64,000 bases of DNA, taken from assembly GCA_002269645.1 (NCBI GenBank), contig NIVC01002732.1, positions 62,001 to 126,000 of the forward strand, in the 5' to 3' direction. The position numbers were made by a program, and so were the translations under genes. The DNA comes from Macrostomum lignano. Taxonomy: Eukaryota. This document shows, piece by piece, positions 1 through 64,000 of this stretch. A model generated the notes under the pieces. That model saw only the letters and a list, made by a program, of their open reading frames with translations. It was not told the origin of the DNA and searched no databases. Within the stretch, counting starts at the first letter, position 1. Each line of letters starts with the position of its first letter.

Positions 1-385
1 CCTGCCTGTCTCTGTCTGTCTGCCTGTCTGCCTGTCTCTGTCTGCCTGCCTGTCTCTGTCTGCCTGCCTGTCTCTGTCTGTCTGCCTGTCTGCCTGTCTC
101 TGTCTGCCTGCCTGTCTCTGTCTGTCTGCCTGTCTGCCTGTCTGCCTGTCTCTGTCTGTCTGTCTGTCTGCCTGCCTGTCTCTGTCTGCCTGCCTGTCTG
201 CCTGTCTCTGTCTGCCTGCCTGTCTCTGTCTGTCTGCCTGTCTGCCTGTCTCTGTCTGTCTGTCTGCCTGCCTGCCTGTCTCTGTCTGTCTGCCTGTCTG
301 CCTGTCTCTGTCTGCCTGCCTGTCTCTGTCTGTCTGCCTGTCTGCCTGTCTGTCTGTCTGTCTGTCTGCCTGCCTGCCTGCCTGC

Positions 386-415
<30 letters not shown>
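1..415. repeat. (CTGT/CTGC)n compound microsatellite
   Basis: Direct reading. Confidence 0.95.
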
Positions 416-417
<2 letters not shown>

Positions 418-1204
418 TATTCTACCTTGTCATCTATATTGTCTATCAACCTGTCTATATAGTTGCTATATTCGTTTTCTATACCCCCTACAAAAATATT
501 TGGCCTATAAGTACAATTGTTTTAATTTTAAAATGTTTTACAGAGAGCCTAGCTTTATTGATGAGTGCATTAGTTGCTTAACACCTTGTTCTTAAAATAC
601 TAGTGATTCAACTATTAAAGTACTTCAGTGTGGTGTTGTGTAGTCATTACTGCGTTTGTGGTTTTTTAATGACGCGAAACAAAAAATTATAATATATCTT
701 GATGTCGTTGGACGTGTTATATAGTTCATAAAATTTAGCTAATTATGATGGCGTGTTTGCGTATCAATCTGGAGCAAAAATTAAGAGAAACTTCTTGTCA
801 ATATGCGGTATTTTCCAATTAGTTATCGTGTGCATGTGATTTGAAAGTTTTATTGCATCAATTTAAATTTGAAATCTCAGTGTACTGCGCAATGGGGCTT
901 AAGTGTCTGATATAATTGTTTTGCGCGAATAACTTGTTTAATAGGTATGAATAAATTATGAGTTTAAAAAGTTAATCAATTTTTTATCTTTGTATGAAAC
1001 TCAAGTCAAACTGGCGTTTTAAGTTTTAGCAATGCCGCATCTTTTTGTCTCCCAAAGCTGAAACTAAGAGGGTTAAATAGGTCCATTGAGAGCTGAAGCA
1101 GAAAGAAGCTAGACTCCATTTTCTTAGAAATAACCTGGCGGCAGGCAAAGGAACGTATATCTGTTGCATCGCTAGTGCGAATGCTGTAGAGAAATCGGAT
1201 TTTT

Positions 1205-1840
1205 TTTGACCGAATTTGTCTATGGCGAAACCCCATTCACCGAATTTGTCTATGGCAAAACTTGATTCACCGAGTTTGTCTATGGCGAAACCCCATTCAT
1301 CGAATTTGTCTATGGCAAAACTTGATTCACCGAGTTTGTCTATGGCAAACCCCATTCACCGAATTTGTCTATGGCAAAACTTGATTCACCGAGTTTGTCT
1401 ATGGCAAAACTTGATTCACCGAGTTTGTCTATGGCAAAACTTGATTCACCGAGTTTGTCTATGGCGAAACCCCATTCACCGAATTTGTCTATGGCAAAAC
1501 TTGATTCACCGAGTTTGTCTATGGCAAACCCCATTCACCGAATTTGTCTATGGCAAAACTTGGTTCACCGAGTTTGTCTATGGCAAAACCCCATTCACCG
1601 AATTTGTCTATGGCAAAACCCCATTCACCGAATTTGTCTATGGCAAAACCCCATTCACCGAATTTGTCTATGGCAAAACTTGATTCACCGAGTTTGTCTA
1701 TGGCAAAACCTCATTTGCCGAATTTTTCTATTGCAAAACCCGATTTACCTAATTTATCTATAGCAAAACCCTCTTCGTCTAATTTGTCTATGGCAAAACT
1801 CCATTCACAGAGTTTGTCTATTTATCTATTAGCAGCAGCA
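1205..1840. repeat. 30-bp minisatellite (tttgtctatggcaaaacttgattcaccgag)
   Basis: About 20 copies with ccc variants. Confidence 0.95.
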
Positions 1841-2030
1841 GCTAGTGTCTATGGCCCTAACCCCGGGGTTTTTAAGGGCCACGGAGAGGGCCCTTGCCGG
1901 TTTCCGGGTTATTTCTAAGAAAAAAGAGAATCGTAGGTCTGTTTTTGAATTTTGGATTGCGAAACCTTTTTTCATTGCTGTTTATACGGATGCAATTGTT
2001 ATTATAATTAATATATATGCAACCGCGCAG

Positions 2031-2285
2031 ACTCCGGAGCCCAAAGAGGTCGACAATAGCGGCCCGGATGTTAACAATTCTCAGGCTGATGACGCTCAAC
2101 TGGATCAGCAGCAGGAGGCCTCCAGCAATGTCGCGGGGATACACGATAGCAAGGAGGCTGAGTCTAAACCGGAAGATGACGCCGAAGATGATGATGAAGA
2201 GGATCCGGACATTAGTATTGGACAGTTTGTGTCCGGTAGTACCTCTCAGATGCCTGTGTCCGATGCGGCCGAGTCCAAGCTCAAG
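2031..2285 (+). CDS. RhoGEF exon, acidic low-complexity ([10 protein letters not shown]...ESKLK)
   Basis: cgcag acceptor, AAG|gtcagt donor, open frame, phase 0/0. Confidence 0.7.
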
Positions 2286-5200
2286 GTCAGTGGAGACTGA
2301 GAGAAATATGGTGGGAGAGAGTGGGGAATGATGTGGAGATAGAGTAGGGAGTGGTGGGAGATAGAGTGGGGAATGATGGGAGATAGAGTGGGGAATGATG
2401 GGAGATAGAGTGGGGAATGATGGGAGATAGAGTGGGGAGTGGTGGGAGATAGAGAGGGGAATGATGTGGAGATAGAGTAGGGAGTGGTGGGAGATAGAGT
2501 GGGGAATGATGGGAGATAGAGTGGGGAGTGGTGGGAGATAGAGTGGGGAATGTCGGGAGATAGAGTGGGGAATGATGGGAGATAGAGTGGGGAGTGGTGG
2601 GAGATAGAGTGGGGAATGATGGGAGATAGAGTGGGGAGTGGTGGGAGATAGAGAGGGGAATGATGTGGAGATAGAGTAGGGAGTGGTGGAGATAGAGTGG
2701 GGAATGATGGGAGATAGAGTTGGGAGTGGTGGGAGAATGAGTAAAAAGTAAATTGTACTAATATTCGGTTTGTATGTGTGTACATGTTTTTAACTTTACT
2801 TCTACGAGCTAGTAAATGATGTGATCTGCATCAGTACCTTATTTTTCCAATCATTTTATTTCGCCATCCATTTGACACTCTAACAAAGCTGATAGACTCG
2901 AAAAGAGCTCTACTTACTCTTGTATATACATAAGACCGAGCAGAAATGCTATTGATATACGTGTACAATCGAAATGTACAGCCGCGAGAGCAGCAGCACC
3001 GGCGTCGGTTTGATAAGCGACGCGATCAGAAGCAGAATCTGCAACAGCAGCAACTGCCGCTGTCAAAGCAGCAGAAAGTGCAGCAGCCGCTGATGGTTCA
3101 GCGGGCAAGGCGGGCGCAAGCAGCTGGTCGATCGCAGCAGCAGCAGCCTCAGCCGCGCGACTGTAGCCTGGACTCTGGCACTGTCAATCGCGTATGATGG
3201 CCACTCGATCCCTTATTGAGATGGATAATTTCAAACGTTTCGGTTGAGCCGTACAGATTGGCATTGCACGACTTTTATATTGCTACGATTATAACACTAT
3301 TAACTTGGGGCGGATTTGTGTGCTTTGTGTCTTGGAGACGTAACTAGATTGTGAAGGCGTGACTAGATCTAATTAGGCGTGGCTAGATTGTGAAGGCGTG
3401 ACTAGATTGTGAAGGCGTGACTAGATCTAATTAGGCGTGACTAGATCTAATTAGGCGTGGCTAGATTGTGAAGGCGTGACTAGATTGTGAAGGCGTGACT
3501 AGATTGTGAAGGCGTGACTAGATTGTGAAGGCGTGACTAGATTGTGAAGGCGTGATTAGATTGTGAAGGCGTGACTAGATTGTGAAGGCGTGACTAGATT
3601 GTGAAGGCGTGGCTAGATTGTGAAGGCGTGACTAGATTGTAAAGGCGTGACTAGATCTAATGAGGCCGTGACTAGATCTAATGAGGCCGTGTGCTTTGTG
3701 TCTTGGAGACATGACTAGATTGCGTCTAGATTTCGTCTAGATTTGGGAGATCTAATGAGGCCGTGACTAGATCTAATGAGACCGTGACTAGATCTAATGA
3801 GGCCGTGACTAGATGTAATGAGGCGGTGACTAGATGTAATTAGGCTTGGCTAGATTGTGAAGGCGTTACTTGATGTAATGAGGCCGTGAATAGATGTAAT
3901 GAGGCCATGACTAGATCTAATGAGACCGTGACTAGATCTAATGAGGCCGTCTAGATTTTAGGAATTAGAGCAGATGGCTAAATGTTATAAACACTAAAAT
4001 ATGTAGTAGAAAAGACGATTCTCAAGGTAGTGAACAGAGTAGAAGGAATGAAGTAGGGAAATAATAGTTTGCATAAATCAGTTGACTATAGCAGATTTTA
4101 TTATGTTACTAATCTCTTGAATGTGCATGCACAATTAGTTGAATGCATTGAGCTTCACATATGCAGCGCATAAAAAAGCACATCCAAAGTGCTTAGATAT
4201 CACACACGCCAGCACACACGAGAAAAAAACTTATCTACAAAGTATATATCTTCGTTAGCAACTTTTATTTAAAACACAGTATAATAACTGGAAGGTGGCT
4301 TAAGTTAGTACACTGTCTCTCGGTTTTTCTCGATAAAGAGCAATCGTGTGCTCTGTCTATGTGCCTTTTTTAGCGTGGAGTTATAACTCATTCTCCGATC
4401 TGAATAATCGTGTCAGTGTGTGTTTCTTCACCAGTATAAGATTAAGAATTGGCAATATAAGGTGAAATATACAATTAGCCATAGTCTGCCAATCTTATCT
4501 AGCCAAGTTGGTTTATATGATATTTACAGCAGCTGTTAGAGTTGCTTAAAGTGGCACCAGTAAACTAGCAAAGTTTGATGAATGCGCCAATCTAATTTAA
4601 ATTAAAATCATGCTAGTTTTTGCATGATCGTGAAATTGACTTCAATTCTGATTAACAGTAGAAAGTAGCGAACAACGCTGATACTGCCCTTTGAAAGCGT
4701 TTGCGTGACAAGAGTCGCTAAAGATTCAATACTAATAACTCACTAGTGATTAGCGACTATGGGGAGCGACTTTTTCCACTTTTTTAACGAGAAGTTGTAG
4801 AATCGGAAGCTACTCGTCCAAGAGTCTTGTTAGCGCCTAACTACTCTAGTAGACTAAATAGAGTTGTTGTTATTTAAAGCGACGCAGATGCGCTTTGGAC
4901 ACAACTCAGTGATTCTACCAGCAACTCCAGCACGCCTCAGATAGGACTCTACGGCTCCAGAGTCGTTTCTGAGTTGCAGACAGTAAAGCGACTCTTTGAA
5001 GACTGTTTGGCTACTTGTGCCGTGACGTTTCGTAGTTTTAAAGTTGTCTAGAGTCACTTCTTTCTTATGAGGCGACGCAAGTGACTCCGGGATGCTTCTT
5101 GGTACCGTTTTCATCGGGCTGTGCGTAAGGCACACGTTCACACAGGGTTGTACAGCGCCCTGAATTCGTCATAGACAATGTAACACTCTGTGCCTTGAGG

Positions 5201-8200
5201 GCTGGCCCCTCATGCGCGAAAAGCATCTGGTCAATTTATGTGCACAAGCGAGAAATCAACCTCTGGGTAAACCAGAGTCTTAGTCTTAGAGTGTTGCGTT
5301 CTGATAAAAAGTGCGAATTGAAAAGTAGACGGTGTCCTTTTTTAAAGTCGCTATATTTGGAATATGATATTAACATTTCGTCGACAATGTAGTTATTATT
5401 AGTAATCCTAATCAAAGAACTGAAACTTTCCCAGGCCCTAATGGATGCATTCTCGGATGTGCAACAGTTAAAGCAAAATAAGCCTATGCTGATGCTGTTT
5501 CTTCATCTGCTGCTGTCTCGGCCAAATCAGTCGGCTGAAAACTCTGGCCGAGAGTCGCTCAGACCTTTGGTGAGTTTCAACTCAATTGTTACTTCATCTA
5601 GAAAGAAAAAGTGCAAAATCGCTTGTTAGTAAATCTATTAGTGAAATGTAAGAGACCGATTGGCCTACTTTGTGCAAAATAGCAAGGCGATGGCCATAAA
5701 GAACGAAATTTATCTTGAGTGAGTGACATACAGAGTGAAAAGCTTCAAATTGAGTTACATACAGAGTGAAAAGTTCCAAATTGAGTGACACACAGAGTGA
5801 AAAGCTCCAAATTGAGTGACATACAGAGTGAAAAGCTCCAAATTGAGTGACAGAGTGAAAAGCTTCAAATTGAGTGACATACAGAGTGAAAAGCTTCAAA
5901 TTGAGTGACATACAGAGTGAAAAGCTTCAAATTGAGTGACATACAGAGTGAAAAGCTTCAAATTGAGTGACATACAGAGTGAAAAGCTTCAAATTGAGTG
6001 ACATACAGAGTGAAAAGCTTCAAATTGAGTGACATACAGAGTGAAAAGCTTCAAATTGAGTGACATACAGAGTGAAAAGCTTCAAATTGAGTGACAGAGT
6101 GAAAAGCTTCAAATTGAGTGACATACAGAGTGAAAAGCTTCAAATTGAGTGACATACAGAGTGAAAAGCTTCAAATTGAGTGACATACAGAGTGAAAAGC
6201 TTCAAATTGAGTGACATACAGAGTGAAAAGCTTCAAATTGAGTGACATACAGAGTGAAAAGCTTCAAATTGAGTGACATACAGAGTGAAAAGCTTCAAAT
6301 TGAGTGACATACAGAGTGAAAAGCTTCAAATTGAGTGACATACAGAGTGAAAAGCTTCAAATTGAGTGACATACAGAGTGAAAATCTTCAAATTGAGTGA
6401 CATACAGAGTGAAAAGCTTCAAATTGAGTGACATACAGAGTGAAAAGCTCCAAATTGAGTGACATACAGAGTGAAAAGCTTCAAATTGAGTGACATACAG
6501 AGTGAAAAGGTTCCAAATTGAGTGACATACAGATTGAAAAGGTTCCAAATTGAGTGACATACAGAGTGAAAAGTTCCAGACCGAGTCACATAAAAGAGTG
6601 AAAATGTTTTCAGACCGAGTGACATACAGAGTGAAAAGTTTCCAGACCGAGTGACATACAGAGTAAAAAGTTCCAGGACCGACTGACATACATATCGAAC
6701 TTAATTTTTTATTAGCTATTCGATCTACTGGTGGACGATTGGACCGCCACCTCGGCCTCCCTGAAGACCAAACACGCCAGACGAGCAGCCTACGAAATTT
6801 ATTCAACATTCCTGCACCCGCAAGCTCCCCTGTCGCTGTCGGTTGCTATGCAATCAATCGAATATAGCGAGAAATTTGAAGAAAGCCTGGCAGACGCTTC
6901 TCAGTCTGTTTCTCGCCTGCTGGAGTCCAGCGGTCAGGATGACGGCACCAAAGCACAGCTGGCGTTGTGTTTCGATAAAGCGCAGGTGAGTTCTCGTGTC
7001 TGCTGAGTCTATCTATATAACTCACCCTCTTGTACTCTTCTAATGTCTCATATCTTACGGAGGCGTTGCCATGAATTTTAAGGTGGGGGGACAAAGCCAA
7101 AAATTCTACATGTACATGTACATAATTTTCAGAAGTGGTGTTGTCAGCGCTCATTTTGGCGCCACAGGCACTCATTTTAGCGCCGCTTTTGGTTCCGCAG
7201 GCGCTATGTTTGTCGCCCTGAAGCAAAATTATTGATTTCCATAGCGGGTCACAGGGTTGGAGGGGGGCGAAGCATTGGCATGCCCCCCCATAGCTTTTAC
7301 TGGGGGGACATGTCCCCTCTGCCCCCCTCGGTGGCGACGCCTCAGATATCTTATTTTATATCTCTAATCTACTATTGATACCTGTCTCATCCCTAAACTT
7401 TTATCTCATCTCTAATCTCCTATCTCATCTCTAGTCTGCTGTCTCATCTCTAATCTCCTATCTCATCTCTAGTCTGCTGTCTCATTTCTAATCTCCTATC
7501 TCATCTCTAGTCTGCTGTCTCATCTCTAATCTCCTATCTCATCTCTAGTCTGCTGTCTCATCTCTAATCTCCTATCTCATCTCTAGTCTGCTGTCTCATC
7601 TCTAATCTCCTATCTCATCTCTAGTCTGCTGTCTCATCTCTAATCTCCTATCTCATCTCTAGTCTGCTGTCTCATCTCTAATCTCCTATCTCATCTCTAG
7701 TCTGCTGTCTCATCTCTAATCTCCTATCTCATCTCTAGTCTGCTGTCTCATCCCTAATCTCCTATCTCATCTCTAGTCTGCTGTCTCATCCCTAATCTCC
7801 TATCTCATCTCTAGTCTGCTGTCTCATCTCTAATCTCCTATCTCATCTCTAGTCTGCTGTCTCATCTCTAATCTCCTATCTCATCTCTAGTCTGCTGTCT
7901 CATCCCTAATCTCCTATCTCATCTCTAGTCTGCTGTCTCATCCCTAATCTCCTATCTCATCTCTAGTCTGCTGTCTCATCTCTAATCTCCTATCTCATCT
8001 CTAGTCTGCTGTCTCATCTCTAATCTCCTATCTCATCTCTAGTCTGCTGTCTCATCTCTAATCTCCTATCTCATCTCTAGTCTGCTGTCTCATCTCTAAT
8101 CTCCTATCTCATCTCTAGTCTGCTGTCTCATCCCTAATCTCCTATCTCATCTCTAGTCTGCTGTCTCATATCTAATTTCCTATCTCATCTCTAGTCTTTA

Positions 8201-11200
8201 ACCATATTTAGCCTCTCCATATCGTTCGTTTTTCATGTTCTCAAGTCACTGATTCATTAATGAATAAATAAAGAAACGTCTGCTCGCCGCGCAGAACGCC
8301 GTCCGACCAGCCCTGGCCAATCTAGTCTCATCAGCTGGCGCCTGGCTTCGGGCTCGTCAACGCGACGGTTTCGACGTACTCGGCGGCGGCGACTTCCTGC
8401 CGCCCGGCTGCGAGTCCGCCATCGCCAGTCTCCTACGCGGTGGCGGCGGCGTCAGCTCCAGCAGTTCTGACGCGCAGCGCCTTCTCACGGCTAAACTGCA
8501 GCCTCATCTGTCTGAGCAGCTTCGCCTGTTGCGCCAGCAGCCCGGCTTAGGCGAACAGCTGATAGCCAGCTGCTTGGCTACAATAATGGCGCACAATTTG
8601 AAAGTTGGCCAATCAGATATCGGGGCCAGTGTTGACAGCCTCACGTCCGCTGTCGATGCTTCTTCGATGGCGTTGTCTGGGCCGTCTTCGTCTCTGTCCT
8701 CCGATCATCATCCAGTCGGTCAGCAGCTATTCAACTGTCAGCGGAGCAACAGCGGCGCGGCCGGCTTGGTTAATCGGCAACGACTGTCCATCTTTACTGG
8801 CAGTCGGTCGGAGAAAACCCGCTTCGGGTCGCATTCCGTTGAGCTGGCGTCCTTTCACAGCATCAGGCACTGCGTCTCCTGCAAGGCTCTGCTGAGTGGC
8901 CCGGGGCCGCAGGGATACCTGTGCACCGGTGAGCTGGGTTTTCATGGCTGAATTGAGCTGGGATCTCATGGGTAAATTGAGCTGGGATCTCATAGCTGAA
9001 TTGAGCTGGGATCTCATGGGTAAATTGAGCTGTGATCTCATGGGTAAATTGAGCTGTGATCTCATGGGTAAATTGAGCTGGGGTCTCATGGCTGGATTGA
9101 GCTGGGATCTCATGGGTGCTCCCCTCCCATAATTGAGCTGTGATCTCATGGGTAAATTGAGCTGGGGTCTCATGGCTGGATTGAGCTGGGATCTCATGGG
9201 TGCTCCCCTCCCATAATTGAGCTGTGATCTCATGGGTAAATTGAGCTTGGGTATCATGGCTGAATTGAGCTGGGATCTCATGGGTAAATTAAGCTGGGTT
9301 CTCACCGCTGAAATTGAGCTGGGATCTCATGGCTGAATTGGGCTGGGATCTCATGGCTGCCCCTCTCCCAAAATTGGGCTGGGATCTCATGGCTGCCCCT
9401 CCTATATAACTAAGCTGGGATCTCATGGCTGCCCCTCCTATATAACTGAGCTGGGATCTCATGGCTGCCCCTCCTATATAACTGGGCTGGGATCTCATGG
9501 CTGCCCACCCATCACTTTTACAACAGGCGAATGCGGTCACACAATTCATCGCGTGAAAGACTGCGCTGACAAACTGGCCGCACTACCCTGCAAACGGAAC
9601 TCCAACAAAAGCTTATCAAGTGAGTGCAACTGCTGACGTATTTGTTTTGTTAGTTCTTCCGGTTTCCATTTCAGATTTACAGATCGTTTTTGATTTTTTA
9701 CATTCAATTCATTATAGTATTTAGTTTTGTTAAATTATACAAGCGAAATTATGTCATCAATTTATTACTAATTACTTTGTACAGCCAAGCGACCCAGACC
9801 TGCTTCGTGTATAATACGCGAGGACCAAGGTGAACAATCAGTGCTAAATTTTGTATAGAAATTCATAGTCTGTTGTTGTTGTTGCTTTTAGTTTCTTTGC
9901 TTTGCCTGAGGTAAATGTTACTACTAATATGGCTATTTATTGATTATTTGGCTGTGATAATTCTTCATCTGCTTTCTCGATTCATACTGTGAGGCAATAG
10001 TAAATTATTAATTCCTATTGAAATTTGATTTGTCATTAGCGAATTTTTATTAAATAGGCGCACCCCAATTTAGCGACTGCTGACACCCAAATTTAGCGTA
10101 TGCTGACACCCTAGTTTAGGGACTACTGACACCCTAGTTTAGCGTATGCTGACACCCTAGTTTAGCGACTGCTGACACCCTAGCTTAGCGTATGCTGACA
10201 CCCTAGTTTAGGGACTACTGACACCCTAATTTAGTGACTACTGACACCCTAGTTTAGGGACTACTGACACCCTAGTTTAGCGTATGCTGACACCCTAGTT
10301 TAGGGACTACTGACACCCTAATTTAGTGACTACTGACACCCTAGTTTAGGGACTACTGACACCCTAGTTTAGCGTATGCTGACACCCTAGTTTAGGGACT
10401 ACTGACACCCTAGTTTAGCGACTGCTGACACCCTAGCTAGTTTAGCGACTGCTGACACCCAAATTTAGCGTATGCTGACACCCTAGTTTAGCGACTACTG
10501 ACACCCTAGTTTAGGGACTACTGACACCCTAGTTTAGCGACTACTGACACCCTAATTTAGTGACTACTGACTCCCTAGTTTAGCGCTCCCTGACACCCTA
10601 TTCTAGCGACACCCCTAATTTAGCGCCCCCTCACACCGTAAATTGGCATTTCTCGATGCCAAATATTTTATAATTTCGCATGCATAAAAATTAATTTATT
10701 AAACGCTGCATCATCATCATCATACTACTAATAATCTATAAGTAGTTTTGTATCGCATTCCATTTTTATTTCGTACACGCGTTACCTGACTGGTGCACTT
10801 TTAGTTAGCGGTATAAGAGTCTTTCTTCTATTTGTTCCCTCTATTCTACTCGCCAATTGTCTCTGACAGTCGGTAAGACGAAAAGCTTTCGCGGTAAGAG
10901 CTCTTCTTCGTCGACCAATACCGCAACGAAGGAGCATCGCGTCGAATTCCAAACCGACGCCGCCGCCGGTGGCCGGAAAGGCTCCGCCGGTAGTGCATTG
11001 GCGCCGAGTCAGCTGACTATCGCGGCGCCGCAGCAGCCGACTTCTCCGCTCTCGCTTGAGCCACTGACGCCTTCGGAAAGCGATCCTCCCAGCACGCCCA
11101 CTGCGACCCGGCTAGGCTTGCCTAACATTTTTGGCGTCATTACCAATAAGAGGCCGGCGTCTACTATGCTCTATTCTAGTGCTAATGATTCTGCTGCTGG

Positions 11201-14200
11201 CGATCCGGCCTTGGGTAATTTCTGCATTCAGAGTTAGTAAAATCTAATCTCTCTAATCTCGTGTCTAATCGCATTTCTCACTCTCATGTCTTTTCTCTAA
11301 TCTCTCTAATCTCTCAGTGTCATGTCTATCTAATGTCTCAGTCTCATGTCTATCTAAACTCTCTGTGTCATGTCTATCTCATATCAGTCTCATGTCTATC
11401 TAAACTCTCTGTGTCATGTCTATCTAATCTTTCACTCTCATGTCTATCTACATGTAATCTCTCAGTCTCACGTCTATCTAATCTCTCAGTGTCTATCTAA
11501 TCTTTCACTCTCATGTCTATCTACATGTAATCTCTCAGTCTCACGTCTATCTAATCTCTCAGTGTCTATCTAATCTTTCACTCTCATGTCTATCTAATCT
11601 CTCAGTCTCATGTCTATCTAATGTCTTAGTCTTCGCATACTCAAAACTGAATTGCTAACAATCATACTAGTTAACACAAGTGGTGCTAATGAGGTAAAAT
11701 TAAAGTTAAACTTGAAACGCCTGCTAATTGCGGTTTCGTAACTAAAAATAAAAAAAAATTTATAACCACCATCTAACCTGTAATAAAAGTAACAATACTA
11801 TAATGAGCATATTAATAATAATTGGTTGAATTTGCGGTTTGTCTCAATGCGACGTTTTTTATGTCGGTGTGCTTGCTTCGCACCTTTTCCCGCCGTTTTG
11901 TCTGTCTTTAATTACAAATTGCAAAGTTGCTACTTCTGCTTGCCTTCGTAAGTAATATATTTATACTTTAAGCATATAAACAAATACTGCAGCGCGCCAA
12001 TTCAATTAAATGCAATACAGAATTTTTAATCCTATTGTGCACTGGTGCATGATTTGTCCCATCGTTTGCTATGTTTATATGATCATCTCGTCATCTGCCC
12101 AGTGTGCGCTCATTGCGTGACCTTTGCCCTCCCCGACCATCTGCAGCCGACTTGATGCTGGCGCCTCCGCCAGCTTCTCTGCCGGCCGCTCGCAGCGAGA
12201 CAAATGTCGGCCCGCTGGATGCCGATGACCAGCAGCCGCCTCGGGCTGGCAGCTTCAGTGAGTGGCTGTGTGTCTGGCTGTGTGTCTGGCTGTGTGTCTG
12301 CCTGTGTCTGCCTGTGTGTCTGCCTGTGTGTCTGCCTGTGTGTCTGGCTGTGTCTGCCTGTGTGTCTGACTGTGCGTCTGGCTGTGTCTGGCTGTGTGTC
12401 TGCCTGTGTGTCTGGCTGTGTCTGGCTGTGTGTCTGGCTGTGTGTCTGGCTGTGTGTCTGGCTGTGTGTCTGCCTGTGTCTGCCTGTGTGTCTGCCTGTG
12501 TGTCTGCCTGTGTGTCTGCCTGTGTGTCTGCCTGTGTGTCTGCCTGTGTGTCTGCCTGTGTGTCTGCCTGTGTGTCTGCCTGTGTCTGCCTGTGTGTCTG
12601 CCTGTGTCTGGCTGTGTGTCTGACTGTGTGTCTGGCTGTGTGTCTGGCTGTGTGTCTGGCTGTGTGTCTGGCTATGTGTCTGCCTGTGTGTCTGCCTGTT
12701 TGTCTGCCTGTGTGTCTGCCTGTGTCTGCCTGTGTGTCTGACTGTGTGTCTGGCTGTGTGTCTGCCTGTGTCTGCCTGTGTCTGGCTATGTGTCTGCCTG
12801 TGTGTCTGGCTGTGTCTGGCTGTGTGTCTGGCTATGTGTCTGGCTGTGTGTCTGGCTATGTGTCCGCCTGTGTCTGCCTGTGTGTCTGGCTCTGTGTCTG
12901 GCTGTGTGTCTGACTGTGTGTCTGGCTATGTGTCTGGCTATGTTTCTGTCTTTCTGTTTGGCTGTCTGTGGTTGTGTGTGTCTTTCTGTCTGCATCTGCG
13001 AGTCTGTCCTGCTGTCTGTTTGTCTTGTCTGTCTGTCCAGCTCCCCTCTGCCTTGCTGCACAGCCAGTTTTTCAATCGCCCATGCGAATCCGTCGCCATG
13101 CAGGCCGAGAGCTGGCGCCTCCCTCTAGCGGCGTGGCTGTCGGCCGTTCCAGCAGCGACAGAGAGACGGGCGGCAAAGCCGACCACGTTCGATTCTTCTC
13201 TTCTCCCGCTGATAAGAAGGTAACGGTTAAATAAGAGTCTGACATAGTCAATAAGAGTCAGACAGGGTCAGTAAGGGTCAGTAAGAGTCAGGCAGGGTCA
13301 GTAAGAGTCAGACAGGATCAGTAAAAGTCAGAAAGGGTCAGTAAGAGTCAGACAGGGTCAGTAAGAGTCAGATAGGGTCAGTAAGAGTCAGACAGGGTTA
13401 GTAAGAGTCAGATAGGGTCAGTAAGAGTCAGAAAGGATCAGTAAGAGTCAGATAAGGTCAGTAAGAGTCAGACAGGATCAGTAAGAGTCAGACAGGATCG
13501 GTAAGAGTCAGATAAGGTCAGTAAGAGTCATAAAGGGTCAGTAAGAGTCATAAAGGGTCAGTAAGAGTCAGATAGAGTCAGTAAGAGTCAGACAGGGTCA
13601 GTAAGAGTCAGACAGGGTCAGTAAGAGTCAGATAGGGTCAGTAAGAGTCAGACAGGATCAGTAAGAGTCAGATAAGGTCAGTAAGAGTCAGACAGGATTA
13701 GTAAGAGTCAGACAGGATCAGTAAGAGTCAGACAGGATCAGTAAGAGTCAGACAGGGTCAGTAAGAGTCAGACAGGATCAGTAAGAGTCAGACAGGGTCA
13801 GTAAAAGTCAGAAAGGGTCAGTAAGAGTCAGACAGGATCGGTAAGAGTCAGACAGGATCAGTAAGAGTCAGACAGGGTCAGTAAGAGTCAGACAGGGTCA
13901 GTAAGAGTTAGACAGGGTCAGTAAGAGTCAGACAGGGTCAGTAAAAGTCAGAAAGGGTCAGTAAGAGTCAGACAGGATCGGTAAGAGTCAGCCAGGGTCA
14001 GTTAGACTCCGACAGGATCCGTAAGAGTCAGACAGGGTCAGTTAGAGTCATACACAGAACAAGAGGGAACGATCTCGCTCCACTGGATCTGCAATTCCGC
14101 AGGACCCAGACTCGGAGCGGCAGAAGATCTACCAGAGCATCAGCAGTCACGAGAACATACAGAACGTGCCGTCAGACTTCGGTCAGTACATTGTGCAGCA

Positions 14201-16896
14201 CAAGGTTGACACCCGTTTGCAACAGCTTCGCTCAACTACCGGCGATTCAAAATCGGACTTTGATCGATTGAAAGATTATCAATTGGCTTTGCACGAGATT
14301 TTATTTGCTTGCATGAGCCACGTTCGAGCTCTCACCGTTCTGGATTTATTGTTCGTTCGCACCTGGCCGGAGAGCTGTCAAGAGATTATGAAACAATTAG
14401 GCTTGCACTTTGTGCCGAGATGCATCCAGTTGTACAAGAATTTGTTAGAGTGCATCGGCAAGCCCAGTTTAAACGAGTTTGTTGCTACGGGCAAAATAAC
14501 CGGCTTCGGTCAGAGACTGCTAGCCTGGTACAGCGATGAGCAGAACTTTCTCAACTTCAAACTGCTCAGCTTGAGCTTTGGCTTCTCGCGTAGCAGCAGA
14601 TCTCACACCGGAAGTAAACGGTCGACCGGAAATGAAGACGATATTATACTCAGGCTGGAATCCTTAAGGCGAGAGAATGCCGAATTGAATCGGTTTATTC
14701 AGCTGGCTGAGCACCATGAGGCCGCTCAGAGACTGGATTTCAAAGCCTATTATTCTATGAATATGCAGTTCACCATGCGGATGTTCCTGCTGCTGCAGAC
14801 TGCGGTCAAGAGCGCCAGGAAGGCCAAGAGTTCCTACAAACTGGCTGGTGAGTGTCTTTATTGTGGCACAGAGTTCAGTCTGGAGCTCTCCCTGATGTGT
14901 CTGTGCCATCTATCTGCTCTGTCCCTGATGTGTCTGTGCCATCTATCTGCTCTCTCCCTGATGTGTCTGTGCCATCTATCTGCTCTGTCCCTGATGTGTC
15001 TGTGCCATCTATCTGCTCTGTCCCTGATGTGTCTGTGCCATCTATCTGCTCTCTCCCTGATGTGTCTGTGCCATCTATCTGCTCTGTCCCTGATGTGTCT
15101 GTGCCATCTATCTGCTCTCTCCCTGATGTGTCTGTGCCATCTATCTGCTCTCTCCCTGATGTGTCTGTGCCATCTATCTGCTCTCTCCCTGATGTGTCTG
15201 TGCCATCTATCTGCTCTCTCCCTGATGTGTCTGTGCCATATATCTGCTCTGTCCCTGATGTGTCTGTGCCATCTATCTTCTCTCCCTGATGTGTCTGTGC
15301 CATCTATCTGCTCTCTCCCTGATGTGTCTGTGCCATCTATCTGCTCTCTCCCTGATGTGTCTGTGCCATCTATCTGCTCTCTCCCTGATGTGTCTGTGCC
15401 ATCTATCTGCTCTCTCCCTGATGTGTCTGTGCCATCTATCTGCTCTCTCCCTGATGTGTCTGTGCCATCTATCTGCTCTCTCCCTGATGTGTCTGTGCCA
15501 TCTATCTGCTCTGTCCCTGATGTGTCTGTGCCATCTATCTGCTCTGTCCCTGATGTGTCTGTGCCATCTATCTGCTCTCTCCCTGATGTGTCTGTGCCAT
15601 CTATCTGCTCTCTCCCTGATGTGTCTGTGCCATCTATCTGCTCTCTCCCTGATGTGTCTGTGCCATCTATCTGCTCTGTCCCTGATGTGTCTGTGCCATC
15701 TATCTGCTCTCTCCCTGATGTGTCTGTGCCATCTATCTGCTCTGTCCCTGATGTGTCTGTGCCATCTATCTGCTCTGTCCCTGATGTGTCTGTGCCATCT
15801 ATCTGCTCTCTCCCTGATGTGTCTGTGCCATCTATCTGCTCTCTCCCTGATGTGTCTGTGCCATATATCTGCTCTCTCCCTGATGTGTCTGTGCCATCTA
15901 TCTGCTCTCTCCCTGATGTGTCTGTGCCATCTATCTGCTCTGTCCCTGATGTGTCTGTGCCATCTATCTGCTCTGTCCCTGATGTGTCTGTGCCATCTAT
16001 CTGCTCTGTCCCTGATGTGTCTGTGCCATCTATCTGCTCTGTCCCTGATGTGTCTGTGCCATCTATCTGCTCTGTCCCTGATGTGTCTGTGCCATCTATC
16101 TGCTCTCTCCCTGATGTGTCTGTGCCATCTATCTGCTCTCTCCCTGATGTGTCTGTGCCATCTATCTGCTCTGTCCCTGATGTGTCTGTGCCATCTATCT
16201 GCTCTGTCCCTGATGTGTCTGTGCCATCTATCTGCTCTCTCCCTGATGTGTCTGTGCCATCTATCTGCTCTCTCCCTGATGTGTCTGTGCCATCTATCTG
16301 CTCTCTCCCTGATGTGTCTGTGCCATCTATCTGCTCTGTCCCTGATGTGTCTGTGCCATCTATCTGCTCTGTCCCTGATATGTCTGTGCCATCTATCTGC
16401 TCTGTCCCTGATGTTGCCCCAACTTCCCAACCCTACCCAGAGAGAGATCTTCCCGACCTAGAGAAGTGCCAAGAGAAAGCCAAGATGGTGGTTGACTACA
16501 GCAATTTCACCAGCGTACGACTGAAAGAACTGAGCAGACAGCTGGTTCTGAGTTCAACATTCAAATCATTCTGGGTTCGCTGCAAACTAGACAAAGATCA
16601 CGTGGACCGAGTCAGGGATCAGATCTCCCATTTGCACACCTGTCAGCTGGTACAGACTCGCGAGGTTGCTATGCCCGGATTTGAGAATTATCGATTGAGA
16701 TTGTTAGTGTTTAGCGAGTTCCTGCTCATCGTGTCCGAGACCGAGGAGCCCAAGGGTGTTGTTAAATACCAGCTGCTGCGGCATCTAGGTGAGTGCTGGT
16801 CTGGGGTGGCTGGCTAGTTTGCTAGGTTATTGTTAGGTAATAGGTAGGTAAAATAGCATGATGATGGACTTGTAGGTGAATTGGATTGATTGATGA

Positions 16897-16975
<79 letters not shown>

Positions 16976-16976
16976 C

Positions 16977-17015
<39 letters not shown>

Positions 17016-17018
17016 CTA

Positions 17019-17054
<36 letters not shown>

Positions 17055-17064
17055 GGACAGACAC

Positions 17065-17116
<52 letters not shown>

Positions 17117-20100
17117 CGACAGACAGACAGACAGACAGACACACAGACAGACAGACAGACAGACAGAAAGATAGACAGACAGACAGACAGACACTAAGAC
17201 AGACAGACAGACAGACAGACACTAAGACAGGCAGACAGGACAGACAGACCAGACATACAGCGAGGGATGCAGGTCGAGAGGGAGACAGGCAGAATGGCAT
17301 ATATACCGGTAGATAGAAACACAGGTAGTCGGGCAAGGGCTGTATAGATAGAAATCAATATTAGGTCCGCATAGACGCACAGGGCTGTCTCTTATTAATT
17401 TTGTATTTAAGTAATGCCCCATCGTTTCCCACCTCAGGCCAGAGCATGTCAGTGGGCGGCTCAGGCTCCTCAGAGGCCTCAGACGTTGGCAATATGGGCA
17501 GCCTGCGAGCTGTCAGCTGCCCGCCTATCATCCCTATGCCAAACGTTATCCACGTGTTCGAAGGCCGCCAACAGAAATCGTCATCTAGCGGTCGCCAACC
17601 TACGGAGTTCCGCATGGTGATTGACCACCCGAGCACTAGCCGCACCGAGTCTCTTCTAGTGGTGTTCAACCTGCGCAAAGACAAGCCTAAAATGCCATTC
17701 TCAGACAGAGAGACCGACACTTCAGCTAGCGATATTGTTGAGTCGATTAAAAAATTACAGGAACGATTTAAAGCTGTCAACATAAACAGATCGGGTTCGG
17801 TTAATAGCATTGGCTCTGTCACCTCCGCTCCGGCTGAGATGGCCAGCGGGTCCAGTCCATTAAGTGAGGATGCGGTCGCTTCAAGGTGAGTGTGTTTGAC
17901 CTGGATTTTTGAGTAGCTTAGACTGACCTACCCACAGTGATTTTTTTTTGTGTCTGGCGGTCTGACCTGACCTTAGAGTCTAGGGGTTTGACATGACCTT
18001 AGAGTATCCGGAGTCTGACCTGACCTGCGAGTTTCTGGGGGGTCTGTCATGACCTTTGAGTTTCTGGGGGTCTGACATGACCTTCGAGTTTCTGGGAGTC
18101 TGACGTGACCTTTGAGTTTCTGGGGGTCTGACGTGACCTTTGAGTTTCTGGGGGTCTGACGTGACCTTTGAGTTTCTGGGGGTCTGACGTGACCTTTGAG
18201 TTTCTGGGGGTCTGTCATGACCTTTGAGTTTCTGGGAGTCTGACGTGACCTTTAAGTTTCTGGGGGTCTGACCTGACCTTTGAGTTTTTAAGGATCTGAC
18301 CTAACCTTTGAGTTTCTGGGGGTCTGACGTGACCTTTGAGTTTCTGGGACTCTGACGTGACCTTTGAGTTTTTGGGGATCTGACCTGACCTTTGAGTTTT
18401 TAAGGATCTGACCTGACCTTTGAGTTTCTAGGGATCTGACCTGACCTTTGAGTTTCTGGGGATCTGACCTGACCTTAGAGTGTCTGGGTCTGAAATAAAC
18501 TTTGAGTACCTTAATCTGGCCAGCTTTTGGGTAGGTGCTAACCTACGTAATTTTGGTTTTTTGGGTCTGACCTAATTGTCAGTAGTTGGTGGTCTGACCT
18601 AGTTGTCAGTAGTTGGGTCTGACCTAATTGTCAGTAGTTGGGTCTGACCTAATTGTCAGTAGTTGGTGGTCTGACCTAATTGTCAGTAGTTGGTGGTCTG
18701 ACCTAATTGTCAGTAGTTGGTGGTCTGACCTAGTTGTCAGTAGTTGGGTCTGACCTAATTGTCAGTAGTTGGGTCTGACCTAATTGTCAGTAGTTGGTGG
18801 TCTGACCTAATTGTCAGTAGTTGGTGGTCTGACCTAATTGTCAGTAGTTGGTGGTCTGACCTTTCAAGTAACTGACTTGCAATCTCTTTAACATTCCGTC
18901 TCCCATTTTATCAGCAGTACTCGAGGCTCAACTCTGACGGAAGAGAAAGAAGACGACATTGAAGACCAGGAGGACATGCCGTTGCCCTCGCTGCCTCAGT
19001 CAGAGGCTTCATCAGCTGGCGAGATGCTGCACAATCGTTCCGACTCGCCTGACTCGTCATCGTCGCCTTCAACTCCGATTGCTAACGAAGACTCGTCTCT
19101 GATAGTTAGTCCTGGGTCGATTGATAGAGCCGCCGATCAATCCCAGTTAGAACCGTTGCAGGATCAACCTTCCAGTCTCTCTGCTGTCGGCGTAGATGAA
19201 GCTCAGATTGACAGCTTGTCAGCCAGGCAATTGCAGTTAGCTTCGGAGTTGCGCAGCCAGCTGTGTTCGGTGCTCAACCTCAACCCGGAATCTTTTGACG
19301 CTGTTTCTGAGGTGAGATGCTTGTATTTGAGCTCTGCAAAGGGATCACTAAATCACCCTACAGAATCACCCCTAATCACCCTACAGAATCGCCCCTAATC
19401 ACCCTACAGAATCACCCCTAATCACCCTACAGAATCGCCCCTAATCACCCTACAGAATCACCCCTAATCACCCTACAGAATCGCACCTAATCACCCTACA
19501 GAATCGCCCCTAATCACCCTACAGAATCGTCCCTAATCACCCTACAGAATTGCCCCAAATCACCCTACAGAATCACCCCTAATCACCCTACAGAATCACC
19601 CCTAATCACCCTACAGAATCGCACCTAATCACCCTACAGAATCGCCCCTAATCACCCTACAGAATCGTCCCTAATCACCCTACAGAATTGCCCCAAATCA
19701 CCCTACAGAATCACCCCTAATCACCCTACAGAATCGCCCCTAATCACCCTACAGAATCACCCCTAATCACCCTACAGAATCGCACCTAATCACCCTACAG
19801 AATTGCCCCAAATCACCCTACAGAATCACCCCTAATCACCCTACAGAATCGCCCCTAATCACCCTACAGAATTGCCCCAAATCACCCTACAGAATCACCC
19901 CTAATCACCCTACAGAATCACCCCTAATCACCCTACAGAATTGCCCCAAATCACCCTACAGAATCACCCCTAATCACCCTACAGAATTGCCCCAAATCAC
20001 CCTACAGAATCACCCCTAATCACCCTACAGAATCACCCCTAATCACCCTACAGAATCACCCCTAATCACCCTAAAGAATCACCCCTAATCACCCTACAGA

Positions 20101-23100
20101 ATCACCCCTAATCACCCTACAGAATCACCCCTAATCACCCTACAGAATCACCCCTAATCACCCTACAGAATCACCCCTAATCACCCTACAGAATCGCTCC
20201 AAATCACCTACAGAATCACCCCTAATCACCCTACAGAATCGCTCCAAATCACCTACAGAATCACCCCTAATCACCCTACAGAATCGCCCCTAATCACCTA
20301 CAGAATCGCCTTTATAATTATGTAAAAATAATATATGATCCAACTTATTCAATACGGATATCCCAGTTCGCCCAAGAGTCCGACCAGCCCGACACCAAGG
20401 ATGGCGTCCTGGTTGCCTACAAGCAGTTCGAGCAGCTGCTGGAGACGCTGCCCCGCCTAATGAAAGCATTGCTACCTTCGTCAGAAGGGCCCGGCGCAGC
20501 TGAGACCCTGCTGGATCAGCTGACCGTTGGAACCGGTAAGACGGCCAAAGTTCTCCAACAACTCAGTGGCCTCCAGTCATCTGATGACGACAAAGAAAAT
20601 GATTTAAATGACGTAGCGGACGCTGGAGCTTCGGCGGAATCGGTTAATCCTGATCAGGTGCGTTTCTTGTGTCAAAGTGCCAATATTTATAGTACACGTA
20701 TATGAATCAATAGCCATTGGAGCTTTGTTCACGTCGAAGATCTCTAATCACCCATTCCACTCCATTCACGCACCTAACTCTGTTCACCCACCACAATCAG
20801 ACTCAGTTCACCCACCTCATTCCATTCACCCACCCCACTCCGTTCACCCACACCACTCCGTTCACCCACCTCATTCCATTCACCCACCCCACTCCAGTCA
20901 CCCACACTACTCCGTTCACCCACCAAACTCCGTTCACCCATCTCATTCCATTCACTCACCCAACTCCGTTTTCCCACCTCATTCCATTCACCCACCCACT
21001 CCGTTCACCCACCTCCTTCCATTCACCCACCCACTCCGTTCACCCACCTCATTCCATTCATCCACCCTACTCCGTTCACCCACCCACTCTATTCACCCAT
21101 TCCACTCCATTCACCCACCCCACTCCAATCACACACCCACTCTTCACCCACCCACTCTAATCACGCACCCACTACATTCACCGATGCCACTTCACAGTCA
21201 CCTAATGCACCCCAGGTACCCATTTTAAGAATAAATGCAATCATTAAACTATTGATGCTCGGCATTCAATCAACTGCATCTCTAAACCTTACCCCTTGCC
21301 AATAATCAGCAACAGGAAGCTGTACAACAAGTCTGCAACCCTACAACAACTGGTGTTGAAGATTTTCCCCGAGATTCACAACAATCAGAGCAACAACAGG
21401 AGCAACATGAAGAGCAGACTGCTAATATTGAGCAGGAGAAACACGAATTCACCGACACTTCATTGGCGATGACTCATTCCGATGATGAAGGTAAAAATTT
21501 TAATTATGATTTTATTTATTCTTATATATGCTTTGGCGCCTAAGAATTAAAGTAGACAATATTTATTTATTCATTAAAATTCAAGTTTATATTTGACACT
21601 GTAACTGACTTTCGGGGTGGCGTGATTATCATTATTAAGCTCCCAGGGGAAACCTACGCTCGTAATTATAATTGAGCCATCCAATAAAATTTGACCTTCA
21701 AATCTACCCAATCAAATTTGGCCTTCAAGGCCACTCAATAAAATTTGACCTTGAAATCTACCCAATCAAATTTGGCCTTCAAGGCCAACCAATAAAATTT
21801 GATCTTGAAATCTACCCAATCAAATTTGACCTTCTAGGCCACCCAATAAAAATTGATCTTCAAAGCCACCCAATAAAATTTGACCCTTAGAATCAACCCA
21901 ATTAAATTTTACCTTTAAGGCCACCCACAGATACTAGAATAACTAGATGGGCCACTCAGCACATTTGCGTGTAAGCTACTTTCAGTTCAGTAGCAAGTTA
22001 AACTGAGGCATTTTACGATAAGGCGCATTTATTGGCTCTTCCCCCCCAGCTTAAACCCTCAAACTTCACGCAGAACCTCTACCCCCGCCCCGCCGCCCAA
22101 TTTTTATTACTTTCCTCCGTTGTTCCAGTCTAAAGCTGCCATGTACATTTCAATGGACTGGCTAATGTACATTATTGCTGAACCAATAAGCAAGCTGGTT
22201 ACGCCTGCAAGCTTGGGCTTCTAAACTTATCAAAGTCATTTCAGCTGTATTCTTCTTTGCTACTGAACTAAAAAGTAGAAAGCTGTTTTACTAAGTTACT
22301 AATATACGCCTGAGTGGCCCATCTAGTTATTTTTAGTATCTGTCAGGCCACCCAATCAAATTTGACCTTTAAGGCCACCCAATCAAATTTGACCTTTAAG
22401 GCCACCCAATCAAATTTGACCTTTAAGGCCACCCAGTCAAATTTGACCTTTAAGGCCACCCAATCAAATTTGACCTTTAAGGCCACCCAATCAAATTTGA
22501 CCTTTAAGGCCACCCAATCAAATTTGATCTTTAAGGCCACCCAATCAAATTTGACCTTTAAGGCCACCCAATCAAATTTGACCTTTAAGGCCACCCAATC
22601 AAATTTGATCTTTAAGGCCACCCAGTCAAATTTGACCTTTAAGGCCACCCAATCAAATTTGACCTTTAAGGCCACCCAATCAAATTTGACCTTTAAGGCC
22701 ACCCAATCAAATTTGACCTTTAAGGCCACCCAATCAAATTTGACCTTTAAGGCCACCCAATCAAATTTGACCTTTAAGGCCACCCAGTCAAATTTGACCT
22801 TTAAGGCCACCCAATCAAATTTGACCTTTAAGGCCACCCAATCAAATTTGACCTTTAAGGCCACCCAGTCAAATTTGACCTTTAAGGCCACCCAATCAAA
22901 TTTGACCTTTAAGGCCACCCAATCAAATTTGACCTTTAAGGCCACCCAGTCAAATCTGACCTTAAAACCTGCACAATCAAATTTGATGAAGAGTTCGCTT
23001 TAGCACACTAGAGAGAGAGGGAAAGAGAGAGAGAGAAAGAGAAGAGAGAGAGAAATTAATCTAGTGTCTAAACGCACGAACTCCAACTTCCAGACCTCAA

Positions 23101-25248
23101 GCCTGGGAACAAGGTTCAGTGTTCACTTACTGATGCGGGCTCCTCTTCTTTGTCGGGCAGGTTCTCCGAGCTCGTCTCTTCAAATATTCTTCCTCCGGAG
23201 TAGTCTTGAATTATAGAATCGGCCGAATATGAGAGCTTAATAACTTAGTCCGTCGACGTCAATATATTCCTCGAGTGCAGAAATCAATATATTCCTCGAG
23301 TGCAGAGATGCGCCCTAATAACAAAGTCAATTCTATAACAATAACGAGGTCCTCCGAAAGGGCGTCTTCTTCTAGAAATAACGGAATCGGAGTCGTTTGC
23401 TCCTATCGGTTACTCTAGGGTACCAAAATCAATCAATCAGTAATCGACTAAGAGTATCGGAATCGGTCCGCAGATCCTATCCAATCCCTTAGGAATAGGG
23501 AGGCCTCAAATTCAATAACTCAATAAATCGACTTATCAGTAACGGCCGGCAATGACACAGCTCTCAATAATCGAATAACAAAGACTTCAAATAACAAAGA
23601 CTCTAACAAAGGCTTACCAATTGGTGTTTGTCTCTCTCAGAGATATAGCCTTGCTTGGTAACTCTGGCTAAGCCTAAGATCTCTTAAGGCTGCTCCGAGT
23701 CTGAGGTTTCAGCTCGGATTTTTGCTTGTATTTTTACACGATTTCATTCGACCTTGAGCTTCAAACTGGTTTTATTGATAAGAATCAAAAGATGGACTTT
23801 GTCTCTTGACCGGTGGGGTTTTACATAGAAAGGGGTGAAGCCTAAATCGCATTTAACTTGACCTTTACCATATTTGGAAATTTAGGTTGAAAACCGGTTT
23901 TTTGGACTATGTAACGATCACTCGCTGTTTACGTGATACTGCATGCATTACTGAAAATAGAGTATGACGCATGTTAATTTTAAATACGAGCCGTAGTATT
24001 CATGTTTTTATCTTGCTACTTTTAGTAGCCTACTATGCTTGGAGATCTCTACATTGACAAATTTGAAATTTGATTAGTACGCTAAAATCAAATCGTCTCC
24101 ACCTATCCTTAATCTGTTTAATCATATTTATTTTCTTTTTCTTTAAATTGCTAAAAGCAACAACAAAAGCAGAAACGGTGGGCGACTCAAGCGGGCTGGA
24201 TTCTGCTCAGAGTGAATTGTTTAGTTTGTCTATTGAAAAGGCGTCTGGGTAAGCTGAGGTCTCAATTATCACAACTATTGTTCAGCTTTGTAGTAAATAA
24301 CTTGCTTAATGAACATTACAATGTTAATTATCTTAATTTATTATCTGCCGTGATTGAATTATATCCCAATTTAACCTGTTTATATTAGATTTGCTCAATC
24401 CTCATCTTTAATTTGCAGACGAAGGATACAGTTTTCACTTTTCAAGTAATTTGTTTCATATTTTAAATATCCCCTTTTATTATATTGGATTTTTGGATAA
24501 TCGCATTTCCTCATCAACCAAATTAATCAGAATCACCTGATGAAAATTTTGCTTGCCAGAAATTACTTTTAAACAATCTGGAATTTCTAGTTTTAACAAA
24601 AATTTAGAATATCTAGTTAAACAGTGATAAATTTAGTTTCGATTTGAGTAGAAAACTCACTTTTGCATTGATTTTATTCCTTCATCCAATTAATTTCACT
24701 TTTTCATATTTATATTGTAGTTTTGCTAATATGCTTTTGAATTGGAACGGCTAACTCTGCTGATTGTAAACTTTTTCAACACTTTAAGTCAATCTCCAAT
24801 TACGAGGGTAGCCTCATTTCTTTTAATTATCTAAACACCCAAACACCCACCTCCCTCCTCCAGTCACCCACCCCACTCCATTCACCCACCCCACTCCATT
24901 CACCCACCTCCAGTCACCCACCCCACTCCATTCACCCACCCCACTCTATTCACCCACACCACTCCATTCACCCACACCACTCCATTCACCCACCCCATTC
25001 CATTCACCCACCCCACTCCATTCACCCACCTCCAGTCACCCACCTCACTCCAGTCACCCACCCACTCCATTCACCCACCCCACTCCAGTCACCCACCCCA
25101 CTCCGCCCGCAGGCCTGACCTCTTCAGCGGGCAGCCGCCGCTGGTCGACGGAGACGCAGACGCCGCCCCCAGCAGCGGGCATTGTGAGCCGCAGGCGCAG
25201 CTACCTGACGCCCAGGCTGATTCGAACGAGCTCGGCCACGCTGATTAG
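2031..25248 (+). CDS. RGS-RhoGEF family protein (rgRGS-C1-DH-PH; RhoGEF2/ARHGEF11/12-like), multi-exon, N-terminus outside the window; gene span
   Basis: Phase-consistent AG/GT exon chain: 2031-2285, 2982-3191, 5435-5569, 6716-6985, 8295-8928, 9527-9619, (9785-9829), 10870-11214, 12147-12257, 13041-13219, 14103-14847, 16441-16788, 17438-17885, 18915-19311, 20367-20657, 21316-21490, 24158-24248, 25113-25248. Total 4908 nt, divisible by 3, ending in TAG. rgRGS motifs AFSDVQQLK...MLFLHLLLS and AYEIYSTFL, a C1 zinc finger, DH CR1/CR3 and a PH-like region are recognisable. Confidence 0.85.
2310..2735. repeat. 22-bp G-rich minisatellite (gggagatagagtggggaatgat)
   Basis: Direct reading; intronic. 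Confidence 0.95.
2982..3191 (+). CDS. RhoGEF exon, Gln-rich (PREQQHRRR...GTVNR)
   Basis: tacag acceptor, CGC|gtatga donor, 210 nt, phase 0/0. Confidence 0.6.
3345..3958. repeat. 19-20-bp minisatellite (gactagattgtgaaggcgt / gactagatctaatgaggccgt)
   Basis: Direct reading. Confidence 0.95.
5435..5569 (+). CDS. RhoGEF exon, start of rgRGS domain
   Basis: ttcccag acceptor, TTG|gtgagt donor; [25 protein letters not shown] resembles the LARG-type CFQSIELLKSRPAHLAVFLHHVVS motif (recalled). Confidence 0.8.
5718..6690. repeat. 31-bp minisatellite (gagtgacatacagagtgaaaagcttcaaatt)
   Basis: About 31 near-identical copies. Confidence 0.95.
6716..6985 (+). CDS. RhoGEF exon, rgRGS core
   Basis: tttttattag acceptor, CAG|gtgagt donor; [20 protein letters not shown] motif. 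Confidence 0.85.
7058..7345. mobile_element. hAT-like MITE
   Basis: 14-bp TIRs (cggaggcgttgcca / tggcgacgcctcag, 12 of 14 match) flanked by an 8-bp TSD ATATCTTA (7050-7057, 7346-7353). Confidence 0.8.
7385..8195. repeat. 38-bp pyrimidine-rich minisatellite
   Basis: ctcatctctaatctcctatctcatctctagtctgctgt, about 21 copies. Confidence 0.95.
8295..8928 (+). CDS. RhoGEF exon, end of rgRGS and first half of C1 domain
   Basis: gcgcag acceptor, ACC G|gtgagc donor; open 211 codons; [32 protein letters not shown]. Confidence 0.85.
8929..9505. repeat. 24-bp minisatellite with longer insertion variants
   Basis: aattgagctgggatctcatgggta; begins at the splice donor. Confidence 0.95.
9527..9619 (+). CDS. 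RhoGEF exon, second half of C1 domain
   Basis: caacag acceptor, A|gtgagt donor, phase 1/1; [22 protein letters not shown] completes the C1 Cys/His pattern. Confidence 0.85.
9785..9829 (+). CDS. Possible 45-nt symmetric micro-exon ([15 protein letters not shown])
   Basis: ttgtacag acceptor, weaker G|gtgaac donor, phase 1/1, frame-preserving. Confidence 0.4.
10065..10635. repeat. 23-bp minisatellite (gacaccctagtttagggactact)
   Basis: Direct reading. Confidence 0.95.
10870..11214 (+). CDS. RhoGEF exon, Ser/Pro-rich linker
   Basis: tgacag acceptor, TTG G|gtaatt donor, phase 1/1; matches ORF 10857-11237. Confidence 0.75.
11240..11630. repeat. Degenerate about 24-bp minisatellite (tctcatgtctatctaatctctcag)
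   Basis: Direct reading. Confidence 0.9.
12147..12257 (+). CDS. RhoGEF exon, linker (DLMLAPPP...RAGSF)
   Basis: ctgcag acceptor, A|gtgagt donor, phase 1/1. Confidence 0.7.
12258..13040. repeat. 12-bp based (gtgtctggctgt/gtgtctgcctgt) repeat filling an intron
   Basis: Runs from donor to acceptor. Confidence 0.95.
13041..13219 (+). CDS. RhoGEF exon, linker (...VGRSSSDRE...PADKK)
   Basis: gtccag acceptor, AAG|gtaacg donor, phase 1/0. Confidence 0.7.
13230..14050. repeat. 20-bp minisatellite (gtcagtaagagtcagacagg)
   Basis: About 40 copies. Confidence 0.95.
14103..14847 (+). CDS. RhoGEF exon, DH domain (CR1-CR3)
   Basis: ccgcag acceptor, GCT G|gtgagt donor; [21 protein letters not shown] and [22 protein letters not shown] align without gaps to recalled DH CR1 and CR3. 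Confidence 0.85.
14888..16415. repeat. 33-bp minisatellite inside the DH-domain intron
   Basis: cctgatgtgtctgtgccatctatctgctct(c/g)tc, about 46 copies, one 2-nt deletion near 15278. Confidence 0.95.
16441..16788 (+). CDS. RhoGEF exon, DH alpha6 and PH N-terminal half
   Basis: acccag acceptor, CTA G|gtgagt donor, phase 1/1; [15 protein letters not shown] is PH-like. Confidence 0.85.
16897..17250. repeat. (CAGA)n microsatellite
   Basis: Direct reading. Confidence 0.95.
17438..17885 (+). CDS. RhoGEF exon, PH C-terminal half
   Basis: cctcag acceptor, AG|gtgagt donor, phase 1/2; matches ORF 17401-17889. Confidence 0.8.
17960..18490. repeat. 28-bp minisatellite (ctgacgtgacctttgagtttctgggggt)
   Basis: Direct reading. 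Confidence 0.95.
18563..18862. repeat. 24/27-bp minisatellite (ggtctgacctaattgtcagtagtt[ggt])
   Basis: Direct reading; shares the tctgacct core with the 28-bp array. Confidence 0.95.
18915..19311 (+). CDS. RhoGEF exon, acidic/Ser-rich tail
   Basis: tcagcag tandem acceptor (start 18915 or 18918), GAG|gtgaga donor, phase 2/0. Confidence 0.75.
19345..20312. repeat. 23-bp minisatellite (aatcaccctacagaatcrcccct)
   Basis: About 42 copies. Confidence 0.95.
20367..20657 (+). CDS. RhoGEF exon, C-terminal helical region
   Basis: tcccag acceptor, CAG|gtgcgt donor, phase 0/0. Confidence 0.75.
20745..21200. repeat. About 18-bp C-rich repeat (ccaccccactccattcac)
   Basis: Degenerate; related arrays at 24850-25105 and 26098-26262. 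Confidence 0.9.
21316..21490 (+). CDS. RhoGEF exon, Q/E-rich
   Basis: caacag acceptor, GAA G|gtaaaa donor, open frame, phase 0/1. Confidence 0.65.
21670..21930. repeat. Diverged 27-bp repeat (ccacccaataaaatttgacctt...)
   Basis: Older relatives of the 22345-22985 array. Confidence 0.85.
22345..22985. repeat. 27-bp homogeneous minisatellite (ggccacccaatcaaatttgacctttaa)
   Basis: About 23 copies. Confidence 0.95.
23050..23830 (-). mobile_element. Possible LTR-element fragment in a RhoGEF intron
   Basis: Non-repetitive insert of distinct composition. The minus strand reads TGTAAAACCCC (about 23824) ... AACACCA then ATTGGTAAG (LTR-end/PBS-like). No ORF seen. Confidence 0.25.
24158..24248 (+). 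CDS. RhoGEF penultimate exon
   Basis: ctaaaag acceptor, GG|gtaagc donor, phase 1/2, which gives the acidic frame of the last exon. Confidence 0.55.
24850..25105. repeat. 18-bp C-rich repeat ending at the last acceptor
   Basis: Direct reading. Confidence 0.9.
25113..25248 (+). CDS. RhoGEF last coding exon (PDLFSGQPP...LGHAD*)
   Basis: cccgcag acceptor; GC-rich; TAG at 25246-25248; AT-rich UTR-like sequence follows. Confidence 0.6.
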
Positions 25249-25855
25249 AAACCTGGCTGCTCCAAACTTTGCCAATCCGAATTCTGGCGTGCCTTAGAGA
25301 AAGAAAGGAAGAAACTGTAAATCTACATTAGTATCGTCGCATTGCTACTTGCAGTAGCTTTCGTGTTTTGTGCAGATTAATGTATTGTATTACGATTTTT
25401 TGTATTTTTTTTCAATTCAAACATTTGTGCTCGATTGTATTTTTTGCTACTTCGAAGTGGCTCATATTGTTTCTACTCTGCTCACGATATTTCTCTAAAC
25501 TAAGTAGTCAACTCTGCGGTTGGAATATTAAATTTGCGCCAAATTTGTTTTACTTGTTATAAAAAATAATAGTTTCTGCTGGGAGTCATTATATAAGTAT
25601 TGTATTAATCTTTGTGCTATGAAATATTTTGGAAGATAATTAAATTAGTTCATGATAATTAAAGTGCAGTCATGTACTATTAATACTGACCTTTAATATA
25701 ACCTATTTGAAGTTCCTTTCTCGATATTTTTCTGCTAAATTCTGCTCATTATTTTTCTAATGATTTATGATTACTGTACTAAATATTTATACTCGTAAGC
25801 TTGTTCGGGCACTTAGTGCTGTATGATATTCATTAATTTTCTCGAACATTCTCAA

Positions 25856-25861
25856 AATAAA
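25856..25861 (+). promoter_or_regulatory. Candidate polyadenylation signal of the RhoGEF gene
   Basis: AATAAA about 600 nt after the stop, in AT-rich sequence. Confidence 0.3.
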
Positions 25862-26097
25862 TCCAAATTGTAATTTACTTTTTGAAATTTTTGTCTAAGT
25901 TATAAGGTAATTGTCCAGCGCCAAGTCATCAAGTTAAAGCCCAATTCTTTTGCTTTACAATACTATAACAATGTATACAATCTGCGCTGTGAGTTTATTT
26001 TGCGTCCTTTTCTATACACTGCCACACGTCTGTTGCCAATATTGCACATTCCATGCCATCTTGTTCGATCGAAACCCGTTCCAATCCTCACCTATTC

Positions 26098-26262
26098 CAA
26101 CCCACCACCCCATTCTCACCCACCACCCCATTCTCACCCACCATCCCATTCTCACCCACCACCCCATTCTCACTCACCACCCCGTTCTCACCCACCACCC
26201 CATTCTCACCCACCACCCCATTCTCACCCACCACCCCATTCTCACCCACCACCCCATTCTAA
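26098..26262. repeat. 18-bp repeat (cccattctcacccaccac) abutting the SINE head
   Basis: Direct reading. Confidence 0.9.
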
Positions 26263-26265
26263 CCC

Positions 26266-26578
26266 AGCAGCCTAGTGGTTAGAGCGTCGGACTCACGACT
26301 TGAAGGTCGGGGGTTCGATTCCCGATCCCACTGAAACAATTTGTGTCCTTGAGCAAGACACTGTAGCTCTGCATTGCTTCAGTTCACCCAGCTGTAAAAT
26401 GGGTGCCAGCATTAGCTGGGGTAATTGAGGGTGTGTGGTGCCCCCCCTCCCAGTCCTTGGACTGAACAGCCGTACGCAGCCTTCAGATGCGCCGCGCAAT
26501 AGCTGCGGCTGAGCTGTCGGTTGCACATCTGCCCTTTGTGGCAGGTCTAATCAATTATTATTATTATTATTATTATTA
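26266..26578 (+). mobile_element. tRNA-derived SINE with CORE-like central domain and (ATT)n tail
   Basis: A-box TAGTGGTTAGAG, B-box GGTTCGATTCC, CORE-like gtgtccttgagcaagacact...ctgtaaaatggg, (TTA)n tail; second copy at 35625-35812. Confidence 0.85.
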
Positions 26579-28009
26579 ACCCAGCACCCCAATCCAACCC
26601 ACACTACCCCACTCTAAACCACCACCCCACCAAAACTCACCACCCCATTCCTATCCATTAACAGTTTATTCCTAATTTTAAATCTACCTGTGCTCATTTT
26701 TCACTGTAATCTTTCGGCCTTAAAAGTCCACAGTCTACTGTGTAACTCTTACACAATAAGCCAATACAAGTACCAATGAAATTTAATTAAAGGTGTAATG
26801 TGTACTTGTATATGATACTTAATGCTAATACTGCACTGTATATGCATAGGTAATATTTGCCTAGGATATTTTCACAGGCATTTTGTGTGACTTGCTCCTG
26901 CGTGTACCTTTACCTAAATACCGCCTAAATTTGTGTTTTTTTGCTCTCTTATCTAATATATATATACATAAACATATCAGAAGCACAGATATCCTGAATA
27001 AGTCAATACTACATATTTAACGTACGATTCACACCTCAATTTCACAGCATCATTGATTTTTTGTGGCCAATTGTTTTCTGATTTTAACAAATGCCCAGTC
27101 AACTACTCGCTCTGCATTGCGCTGAAATTTAAATTGATTGTTCCGTAATTGAACTCTTAGTAATAAATTTATTTAATATTCCAAATGTTCTACTTAAATT
27201 CGTATTGAATAGTAGTGCAATGCGCACATTGAAAGTAATTTTCAAACCATTGTAACAAAACAACATCTGGAAATTGAATTGCAATTCAACTGCCTCGCCA
27301 AGTTGAAGTGATTAACTACGAGTAGAATATTTTGAAAGATTACTAATCGATAATATCGACATACATTCGCACAATTGATTGTCGCGTCTTTCATCTTGTT
27401 GGCAACTCAATATTCTCTCCGCTTCGATTGCTTCCTTCCTTCCTTCCTTCCTGTCTTGCTGCCCTCTTCAAATGCGCCTGCTACACTCTACTATTCAAGT
27501 TAGTAGTAAGATAGGTAAACTTGTTCTTTTTCGTTTATTGTATCAATTTGTTTTTAAGCTCCCGCCATTGCTTAATATGCTGTTGCTATTTAATATTGTT
27601 CATACATGCATACGTATGATTATAAATATAATTATATATATTGCTGGCATTAACTTCAGTCTGGTTATTTATCAATTGATTTTTTGTTTAACTGTTCGCC
27701 TCAATTTCTTGTAGGCCATGTCTTATAGAGCAAATTATCCTATAGCTTCAGAGTTGGAACTGCAAATTTGAAAATTTTAATTGCATCATTCATTACCTAT
27801 CTGTGTGCAGTGTTTTTTTTCAGTTGGCTAATTACTTTCTACGAATGAACTACGCGTGTCTTTCAATTTGTAAACTCTACTCGATTTGAAGCTCCAGAAA
27901 ATGGACAAAATTTTATGCGCAGATGAGGCCAATTAGGAGAGCTGCTTTCATGGTAATTGCTGGAACAGAGCGCAACTGTGCATTGTTCTCCGACTCTGCT
28001 GAGCCACAG

Positions 28010-29135
28010 AATATCGCCACTAATCCACCCTGAGAATCGCCACTAATCCACCTTGAAGATCGCCCCTAATCCATCCTGAGAATCGCCCCTAATCCACCCT
28101 GAGAATCGCCACTAATCCACCTGGAAAAGCGCCCTAATCCATCCTAAGAATCGCCCCTAATCCACCTTAAAAATCGCCACTAAACCACCTGAGAATCGCC
28201 ACCAAAATAGCCTAAGAATCGCCCCTAATCCACCTTGAGAATCGCCACCAAAATAGCCTAAGAATCGCCCCTAATCCACCCTGAGAATTTCCACTAATCC
28301 ACCTTGAAGATCGCCCCTAATCCATCCTGAGAATCGCCCCTAATCCACACTGAGGATCGCCCCTAATCCACTCTGAGAATCGCCCCTAATCCACTCTGAA
28401 AATCGCCCCTAATCCACACTGAGAATCGCCCCTAATCCATCCTGAGAATCGCCCCTAATCCACCCTGAGAATCGCCACTAATCCACCTTGAAAAGCGCCC
28501 TAATTCATCCTAAGAATCGCCCCTAATCCACTTTAAAAATCGCCACTAAACCAACTGAGAATCGCCACCAAAATAGCCTAAGAATCGCCCCTAATCCACC
28601 TTGAGAATCGCCACCAAAATAGCCTAAGAATCGCCCCTAATCCACTCTGAGAATCGCCCCTAATCCACCCTGAGAATCGCCCCTAATCCACCCTGAGAAT
28701 CGCCCCTAATCCACCCTGAGAATCGCCACTAATCCACCTTGAAGATCGCCCCTAATCCATCCTGAGAATCGCCCCTAATCCACCCTGAGAATCGCCACTA
28801 ATCCACCTTGAAAAGCGCCCTAATCCATCCTAAGAATCGCCCCTAATCCACCTTAAAAATCGCCACTAAACCACCTGAGAATCGCCACCAAAATAGCCTG
28901 AGGATCGCCCCTAATCCACACTGAGGATCGCCCCTAATCCACTCTGAGAATCGCCCCTAATCCACACTGAGAATCGCCCCTAATCCACACTGAGAATCGC
29001 CACTAATCTATCTTGAGATTCGTCCCGAATCCACCTTGAGAATCGCCACTAATCCACCTTCGAATCGCCCCTATCCATCCACCCTGAGAATCGCCACTAA
29101 CCCACCCTGAGAATTGCATCTAAGCTGCCATGATA
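28010..29135. repeat. 23-bp minisatellite with higher-order blocks (aatccaccctgagaatcgcccct)
   Basis: Direct reading. Confidence 0.95.
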
Positions 29136-29569
29136 ATCGCCCTTAAACCAAAGCTGAATATAGAAGTAATTTACCATGGGAAATCGAGTGCTATCGTAAA
29201 AAGTTGATTTTGAAATGCGCAGGCGTGGCCATTCTCAACTTAATTATTTACAGAAGTGGAAAGCAGCCGCCTCACCTGGCCAATTTACTGGTGCAATTAA
29301 TACAACTTTTCTGCGCAAAAAATTCCACAAATTACTTTCTTCGTAGCTAATTTTCTTTCTTACAAAAGATGAGAATGCGGTGGTCGATGGATCGTGAGAC
29401 TAAAAAAGTATATATTGCCGGTATCGGTGTAGAAAATTTAGATAACATCTTGCTTGAAGAAAGCCAGCGTTGCTTTTATGCAATCATTTTCGCCGTTCAT
29501 TTGACTTTATTAACTGTAAGTTTGTATTGCATTTGGCATCTGGGCGTATTGCACACGTCTGACACAAAC

Positions 29570-29960
29570 ACGATTGCTGACACACCTGTCTGACATAGAG
29601 AGACCATCTCTCTGATTGCTGACACACCTGTCTGACGTAGAGAGACCATCTCTCTGATTGCTGACACACCTGTCTGACATAGAGAGACCATCTCTCTGAT
29701 TGCTGACACACCTGTCTGACATAGAGAGACCATCTCTCTGATTGCTGACACACCTGTCTGACATAGAGAGACCATCTCTCTGATTGCTGACACACCTGTC
29801 TGACATAGAGAGACCATCTCTCTGATTGCTGACACACCTGTCTGACATAGACCATCTCTCTGATTGCTGACACACCTGTCTGACATAGAGAGACCATCTC
29901 TCTGATTGCTGACACACCTGTCTGACATAGAGAGACGATCTCTGATTGCTGACACACAGA
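29570..29960. repeat. 42-bp minisatellite
   Basis: gattgctgacacacctgtctgacatagagagaccatctctct, about 9 copies. Confidence 0.95.
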
Positions 29961-30008
29961 GGCAGTCTAATTAGTGACACAGGTTTCTAACATCCTCAGC
30001 TCAGACAG

Positions 30009-30326
30009 GTCATGTCGGAGCTGGCACTCCGTTCGAATGTGTTCTGCCTGCCGCCGTTCGCTAACAAGCCAGCTGCGGCCTCATCAAGCCAGGCAGCTGA
30101 GGCCTACAAACCCCTGCTGTCCCGGCACGGCAATCTTCGATCCGTGAACCAAGAATCCAGCGGCGGTCCGGTGTCGCACTATCGACCGTCGGTGAAAACA
30201 TTTAAAGAAGCTGGGGAAAATTCCAACAGCAGGTGTCAACAGTACATGGCTGATGAGGCGCTGCAGGACCGGCAGAGACAGCCGCACCTGTGCCAGAGGC
30301 GTCAGTTTCCTGGAAAGCAACGCTAG
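30009..30326 (+). CDS. Possible orphan coding exon/ORF, product unknown
   Basis: GC-rich non-repetitive island between satellites; cag acceptor before GTC ATG; 104-aa ORF with no recognised motif; strand uncertain. Confidence 0.3.
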   Translation, partial: VMSELALRSNVFCLPPFANKPAAASSSQAAEAYKPLLSRHGNLRSVNQESSGGPVSHYRPSVKTFKEAGENSNSRCQQYMADEALQDRQRQPHLCQRRQFPGKQR

Positions 30327-30634
30327 ACAAGTTTCTCTCTCGCCCCCACCCCCCAATGCAAGGGGGGCTGTTTGACTGACAAGTTGGAATTAGCTTGGGG
30401 TTGTTGCTCAGTTTTTTTCACATCATATAGCTAACACGTTAGCTGTATCTTAACCGGACTCGTATTATTAATATTTCTTGTGCCCACACCCTAAAATGTC
30501 AATAATTATTGACTAATTTGTTTAAGCTGCTGGTCTATCAATAAATCATAAAATATTTATAATCATCTATGCTCATTATTCCTATGTCATCAGCAATAAG
30601 TTCTGACTGTGCTAGTAAATGTGATCGTAAAGTC

Positions 30635-31800
30635 AGAGATTTGATTCAGTGACAAAAGAACAGAGATTAGAGATTCAATGACACAATAAGAGAGATTAGA
30701 GATTCAGTGACACAAGAACAGAGATTAGAGATTCAATGATACAATAAGAGAGATTAGAGATTCAGTAACGCAAGAAGAGAGAGTTGAGATTCAGTGACGC
30801 GAGAAGAGAGAGATTAGAGATTCAGTGACGCGAGAAGAGAGAGATTAGAGATTCAGTGACGCAAGAAGAGAGAGTTGAGATTCAGTGACACGAGACGAGA
30901 GAGATTAGAGATTCAGTGACACGAGAAGAGAGAGATTAGAGATTCAGTGACACGAGAAGAGAGAGATTAGAGATTCAGTGACACAAGAAGAGAGAGATTA
31001 GAGATTCAGTGACGCGAGAAGAGAGAAATTAGAGATTCAGTGACACAAGAAGAGAGAGATTAGAGATTCAGTGACGCGAGAAGAGAGAGATTAGAGATTC
31101 AGTGACACGAGACGAGTGAGATTAGAGATTCAGTGACACGAGAAGAGAGAGATTAGAGATTCAGTGACACGAGAAGAGAGATTAGAAATTCAGTGACACT
31201 AGAAGAGAGAGATTAGAGATTCAATGACACAAGAAGAGAGATTAGAGATTCAGTGACGCAAGAAGAGAGAGAGATTAGAGATTCAGTGACACGAGAAGAG
31301 AGAGATTAGAGATTCAGTGACGCGAGAAGAGAGAGATTAGAGATTCAGTGACACGAGACGAGTGAGATTAGAGATTCAGTGACACGAGAAGAGAGAGATT
31401 AGAGATTCAGTGACACGAGAAGAGAGAGATTAGAGATTCAGTGACACGAGACGAGTGAGATTAGAGATTCAATGACACAAGAAGAGAGAGATTAGAGATT
31501 CAGTGACGCGTGAAGAGAGAGATTAGAGATTCAGTGACGCGAGAAGAGAGAGATTAGAGATTCAATGACACGAGAAGAGAGAGATTAGAGATTCAGTGAC
31601 ACGAGAAGAGAGAGATTAGAGATTCAGTGACACAAGAAGAGAGAGATTAGAGATTCAATGACACAAGAAGAGAGATTAGAGATTCAGTGACACGAGAAGA
31701 GAGAGATTAGAGATTTAGTGACACGTGAAAAGAGCGATTAGAGATTCTATATGTTATTCAAGGGATTTGAAGAGAGATTAGAGACTTTGTGCCATGAGAA
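30635..31800. repeat. 31-33-bp purine-rich minisatellite (gagattagagattcagtgacacgagaagaga)
   Basis: Direct reading. Confidence 0.95.
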
Positions 31801-32189
31801 AAGAATAGAGATTAGAGATTCAGCGTAAAAACGAGAAGTCAATTAGGGAGTTGGAGCAATGCTTTTACCAAAAGCATCACTAAGCTGTAAAAATGTCCGC
31901 AGAGCATGAAAACTCTGCAGCCAGCAAGAAAATTAACTTACCTGGTAATCAGGTATGAAGTCCCGGCTTCTGGAGTTGGCCACAAAAATTCATTTCTCTA
32001 TTGGGAATTCCCGGCAAAGTGCATAAGCATAAATTAGATTAACAATTCTTGCCCGGAAAGCCTCGATGTAGCTTAGCTGCCGTTGGATAATTTCAGCCGA
32101 ACTTCGGCTTTTTATTGCCCGATTTTTTATTAGCGGGATTTGTCACTTTGCTTTCTTAGATTTGTAACATACAGTCACTATAGACGGTT

Positions 32190-32337
32190 AGACTCACAAA
32201 CAGACAGACAAACAGACATGCAGACAGAGAGATAGACACTAAGATAGACAGACACAGACAGACAGACAGAGACAGACAGACAGAAAGACAGACAGACAGA
32301 CAGACAGACACTAAGACAGACAGACAGACAGACAGAA

Positions 32338-32392
<55 letters not shown>

Positions 32393-32579
32393 TAGATAGA
32401 CACTAAGACACATAAGACGGACAGACAGACAGACAGACAGAAAGACAGACAGACAGACAGACAGAAAGACAGACAGACAGACAGACAGAAAGGCAGACAG
32501 ACAGACAGACAGACGGACAGACAGACAGATAGATAGACACTAAGACACATAAGACGGACAGACAGACAGACAGACAGAA

Positions 32580-32658
<79 letters not shown>

Positions 32659-32659
32659 A

Positions 32660-32710
<51 letters not shown>

Positions 32711-32850
32711 TAGATAGACACTGAGACACATAAGACGGACACTGAGACACTCAGATGGACACTGAGACACTCAGATGGACACTGAGACACTCAGATGGAC
32801 ACTGAGACACTCAGATGGACACTGAGACACATAAGACGGACACTGAGACA
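32190..32850. repeat. (CAGA)n microsatellite grading into a 20-bp repeat (ctgagacactcagatggaca)
   Basis: Direct reading. Confidence 0.95.
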
Positions 32851-34209
32851 GCCGGAACGACACCACAGCTAAGTGCGCCGAGAAAGTGACAATCCCCGAA
32901 TTCTGTTGGCTATTAAAAGTGCATTCGCAGGACAAAATTCTGCTGACGTCAGAGGCTGCACAGCGGTAGCAATGCAGGTTGCCCTGGATTGTCCATGAAT
33001 GACCAATTATCCTGCTAGAAACTTATAGGAAGAGGATCGGAGCGAAAGCATTGTAAAAAAGGCGAGCGAGAGCCGCAGAAGGGACCTTAGAAAGTTTCCT
33101 TCGCATCCCGCAACTCCTCTCCAGTCGAAGTCTGTGCAGGCTTTCCTCTGACGCGTCCTAAAGTGCAGTCAGTAGTTGGCCTATTTTTAGCCAGCAACCC
33201 AGGGCACCGGAGTCGTGGAATACTGCTCCTTGTGATCTGGGGAGGGACACCGTTTCAGCTACCAGTTCCAACTCTTCCTGAAGCTGCTTTCCTTTATATT
33301 TTTCACACTTTTACTCGTAGCCGATGAGTTCGGTGTCTGCTGGAAGACCTATTGCACCCTGTTCCCGCACTTGTTCCTGACTTGAGTTGCCACTAAGCTG
33401 GATGTGAAGTGGATGAAGAAGTTACCTGGATTAAATATCTTTCCAGAAACTCCGCATATTGTCCCAATGGAAAACCATTGCTGCTCAAGCTGACCAAGCA
33501 GTTTAATTGTCGCTGGTCTTCGGTATCAAATCCGGTCTTTCACCTGCCGGATTAGTAGGTAGATGTCTCCCCGAAAGCTGATTGTCTGGGTGGGCTTTGG
33601 ACAGGGCGTCCTTGATTTTCCAATCCAGATGTTGTTAACACGAGAGCTCCAGGAGCATTTCGGATAGGGCAGTATGTGTACTGCAAATGATAATAAATAT
33701 TCCCAATACACACTCGATCCGTTTAATCGCCAAGTTCCCACCAGCCTGAAGTGGAAAATCTTTTTTAGACCACCATCGCCCTCGATAAGCCCCTGCCTTA
33801 CCCCCCCCCCACCCTCCATTCTGGGCCTCTCTCGCCTGCGCAATTGGAAAAGATTTCTTCACCAAGCCGAGGAACCCAAAAAGGCAATGCAAGCGGAGCG
33901 CGTTGCTTTTTATACTTCCGGGATTGCGTTTGCTTGAACGGCCGTTGGGTTGGGAGAAAGGCGCTGTGGGGTAAGCGGGGTCAGAAATCCAGGGCCTTGT
34001 CCGAGCCAATTGGGGTTGAAGGAATTAGAGGAACACAAATTCGACTGCGGGTATATCTCTGTATGTGTGTCCAAATCCGCTGGAGGGAGTGGGGCAGGAC
34101 TTTTGCACTTTTAGCTCGTATAAGTCGCAGATCCCAAAGCGCGTTGCATGGTCTCGGGATGGATTTTAGAAAAAGGATCATTGTAGCCCGTCTTCTTCTG
34201 GCGCAGGCC

Positions 34210-34236
34210 TAGGGTTAGGGTTAGGGTTAGGGTTAG
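34210..34236 (+). repeat. Interstitial telomeric repeat (TTAGGG) x about 4.5
   Basis: tagggttagggttagggttagggttag. Confidence 0.9.
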
Positions 34237-34435
34237 CCCCAAGCAGGAAGTTTGGCGTTCTTCCGCGTGTCTGAAAAAAGGAATCGACAAAACTGGTCGG
34301 TCGAATTCTACTGGACGCGAAGGCTGCACGAGAGGGCTCGCCCAGCCCCACCGCCGCCTCCCCGGTGGGGATAAATTATAACTCTCTATTTCCCGTGTCT
34401 AGGTCGATAACACGTCACAGTTCAATTCCCTAATA

Positions 34436-35398
34436 ATGGGCTCCAGCAGCTCAGCATTGAGTAGGCGTACTCAACAGTTGTCAATATTGGACGAGTTTCA
34501 AGTTCAATCGATGAGATCAGACGAACTCGATGGCTTGGAGGTGGCAACAGCAGGTGACGATCAACAACAATTCGAGTTTTCCCTGAGCCGCTTACCCTAC
34601 GAGTGTCTGTGTAGGATCTCTTCTCATTTGAGCAGCGACGACTTGCTCAGCCTGTGCCAGACCAGCCCGGAGAACTGCAGACTGTTCGGCGCCGAGGTGT
34701 TCTGGACGTCGGCTGGACCGCGATCCAGCTCCAGAGAATCGCTGTACGAATCATTGAACCACGCGTTGGAACGGAAGCTCTGCATCCCTGTGGAGAGTCT
34801 AAACAATGGCACCTACCTGCCGTCGCTTGAAGAAGCAGACAGCTACTCTGGGCGAGTTGTCTACCTGCACGATTTGAACTGCCGCAATGCAGCGGTTGTC
34901 GCGGGCTCCGGCAGGTCCGGCATCGGATCAGAGGGCAGCCGTCTGAGCATTCACGACTACGTGCCGGGCCTGCCTAAAGGCACCTATCAGGTGACTCTGC
35001 GGGCGAAACTCGGTGCTCACTGGCGCCTACAGGGTGTCACTGAGGTGCTGCTGGTGCCGGATGCGCCCAGGCTCGACTGCCTGCTCCGAGCTCGCATTCC
35101 CGAGCGGAAGTGGCGCAGTCTGGCCTTCAGACACGGCTTCGAGCGCTGGTTCTGCCTTCGACTCGGCCGCCTGAGCCTGCCGCGCTGCAGCGGCATCCGA
35201 GTACAGATTGTCAACAGCCGGATTAGCAAGAGCCATCTGAAGGAGGGCGTCTATTTGGACTGCATCGAGCTGACGCCGCTGGACTGCCCCGTCGCTGAGT
35301 TTGTCGGCTATCGTCGGACGAGACGAAAAGATGAAGCAGGCGCCGCCGCCGTCGCCGCCACGGATGCTGCAGCAGAAGCTTATTGCCAGGTGTTGTGA
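34436..35398 (+). CDS. F-box protein with N-terminal myristoylation-like motif and C-terminal PP2/Nictaba-like lectin domain (320 aa, single coding exon)
   Basis: Uninterrupted GC-rich ORF. MGSSSS start; F-box LSRLPYECLCRISSHLSSDDLLSLCQTS; PP2-like GLPKGTYQVTLRAKL...WFCLRLGRL...HLKEGVYLDCIELTPL. A 5'UTR acceptor (tttcccgtgtctag) ends at 34402. Confidence 0.8.
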   Translation: MGSSSSALSRRTQQLSILDEFQVQSMRSDELDGLEVATAGDDQQQFEFSLSRLPYECLCRISSHLSSDDLLSLCQTSPENCRLFGAEVFWTSAGPRSSSRESLYESLNHALERKLCIPVESLNNGTYLPSLEEADSYSGRVVYLHDLNCRNAAVVAGSGRSGIGSEGSRLSIHDYVPGLPKGTYQVTLRAKLGAHWRLQGVTEVLLVPDAPRLDCLLRARIPERKWRSLAFRHGFERWFCLRLGRLSLPRCSGIRVQIVNSRISKSHLKEGVYLDCIELTPLDCPVAEFVGYRRTRRKDEAGAAAVAATDAAAEAYCQVL

Positions 35399-35624
35399 CA
35401 ACTAACTGCTATTGCGTTGGAGCGACTTTTCCTAGTGACACGCGGATGTCACTTGGGAGCAAATTTGCTTAAACCTGGGTTAGACTGACTTCAGCCAGCT
35501 AAACTAGGGTATGCCATGGTAAAACTTGGGTAAACTGACATAAATCATGATTAAACCTGGGAGTACACTAGCGTAAACTGGGGTAGACTATGGTAGACTG
35601 CTGTAAACTACTGGTTAGTTATGT

Positions 35625-35812
35625 AATAACAAATAATTGATTACACCTGCCATCTGAACAGCTGCGTACTGGGGGGTCGCCAAAAACACCCTCAATTACC
35701 CATTTTACAGCTGGGTGAACTGAAGCAATGTAGAGTTAAGTGTCTTGCTCAAGGACACAAATTGTTCCGAGCGGGTCAATAATCGAACCCCGACCTTTCA
35801 ATCGTAAGGTTG
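35625..35812 (-). mobile_element. Truncated, internally deleted copy of the same SINE
   Basis: Reverse complement shares aacaatttgtgtccttgagcaagacact...ttgcttcagttcacccagctgtaaaatggg and the 3' end gcagg..taatcaattatt with 26266-26578. Confidence 0.85.
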
Positions 35813-36680
35813 TTCGCGTAGATTTTAAAGTCAATGTCAAACTGGAGCATCACACACAGGAAGTTCAGACTACAATTATGTATCGTAGATAGTTGGAAGG
35901 AGAGCATTTTCGGGGCTAAACGATTTTTGTGGAATACGTAGCTTTACCTGTAGTTATAGGTACGCATAAGGAATGTAGAAAGAGGTGCGTTGTAAAAAAG
36001 TCACATTTGGAAGCAGACGGTTCAAATGTTTTGTAATTTTAACACTGGCGCTTTGTTACAACTTTTAGATTTTAATAATGTTTGCGTCAAGTCCCTTTTA
36101 AATGTTCCTTCCATAGTTTTTGTATATTCTCCACAGCCTCTACTTGCTACTGAATGCGATGAGTAGACGACTCGCGTGTTCGCATAGATTTTAGATAAGA
36201 CTTGGTTTCGTAGAAATTAAAATTATGTATTTTTCTAAGTCTACTGCAAAGCTTTACAAATAAATAAAAATATTTAAGACTATCGTTTATGTGGCTTTTC
36301 TACGAAATAAAACTAAATATTTCAATTTTCATTATTGATTATTATATCAATTGTAGGAATTATGCATGCCCATTACTTTATTGTTTTTCCATAATTATAA
36401 CAAAATAGTATTTTGCTTATGAAACAGAAGAAATTATTGTGAAACCTGATGCACGATTACTACTACTACTACTATTACTACTACTAGCTCGTAAATGTAA
36501 TATACCTACTGTAAAATGCATCATATCAGTTACTTTAATCACGCACGCGACTTTAGCATGACCTCATTAACTCACAAATCCAGTGCTCAAGGCAACAGTA
36601 AACTACCCAGCAGCCAACGAGCAGTCAAGTCCATCCCGCTGACCCCGAGCACGCCACATAGATAAAGCACTCAGACACAC

Positions 36681-36832
36681 CTCGCACATGGTGTACAGCG
36701 GCGCAGGCTTGTACACTTTCTGAGCTTGGGGCTTGGCTATGTAGTACTCGTGCCTGTGAGTCCCATACATTTGATCCACTCGGCTGGGATTATGCAATAC
36801 ACGATTGTTCGGGTGCAGCAGACTTAAGCAGG
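36681..36832 (-). CDS. Possible orphan exon (LLHPNNRVLHNPSRVDQMYGTHRHEYYIAKP...MCE)
   Basis: Open frame, GAG|gtgtgt donor; acceptor weak; partner exons not established. Confidence 0.25.
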
Positions 36833-37029
36833 CTTAAGGAATGAAAACTGATTCCCGAAGCAGTCAGCTGTTCCACCACCTGCTTCATTTAATATTACTT
36901 TTTTTCTAAACAGAATTTATATGAGGAATATTCATTAACTAGAAAAAATAAGAAAGAAATAGTTATGTGCACCCCTAAGTGTTTTCTCAGAATCTTTAAT
37001 GTAGAAATTAAATTAAACCTGTGTAACAA

Positions 37030-37430
37030 GTGACACTATCCTGTCTAACAGGTGACACTATCCTGTCTAACAGGTGACACTATCCTGTCTAACAGGTGAC
37101 ACTATCCTGTCTAACAGGTGACACTATCCTGTCTAACAGGTGACACTATCCTGTCTAACAGGTGACACTATTCTGTCTAACAGGTGACACTATCCTGTCT
37201 AACAGGTGACACTATTCTGTCTAACAGGTGACACTATCCTGTCTAACAGGTGACACTATTCTGTCTAACAGGTGACACTGTCCTGTCTAACAGGTGACAC
37301 TATCCTGTCTAACAGGTGACACTATCCTGTCTAACAGGTGACACTATCCTGTCTAACAGGTGACACTATTCTGTCTAACAGGTGACACTGTCCTGTCTAA
37401 CAGGTGACACTGACCTGTCTAACAGGTGAG
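37030..37430. repeat. 22-bp minisatellite (gtgacactatcctgtctaacag)
   Basis: About 18 copies. Confidence 0.95.
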
Positions 37431-37787
37431 GCAATGAAGATAAAGTTGTTAATGCATCATCCGGACCGCCGACAAGACAGATTCCATTTTCCTCTACACG
37501 AAATGGCAAGCCAAGCGATTCAGTTAGGCAAACAGAAGACTAAAACAAATTATTTTGGCCGCCTATGCAAACATGGCTTAACCATCTTTTCTATCTTTTT
37601 CTCCAGTGCAGCAGCCTGCTCTGGTGTTTACCCGAGTTAAGTGTTTGCGAAGTCTTGAAGGTTCGCATTTCCTGGAAAGACCGAATGCTCAAGCAAGCAG
37701 CATAGAGAGGCACAGACCTACACATTTCTCTAGAGCTAACAAGTGAAACAAAAGTCTAATTACGAAAGCAGTAACACGTTGAACAAT

Positions 37788-38560
37788 GAGAAACATCTGA
37801 GAGAGACACATGAATCAGTGAGAAACATCTGAGAGAGACACACGAATCAGTGAGAAACATCTGAGAGAGACACATGAATCAGTGGGAAACATCTGAGAGA
37901 GACACATGAATCAGTGGGAAACATCTGAGAGAGACACACGAATCAGTGAGAAACATCTGAGAGAGACACACGAATCAGTGAGAAACATCTGAGAGAGACA
38001 CACGAATCAGTGAGAAACATCTGAGAGAGACACACGAATCAGTGAGAAACATCTGAGAGAGACACACGAATCAGTGAGAAACATCTGAGAGAGACACACG
38101 AATCAGTGAGAAACATCTGAGAGAGACACACGAATCAGTGAGAAACATCTGAGAGAGACACACGAATCAGTGAGAAACATCTGAGAGAGACACATGAATC
38201 AGTGAGAAACATCTGAGAGAGACACATGAATCAGTGAGAAACATCTGAGAGAGACACACGAATCAGTGAGAAACATCTGAGAGAGACACACGAATCAGTG
38301 AGAAACATCTGAGAGAGACACACGAATCAGTGAGAAACATCTGAGAGAGACACACGAATCAGTGAGAAACATCTGAGAGAGACACACGAATCAGTGAGAA
38401 ACATCTGAGAGAGACACACGAATCAGTGAGAAACATCTGAGAGAGACACATGAATCAGTGAGAAACATCTGAGAGAGACACATGAATCAGTGAGAAACAT
38501 CTGAGAGAGACACACGAATCAGTGAGAAACATCTGAGAGAGACACACGAATCAGTGAGAT
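37788..38560. repeat. 32-bp minisatellite (gagaaacatctgagagagacacacgaatcagt)
   Basis: About 24 copies. Confidence 0.95.
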
Positions 38561-38959
38561 ACATCACAGCGGGCATGAAAGGTGAGTTAAAAGTGCTAAT
38601 ACAACATACGCGGTGAGATAGAAAGATATGGAGCAGGTTCTCAGAGGGGTAGACTCAATTCTTTCTGTACCTTTTCAATTCATTTTCATTGTCCTTTTGC
38701 TCAACCGCCTGTCCATGCCGCCGAAGCGCTTAATTAGCATTTATCTGCGTGCAGCCGATTCCATCTCTTATCTTATCTTGAAGCCGCTGTGCTAATTGTC
38801 CCGTTTACCGCAGCGGTAGCACAGCTCTAAAAAACTACGATATAAAAGTTCTTCAAAGCGTCGCATTTTTTGTTGCCTAATTTGCACTGGATGAAAATTA
38901 ATAGATAAGGCCCTAACCTCTCTGGGTAGATTTGATTCTAGCTCTGAGTATATTCACTC

Positions 38960-39875
38960 TGAAGTGTAGATAGACACACTCTAATGTGTAGATAGACACA
39001 CTCTAATGTGTAGGTAGACACACTCTAATGTGTAGGTAGACACACTCTAATGTGTAGATAGACACACTCTAATGTGTAGATAGACACACTCTAATGTGTA
39101 GATAGACACACTCTAATGTGTAGATAGACACACTCTAATGTGTAGGTAGGCACACTCTAATGTGTAGATAGACACACTCTAATGTGTAGATAGACACACT
39201 CTAATGTGTAGGTAGACATACTCTAATGTGTAGGTAGACGCACTCTAATGTGTAGGTAGACACACTCTAATGTGTAGGTAGACACACTCTAATGTGTAGA
39301 TAGACACACTCTAATGTGTAGATAGACACACTCTAATGTGTAGATAGACACACTCTAATGTGTAGATAGACACACTCTAATGTGTAGGTAGACACACTCT
39401 AATGTGTAGGTAGACACACTCTAATGTGTAGGTAGACACACTCTAATGTGTAGGTAGACACACTCTAATGTGTAGGTAGACACACTCTAATGTGTAGGTA
39501 GACACACTCTAATGTGTAGGTAGACACACTCTAATGTGTAGGTAGACACACTCTAATGTGTAGATAGACACACTCTAATGTGTAGATAGACACACTCTAA
39601 TGTGTAGGTAGACACACTCTAATGTGTAGGTAGACACACTCTAATGTGTAGGTAGACACACTCTAATGTGTAGGTAGACACGCTCTAATGTGTAGGTAGA
39701 CACACTCTAATGTGTAGGTAGACACACTCTAATGTGTAGATAGACACACTCCAATGTGTAGATAGACACACTCTAATGTGTAGGTAGACACACTCTAATG
39801 TGTAGGTAGACACACTCTAATGTGTAGGTAGACATACTCTAATATGCAGGTAGGGACACTCTAATCTGTAGATAG
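38960..39875. repeat. 22-bp minisatellite (gtagrtagacacactctaatgt)
   Basis: About 41 copies. Confidence 0.95.
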
Positions 39876-40371
39876 ATTAACTCCAATGAGTAGATTAATT
39901 TTAATCGTGAATGGGGTAGAATCGCTCTTGGCCCATGCATGCTGCAGAATGTTTAGAACTTTAAAGCAGCACTTATCAGCACTCGCTAAAAGAGTAGCTC
40001 TTAGAGTAAACTCTTGCCTTCTATTGTTGTGTGGCCAACTCAGTTGCTATGCAAATAGTTCACCTTGCAGATGAGCTCCACAATTGATTTCTTTTCATGA
40101 GTGCCATTGTGAGCGCTTGGTAACCATTTTAATGGGAAGCTCCATCGTTGCGACGCCTGACTGCCCCACCATTGTGAGGGGATTTCAAATCCTCTTTCTT
40201 CTGGCTTCAAGCATTGTGAAAGAGAGCGTGACAGCTTGGCGCTTTTTGACTGAACTCGTCACTTTTCTATATGCTGTTGAGATGTGATAGTAAACCCGTA
40301 TTCATAACATTTTACTAGTGTACATAGGTATGTAGGTATGCCAAGGTAGCCTAGCTATGAACTCAATAGTC

Positions 40372-41212
40372 CATATCTGTCACTCTAAGCTCCGCATCTG
40401 TCACTCTAAGCTCCGTATCTGTCACTCTAAGCTCCGCATCTGTCACTCTAAGCTCCGTATCTGTCACTCTAAGCTCCGTATCTGTCTCTCTATGCTCCGT
40501 ATCTGTCTCTCTAAGCTCCGTATCTGTCACTCTAAGCTCCGTATCTGTCACTCTAAGCTCCGTATCTGTCACTCTAAGCTCCGTATCTTTCACTCTAAGC
40601 TCCGTATCTGTCTCTCTAAGCTCCGTATCTGTCACTCTAAGCTCCATATCTTTCACTCTAAGCTCCGTATCTGTCTCTCTAAGCTCCGCATCTGTCACTC
40701 TAAGCTCCGTATCTGTCACTCTAAGCTCCGTATCTGTCACTCTAAGCTCCGTATCTTTCACTCTAAGCTCCGTATCTTTCACTCTAAGCTCCGTATCTTT
40801 CACTCTAAGCTCCGTATCTGTCTCTCTAAGCTCCGCATCTGTCACTCTAAGCTCCGTATCTGTCACTCTAGGCTCCGTATCTGTCACTCTAAGCTCCGTA
40901 TCTTTCACTCTAAGCTCCGTATCTGTCACTCTAAGCTCCGCATCTGTCACTCTAAGCTCCGTATCTGTCTCTCTAAGCTCCGTATCTGTCACTCTAAGCT
41001 CCGTATCTGTCACTCTAAGCTCCGTATCTGTCACTCTAAGCTCCGTATCTGTCGCTCTAAGCTCCGTATCTGTCACTCTAAGCTCCGTATCTGTCACTCT
41101 AAGCTCCGTATCTGTCACTCTAAGCTCCGTATCTGTCACTCTAAGCTCCGTATCTGTCACTCTAAGCTCCGTATCTGTCACTCTAAGCTCAGTATCTGTC
41201 GCTCTAAGCTCT
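40372..41212. repeat. 21-bp minisatellite (atctgtcactctaagctccgt)
   Basis: About 40 copies. Confidence 0.95.
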
Positions 41213-41639
41213 GATCGTCCAATTTCTAAAATTCTAGGGTCTATACGAAAATCGGAGGCAAGAATTCAACCGAGACTATGCTGAGAACAACTAAATTAAT
41301 GATTGGACAGTAGCCAACCACGTGTCTGACTGTGAACTGTGAGCTGCAAATTTTATGAGCCATGCAGAACGCGGAGCTAGATCTGCTGAGTAGCTAGCTA
41401 ATACGCATTCCCAGCTGATTGAAACTCCAATTGCACTTTCCTTTTCTATAGCAGTTCTACTAATATATTTCTGACGATTCCACCGATTACGTCTGTCTGT
41501 TTTGGGATGTACTTGTGATAGATGCCTCTAGACATTTTCTCAGGCCATTGGCGAAAAGTTCAAGGTATTGTTTTGGCAATGACAGTGAGTGTCCACGGGA
41601 CTGACAAAGATGCGTCTCGCTCCTGTAACTCTCCAATTA

Positions 41640-42490
41640 TCTACCCACCTCTCTACCCACCTCTCTACCCATCTCTCTACCCATCTCTCTACCCTTCTCT
41701 CTACCTATCTCTCTACCTATCTCTCTACCCTTCTCTCTACCTATCTCTCTACCCTTCTCTCTGCCCTTCTCTCTACCCACCTCTCTACCCATCTCTCTAC
41801 CCATCTCTCTACCCACCTCTCTACCCATCTCTCTACCCATCTCTCTACCCATCTCTCTACCCATTTCTCTACCCATCTCTCTACCCATCTCTCTACCCAT
41901 CTCTCTACCCATCTCTCTACCCATCTCTCTACCCATCTCTCTACCCATCTCTCTACCCATCTCTCTACCCATCTCTCTACCCACCTCTCTACCCACCTCT
42001 CTACCCATCTCTCTACCCATCTCTCTACCCTTCTCTCTACCTATCTCTCTACCTATCTCTCTACCCTTCTCTCTACCTATCTCTCTACCCTTCTCTCTAC
42101 CTATCTCTCTACCTATCTCTCTGCCCTTCTCTCTACCCACCTCTCTACCCATCTCTCTACCCATCTCTCTACCTATCTCTCTACCTATCTCTCTACCTAT
42201 CTCTCTACCCATCTCTCTACCCACCTCTCTACCCACCTCTCTACCCATCTCTCTACCCATCTCTCTACCCTTCTCTCTACCTATCTCTCTACCTATCTCT
42301 CTACCCTTCTCTCTACCTATCTCTCTACCCTTCTCTCTGCCCTTCTCTCTACCCACCTCTCTACCCATCTCTCTACCCATCTCTCTACCTATCTCTCTAC
42401 CCATCTCTCTACCCTTCTCTCTACCCATCTCTCTACCTATCTCTCTACCTATCTCTCTACCCACCTCTCTACCCATCTCTCTACCCGTCT
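41640..42490. repeat. 12-bp pyrimidine repeat (ctctctacccat)
   Basis: About 70 copies. Confidence 0.95.
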
Positions 42491-43279
42491 TTACCCATAT
42501 CTCTTTTCTCTTAGCTTCAAACTTGGCTTCGTATTCGCCACTTGGCTGGGCTCCAAAAAACAGGATTTCGACTGCAATAGTAAAAACTCCGTCAGCTCCA
42601 GTTAGGCGCAAACTTCTACTACAAACCGCATTGTTACTTCAGCTAACTATTGCCTGTACCTACCCAAGAAAACCTAGTCTGTTTTCACTCACACATCTAG
42701 TAGCCACACTCTCTGTAAGAGAAATAACAGTTATCATTTTGTATGTTTCAACCCAACGTTTTGTGTGCAAAGCTATTTTTTTCTAATCATTCAACATGCG
42801 CTTCTAGAACCACGCATTTTTAGGAGACGAAATGAACTTCTCTCTCTATCTATAGGTGCTTAATAACCCAAGCCCTCCCATTGAGCATTCGTGTATATTT
42901 ATCTGAGGCCAACCTGCAGCAGTAGCTATGCTATGCTTTGTTATTCAGTACACTTCTCAATTCTGAGAGACAGGCATGGATGCTGGGCCACCCCATCAAC
43001 AAAGTCTGTTATATCTTCTCTTTCTGTGCTGAAAACTTCTGACCGTTGCCTTCTCCCTCTCTCTCCCCTCCCTCCCTCTCTCTTTCCCTTCCATTGGAGG
43101 CGTCCATAGCAACAGCTTCTCCAGTAGTATTCTCAGCCACTCAGGGCATTATTAAGCATTATTAGAACGCCGGACTGCAGCTCGAAGCCCGTGACAGAGA
43201 AACAGACTAGCCAAGCAAACCTTAGAACTAAATATTTAAAAAATAACAAATAGAATTATAACAAAGAATAGCAAGAAAA

Positions 43280-43580
43280 ATGCCATCCTCGAATGGCGAA
43301 TTAGTCAAAGCGTTTCGTGAAATTTCGCACGAATTTAAAACGCTTCAACAGACTCGATTGAATGGACGAAGCGATCAAGGAGTGGCCAGATTGAGCAGTT
43401 TGGATGTGGAAGATTTGGCTGACAGGCTGGAGCAGCTGAGGTCAAGCCTGGCTGAGTGCCTGACCGAAGTTGAGGGACAGCTGCGGGAGAGTCAGCTGGC
43501 AGCGGCAGACGCTCGCAACTTCTACAGGGCGCTCGGCGAGGCAGTGGGGGCTGATGAAGAAGCGCTGCGGCGACGCGACG
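43280..43580 (+). CDS. DTHD1-like exon 1, coiled coil
   Basis: ATG at 43280, GAC G|gtgaga donor. Confidence 0.7.
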
Positions 43581-46500
43581 GTGAGAGTGACAAATGAGTG
43601 AATAATGAGAGTGACAAATGAGTGAATGATGAGATTGACAAATGAGTGAATGATGGGAGTGAATAATAAGTGAATAATGAGAGTGAATAATGAGAGTGAC
43701 AAATGAGAGTGACAAATGAGTGAATAATGAGAGTGAATAATAAGTGAATAATGAGAGTGAAAATGAGTGAATAATGAGAGTGACAAATGAGTGAATAATG
43801 AGAGTGAATAATAAGTGAATAATGAGAGTGAAAAATGAGTGAATAATGAGAGTGACAAATGAGTGAATAATGAGAGTGAATAATAAGTGAATAATGAGAG
43901 TGAAAAATGAGTGAATAATGAGAGTGACAAATAAGTGAATAATGAGAGTGACAAATGAGTGAATAATGATAGTGACAAATGAGTGAATAATGAGAGCGAC
44001 AAATGAGTGAATGATGGGAGTGAATAATAAGTGAATAATGAGAGTGACAAATGAGTGAATAATGATAGTGACAAATGAGTGAATAATGAGAGTGACAAAT
44101 GAGTGAATGATGGGAGTGAATAATAAGTGAATAATGAGAGTGACAAATGAGTGAATAATGATAGTGACAAATGAGTGAATAATGAGAGTGATAAATGAGT
44201 GAATGATGAGAGTGACAAATGAGTGAATGATGGGAGTGAAAAATGAGTGAATAATGAGAGTGACAAATGAGTGAATAATGAGAGTGACAAATGAGGGAAT
44301 AATGATAGTGACAAATGAGTGAATAATGAGAGTGACAAATGAGGGAATAATGAGAGTGACAAATGAGTGAATAATGAGAGTGATAAATGAGTGAATAATG
44401 ATGGACATTGGATTAGAGACTATAACCATGAGACGTAGTGAAAACACAAGCTACACAGGTGCCAGTGGATTAAGTACAGTTGAGGCATTACTTAAATAAT
44501 TAATTGTTTGGCCACACAGAATAATATCAATATAACTAGTCATCACTCACTGGTAAGGGATACTTTCCCACTTACGGGGGGCGGTCTGTACGCATTTCTA
44601 TGGGATTACATCTGCATCAGATGAAGCTGATTTCTTGAGTCTTCATCCCTATTTCTGTCTCCACCCGCGTCTCCCTGCGCATCAACTTGGTTGCCATGGG
44701 GGAGGACAGAATCCGCTTGCAGACGAGAGAGGCGAGGTTGGAAGATGAGTGGAGGATTTCGCGAGAATGGGAGAAATTCTGAATCCCTAACGCTGGGCTA
44801 AAAAAATTGCTACAAAAGTGCGCGCTGGAATGAAAAATTATAATTGGCAACTGTTTCACATTCTGTCGATAAAATCTTTTTATTTCCACACCCGCGTTCT
44901 GTCAGTAAAGTTTTTGACAGTCGCAAAATGCTTTTTGATGCTTTTTCCAGGAAGAATTGGCTGCTGCTCTAAAGAAGACATGAATAGCTTGGAAGAGAGA
45001 AATGCTTTGTAGGGAGACACAAAGTTAGATGCGAGAGAATGGTGGAAAGAATTGCGAAGAGAACAGAGAGGAGATGGTGATAGAAGGGCTGCAAGGAGGG
45101 ACAGAGGGGAAGAAGGAGAGTAAGACGAGATGGAGATAGAAGAAGGAGAGGGAGAGAAAGGAGAGGGTGGGAAGGAGAGGGTGAGAAGGAGAGGGAGAGA
45201 AGGGAGGGAGAGGGAGAGGGAGAGGGTGGGAAGGAGAGGGAGAGGGAGAGAAGGAGAGGGAGAGGCAGAGAAGGAGAGGGAGAGAAGGAGAGGGAGAGGG
45301 AGAGAAGGAGAGGGAGAGAAGGGGAGGGAGAGGGAGAGGGTGGGAAGGAGAGGGTGAGAAGGAGAGGGAGAGAAGGGGAGGGAGAGGAGAGGGTGGGAAG
45401 GAGAGGGTGAGAAGGAGAGGGAGAGAAGGGGAGGGAGAGGGAGAGAAGGAGAGGGAGAGAAGGTGAGGGAGAGGGAGACAAGGAGAGGGAGAGGAGGAGA
45501 GGGAGAGAAAGAGAGCGAGAGGATAGGGGATAGAGAAGGGGAGATGGAGAGGGAGAGGCGGAGTGAGAGGAGGGAGAGAGGTGAGAGAGATGAGAAGGAA
45601 GGAGAAAAACAGAGGTAGTGAGATGAAGGAAGCAAAAGTGAGACCGATGCGAGACTCAGGTGCAATAAAAAGCGTAAAAAAATTTAAGTGCGCCAGTTAT
45701 AAAGATGCAGCACACTGAAAATCGGATATAAAAACAGATGCTCAACATTCAGCCGATCCCAATTCTCATCCCAACTCCGTCGCGACCACTTCAGAGGCGA
45801 TCAACTCCATAGAGGACCACCGGGAGCTGGACGAGCGAGCGGCAGCAAGCGAAGAGGAGAACAAGCAGTTGGCCAACGGCCTGCGATTGAAGTCCACGGT
45901 TGCAGACATTGGCGACCAGTTTCAAAGGCTTGAAAACACCCTGAAGGAGAGCGCAATCAATTGCACTAAGGCGAGGAAAAGGGCTGCCGCTATTCAAGAA
46001 GAGGTGAGGCTTTGTTTACAAAAAGTATCCTTCAGATTCTCAAAAACGTCATTAAGGTCACTAGAGTAACGCGTGTCTGTAAAGTGCTACTGAAGTGCTA
46101 CTAAAGTGCTACTGAAGTGCTACTGAAGTGCTACTGAAGTGTTACTAAAGTGTTACTGAAGTGTTACTAAAGTGTTACTGAAGTGCTACTGAAGTGCTAC
46201 TGAAGTGTTACTAAAGTGTTACTGAAGTGTTACTAAAGTGTTACTGAAGTGCTACTGAAGTGCTACTGAAGTGTTACTAAAGTGTTACTGAAGTGTTACT
46301 AAAGTGTTACTGAAGTGTTACTTAAGTGCTACTGAAGTGCTACTGAAGTGTTACTAAAGTGTTACTAAAGTGTTACTGAAGTGCTACTGAAGTGCTACTG
46401 AAGTGTTACTAAAGTGTTACTGAAGTGTTACTAAAGTGTTACTGAAGTGTTACTAAAGTGTTACTGAAGTGCTACTGAAGTACTACTAAAGTGTTACTGA

Positions 46501-49500
46501 AGTGCTACTGAAGTGCTACTGAAGTGTTACTAAAATTTCCCTGAAGCGTAGCTGAAGCGACTCTGTCCTGATCAATCAGCTCAGCTCACCTCCCCTTCCG
46601 ACGTCGCCAGCTTGAAGAGGCGAAACGGCGCGAAGAGGAGCGCCAGCGCCAGGAGGCCGAAGAGGCGGAGCGCCGGCGCCAGGAGGAGCTCCGGCGGCGC
46701 CAGGCGGACGAGGCTGCGGCTGCAAAAGCGGCCGCCGCCGAAGAGGCCAAACGTCGGCGCCGCGCCGAGGAGGCGGCCGGCGAAGACTCGGACGGCGACG
46801 ACGGCAGCGGCGGTCGGCACCGTCGAAAGTCGTCGTCGAGGCGCCGAGCGCGCGCCCGCGCCGAAGCCGAGGCGCAGCGGAAACGCGAGGCTGAAGCGGC
46901 CGCGGCCGCGGCCGCGGCGGAGGAGGCGGAGCGTCGCTGGCGGCCGGTGGTGCTCGCTGCCTCGATGGCCGACGAATCCGACGACGCCTCCGCCGCAGAA
47001 GCCGACAACGCCGCCTGCGCGATTCGAGCTCCGGACGGTGCGGTACAGCCGGACGACTTTAAGTGCACGCTGGTGCCGCTCGACCAGGCCGACGTCGGTT
47101 CGATTCCGCCAGGTGACGAGCTGGTCAGCGGCGTGGTGCGATTGGAACCGGCAGGGCTGTCCCGGGTGCAGATCAGCGGCGGGGGCGAGGGCCGGCGGCA
47201 CTGGTACTTCATGCTGCCGCACTGCGCTCAGCGGCAAGCGGCCAGGGAAACCGTGGTCTACGTGAGTGAGATGGGTGCAGGCTGAGCTGCTCTAAGTAAA
47301 ACGAAATCGATTTGCATTCTAAGAAATGGTCGCTAATTGTGTATTCCAAATCAAGAATGAGCCGTCTAGCAAATCAAATCGTTTTTTATAAAAGCATTTT
47401 CTATGAGATGGGTTTGTTTTTTAGGAATTTGATGTACTTTCTTGGAATCCAAGTTGTTTTCTAGGAAATGGGTTTGCTTCCTAGAAATTTGATGTATTCT
47501 CGGAAATAGGTTTTCTTCTAGGGAATGAATTTGCTTTCTACGAAATCGGTTTGTGTTTTGAAAGAATCAGCTTTCTCGGAAAAAAAATTCTTTGAGGAGA
47601 ATGGCTTCTTTATTTCCTAATCGGTTGGTTAATATTTAGAAAATAGATTGTTTCTAGGGAAGAATCTGCCTTTCTACGAATAGGCTTATATTTCTAAAAA
47701 TCTTTTGGTAGGCTTACTATTTAACTTTATAGCACTTAGATTTAACTTGGCAATCGGAGACTTTTTGTGCCTAATTCTAATAAAAATTTTTATGTGCATT
47801 TATTTACCAACGGATTAGCATTTCTAAGAAACTTTAAAAATAGCTTTCTATCTCAAAGAAACTTATTTATCGTCTTAGACGAAGCTTACTGAGTTTCCAA
47901 GAATGGTTCTATATTTCTAAGAAATTTTTTTTGATTCCCAAGAATGGGATGGCATTCTATAAGAAACATATTCGTATTCTAAGAATACGTTTCCATTTCT
48001 AGGAAACTTATTTTGATTCCCAAGAATGGGATGGCATTCTATAAGAAACATATTCGTATTCTAAGAATACGTTTCCATTTCTAGGAAACTTATTTTGATT
48101 CCCAAGAATGGGATGGCATTCTATAAGAAACATATTCGTATTCTAAGAATACGTTTCCATTTCTAGGAAACTTATTTTGATTCCCAAGAATTGGATGGCA
48201 TTCTATAAGAAACATATTCGTATTCTAAGAATACGTTTCCATTTCTAGGAAACTTATTTTGATTCCCAAGAATGGGATGGCATTCTATAAGAAACATATT
48301 CGTATTCTAAGAATACGTTTCCATTTCTAGGAAACTTTTTTTGATTCCCAAGAATTGGATGGCATTCTATAAGAAACATATTCGCATTCTAAGAATACGT
48401 TTCCATTTCTAGGAAACTTATTTTGATTCCCAAGAATTGGATGGCATTCTATAAGAAACATATTCGCATTCTAAGAATACGTTTCCATTTCTAGGAAACT
48501 TATTTTGATTCCCAAGAATGGGATGGCATTCTATAAGAAACATATTCGTATTCTAAGAATACGTTTCCATTTCTAGGAAACTTATTTTGATTCCCAAGAA
48601 TTGGATGGCATTCTATAAGAAACATATTCGTATTCTAAGAATACGTTTCCATTTCTAGGAAACTTATTTTGATTCCAAGAATGGGATGGCATTCTATAAG
48701 AAACATATTCGTATTCTAAGAATACGTTTCCATTTCTAGGAAACTTTTTTTGATTCCCAAGAATGGGATGGCATTCTATAAGAAACATATTCGTATTCTA
48801 AGAATACGTTTCCATTTCTAGGAAACTTATTTTGATTCCCAAGAATTGGATGGCATTCTATAAGAAACATATTCGCATTCTAAGAATACGTTTCCATTTC
48901 TAGGAAACTTATTTTGATTCCCAAGAATTGGATGGCATTCTATAAGAAACATATTCGCATTCTAAGAATACGTTTCCATTTCTAGGAAACTTATTTTGAT
49001 TCCCAAGAATTGGATGGCATTCTATAAGAAACATATTCGTATTCTAAGAATACGTTTCCATTTCTAGGAAACTTATTTTGATTCCCAAGAATTGGATGGC
49101 ATTCTATAAGAAACATATTCGCATTCTAAGAATACGTTTCCATTTCTAGGAAACTTATTTTGATTCCCAAGAATTGGATGGCATTCTATAAGAAACATAT
49201 TCGTATTCTAAGAATACGTTTCCATTTCTAGGAAACTTATTTTGATTCCCAAGAATGGGATGGCATTCTATAAGAAACATATTCGTATTCTAAGAATACG
49301 TTTCCATTTCTAGGAAACTTATTTTGATTCCCAAGAATGGGATGGCATTCTATAAGAAACATATTCGTATTCTAAGAATACGTTTCCATTTCTAGGAAAC
49401 TTATTTTGATTCCCAAGAATTGGATGGCATTCTATAAGAAACATATTCGTATTCTAAGAATACGTTTCCATTTCTAGGAAACTTATTTTGATTCCCAAGA

Positions 49501-52500
49501 ATGGGATGGCATTCTATAAGAAACATATTCGTATTCTAAGAATACGTTTCCATTTCTAGGAAACTTATTTTGATTCCCAAGAATTGGATGGCATTCTATA
49601 AGAAACATATTCGCATTCTAAGAATACGTTTCCATTTCTAGGAAACTTATTTTGATTCCCAAGAATTGGATGGCATTCTATAAGAAACATATTCGTATTC
49701 TAAGAATACGTTTCCATTTCTAGGAAACTTATTTTGATTCCCAAGAATGGGATGGCATTCTATAAGAAACATATTCGCATTCTAAGAATACGTTTCCATT
49801 TCTAGGAAACTTATTTTGATTCCCAAGAATTGGATGGCATTCTATAAGAAACATATTCGTATTCTAAGAATACGTTTCCATTTCTAGGAAACTTATTTTG
49901 ATTCCCAAGAATGGGATGGCATTCTATAAGAAACATATTCGTATTCTAAGAATACGTTTCCATTTCTAGGAAACTTATTTTGATTCCCAAGAATTGGATG
50001 GCATTCTATAAGAAACATATTCGTATTCTAAGAATACGTTTCCATTTCTAGGAAACTTATTTTGATTCCCAAGAATGGGATGGCATTCTATAAGAAACAT
50101 ATTCGCATTCTAAGAATACGTTTCCATTTCTAGGAAACTTATTTTGATTCCCAAGAATTGGATGGCATTCTATAAGAAACATATTCGTATTCTAAGAATA
50201 CGTTTCCATTTCTAGGAAACTTATTTTGATTCCCAAGAATGGGATGGCATTCTATAAGAAACATATTCGTATTCTAAGAATACGTTTCCATTTCTAGGAA
50301 ACTTATTTTGATTCCCAAGAATTGGATGGCATTCTATAAGAAACATATTCGTATTCTAAGAATACGTTTCCATTTCTAGGAAACTTATTTTGATTCCCAA
50401 GAATTGGATGGCATTCTATAAGAAACATATTCGCATTCTAAGAATACGTTTCCATTTCTAGGAAACTTATTTTGATTCCCAAGAATTGGATGGCATTCTA
50501 TAAGAAACATATTCGCATTCTAAGAATACGTTTCCATTTCTAGGAAACTTATTCGGAGTCTGCATTTCTAAGAAACCTATGTTACTTCTATATACTAAAA
50601 TTCTATCAGATCTACGAAGACGGTCGCTGGCAGGAGCGCCCATCGGCTGAGACGCACATCGATATGCAGGGCCTTCCAGCCCGCTGGGTGGAGACCAAAA
50701 TCACGGACACTTCAGTCACTGCGGTGGCGGTGAACAAACTCAAAACGGACAGATTCAGCGTTGGCAAACCCGGCATCCGGTACAGCAGCTCCGTTGACAA
50801 CAGAATTTGCCTCACCGTGCCTGAGGACGCGTTAAAAATCCAGCTTGACCAAACCATTGAAGTTCAGCCCGTTGACTCCTCGACTCTGGCTGTCATCAAG
50901 TCTCAGCTGCCGCGGGAGACTCACGGCCTGCTCACCTGCAGCTCCATCATTCAGCACAGTGAGTTCACTGTTCAGGATGTGACTGTCTCTCTCCTTAAAT
51001 TCCGCCTCAAACTCTACTTTACGAGCGTGTCTACTCAGGATCTACTTTAGGCTCTACTTTATCTACTCAGAAGCTACTCCAGACTCTACTTTATCTACTC
51101 AGAATCTACTTCAGGCTTTAATTTATCTACTCAGAATCTACTTCAGACTCTACTTTATCTACTCAGAATCTACCTCGGGCTCTACTTTATCTACTCAGAA
51201 TCTAGCTCGGGCTCTACTTTATCTACTCAGAATCTACCTCGGGCTCTACTTTATCTACTCAGAATCTACCTCGGGCTCTACTTTATCTACTCAGAATCTA
51301 GCTCGGGCTCTACTTTATCTACTCAGAATCTACCTCGGGCTCTACTTTATCTACTCAGAATCTAGCTCGGGCTCTACTTTATCTACTCAGAATCTAGCTC
51401 GGGCTCTACTTTATCTACTCAGAATCTACCTCGGGCTCTACTTTATCTACTCAGAATCTACCTCGGGCTCTACTTTATCTACTCAGAATCTACCTCGGGC
51501 TCTACTTTATCTACTCAGAATCTACCTCTTACTCTACTTTATCTTACTCAACCTCGGACTCTACCTTATCTGCTCAGAATCTACCTCGGGCTCTACTTTA
51601 CGCTCGTATCTACTCAGAAACCGCCCCAATCTCCAGCAAGAATGCAACACCAGACGCTCACCAAAAAATCAATCCACCCGCAGCCTCGATCTGCAAGAAC
51701 ACTCTGCGGCCGGTCACCTTCAACTTCCAGCTGCCGCTGAACCCGGCTGGCGCGAAGAAGACCCGACCGGGCACCGCTGGTGCAGCTGGCGGCGCCGCGT
51801 CCTCCGTGGTTGCTTCCGGCCGCCCGATGACGGCGAAGCCAAAGGCGACGCCAAACAGCGACGAGGAAGACGAGCTCGTCGTGCTGCTCGGCTGCGACGG
51901 GCAGCGTCGATGCGTCGGTGTCGGTGGCAGCGGTGGCGGCAGCTGGAGCGTCCTCGACCAGCTCGACATTGAGGAGGAGCCCGGAAAGGATATTGTGGGC
52001 TTCAGGACAACTCGATTCTACGATAGACGGTAAACAATTTTGTTGCTTGTTTAAATCCTCGATCCTAATCCTAAATCCCCTAATCCCAAATCCCCAAATC
52101 CCAAATCCCCTAATCCCAAATCCCCTAATCCCAAATCCCCTAATTCCAAATCCCCTAATTCCAAATCCCCTAATTCCAAATCCCCTAATCCCAAATCCCC
52201 TAATCCCAAATCCCCTAATTCCAAATCCCCTAATTCCAAATCCCCTAATCCCAAATCCCCTAATCCCAAATCCCCTAATCCCAAATCCCCTAATCCCAAA
52301 TCCCCTAATTCCAAATCCCCTAATTCCAAATCCCCTAATTCCAAATCCCCTAATTCCAAATCCCCAAATCCCCAATCCCCTAATCCCAGAGCCCCTAATC
52401 CCAAATCCCCAAATCCCTATTCCCCTAATCCCAAATCCCCAAATCCCAAATCCCCTAATCCCAAATCCCCTAATTCCAAATCCCCTAATTCCAAATCCCC

Positions 52501-55500
52501 TAATTCCAAATCCCCTAATTCCAAATCCCCAAATCCCAAATCCCCTAATCTCAAATCCCCTAATCCTAAATCCCCTAATCCCCAATCCCCTAATCCCAAA
52601 GCCCCTAATCCCAAATCCCCAAATCCCTATTCCCCTAATTCCAAATCCCCAAATCCCAAATCCCCTAATCTCAAATCCCCTAATCCTAAATCCCCTAATC
52701 CCCAATCCCCTAATCCCAAAGCCCCTAATCCCAAATCCCCAAATCCCTATTCCCCTAATCCCAATTCCCCAAATCCAAAATTCTTATCAAATCCCTAAAA
52801 CTCTAGTCCCTAGGCTTTAATTTCCAAGTCTTTAGTTCTGTAATAAAAGACACAACAAATCGATATAACAAAATCTTAAATCTCAAATCCCCGAATTCTC
52901 TGAATCGCTAATCCTCCTTATCTCTAATCACCTAATCCTCTAAAGCTTTAATCCCACTCTGCCACATTGTACCCAATTCAAATGCAGCATAAGCCCCCTT
53001 CAACTAAAGGAGCCCTAACTCCAACACAGCAGCCACATACCGCTCCCACAATTAACCCGCAGGTTTATCGCATTCCGAGTAAAGCCCGAGTTCAACACGG
53101 ACACAGCGAGTCGAATTTGCGAAGCAATCGAGACCAATCTGGAAGACAAATCGGCCTGCTTTGTTCTGCGTCAAAAGTCGGATAATTTGACCGAGGTTTG
53201 TTATTTTTAGAGGCATGGGGGCTGCTTGGGCTTGGGGAGGCCCACAAGCGCGCGGATACGTACGCAGTCATACGCACAGGCACACACTCACACAGGAGTG
53301 TACAGCGGCCCTAACTTTATTTATCGTTAGGCATGTACACTTCACTGTGCGTTGGGGGTTGGCCCTCAAGGCCGTTAATTGCACGAGCAGAGCCAAGCCG
53401 AGATTCCAATTCAGCCCCAAATTAATGTGACTGAACTTGGAATCGAGCCTGGACCGCTGGCACATCAGAGCCCCAGGTTAGACCACGACTACGACCCTAC
53501 TAACTGTTGACTATGGCCAGTGTGAAATCCAACTATACTAAATCTCTACATATAAAAATCAAAACTCTGTCTGTGTGTCTGTGTGTCTGTGGACAATTTT
53601 GTTCGTTTTGTTTTGTTAGAAGAGAAATGAGAGATAAGAGAGCAAAGACGAGACAGAAGGGAGGTGAGGGAAGAGACGATAGAAGAGATTAGAGGAGAGA
53701 GTGGACAGAGGAGAGAAAAGAGTTCAGAGAAGAGAGGAAAAAGGAGAGAGTAGAGATAAGGAAAGTGTTGAGAGAGGGTAGAGTAAGGAGTGAGAAGAGA
53801 GGTGAGGGAAGAGAGAGCACAGAGCAGAGGGAAGAGAGAGTAGAGAGCAGAGAGAAATGAGAAGAGATAAAAGAGGAGAAGCCATGCAGAGAGACCAGAA
53901 AGACCAGAGACCAGAGCAAAGAGAGGAGAGGAGAGAGAAAAGAATAGAGAGGAGAGGGAAGAGACGAGAGAGGAGAGAGGACAGAGGAGAGAAAAAAGAA
54001 GATATAAGAGGGGAGAGAGAGAAGAGACGAGAGAGAAGATAGGAAACAGAAAAGAAGATGGAAGTTTCAAAGGATGCAAAAGGACATAGGGAGAGGCAGA
54101 GGTAGAGGCCACAGTTTGCCTGACATTCTGCGCAGCACCCCAGCCAACAATATCAATGTTTGCCTCAAATCCTAATTTTACATGAATGTACACTATTTTA
54201 TGTTTAACTCTATCCCAGCTATTAACAAGTTTTTGTTTGAGTTTGACCTCAGATTTTAGAATACATGCAAAAATAATTCTGGGGAATGGAGTTCCCCGGG
54301 TTCAAAATCCGCGGGTTTCAACAGCTTGTCTTCCATCTAATAAAAATGGTTTGTCGGTACAGGTAGAGCAACTACAGATGGCAACATCAATTAGTTCATT
54401 TTGAGAACTGTTAATTTTACTCATTTTATATCAATTCTAATCACGTTGCTTTTGTCTTGTGCAAATATTATAGCTACAAGTCGTGCTAACCAGACCATTA
54501 TTCTTAGAAGCTTTCTGGTAAGGTTGCTAAACACGCAAACGAATAATATTTGTTATGCGCTGGGTTCATCTGGGTCTGCACTGATGAGGAAACTGCCGGC
54601 GTGATGAAATAGTCCTCATCCACTCTCGTAATAGTTCCTAAAATAATAAATCTGCCTCGGAGTCTACAGTAACCGTAACAACCTCTTCATCGGTCTCGGG
54701 ATCTTAAAGTACACAACCTTTTGCTGCCACACCTGACCAAACTTGCAGCGATGCCAGAGATTTCCTCTGATTTTAACTTTTCAGGGTATACTAGCCAATC
54801 CCTCACCTTCGTGGTCACTAAAGTACGAGCTATATTGGGGGTCGTAAATATCAGGGCCTTAGATAATATTCTGTCGGGTTGAACCTAATTATTTCCTTAC
54901 AACTTACAAGTTCTAGGAACATGCACTGCTGATTATAAGGGTACTGTTGCACTACAAGGGTACTGAAGCAAATTAAGTCTCTGATACAAGCTACTGTAAA
55001 ACTATGGTGTGTTCAGTTGCAACAATCTACAATCTCAAGAGTTTGCGGACACTTCGTCTTTTCATCCGGGACACTTCGTCCAGCTTTTTTATCCAAGTCA
55101 TATCGTCCGAAAATCAAGAAATTTTGTCCGATATCTCTAGGTATTGTACGAGTATATAAGAAGTTAAATTGGTGTCCTGTGTAAGATACATATGCACACT
55201 CTATAACGAAACTTTGATTTCAGTAAAATATCGTCATAACATTACTTTAAGTAGCAAGTATCAAAAAACACCGGACTAATTGTTTTGGTTTCCGAAGTAC
55301 TCCCGGACGAAAAATGTTCTGCACACCGATGGAGCTAGGTGGATGCTGTTGCAGCTCAGCACACCGATGGAGGTGGATGCTGTTGCAGCTCAGCACACCG
55401 ATGGAGGTGGATGCTGTTGCAGCTCAGCACACCAATGGAGGTGGATGCTGTTGCAACTCAACATACCAATGGAGGTGGATGCTGTTGCAACTCAACACAC

Positions 55501-58100
55501 CAATGGAGGTGGATGCTGTTGCAACTCAACACACCAATGGAGGTGGATGCTGTTGCAACTCAACACACCAATGGAGGTGGATGCTGTTGCAACTCAACAT
55601 ACCAATGGAGGTGGATGCTGTTGCAACTCAACACACCAATGGAGGTGGATGCTGTTGCAAATCAACACACCAATGGAGGTGGATGCTGTTGCAACTCAAC
55701 ATACCAATGGAGGTGGATGCTGTTGCAACTCAACATACCAATGGAGGTGGATGCTGTTGCAACTCAACATACCAATGGAGGTGGATGCTGTTGCAACTCA
55801 ACACACCAATGGAGGTGGATGCTGTTGCAACTCAACACACCAATGGAGGTGGATGCTGTTGCAACTCAACATACCAATGGAGGTGGATGCTGTTGCAACT
55901 CAACACAGCAATGAAGGTGGATGATGTTGCAACTCAACACACCAATGGAGGTGGATGATGTCGCAACTTAACACACCGATAGAGGTGGTTGATGTTGCAA
56001 CTGAAGACACCGATTCAGGCGGGTTTTCGCCCTTTAAGGACAACAATGGTTAGCTGAAAATGTAATGTTAATTTTCAAACTACAAAATTAGTTACAAACA
56101 ATTACCCGCAGGTGTCTCTGGCACTCATAGCCAGCGGTCGCCTTGATCGGACTCTGAAGCAGCTTCAAGAAGCCGGCTATGACTATGACGGAATCTCTGG
56201 CGGTCTTGGCGGTGGCGGCGGTGGCAGCAACGGCCCCGGCGTCAGCGAAGACATTCGAGTTCGCGAGAGGCAGCAATTTCGATTAAGATTCCGCGGCAAC
56301 ATCATCTGCGAGGATGACGACCCGGACAGGCCGTCAGAGTTTGTGCTGCACTTTAATTCTCAGATGAAGAATCGACTCGAGCTTTCGTGAGTGTCTGTGG
56401 ACTCTGGTAGGGTATTTATAAATACTTTAGATACTATATGGGATATTGGTAGATTCAGCCGTAGGGTATTGGAAGAGACTATGTTAGTATGTTGCAGACT
56501 AAATAGAAAAATCCAGTTTTAGGATACTTGTATTGGTACGCTCTAAGTTATTGGTAGCCTCTAGCTGTTGTAGTCTTTTAAGGGGACCACGAGAATTTCC
56601 CGTAGGAAGCTTTCCCGCGGCGAGGTTTTCCCGCAGGAGGTTTTCCTGCAAGAGTTTTCCCGCCGAGGTTTTCCGGCTGGGTTTTTACAGTCGGAATTTC
56701 TAGTCAAATCCAGTCTATGGTCCCCAGTCTAGTCCAGAACTAGCTCGACTAGATTAGAACTAGCCTAGAATATACTAGACTAGACTAGACTAGGCTATAT
56801 TAAACTAGACTATATTAAAAACTAGACTAGATTAAAGGCTAGACTAGATTAGAACTAGACTAGATTAGATTTCAAATCCAATTCCGACTGTAAAAACCCT
56901 GCGGGAAAACCTCGCCGCAGGAAAATCTCGCGGGAAAATCTCGCTGTGAAAACATCCTGCGGGAAAACCTTACTGCGGGAGAACTTCATAGACCTGTTTT
57001 AAGGATTCGAACGTGGAAGAAGCTATAGCTCAACCTTTCAATCACTATAGATGGTTTTATACATTTTCTTCGGAACTTATTGGTTACTGTTAGTAGTAAG
57101 CTTTGCCTTTCAAAACTATGCAGCGTTACGGAACGAGATCGCTTTGCCCAGCGAGCTCTTGACCAGTTCCGCGGCTATATCGAGGTCACTACGGACATGG
57201 CGGTGCAGAAGCCAGTAAAGGACGCAAAGAAGGGAAACCCTCATCAGACAGTGACTGTGATGGAGGAGGCTGTGGTTGCTAAGATGCTCATCTGCGTGCC
57301 CAAATCTGAGGAGGAGTTGCGAGTCAAGTCGCCTAGGGCAACGCCTTTTGTCTTCAAATCGAAAGGTAAGACCTTCTGATAGCTAAGTAAGCTAGGAATG
57401 TTTATCAAGAGTACAAACTGATCGATTTTTATTTATAGACTCGGTGACAATGGAATATCTTCGCGATCTTGCTGAACTTGTCTGCGACAATTGGGAATTG
57501 CTGGCCGATAAGTTGGAGGTTTCTAAGAAACGATGCTCAGTTATTAAGAAGACGAGCGAGTCACAGGAGACCCAAGCCTATGATATGTTAATTACCTGGG
57601 TTAAGAAGCTGCCCGTGTTGAAAAATAAGGTGAGAAATCATTTTCTTTGATTGCAAGTAAACTTGCTTGCATTTGTACTTTGAGAAGTACCCTCGTGTAA
57701 TCATAACTGCATTTTCTTAACCAGTTAGTCGCTGGCGACAATATAATGGCTCATATACTGCAGTAGCCCAAGTATAGGCTCGCCAAGCTGTCTTCCATAA
57801 AGCCCCCGCCCAATGGGGGCAGTACACTAGTCCACAAAACTAATTGGCGTTGAAATTGTATTTGTCTGACTATTATTTAAAGTATATTATTATTATTCTG
57901 CAGCATCAATTCGATGGCGACAAGTCCTTGCTGACATGCTGATATAATGCTCACTAATCATAAATTTCATTGGCTCGCGCCAGGTTCTGATCCTCTGCAG
58001 GGCGCTGAATGCATCGGGTTATCCCCATCTGGCGGCCAGCTTGAGGGACGCCGAACGAGAGCGCAGACTGCGAGTCGAGAACGGCGATGACTACGATTGA
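43280..58100 (+). CDS. DTHD1: Death domain-containing protein 1-like (coiled coil + ZU5-ZU5-UPA-DD), 10 exons, 937 aa; gene span
   Basis: Phase-consistent exons: 43280-43580, 45795-46003, 46611-47261, 50610-50958, 51684-52029, 53063-53195, 56112-56386, 57124-57365, 57439-57629, 57984-58100 (2814 nt). KTDRFSVGKPGIRYSSSVDNRICLTVP...VQPVD matches recalled DTHD1 [27 protein letters not shown]...IQPVD; FRLRFRGNI and LHFNSQMKNRLEL also match. C-terminal death domain. Confidence 0.85.
43581..44400. repeat. 24-bp minisatellite (atgagagtgacaaatgagtgaata)
   Basis: Starts at the splice donor. Confidence 0.95.
45100..45610. repeat. Polypurine (GGAGA-type) low-complexity tract
   Basis: Almost exclusively G/A on the + strand. 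Confidence 0.9.
45795..46003 (+). CDS. DTHD1-like exon 2, coiled coil
   Basis: cttcag acceptor, GAG|gtgagg donor, phase 1/0. Confidence 0.75.
46080..46535. repeat. 11-bp repeat (gtgytactraa)
   Basis: Direct reading. Confidence 0.95.
46611..47261 (+). CDS. DTHD1-like exon 3, E/R/A-rich helix and first ZU5 domain
   Basis: cgccag acceptor, TAC|gtgagt donor; DELVSGVVRLEP...MLPHCA ZU5 motif. Confidence 0.85.
47925..50552. repeat. 82-bp satellite, about 32 highly homogeneous copies
   Basis: Period 82 (agaatggg at 47941 and 48023); two main biallelic sites. Confidence 0.95.
50610..50958 (+). CDS. DTHD1-like exon 4, second ZU5 domain
   Basis: ctatcag acceptor, CAC A|gtgagt donor. Confidence 0.85.
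51020..51617. repeat. 32-bp minisatellite (tctactttatctactcagaatctacctcgggc)
   Basis: Direct reading. Confidence 0.95.
51684..52029 (+). CDS. DTHD1-like exon 5 (alternative in-frame acceptor at 51618 possible)
   Basis: cccgcag acceptor, CG|gtaaac donor; RPVTFNFQLP resembles ZU5 KPVTLFLP. Confidence 0.75.
52060..52790. repeat. 15-bp repeat (aatcccaaatcccct)
   Basis: Direct reading. Confidence 0.95.
53063..53195 (+). CDS. DTHD1-like exon 6 (absent from the ORF track)
   Basis: cccgcag acceptor, GAG|gtttgt donor, phase 2/0; FIAFRV...SACFVLRQKSDN fills the expected homology gap. Confidence 0.8.
53620..54060. repeat. AG-rich low-complexity tract
   Basis: Direct reading. Confidence 0.85.
55325..56005. 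repeat. 34-bp minisatellite (ggaggtggatgctgttgcaactcaacacaccaat)
   Basis: About 20 copies, decaying at both ends. Confidence 0.95.
56112..56386 (+). CDS. DTHD1-like exon 7, UPA-like domain
   Basis: cccgcag acceptor, TC|gtgagt donor; VRERQQFRLRFRGNI. Confidence 0.85.
56590..56990. mobile_element. Foldback-type element with subrepeated arms
   Basis: Left arm has ttttcccgc subrepeats plus gggtttttacagtcggaatt; right arm has aattccgactgtaaaaaccc plus gcgggaaaa subrepeats; (ctaga)n centre; no TSD identified. Confidence 0.7.
57124..57365 (+). CDS. DTHD1-like exon 8
   Basis: atgcag acceptor, AAA G|gtaaga donor; DRFAQRALDQFRGYIEV. Confidence 0.8.
57439..57629 (+). CDS. DTHD1-like exon 9, death domain
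   Basis: tttatag acceptor, AAG|gtgaga donor; YLRDLAELVCDNWELLADKLEV...QAYDMLITW. Confidence 0.9.
57984..58100 (+). CDS. DTHD1-like exon 10, end of death domain
   Basis: cgccag acceptor; VLILCRALNASGYPHLAASL; TGA at 58098-58100. Confidence 0.85.
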   Translation, partial: VLILCRALNASGYPHLAASLRDAERERRLRVENGDDYD

Positions 58101-58491
58101 AATTCAGCCTCAAATACGGAAGCTTAAAACTGTCTAGATTTATATATTGTTATTATTATATAAATAATATATATTGTTTTTAATCTACTACACATATATC
58201 TGTAATCATAGAGAGATTATCAAACTTGACAAATTATCAGTTGAGCTGCGATACAAGCGAACAATTTATTTTTTGTTTTTCTTCTATTGTCGTCCTTATT
58301 TTTTGCTGTGTATTACCGTCGACTATCATTTTCCGATGCAACGATTTGATTGCTTATTGAACTTTGTACTTAAATATTTTCAATTTCCTAGATTGTCTCA
58401 GGCAATGATATCAAATAATTACTCGATCAGATTTCCTGATAATAACATATTAAATGGTTTTGATCCTATTAACGTATTTTGCTTTTCTTCT

Positions 58492-58890
58492 ACGTATTAA
58501 ACATTCGCCGACACTTGTTCGGACGCTTCTACAGACACTTTGGTTTCTGTCGAACGAATCGTAGGAACAAGCATTAAATTTGTTTATTCCTCACAAACTA
58601 CCAGTAAATTGCTTTATTTTAAGCTTTTTTGCTTTATTTTATTAAATATGAATTAGGAAGTGTCCTGGACAAATTTAACATTCTTCTTCACGTGAAGAGA
58701 ACCTATGCAGAATAACAAATTTCATGATTCATATTTAATAAAATAAAGCAAAAAAAAGCTTGAAATAAAGCAGTTTACTAGTAGTTTGTGAGGAATAAAC
58801 AAATTTAATGCTTGTTCCTACGATTCGTTCGACAGAAACTGGAGTGTCTGTAGAAGTGTCTGAGTGGGTGTCGGCGAATGTTTCATACGT
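58492..58890. mobile_element. Long-TIR MITE / hairpin element
   Basis: About 162-bp inverted arms (58492-58653, 58727-58890), 8-bp TSD TTTCTTCT (58484-58491, 58891-58898), inner palindrome tcttcacgtgaaga. Confidence 0.85.
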
Positions 58891-59389
58891 TTTCTTCTCA
58901 ACCTTTATGCAAATTTGACCTTCAAAAATGACACTTGCAATGAAAAAATATAATATTTAACCTACTGAAACAAACTGTCTAATTCGACGATTGGTTTCCA
59001 TGAAATGAAAATTATTTTTCAAGACAGAAAGTAGTTCTGAACGGAAACCATGCAGAATTGAATGCACGTTGTTTGTAATAATTTACATTTTTTTAATCGT
59101 TTGGAATCATTTACAAGTATGAGATTAATGTCACTCGCGATGTTATAATGACGAAACAAAAACCAATGCGAATCACTTAGAGATGTATCTAGAATTCATG
59201 GAGTCCTGGAATCCTGGTGACTCCCAACTGAGGTGGTATTCTTTACCGGCTCCTTTTTCAAACCGATCGGTCGACTATCAAAGTTATAGCACTGACTATG
59301 GTTAACAAAGTATTCTTAAGGCTCTGTCATTCATATGCACTTGCGTTAGGAGAATTCACAGGTACCAATGACGATTAGCTTTCACTGCT

Positions 59390-59500
59390 AATTTAGAAAC
59401 ATAATGAAGAAATTCGGTTGAGCCGTTTTTGCTGAAACCGATCACATACCGACAGACAAACATACGTAGATACCGACAAACCATTTTTAGTATGTTGGAT
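59390..59500 (-). mobile_element. Helentron/DINE-like non-autonomous element fragment
   Basis: Minus strand aaaaatggtttgtcggta...tttgtctgtc...aaaacggctcaaccgaattt resembles the recalled HINE core; aaaaatggtttgtcggta recurs near 54343 and a similar 5' motif lies at 53540-53590. Confidence 0.35.
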
Positions 59501-62500
59501 TGAGTCTGCTGAAGTTTTATAAGGCATAAATATGGTTGAGTCTAGTATAGAAATTACGATTTTTACTATAAAAAGCTTCACTAGCTAACAGTCTATTTCA
59601 GAAAGCATCGAATGAAATTGAGCTGAATAACTAGGTAGGTCGTAAAATGATGTTTTCATATTATTAGTACAGGCGTACAAGGTTGTACCTTGGAAATTAA
59701 AGCTCTCAAAGAGACGCTTGTGTACCATTTAGACAAGCTGTCGTTTGTAGTATTTTGCTGGCATCTGCACTAACCTGTCCAGATGTTTCTCTGTGATTTC
59801 CATGTTACAGTGAAGTCTAAAAATTTCCCGTTAGGTAAACTCTAAAAAGACCTGAAATCTTTGCTTCGTTTGGCCACCTCTCTAGATGACAGAATGCACC
59901 AATCTAAACTCACTCCGAGGAATTTCCATGCAAACCGTAATGTCAGGACCCCATGGGTTGTCACCGTGCGCTTTAGTGAGTGTCCACGAGCCGCGAGTCC
60001 TAACAACAATGACATCTTTCATCGACAGTCCACGGTGCAAAACAGCGACGATACGCGGTCAATCGCGTACCGAAAATTGCGGCGCCATTCTAGCTGAACT
60101 CCAGCAACCGAAATGTAATGAAATCGTCTTGTTGTCGTCTTTGTGGAAAACTCAAATCATTCCAAATAGCATGACAAATAGACTTTTCTATGGCTTACTT
60201 TCTTGAGGTGATTCAACGTTCCGGTTTGCGTGCCCTCTGTTCCACAAGGCACGACAGAAGCTATACTAAATCAATACACTAATTAACGAGCTTGCGCAAG
60301 CCACGTAGCTACGGTAAACTTCACCAAAAACTAAGCCAGAAAGCTTGTTTACCGTACGACATACACCTTGACGGTATTTGGTTCTCTGATTTTTAGGGTC
60401 GATGGATCTCTGTTCTCTGAATCATTAGGGAGTATATAAGTGGACTATTGTGCAGTTGTTTTATTGAAAAGAATTTAAAAATGCATTTTGACATGAAGGC
60501 AACAAACTAAATGTCATTTTTTGTTATATTTTTGTCAATTCTCACAAAATAGCGCGATCTAAAAGATTTATTCAGTAATTATTTACAATAGATAGTTATG
60601 TGATGATAGGAGGACGCTTAGAAAACTTTTGCTTTCTCATTACTCGAAAATTTTTCATTTTTTGAAAAGACTTCGCGTCTAAATACCGGTACAAAAGCAG
60701 GAGTTCATTGAGCTATTCAACGCAATTAAATACTTGTTTAACATTTGAATGCTTTCTTGATTTGCCAAAAAGTAAAAGTGGTGAAAAAGAAGATTTACTC
60801 GTAGTATACACATTAGTAAGGTACACACAAAAAGTCAAAGGTGGTTCATAAGGTCAATTGTTACCCATTGTTACGTATTTAGTAGAATGTAGATCCGATT
60901 GAAAATATTCTGAGTAATCGTCATTTGGCACAGTCTGGATTCGTAGCAAAGCAAAATTGAAGTATGCAAGCGTTTACTCGATATGCATGTTGCAGCTGTA
61001 AAAACGGATGGTTGAGATAATCTGGTATAAATTCTATTCAGATGGGGGATTATCCACTCAAATACCTGCTACTACAATCACCAATATCGACTTGTTTGTT
61101 GGCTACTCACTTTACCGGATTACAATCGTCCAGATGATCCCAATGTTGCCTTGATCACCATCGCCCGGTCCAGTGTTTTTTGGTGGATCCATTTTCAATG
61201 AAAAAAGTACGCGCACTAATACGAGTAAGTGCCTTGACTATGGCCTGCTAGTATACTTGTGCCCCTACCGTTATACTAGTATATATACAGTTCTGTTGGG
61301 TCTCTACATAGGTACTAATGACGCCTGCTAGATTAAATTAGCCATTAGGGACGAGCTACGTATGACTAATTTAGTGTTAGATAATCGTAAATGTAGGAAT
61401 TAAGTATCCATATTTATAAATTACAAACGTGTTACCTTTGAAATAGTCAAAATATTTGAGAACGGGTTGACTGAGACGGCACAAAAGGATGATTATCTAT
61501 TATCAGTACAAGGTTGTGCCAACTGCATTTTTTTAACTGAGATTTTTGGCTCGTATATGTGCTATTGTCTGGTCTCTACATACTTTTAATAATTACTCTA
61601 GACGTATTCTGTCTCAGTAGTACCGCTTTTAACAAAAAAATCATTTAATATCTGCTACAGACCTACTGTCAGTAGTTTGCACAGCATTGCTTTTTCGCTA
61701 TCACGCTACCAATGTATATCCGAAGCATACCAATATGGATAGACTGCAGAGGACTAAACTGTTGAGGTGTTATGCTCGATTCTGATAATGTCTACGGTAA
61801 AGCAGCTTAGCAGCGGGGTCAAGGGGCGCTAGTGGCCTAACATCGATTCATGCGAGAATTCAGGATTTTATTAATTTAGACTAGCGAGAATAAATGTTTC
61901 TAACATATCATTGATTTGCATCTTACACACGAGTATAATTGGAGCTTGTTTACGAAACTTGCGTGCTTCCGTGCGCCAGGGTATCAAGAACCCTCCTGCA
62001 GATATTTTATTATTCATATTTTGAGTTTTCTTTGCATAGTGTCCTAGTTAGATATTTAATTCTTCACACCATTGGCAAATCTATATTTAATAATATTGTA
62101 GTAGGGCATAATTTAGTAACGGGATAATATTTGCTTTTACACTACTGACAGTAGTTTTCAGGTGCAGAAGCATTATTAATTAGGGTAGTTGGGGTTTTAC
62201 GGGATTCTTTATTAATAAAAAGCAGTTGGGCTCTCGAAACTAAGTTTGCGGTCCTCCTCTCTTAGGAAAATTTAACCAAAAAGCATCGTTGGGGCCTCTG
62301 CCTCTGCCTCTGCCGCTGGATATAGTAGGGGCCATACTACCAGAGGCATAAAGCCCGAGAGGCCCAGATTGGGACCAGGACTCGGGGCCTAGTTAAATAG
62401 CCTTATTGGTGCTACTAGCCCAAGCCTATGGGGACACCGCCAACCCAACGGTGGAATCAGAGGACGGGTCCCTAACCCGAGTGTGCGGATTTCTGGAAAG

Positions 62501-62835
62501 CGGTCCGAGAGCGGGAAACCCGTGTCTACGGAAATGGTTTTAAGATTGGAGCGAGTCCATGCAGCTTATTTACCAAGGGCGCGTTTAGTTTAACAGTTTA
62601 ACAGTTTAACGTCATCAAAATCTGACCCTAGATCCTAAACCCTAGACAATTTTTTAAAATCTGTGTAACTCTATCGTCATGCACATTGTTTGAAATCAGT
62701 TGCTGCTTGTTTAAAACTTGATGTTATAATATTTTTTTCGACAATAAATCAGAGCTAATAGTTTAGTTGCCAAGTTACGAAAATCGCAATGAAATCAGAG
62801 CAGCATTGCAAGAGCTATGTTCAAAAGGGAAAGGA

Positions 62836-62855
62836 CTTTTGGAACACCCCTCGTA
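62836..62855 (-). mobile_element. Isolated Tc1/mariner-like terminal repeat
   Basis: Reverse complement TACGAGGGGTGTTCCAAAAG; partner end not found. Confidence 0.3.
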
Positions 62856-63769
62856 CTAGGATTAGGGAGTAGTATCACGAAACCTGGTGGCAGCAACCTA
62901 CCAAAATCAAACTAGTTAAAATTCTAAAGAATAATTATAATGAACCAGTAGCCTAAACCGCAGGATCCACGAGACCAATATTAACTTCGTAATCAGAAGC
63001 TAAGCTTAAAATTTGTGCTTAATCTGAAAACTCATCTTCACCTCTCTCCATCTTCTTACTTTTTCTTTCCAGAACAAGCTTCCGTTGAAATTGTTTGCCT
63101 TAAATATTTACAGATGTCAAATTATAATCTGATAAAAGTAGTGGAGCTCTGCCAATCGGATGCTATTTTGTTTACTTGATCGCAATTTCAAATGCTCCCT
63201 TTGATGGTAGACAAGGGCCGTGTTTCCGGTTGACAAATATTTAACAAGTTTCGGCACTCCAAAAGGTTAAAAAATCGCAAACCTCACCAGAAAGACAGAT
63301 GGGTACTCTAGATTAGGGCTCGGGCGCTGGCCTGCTTAAACTGATAAATCACTGGCCACTCTAATGTAATTAGTTAGGGTTAATAATTAGTTAACCCTTT
63401 CGAACTTGGATTTAATCAGGCCATCAGCGTTGTTCATTCATGGAGGTCTATACATAGCTACCTGGAATGGTTTTACTTTTTCTCAGACCTGTTTTACATA
63501 TAAGTACAGATTTTGGAATTCGTCTTATCCTTTCTATTAGAGAACGAAACTATTGCCCACAACGGCAAGAACAACAACGACAACAACAATAACAGTCTGG
63601 CTGTACTCCACATCCACTCCGCACGATGGAAAAGATGATGTTCGGGTTTCTCACCAGAGCTCGGACTCACTGGAAGGAAAGACTACGGAAGGGAAATGAT
63701 GATGTTTGAGTTCCTGAGGAAGGCCCACCCGGAATGGCTGGTCTGATCTCGGAGACTCGTTCCGATGAC

Positions 63770-63850
63770 ACACACACACACACAATAACAAAAACAACAA
63801 CAACAACAACAAAAACAAAAATAACAACAACAACAACAACAACAAAAATA
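63770..63850. repeat. (CA)n and (AAC)n microsatellites
   Basis: Direct reading. Confidence 0.9.
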
Positions 63851-64000
63851 CGTTTTCAGCCAGTCAGGCGTAAGACTACGTCACAGGGCTTGGGCGCAAA
63901 CGTAGGACGCACCGCCGGTAGTGTCGAGCAGGCAGTCGACGAAACACCGAGCGGTCCTTCGGATCTACTCTAATCACATGCCCGACCGCATCAGGTGTCT

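Follow-up and report, generated by a model that had tools for sequence, protein, structure and literature searches.

The locus lies in a 64,000-nucleotide stretch of Macrostomum lignano DNA (contig NIVC01002732.1, positions 62,001 to 126,000), hereafter the window, and apparently represents a spliced, multi-exon, functional M. lignano gene, the features of which are collected in Table 1. The spliced product is encoded in at least 16 blocks, with 5' exons upstream of the window, and residues 1-153 of the annotated protein P0013 map only to a second genomic copy (L001), upstream of the part common to L001 and the window. The same gene is annotated elsewhere as a hypothetical M. lignano protein (PAA74481.1, 1585 aa, partial).

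Table 1. Features of the RhoGEF-like gene, in window coordinates.
Feature	Position	Strand	Description and basis
Whole multi-exon gene, extent inside the window	2028..25245	+	16 collinear tblastn blocks of P0013
RGS-like region	5432..6985	+	Two exons (~5432-5590, 6716-6985); includes a 15-residue motif; tblastn vs P0013
End of RGS-like region and atypical C1-like zinc finger	8295..9619	+	Finger split by intron; exons 8295-8928 and 9527-9619; splice candidates, spliced translation
Exon	14103..14847	+	N-terminal helices and DH helices alpha1-alpha5 (CR1-CR3); ends in phase 1
Glu65 (GAG)	14295..14297	+	LARG E794, PDZ-RhoGEF E741, AKAP-Lbc E2005; hhalign and calibrated numbering
CR3 motif (11 residues)	14763..14795	+	Gln222 kept, Arg to Phe223, Lys to Arg226, Tyr-Pro to Met227-Phe228, Leu229-231 kept
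Intron	14848..16440	+	1593 bp, GT...AG boundaries; multiple of 3, no in-frame stop
Intronic minisatellite	14886..16414	.	33-bp unit, 46.4 copies, 98 % matches (Tandem Repeats Finder)
Exon	16441..16788	+	End of alpha5-alpha6 loop, DH helix alpha6, DH-PH linker, first PH strands
Asn270 (AAT)	16503..16505	+	Kept alpha6 Asn, LARG N975; followed by a 13-residue stretch; hhalign
Exon	17438..17885	+	Remaining PH domain and Ser-rich tail; splice sites and phase
Exon	18915..19311	+	Further downstream coding exon, acidic, Ser-rich; splice sites and tblastn vs P0013

The first-pass annotation had described a single frame, intact over 1,600+ codons. The open reading frame present here has 883 codons (14166-16817) and consists of two exons read through an in-frame intron, and it appears continuous because the length of that intron is a multiple of 3 and no stop interrupts it. 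The intron is skipped in P0013, and its equivalent in L001 is only ~1.0 kb long. The first of the two exons (acceptor ttccgcag/GAC, donor CTG/gtgagt) encodes residues identical to 707-955 of P0013, the second (acceptor ccctacccag/AGA, donor CTAG/gtgagt) is supported by tblastn against P0013 and P0001, and the exon at 17438-17885 matches P0013 residues 1072-1220 at 100 % in tblastn. Across four GT-AG introns in a row the phases agree, and the spliced DH-PH region is identical to that of the annotated proteins P0005 and P0013.

Upstream of the DH-PH region, the rgRGS and C1 domains that had been reported as retained were detected only weakly and below Pfam thresholds, and the PH domain had no Pfam match and a low-confidence AF2 model. 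The RGS-like region scored 18-21 bits with PF09128 (21.4 and 18.3, cut-off 27) over a match of only ~40 residues, in agreement with a precomputed domain call for P0013 of 'PF09128 (weak)'; its AF2 model was helical with a pLDDT of 45, and a family profile search found no rgRGS in the PDB. The C1-like finger scored 15.5 bits with C1_1 (cut-off 26.5), and its spacing in the spliced sequence, H-x12-C-x2-C-x13-C-x3-C-x4-H-x4-C-x8-C, departs from the canonical H-x12-C-x2-C-x13/14-C-x2-C-x4-H-x2-C-x7-C by having C-x3-C where the latter has C-x2-C, and H-x4-C where it has H-x2-C. A 12-residue acidic stretch upstream of the RGS-like region, common to P0003, presumably resembles the acidic hook of p115. 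No PDZ domain was seen in the available N-termini, of which that of P0006 starts at Met. The suggestion that the protein senses G12/13 depends on the ~40-residue sub-threshold match, which neither the AF2 model nor the profile search strengthened, and a role as a decoy uncoupling the receptor from RhoA is speculation.

The close matches to this protein were all from M. lignano. A profile search run exhaustively over 1.84 billion representatives returned 12 proteins at E<=1e-3, ten of them from M. lignano, and the best match outside Macrostomum was an ARHGEF11-like protein. The family is lineage-restricted, comprising RGS-like/C1-like/DH-PH proteins in at least four paralogue lineages, with paralogues only 50-66 % identical. 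Among the older M. lignano predictions, P0002, P0004, P0007 and P0008 are frame-shifted chimeras. Descent from RGS-RhoGEF stock (ARHGEF1/11/12, RhoGEF2) is the best explanation for the origin of the family. ARHGEF1/p115, ARHGEF11/PDZ-RhoGEF and ARHGEF12/LARG have the same order of RGS-like, C1-like and DH-PH regions, and Drosophila RhoGEF2 and C. elegans RHGF-1 are presumably also kin by domain order. The Macrostomum DH-PH is nearest to ARHGEF1/11/12 and not to other Dbl subfamilies, with ARHGEF11 the only sequence match in the PDB. It differs from these relatives in being only 15-18 % identical to canonical DH-PH sequences, in an inter-helix Ser/Arg-rich insert of ~18 residues (159-176), and in RGS-like, C1 and DH domains that all fall below Pfam cut-offs; for the DH domain (PF00621, cut-off 27.6) the scores were 20.2-21.9 bits in the window and 25.8 bits in P0001.

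The alignment register was obtained from phmmer against the PDB and from an hhalign comparison in which the Macrostomum family was aligned to 16 canonical DH-PH sequences of RGS-RhoGEFs (97.6 % probability, E 3.6e-12). Both gave the register used in the first-pass annotation, in two aligned stretches of 22 protein letters each and with Asn placed on Asn. In that register Ala69-Cys70 (GCT-TGC, 14307-14312), inside a 12-residue CR1 motif, replaces Thr-Glu (LARG T798-E799), and CR3 has lost its Arg (LARG R936, here F223) and the Tyr-Pro of KYP, both as first read. These losses affect positions that are nearly invariant in canonical RhoA-GEF DH domains (n=123), namely the Glu of Thr-Glu (TE-Glu, 118/118), the Arg of Gln-Arg (QR-Arg, 117/122), the Tyr (122/122, here Met227) and the Pro (121/122); the Thr of Thr-Glu is Gly in NET1 and ARHGEF3. 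In helix alpha6, a 17-residue stretch encoded in the exon at 16441-16788 contains the conserved Asn, which had been correctly recognized as kept, whereas the gap of about 6 residues placed directly after it appeared only in a separate, greedy hhalign alignment of low confidence, and MAFFT placed gaps elsewhere. Read without gaps, alpha6 would in addition have an Arg at the position of LARG R986. On the sequence alignment helix alpha6 may be ~6 residues shorter, and this would alter DH-PH geometry.

LARG numbering was calibrated on the 1TXD sequence with eleven residues, of which PMC4232260 quotes ten; PDZ-RhoGEF numbering was calibrated likewise, and contact roles were taken from PMC4232260 and PMC4156082. 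By this numbering LARG Glu794 opens the E-L-F-Y-T-E motif and is not the Glu of T-E, and in the RhoA/AKAP-Lbc structure the switch-I hydrogen-bond network is assigned to Glu2005, the equivalent of Glu794 (PMC4232260). The lost TE-Glu had been claimed to contact the RhoA switch; the Glu with that role is instead kept as E65, a residue invariant across all Macrostomum paralogues and present in 115/116 canonical DH domains. The CR3 Lys (LARG K939, AKAP-Lbc K2156) is R226, with Arg at this position also in three canonical proteins, and the CR3 Gln and Leu-Leu pair (Q222, L229, L230) are kept. So are the alpha6 Asn (N270; 107/111 in canonical domains) and the RhoA-selective Arg, which reads RhoA Asp45/Glu54 (hhalign; PMC4156082). 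The four lost near-invariant positions are not among the listed contacts. An outcome named beforehand as speaking against a dead DH domain, namely that correct alignment finds equivalents of the Glu, Arg/Lys and Asn elsewhere, was largely obtained. In the Macrostomum family, Ser, Cys or Gly occupies the two alpha6 positions whose hydrophobic residues pack on RhoA Leu69 in AKAP-Lbc (V2192 and V2196, mapped here to LARG V974 and V978). AKAP-Lbc, itself an active GEF, departs from LARG at numerous contact positions, E982 and N983 among them (PMC4232260).

The AF2 model, with a DH pLDDT of ~90 and helices at 50-85, 101-129, 177-203, 213-241 and 246-295, confidently predicts that the DH fold is retained. 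N-terminal helices precede the DH domain in the model, as in Lbc-type GEFs and RGS-RhoGEFs. Every one of the top 50 Foldseek matches was a DH or DH-PH structure (best E 7.5e-8), with DH/PH structures of p115, PDZ-RhoGEF and LARG ranked highest.

At least three M. lignano paralogue lineages in which the DH domain is completely covered have the same losses, and a fourth lineage, known through CR1 only, has the same CR1 change. The replacements at TE-Glu, QR-Arg, Tyr and Pro are Cys, Phe, Met and Phe in the window and Ser, Gln, Met and Val in P0001 and P0006, so that the first two positions co-vary (Cys with Phe, Ser with Gln). In a three-way comparison of paralogues, identity reaches 53 % for CR1, 59 % for CR3 and 51 % for alpha6; the intervening segments are 29-35 % identical. 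Between the window and the second genomic copy the DH-PH differences are five synonymous and zero non-synonymous, a test of five substitutions only, with flanking introns equally similar; the corresponding ratios are 0:4 in the N-terminal acidic exon and 3:5 in the C-terminal region.

Taken by its sequence, the DH-PH is a heavily remodelled variant of a known family in which most GTPase-contact residues are kept. The best explanation, which we hold with roughly even confidence, is that the family's DH domain keeps its fold and GTPase face, has a re-packed core and docks a Rho GTPase. The TE-Glu, QR-Arg and Tyr-Pro positions would form a set on the face of helices alpha1 and alpha5 opposite the GTPase side, and a Glu-Arg-Tyr contact network is suggested by helical periodicity and co-variation rather than by coordinates. 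This inter-helix polar network would have been re-packed once, early in the Macrostomum lineage, and the GTPase-facing surface would have been under selection ever since. With the contacts kept and that surface under selection, docking of a Rho-family GTPase via the canonical face would be most likely, and we lean slightly towards an exchange activity that is retained but altered. Against this reading stand the change of Tyr to Met, the loss of TE-Glu and QR-Arg, the small or polar residues at the alpha6 Val positions, the possibly shortened alpha6 and the sub-threshold DH score.

Complete catalytic death of the DH domain is a serious alternative, somewhat short of even in our estimate. A true pseudo-GEF would have a DH-PH that folds, and perhaps engages a Rho GTPase or some other partner, without exchange catalysis. 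We take Y393 of GEF-H1 and Y1003 of p190RhoGEF to be the KYP Tyr. The Tyr mutants GEF-H1 Y393A and p190RhoGEF Y1003A are GEF-dead (PMC2213606, PMC5716289), and the Macrostomum domain has lost this residue, along with the other near-invariant ones, and has a changed alpha6 after the Asn and a DH score below the Pfam cut-off; the pseudo-GEF proposal of the first-pass annotation, stripped of its central contact premise, is thus plausible. The changes are fixed in every paralogue lineage with data and therefore do not reflect recent decay. There is also precedent, in that the pseudo-GEF label has been applied to Bcr and to six further Dbl members (PMC5727386, citing Jaiswal et al. 2013). As defined there, pseudo-GEFs have lost the CR1 Glu and CR3 Lys, and their GTPase-contact residues are not conserved (PMC5727386), whereas the Macrostomum domain keeps the Glu, has Arg for Lys, and retains the Gln, Leu-Leu, Asn and RhoA-selective Arg. 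Bcr likewise has a DH fold departing from the conserved CR1 and CR3 residues and kept as a non-catalytic module, but it is without the CR1 Glu, CR3 Lys and specificity residues, and a loop blocks its GTPase site (PMC5727386); the Macrostomum domain, by contrast, has those contact residues, and its losses fall on invariant positions outside the contact set. Lbc-type GEFs (AKAP13/Lbc, ARHGEF2/GEF-H1, ARHGEF28/p190RhoGEF) share a C1-like finger upstream of the DH-PH but keep TE-Glu, QR-Arg and KYP and are without the RGS-like region. Among the Macrostomum paralogues, moreover, conservation peaks on the GTPase face. DH domains catalyse exchange by stabilising the nucleotide-free GTPase through the GTPase-contact residues, and binding through the kept contacts would therefore be expected to promote exchange.

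An active GEF with a switched substrate, redirected by its remodelled alpha6 and core to another Rho-family or an atypical GTPase, is improbable. The change of the RhoA Leu69 contacts to small or polar residues, the possible difference in alpha6 length and the expansion of the family to several paralogues would accord with it, but the basic residue reading RhoA Asp45/Glu54 is kept, and the nearest relatives, by sequence as by structure, are without exception RhoA-specific GEFs. Least probable is a decaying pseudogene, or a mis-assembled or mis-annotated sequence, with odd residues as mutational noise in a dead gene: every domain is below Pfam thresholds, the genome is saturated with minisatellites and there are the chimeric older predictions, but the 1407 compared codons contain zero stops and zero frameshifts, the splice sites are undamaged and their phases agree, the same substitutions recur with conserved blocks in paralogues of such low identity, the DH-PH copies differ only synonymously, and a DH fold is confidently predicted.

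The DH domain of this flatworm family is thus best described, from its sequence, as a constrained, rewired and probably Rho-binding module. If it were instead a true pseudo-GEF, the protein would act by scaffolding, by sequestration or as a dominant-negative regulator of canonical RhoGEF signalling.

The DH-PH segment of this gene is best read as a lineage-specific, selectively maintained and structurally rewired domain of the RGS-RhoGEF type. A phmmer search of all PDB sequences returned ARHGEF11 as the sole match, and an hhalign comparison of a Macrostomum family alignment (the window, two paralogues and two fragments) with a canonical alignment (the PDB sequences of human PDZ-RhoGEF and LARG plus 14 ARHGEF11/12-like proteins) matched with 97.6 % probability (E 3.6e-12). 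Both supported the CR1 and CR3 substitutions from which the first-pass annotation had proposed that the DH domain was catalytically dead, and the register against ARHGEF11/12-type sequences was the same, with Asn on Asn. In the hhalign result, HE65ILFA69C70 (numbered on the spliced fragment) aligns with NELFVTE of PDZ-RhoGEF (LARG E794, T798, E799), MQ222F223TMR226M227F228LLL with MQRLTKYPLLL (LARG Q935, R936, K939, Y940, P941), and N270 with the alpha6 Asn, LARG N975. When 123 canonical RhoA-GEF DH domains were placed on a LARG/PDZ-RhoGEF HMM and residues were counted per hmmalign column, the Glu of the TE pair was present in 118 of 118, the QR Arg in 117 of 122, and the Tyr and Pro of KYP in 122 and 121 of 122, respectively; given this near-invariance, the losses are far from chance variation. 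The Thr position of the TE pair varies in nature, being Gly in NET1 and ARHGEF3.

A deletion of about six residues after the alpha6 Asn, also proposed in the first pass, is less secure: it was seen only in a greedy local hhalign run, at low confidence, and MAFFT spreads the gaps differently. The confident hhalign mode ends at this Asn, and a global run over the CR3-to-PH segment gave only a meaningless 5-column match that did not reproduce the 6-residue gap. Alpha6 may be shorter.

The meaning of these losses depends on which residues touch the GTPase. In AKAP-Lbc, Glu2005, the counterpart of LARG Glu794, binds three residues of RhoA, namely Val38 at its backbone N and Thr37 and Tyr34 at their side chains; Thr2009, Val2159 and Leu2160 form a hydrophobic patch for Val38, and the carbonyls of Phe39 and Asp59 are bound by Lys2156 and Gln2152, respectively (PMC4232260). 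For LARG numbering, the 1TXD sequence was anchored at E982 with a single offset. Because ten more quoted residues fit that offset (E790, E794, T798, E799, N983, R986, E1023, Y1039, T1116 and S1118), LARG Glu794 is the first Glu of E-L-F-Y-T-E, as is E741 in the PDZ-RhoGEF motif. This switch-I-binding Glu is kept in the window as E65 and is invariant in every paralogue. The CR3 Gln, the Leu-Leu pair and the alpha6 Asn are also retained, the CR3 Lys position stays basic (Arg, as in three canonical proteins), and so does the position aligned to PDZ-RhoGEF R868 (Lbc R2136), which reads RhoA Asp45/Glu54. None of the lost residues (TE Glu, QR Arg, Tyr and Pro) is named as a RhoA contact in PMC4232260. 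Thus, the original observation was largely correct, but the inference of a dead catalytic domain was built on mis-assigned residues, the contact Glu being the equivalent of LARG E794. At two alpha6 positions that pack on RhoA Leu69 in AKAP-Lbc, the Macrostomum family has Ser, Cys or Gly.

The QR Arg and the CR3 Tyr lie one helical turn apart (i, i+4), and we infer that they sit on the alpha5 face away from the GTPase, towards the TE Glu on alpha1. The three positions vary together, reading Cys/Phe/Met in the window and Ser/Gln/Met in the paralogues P0001 and P0006. This joint change, taken from the alignment rather than from coordinates, suggests that an inter-helix polar Glu-Arg-Tyr network would have been re-packed in the Macrostomum DH.

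Going by the residues present, the Macrostomum DH-PH probably still engages a Rho GTPase, and the chances that exchange activity is retained, possibly in altered form, appear evenly balanced. That the protein is a true pseudo-GEF has somewhat short of an even chance. The lost KYP Tyr is presumably the residue mutated in the standard dead alleles GEF-H1 Y393A and p190RhoGEF Y1003A. Both mutants have been reported as catalytically inactive (PMC2213606, PMC5716289), which points to altered function, as do the replaced Leu69-packing positions, the possible shortening of alpha6 and the Pfam score of the DH (20-22 bits, below the cut-off of 27.6). Pseudo-GEF DH domains are an established idea, but under the published definition the CR1 Glu, CR3 Lys and contact residues must all be missing (PMC5727386), which does not fit the Macrostomum protein, in which the CR1 Glu and a basic CR3 residue are kept.

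The reading of a maintained, rewired domain draws further on the relatives of the gene. Matches to the spliced 488-aa DH-PH are all M. lignano proteins; a profile run exhaustively against 1.84 billion representative proteins gave just 12 matches at E<=1e-3, 10 of them from M. lignano, and a word-indexed search for homologues, for which the profile was mixed, returned three, all already-known Macrostomum sequences. The M. lignano matches form at least four lineages, namely the window type, P0003/P0010 (70 % to the window across CR1), P0001 (53-54 % to the window) and P0006 (50 % to the window, 66 % to P0001). The kept Glu, CR3 Arg and Asn, together with the same losses, are common to all lineages with data, P0003/P0010 covering CR1 alone. 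Three-way paralogue identity is 53 % in CR1, 59 % in CR3 and 51 % in alpha6 versus 29-35 % in the intervening segments, which makes the classical GTPase face the most constrained part. A further reading, rather unlikely, is that in this conserved multi-copy family of RGS-RhoGEF-derived proteins a buried Glu-Arg-Tyr network, universal in other Dbl-homology domains, has been replaced, leaving a DH that docks Rho canonically with exchange absent or conditional; it would be a naturally evolved Rho-binding pseudo-GEF unlike Bcr.

Since the two genomic copies of the locus are too similar for dN/dS (dS 0.008) and their introns are mosaic, the DH-PH was compared as a count. Synonymous to non-synonymous differences were 5:0 in the DH-PH, 0:4 in the acidic N-terminal exon and 3:5 in the C-terminal region; five of five synonymous has a probability of ~5e-4 at ~22 % synonymous sites, although the events are few and nearby introns are equally similar. 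AlphaFold2 modelled the DH at pLDDT ~90, N-terminal helices included, and the PH poorly, and p115, PDZ-RhoGEF and LARG DH/PH structures took the top Foldseek ranks. This constraint, the confident DH fold and the Foldseek ranking make a pseudogene very unlikely.

Minisatellites are very abundant in the window, whose sequence is eukaryotic. An 883-aa frame listed by the ORF tool across both DH exons appears continuous because the 1593-bp intron between them is a multiple of three and, by chance, without a stop. It was ruled out as a protein, as it crosses a GT-AG intron full of a 33-bp minisatellite, and this intron is not equally long in the two genomic copies (~1.0 kb in L001 versus 1.6 kb in the window, the arrays differing by ~18 units). 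Splice sites flank both exons: a textbook-like acceptor before the first and a donor after it (CTG, then gtgagt), and an acceptor and a donor around the second. In an exact-cluster look-up, the product corresponded to UniRef A0A1I8GHI4 and to NCBI PAA74481.1, a partial entry of 1585 aa named "hypothetical protein BOX15_Mlig001480g2"; the first 153 residues of PAA74481.1 lie upstream of the window. The intact frame of more than 1,600 codons described in the first pass was about right in coding length; it was wrong in detail, the gene being multi-exon with GT-AG introns. Features are collected in the table.

Positions of the gene's features and its neighbours (within the window unless a contig is named)
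Feature	Position	Remark
PAA74481.1 match	2028 to 25245	16 collinear blocks
C1-like finger	8295-8928 + 9527-9619	intron-split
Short exon of PAA74481.1	near 9778-9834	
Ser-rich exon	~10870-11211	
DH exon	14103-14847	
883-aa frame	14166-16817	
Switch-I-binding Glu	14295-14297	E65
Ser/Arg-rich insert	~14577-14630	spliced residues 159-176
Intronic 33-bp array	14886-16414	unit x46
Next DH/alpha6 exon	16441-16788	
Two further exons	17438-17885 and 18915-19311	phases consistent
Other intronic minisatellites	12263-12969, 13232-14054, 16897-17260, 17953-18862, 19351-20307	
F-box ORF	34403-35395 (+)	331 aa
Death-like exon-like segment	57396-57647 (+)	
Possible gene around it	~56058-57650	multi-exon
L001, second copy of locus	NIVC01000945.1, 222145-273698	whole locus versus window 1-27500; coding dS ~0.008

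PAA74481.1 is encoded by L001, in the same assembly (GCA_002269645.1). The L001 coding sequence is almost identical to that of the window, and intron identity is mosaic, covering 93-99.8 % and switching between 99.8 % and ~93 %. The M. lignano genome is neopolyploid. The mosaic points to gene conversion, to homeologues or haplotypes having recombined, or to a mixed-haplotype assembly. The two published products also differ: PAA74481.1 has a short exon and is without the Ser-rich exon in which A0A1I8GHI4 begins, through either alternative splicing, alternative promoters or annotation inconsistency. Minisatellites with 12- to 33-bp units pack the introns, and several are open in at least one frame, giving long spurious ORFs on both strands; an 11-aa repeat ([11 protein letters not shown]) is one example read as protein by the ORF tool.

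Divergence is strong across the whole protein and not in the DH catalytic motifs alone. An RGS-like stretch of ~40 residues ([15 protein letters not shown]...) scored 18-21 bits, short of the cut-off of 27, a family profile of this region found no rgRGS match among PDB sequences, and the AlphaFold2 model of the RGS-like/C1 region was helical and unreliable (mean pLDDT 44.6). The C1-like finger scored 15.5 bits against 26.5, with non-canonical Cys/His spacing, and no PDZ domain was visible in the Macrostomum sequences examined. The G12/13-sensing role proposed in the first pass would be plausible by ancestry.

An insert rich in Ser and Arg ([16 protein letters not shown]) lies between DH helices. 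Canonical RGS-RhoGEFs have no counterpart to it, the model shows disorder there (pLDDT ~44), and the paralogues preserve it in part; it could serve as a phospho-regulatory loop. The best non-flatworm match, P0009 (Pelobates cultripes CAH2281834.1), is an 'ARHGEF11-like' protein of a toad, in which three almost identical DH domains stand in tandem ahead of a single PH. Either a block of exons was recently duplicated in tandem or the assembly is at fault. The third DH of P0009, the copy aligned here, has Glu at the alpha6 Asn position. The F-box ORF scored 22.9 bits for PF00646, over the cut-off of 20.5. From the UniRef name of the paralogue fragment P0007, 'F-box domain-containing protein', it seems that this same pair of neighbours was joined in older, chimeric predictions, and RhoGEF and F-box synteny may therefore be common to paralogous loci. 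The Death-like segment (PF00531, 22.2 bits, just below the cut-off of 22.6) may belong to a further multi-exon gene.

Of the GEF folds, the DH domain is one of the most thoroughly studied, with the TE Glu, QR Arg and KY Tyr treated as its hallmarks and the Tyr a routine target for GEF-dead alleles. With all three replaced jointly, most GTPase contacts kept and selection persisting, this family offers a natural test of whether the hallmarks are catalytic or merely structural. Should the domain be active, single-site "dead" mutants would be context-dependent; should it be inactive yet Rho-binding, it would represent a new class of pseudo-GEF. Both outcomes are testable in M. lignano, a model open to transgenesis and RNAi. 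As an uncharacterised hypothetical protein of one flatworm lineage, the gene would have moderate wider impact.

What the first reader, a model, noticed from the sequence alone, without database searches (positions are those of the whole stretch)
34436..35398. Plant-style myristoylated F-box plus PP2/Nictaba-like lectin gene, intronless, in an animal genome
Seen: a 320-aa single-exon CDS among intron-rich genes, starting MGSSSS (Gly2, Ser6 myristoylation-like). It has an F-box (LSRLPYECLCRISSHLSSDDLLSLC) and a beta-rich C-terminus (GLPKGTYQVTLRAKL...WFCLRLGRL...HLKEGVYLDCIELTPL). Knowledge: the phloem protein 2 (PP2/Nictaba) domain typically reads L.PGTYEV.F.LKL...W.E...GEF...HWK.GL...G..I.P. 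F-box-PP2 fusions, several beginning MG...S as I recall, are characteristic of plants. The animal glycan-sensing F-box proteins (FBXO2/6) use a different domain, FBA. Inference: this may be a membrane-tethered, glycan-sensing SCF adaptor acquired horizontally or retained from a patchy ancient family, i.e. a little-described glycoprotein-ubiquitination route in an invertebrate.
Basis: partly seen in the sequence, partly recalled or inferred. Interest (0 to 1): 0.75.

Follow-up and report, generated by a model that had tools for sequence, protein, structure and literature searches.

The report
Divergent F-box plus PP2-like gene
An intact single-exon gene in what looks like an animal genome joins an F-box to a very divergent copy of the plant-type PP2/Nictaba lectin fold, but it has lost the tryptophans that fold uses to bind sugar, so it is probably a ubiquitin-ligase adaptor whose target is unknown.

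Summary
The ORF is real and sits exactly where stated: 34436-35398, + strand, 320 aa. Its F-box passes Pfam's threshold. The C-terminal half scores below threshold against Pfam PP2 directly (14.2 bits, cutoff 25). Homology is nevertheless well supported. The only true relatives among 1.84 billion representative proteins share the same architecture and pass the PP2 threshold themselves. A family profile hits the Nictaba crystal structure as its only significant PDB match. An HMM built without the query scores it at 54.8 bits, against 3.8 for the best of 5000 shuffles. No FBA signal was found.

Flanking + strand exons (RGS-like, RhoGEF, Death domain), shared host repeats and ordinary exon composition argue for a host gene in an animal-type genome. 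They argue against contamination or recent transfer.

All three Nictaba sugar-binding tryptophans (W15, W41, W151) are missing, and a roughly 20-residue Gly/Ser-rich insertion sits beside the W41 position. The MGSSSS motif fits the myristoylation pattern but is absent from every relative.

The known relatives are a bdelloid rotifer protein, rotifer-like metagenome genes and two unlabelled assemblies. The literature I could reach treats F-box-Nictaba proteins as plant proteins. Verdict: a divergent animal-side variant of a known architecture, of moderate interest.

The parts
34436..35398 (+). Complete 320-aa CDS (ATG to TGA) of the F-box/PP2-like protein, in a single ORF
   Evidence: homology
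34436..34456 (+). N-terminal MGSSSSA, which fits the N-myristoylation pattern G-{EDRKHPFYW}-x(2)-[STAGCN]-{P}; a prediction only, and not conserved in relatives
   Evidence: pattern match; relatives start MEAAL/MFLNY, MSLSI, MITEP, MAAKN
34583..34684 (+). F-box domain, aa 50-83 (LSRLPYECLCRISSHLSSDDLLSLCQTSPENCRL)
   Evidence: PF00646, 22.9 bits against cutoff 20.5, E=7.4e-5; it aligns with the F-boxes of P0001 and P0002
34769..35284 (+). Divergent PP2/Nictaba-like jelly-roll domain, about aa 112-283; the framework motifs are kept (N..YL, G.VV.L, L.I, PG.Y, R.KL, G.TE, WF, G, N, K.G, LDC.EL)
   Evidence: (PF14299, 14.2 bits, below threshold); fold
34871..34939 (+). Gly/Ser/Ala-rich insertion of about 20 aa (aa 146-168, DLNCRNAAVVAGSGRSGIGSEGS), absent from all relatives and from Nictaba, sitting at the V39-A40-W41 sugar-binding loop; it has no canonical intron boundaries
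   Evidence: alignments; modelled with pLDDT <50
35285..35395 (+). Low-complexity, Arg- and then Ala-rich C-terminal tail (aa 284-320), with a predicted helix at 302-319; it has no counterpart in the relatives
34371..34381 (+). ATAAATTATAA, a TATA-like element 55-65 nt upstream of the ATG (inferred promoter element)
   Evidence: read from the sequence; inference only
34209..34236 (+). Interstitial telomere-type repeat (TTAGGG, about 4.5 units), about 200 nt upstream of the ATG and the only such site in the window
34389..34402 (+). Polypyrimidine tract plus AG (TTTCCCGTGTCTAG|G), a possible splice acceptor in frame with the ORF; if it is used, the protein's N-terminus would differ
   Evidence: not testable without transcript data

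Best explanation
This is a genuine host-encoded, single-exon gene for a soluble F-box protein, the substrate-receptor subunit of an SCF (SKP1-CUL1-F-box) ubiquitin ligase. Its C-terminal substrate-recognition module is a highly divergent homologue of the PP2/Nictaba jelly-roll lectin domain. This is the same N-terminal F-box plus C-terminal Nictaba layout seen in plant F-box-Nictaba (PP2-B) proteins and in a small group of rotifer and rotifer-like proteins.

Shown: the ORF, the F-box, homology of the C-terminal domain to PP2/Nictaba, the absence of FBA, and the host context.

Inferred: the F-box binds SKP1 and the beta-sandwich presents a target for ubiquitination. The three tryptophans that form Nictaba's GlcNAc site are gone and a 20-residue loop is inserted at that site. 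The ligand is therefore most likely not a chitobiose-core or GlcNAc glycan bound in the Nictaba manner. It is probably another glycan bound through a remodelled surface, or more likely a protein or other non-glycan determinant. N-myristoylation at Gly2 is possible but would be specific to this lineage.
For: The ORF is intact. The F-box is above Pfam's gathering score. The exhaustive phmmer search returns only same-architecture proteins: P0001 at E=2.1e-5 over q47-298 and P0002 at E=1.5e-4. Both pass the PP2 gathering score at 41.6 and 40.7 bits against 25, and both carry an F-box. The family profile's only significant PDB hit is Nictaba 8ad2, at E=0.0014 over the whole domain. An HMM that excludes the query scores it at 54.8 bits, against a decoy maximum of 3.8. 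Columns invariant from Nictaba through to the query are the PP2 framework positions. The confidently modelled core (aa 169-282, pLDDT 65-88) is a jelly roll that matches PP2 phloem lectin at TM 0.51-0.55 and rmsd 3.1-3.8 A. Binding-site mapping gives a gap for W15, R169 for W41 and L268 for W151. Host context: GC3 of 0.69 lies within the neighbouring exons' range of 0.44-0.79; minisatellites lie on both sides; a 113-bp interspersed element 300 nt downstream of the stop recurs at 26292-26404; and RGS-like, DH and Death exon fragments lie on the same strand. Rotifer-like orthologues of the relatives have dN/dS of 0.47-0.59, so the family is under some constraint outside plants.
Against: The direct Pfam PP2 score is below threshold (14.2 bits against 25). 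The relatives in the custom HMM were found by their similarity to the query, so the 54.8-bit score is partly expected. Both structure models have low confidence overall (mean pLDDT 50.8 and 60.0), and the N-terminal third of the domain is not modelled. CBM6/CBM35 and Cry domain III folds match about as well as PP2 does. No orthologue of the query itself was found, so selection on this particular gene cannot be measured. There is no expression evidence. SKP1 binding and the nature of the ligand are inferred.
Confidence: 0.6

Rival explanations
1. One reading: a Gly2-myristoylated, membrane-tethered SCF adaptor whose PP2 domain reads glycans on exposed or misfolded glycoproteins. It would be functionally analogous to mammalian FBXO27/Fbs3, but built on the plant-type lectin fold.
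For: The architecture is right. MGSSSSA fits the myristoylation pattern. There is an animal precedent for a myristoylated lectin-type F-box protein, Fbs3 (PMC6389600). Plant F-box-Nictaba At2g02360 binds glycans with a specificity different from Nictaba's, so specificity in this fold can change. Relative P0001 keeps all three tryptophans, so the ancestor of this group was plausibly a lectin.
Against: The query keeps none of W15, W41 and W151 and has an insertion at the V39-W41 loop. The MG start is not shared by any relative. The N-terminus is uncertain because of the in-frame acceptor-like site at 34402. The myristoylation pattern has low specificity.
Confidence: 0.15
2. A decaying or functionless relic. 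The ORF would be a lineage-specific remnant of an F-box-PP2 gene that is no longer under selection and happens still to be open.
For: The ligand-binding tryptophans are lost, and there is a low-complexity insertion and an Ala-rich tail. There is no close homologue among 15 billion proteins. Only about 25% identity remains to the nearest relative. The N-terminal third of the domain is not foldable in the models. An ORF this long arises by chance in about 1.5% of composition-matched 64-kb sequences.
Against: All 320 codons are open, with the start in a good context (A at -3, G at +4). Framework residues of both domains are retained along the whole length. The GC1/GC2/GC3 pattern of 0.59/0.49/0.69 resembles that of the neighbouring coding exons. 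The F-box still passes Pfam's threshold.
Confidence: 0.15
3. Contaminant DNA, or a very recent horizontal transfer from a plant or fungus assembled into an animal scaffold.
For: The domain family is overwhelmingly found in plants and fungi (PMC6362431). The gene has no introns. CpG observed/expected is 0.96 in the ORF against 0.66 for the window.
Against: The ORF is embedded in the same minisatellite-rich sequence on both sides. It shares an interspersed element with a site 9 kb away. Its GC and GC3 fall within the range of the neighbouring exons. The upstream repeat is TTAGGG, not the plant TTTAGGG. No plant protein reached E<=1e-3 in the exhaustive search, whereas a rotifer protein did.
Confidence: 0.03
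4. An ordinary animal FBA-type (FBXO2/6/27/44-like) or other common F-box partner domain, misread as PP2.
For: FBA is also a beta-sandwich. The Skp1-FBG3 (3wso) and Fbs1 (2e31) complexes appear at ranks 25 and 29 in the full-length fold search.
Against: There is no Pfam FBA hit even at E<=10. The family profile hits Nictaba and no FBA chain in the PDB. The FBA fold matches have rmsd of 15-17 A and disappear from the top 50 in the domain-only search.
Confidence: 0.01

Closest known systems
Plant F-box-Nictaba / PP2-B proteins (for example Arabidopsis At2g02360)
   Same: N-terminal F-box followed by a C-terminal PP2/Nictaba jelly-roll domain, in a protein of about 270-340 aa; presumed SCF substrate receptor.
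   Different: The host is apparently an animal, not a plant. The domain is below Pfam's PP2 threshold. The conserved sugar-binding W15, W41 and W151 are all missing. There is a 20-aa insertion at the binding loop, a possible myristoylation motif and an Ala-rich tail.
Rotifer and rotifer-like F-box/PP2 proteins (Didymodactylos carnosus CAF0761029.1 = P0002; metagenome loci L003-L008; P0004) and P0001 (Logan DRR639055)
   Same: These are the nearest sequence relatives. They share the architecture, are single ORFs and are non-plant.
   Different: They are only 24-28% identical to the query. P0001 and P0002 pass Pfam PP2, and P0001, P0002 and the L003-L008 proteins keep two or three of the three tryptophans; P0004 has no recorded Pfam domain and keeps none. 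All lack the insertion and the MG start.
Nictaba (tobacco lectin, PDB 8ad2) and cucurbit phloem lectin PP2/Cus17 (PDB 7yaq, 7w4b)
   Same: The domain is homologous (profile E=0.0014) and the core has a similar jelly-roll fold (TM 0.41-0.55).
   Different: Those are stand-alone dimeric GlcNAc-oligomer lectins without an F-box, and their binding-site residues are not conserved here.
Mammalian FBXO27/Fbs3 and the FBXO2/6 FBA family
   Same: The logic is the same: an F-box plus a beta-sandwich glycan reader. Fbs3 is N-myristoylated and acts at endomembranes.
   Different: The recognition domain (FBA, PF04300) is unrelated, and no FBA signal is present here.

Membership tests
F-box proteins (PF00646) | Sequence match to the F-box profile above the curated threshold | tested here: met
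   22.9 bits against cutoff 20.5, aa 50-83
F-box proteins (PF00646) | Binds SKP1 and assembles into an SCF ligase | not testable with these tools
   Requires a pull-down or yeast two-hybrid assay
PP2/Nictaba domain (PF14299) | Direct match to the Pfam profile above the gathering score | tested here: not met
   14.2 bits against cutoff 25 (E=0.045), aa 180-281 on profile positions 57-148
PP2/Nictaba domain (PF14299) | Homology through intermediate sequences or profiles | tested here: met
   relatives pass the gathering score; profile hits Nictaba 8ad2 at E=0.0014; HMM without the query: 54.8 bits against a decoy maximum of 3.8
PP2/Nictaba domain (PF14299) | PP2-type jelly-roll beta-sandwich fold | tested here: inconclusive
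   the models have low confidence. The core matches PP2 at TM 0.51-0.55, but CBM6/35 and Cry domain III match equally well, and the N-terminal third is not modelled
Nictaba-type lectins (functional class) | Conserved carbohydrate-site residues Trp15, Trp41 and Trp151 (plus Tyr21 and Val39) | tested here: not met
   the query has a gap, R169 and L268 (V39 becomes G167; Y127 lies next to the Y21 column)
Nictaba-type lectins (functional class) | Binds GlcNAc oligomers or N-glycan cores | not testable with these tools
   Requires a glycan array, ITC or similar
F-box-Nictaba chimerolectin architecture | N-terminal F-box and C-terminal Nictaba-like domain in one polypeptide | tested here: met
FBA-type sugar-recognising F-box proteins (FBXO2/6/17/27/44) | FBA domain (PF04300) C-terminal to the F-box | tested here: not met
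   no hit at E<=10; no FBA chain in the profile search; none in the top 50
N-myristoylated proteins | Met-Gly start with a small or uncharged residue 3, Ser/Thr-type residue 6 and no Pro at 7 | tested here: met
   the pattern matches MGSSSSA. The pattern has low specificity, the motif is not conserved in relatives, and the true N-terminus is unverified
N-myristoylated proteins | Actual co-translational myristoylation by NMT | not testable with these tools
   Requires metabolic labelling or mass spectrometry

The most novel reading that the evidence does not exclude
A sparsely distributed non-plant lineage of F-box-PP2 adaptors exists, comprising this animal, bdelloid rotifers and unlabelled assemblies. 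In this genome one member has been rebuilt, with the Trp triad lost, a new loop added and an N-myristoyl anchor gained, into a membrane-associated SCF receptor for a ligand unlike any known for the Nictaba fold. That would be a plant-type lectin scaffold converging on the role FBXO27 plays in mammals.
Probability: 0.12. Interest if true: 0.7.

Novelty: new variant of a known kind. Interest (0 to 1): 0.45.

Why it matters
F-box-Nictaba proteins are treated in the literature as a plant speciality. A 2019 survey counted only three Nictaba-domain hits in all Metazoa, and a 2025 review still discusses the chimeras only in plants. This locus, together with the rotifer and rotifer-like genes found here, shows that the same two-domain architecture occurs in animal-type genomes. 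It also shows that the fold can lose its canonical sugar site while staying joined to an F-box. That bears on two questions: whether the F-box-lectin fusion is ancient and patchily retained or has been transferred, and how lectin scaffolds are re-used as general substrate-recognition modules. The practical impact is modest until expression, SKP1 binding and a ligand are demonstrated.

Tried and rejected
- Three word-indexed homologue searches returned almost nothing: no hit, then P0001 only, then P0001 plus P0004. The window protein itself is not in that collection.
- A single-sequence PDB search found nothing.
- The viral contig scan found no relatives.
- Rfam and tRNA scans of the window were empty.
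- The bacterial promoter/terminator scan gave no more than chance and does not apply to this genome.
- I could not name the organisms behind P0001 and P0004. A paper search for the run accessions found nothing, and cluster look-ups gave no names.
- Joining the DH and PH-like exons did not strengthen the ARHGEF11 match.
- One literature search was badly designed and returned irrelevant papers.
- I considered whether the 20-aa insertion is a retained intron and rejected it: it has no GT...AG boundaries or pyrimidine tract, and it is in frame (sequence).
- I considered whether the ORF is a minisatellite artefact like most other long ORFs in the window and rejected it: TRF reports no repeat between 32851 and 37017.

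Full report
OBSERVATION. The ORF is exactly as described: 34436-35398 on the + strand, 320 codons plus TGA, beginning MGSSSSALSRR, with every quoted peptide present. The window is unusual. TRF masks 26.8 kb of the 64 kb as minisatellites, and nearly all other long ORFs are frames that stay open through those repeats. This ORF is different, because it lies in the repeat-free stretch 32851-37017. By length alone it is only moderately improbable: 3 of 200 random 64-kb sequences with its composition contained an ORF of at least 320 aa. The case that it codes for protein therefore rests on homology.

DOMAINS. Pfam places an F-box at aa 50-83, above the gathering score (PF00646, 22.9 bits against 20.5). 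Against Pfam PP2 (PF14299), the C-terminal half scores only 14.2 bits against a cutoff of 25 (E=0.045). The aligned region is the right one, however: aa 180-281 on profile positions 57-148 of 148. No FBA or other F-box partner domain appears even at E<=10.

The exhaustive phmmer search of 1.84 billion cluster representatives found three proteins at E<=1e-3.
- P0001 matched at E=2.1e-5 over query residues 47-298.
- P0002 matched at E=1.5e-4.
- P0003 is a tandem-repeat artefact that matches only the 'SRLPYECLC' segment.

P0001 and P0002 both carry an F-box and both pass the PP2 gathering score, at 41.6 and 40.7 bits. A profile built from the three lectin domains has one significant match in the PDB: the tobacco lectin Nictaba (8ad2), at E=0.0014 and aligned end to end.

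As a test that does not include the query, I built an HMM from P0001, P0002, P0004 and the Nictaba sequence printed. It scores query residues 109-290 at 54.8 bits, whereas the best of 5000 shuffles of the same residues scores 3.8. One caveat applies: three of those four sequences were found through their similarity to the query.

In a nine-sequence alignment, the columns invariant from Nictaba to the query are the PP2 framework positions: L.I, PG.Y, G.T, W[FL], G and K.G. I conclude that the C-terminal domain is a true but very divergent homologue of the PP2/Nictaba domain.

STRUCTURE. The models are therefore weak, with mean pLDDT of 50.8 for the full length and 60.0 for the domain alone. The core at aa 169-282 reaches 65-88, while aa 106-168 stays below 50.

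Foldseek against the PDB returns jelly-roll beta-sandwiches.
- Cucumber phloem lectin PP2 (7yaq, 7w4b, 7vs6) matches at TM 0.51-0.55 and rmsd 3.1-3.8 A.
- Hinokiresinol synthase (8jmq) and Nictaba (8ad2, TM 0.41-0.47) also match.
- CBM6/CBM35 modules and Cry-toxin domain III score about as well.
- The Skp1-FBG3 and Fbs1 complexes appear only in the full-length search, at ranks 25 and 29 with rmsd 15-17 A. They are absent from the top 50 of the domain-only search.

The fold is consistent with PP2 but does not by itself settle the family.

THE SUGAR SITE IS GONE. The Nictaba crystal-structure paper defines the primary site as Thr14, Trp15, Tyr21, Val39, Ala40, Trp41, Asp148, Lys149 and Trp151. 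It states that Trp15, Tyr21, Val39, Trp41 and Trp151 are conserved in plant homologues, including the F-box ones (PMC11632377). The mapping by MAFFT was the same in local and global modes.
- The query has a deletion at Thr14-Trp15.
- It has Gly167-Ser168-Arg169 at Val39-Ala40-Trp41.
- It has Leu268 at Trp151.
- Tyr127 lies next to the Tyr21 column.

A Gly/Ser/Ala-rich insertion of about 20 residues (aa 146-168) sits right at the Val39-Trp41 loop. It is absent from every relative and is not bounded by intron signals. By contrast, P0001 keeps all three tryptophans, the rotifer protein keeps two (His, Trp, Trp), and P0004 keeps none (Asp, Tyr, Ala). If it binds a sugar at all, it does not do so in the Nictaba manner.

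MYRISTOYLATION. MGSSSSA satisfies the PROSITE-type pattern, and the ATG has A at -3 and G at +4. No relative starts with MG, however. The pattern also has low specificity. In addition, the stop codon that opens the frame (TAG at 34400-34402) is itself the AG of a pyrimidine-tract acceptor-like site, TTTCCCGTGTCTAG|G, so an upstream exon cannot be ruled out. The idea has a real animal analogue: mammalian Fbs3/FBXO27 is a myristoylated lectin-type F-box protein, although it is built on an FBA domain (PMC6389600).

GENOME CONTEXT. Several + strand exon fragments flank the gene, and each has a GTRAG donor just before its frame closes.

Upstream:
- an RGS-like fragment (PF09128, E=2.4e-4, 6716-7003);
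- a DH/RhoGEF fragment (E=2.4e-4, 14055-14885), whose only PDB matches below E=0.01 are ARHGEF11, with ARHGEF12 at E=0.23;
- a PH-like exon (16416-16814).

In that order, these match the architecture of RH-RhoGEFs (the p115/PDZ-RhoGEF/LARG family), which from my own knowledge are animal-type genes.

Downstream, a Death-domain fragment scores 22.2 bits against a cutoff of 22.6 (57396-57647).

Each of these hits is below threshold on its own, as expected for single exons. Together they make an animal genome probable, though not proven.

The F-box gene lies between these genes. It has a TATA-like ATAAATTATAA 55-65 nt upstream of the ATG, and polyadenylation signals at 35550 and 36259.

Several observations argue against contamination or recent transfer.
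- GC (0.59) and GC3 (0.69) lie within the range of the neighbouring exons, whose GC3 runs from 0.44 to 0.79.
- Minisatellites of the same style lie on both sides.
- A 113-bp interspersed element 300 nt past the stop recurs at 26292-26404 with 87% identity.
- The repeat 200 nt upstream is TTAGGG, not the plant-type TTTAGGG.

RELATIVES AND DISTRIBUTION.
- P0002 is annotated as an F-box domain-containing protein of the bdelloid rotifer Didymodactylos carnosus.
- A metagenome scan found seven loci. Six of them carry reading frames, complete or cut by the contig end, that are clear orthologues of P0002. They share the motif PLMKLIYFYLIDRKR, each complete copy is a single ORF of 332-334 aa, and in L003 and L005 the neighbours include an ankyrin-repeat-like ORF (read by eye), with a phosphofructokinase-like ORF (also read by eye) on L003.
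- Pairwise dN/dS among four of them is 0.47-0.59, so they evolve fast but under constraint.
- P0001 and P0004 come from unlabelled Logan assemblies.
- No plant protein reached E<=1e-3 with the query.
- The query's own sequence is absent from the 15-billion-protein collection.

In the literature, InterPro 71 listed only three Nictaba hits in Metazoa, and the F-box-Nictaba combination is described as shared by all Viridiplantae (PMC6362431). Two reviews discuss F-box-Nictaba proteins as plant proteins, and I found no paper on animal examples. The architecture in animals is thus visible in databases but, as far as I could find, undescribed.

MECHANISM. The best-supported reading is an SCF substrate receptor. 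The F-box docks on SKP1, and the remodelled PP2-like beta-sandwich binds the target. Both steps are inferred from family knowledge. With the sugar site lost, a non-glycan target or an unconventional glycan is more likely than Nictaba-style GlcNAc recognition. A lineage-specific myristoyl anchor is possible.

VERDICT. This is a divergent, non-plant variant of a known architecture. It is moderately interesting as a point about evolution and distribution, but its function is untested.

Noticed in passing
window 1-64000: About 42% of the window (26.8 kb) is minisatellite arrays, with periods mostly of 12-48 bp, tens of copies each and 85-98% identity. Most long ORFs in the window are frames that stay open through these arrays.
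   Followed up: partly
window 14886-16414 (within ORF 14166-16817): A 33-bp repeat with 46 copies at 98% identity lies between the DH-like and PH-like exons. Because 33 is a multiple of 3, it is open in frame and produces an 883-aa ORF. It is unclear whether it is intronic or encodes a run of 11-aa repeats.
   Followed up: no
window 6716-7003, 14055-14885, 16416-16814 (+): Exon fragments in the order RGS-like (PF09128), DH/RhoGEF (best PDB match ARHGEF11/12) and PH-like suggest an RH-RhoGEF (p115/PDZ-RhoGEF/LARG-type) gene upstream on the same strand. Each hit is below threshold on its own.
   Followed up: partly
window 57396-57647 (+): An exon fragment matches the Death domain at 22.2 bits against a cutoff of 22.6. 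It probably belongs to a second + strand gene spanning about 43-58 kb, with coiled-coil-like exons at 43262-43582 and 45719-46066.
   Followed up: partly
window 34209-34236: An interstitial telomere-type repeat (TTAGGG, about 4.5 units) lies about 200 nt upstream of the F-box gene's ATG. It is the only such site in the window, and none is expected by chance.
   Followed up: partly
window 35698-35808 (+) and 26292-26404 (-): A 113-bp interspersed element occurs twice at 87% identity, one copy 300 nt downstream of the F-box gene's stop. It looks like a short SINE or MITE-like repeat.
   Followed up: partly
window 47913-50553: An AT-rich 82-bp satellite with 32 copies at 98% identity (local GC about 0.31) is the largest single array in the window.
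   Followed up: no
L003 4248-5246; L005 1467-2471; L006 239-1234; L007 175-1173: Metagenome contigs carry single-ORF F-box/PP2 genes orthologous to the bdelloid rotifer protein P0002. All have His at the Nictaba W15 position but keep W41 and W151. Pairwise dN/dS is 0.47-0.59.
   Followed up: yes
P0003 (790 aa): A protein made of about 10 near-identical repeats of roughly 65 aa matched only the query's 'SRLPYECLC' segment (as 'SRLKYQCLCW'). I judged it a spurious, repeat-driven hit.
   Followed up: no
L001 1-1192: The called start of P0001 (MFLNY...) is probably too far upstream. An ATG at nt 130 follows a pyrimidine tract plus AG, which would give MEAALSVRLKDLP..., with the F-box almost at the N-terminus.
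   Followed up: no
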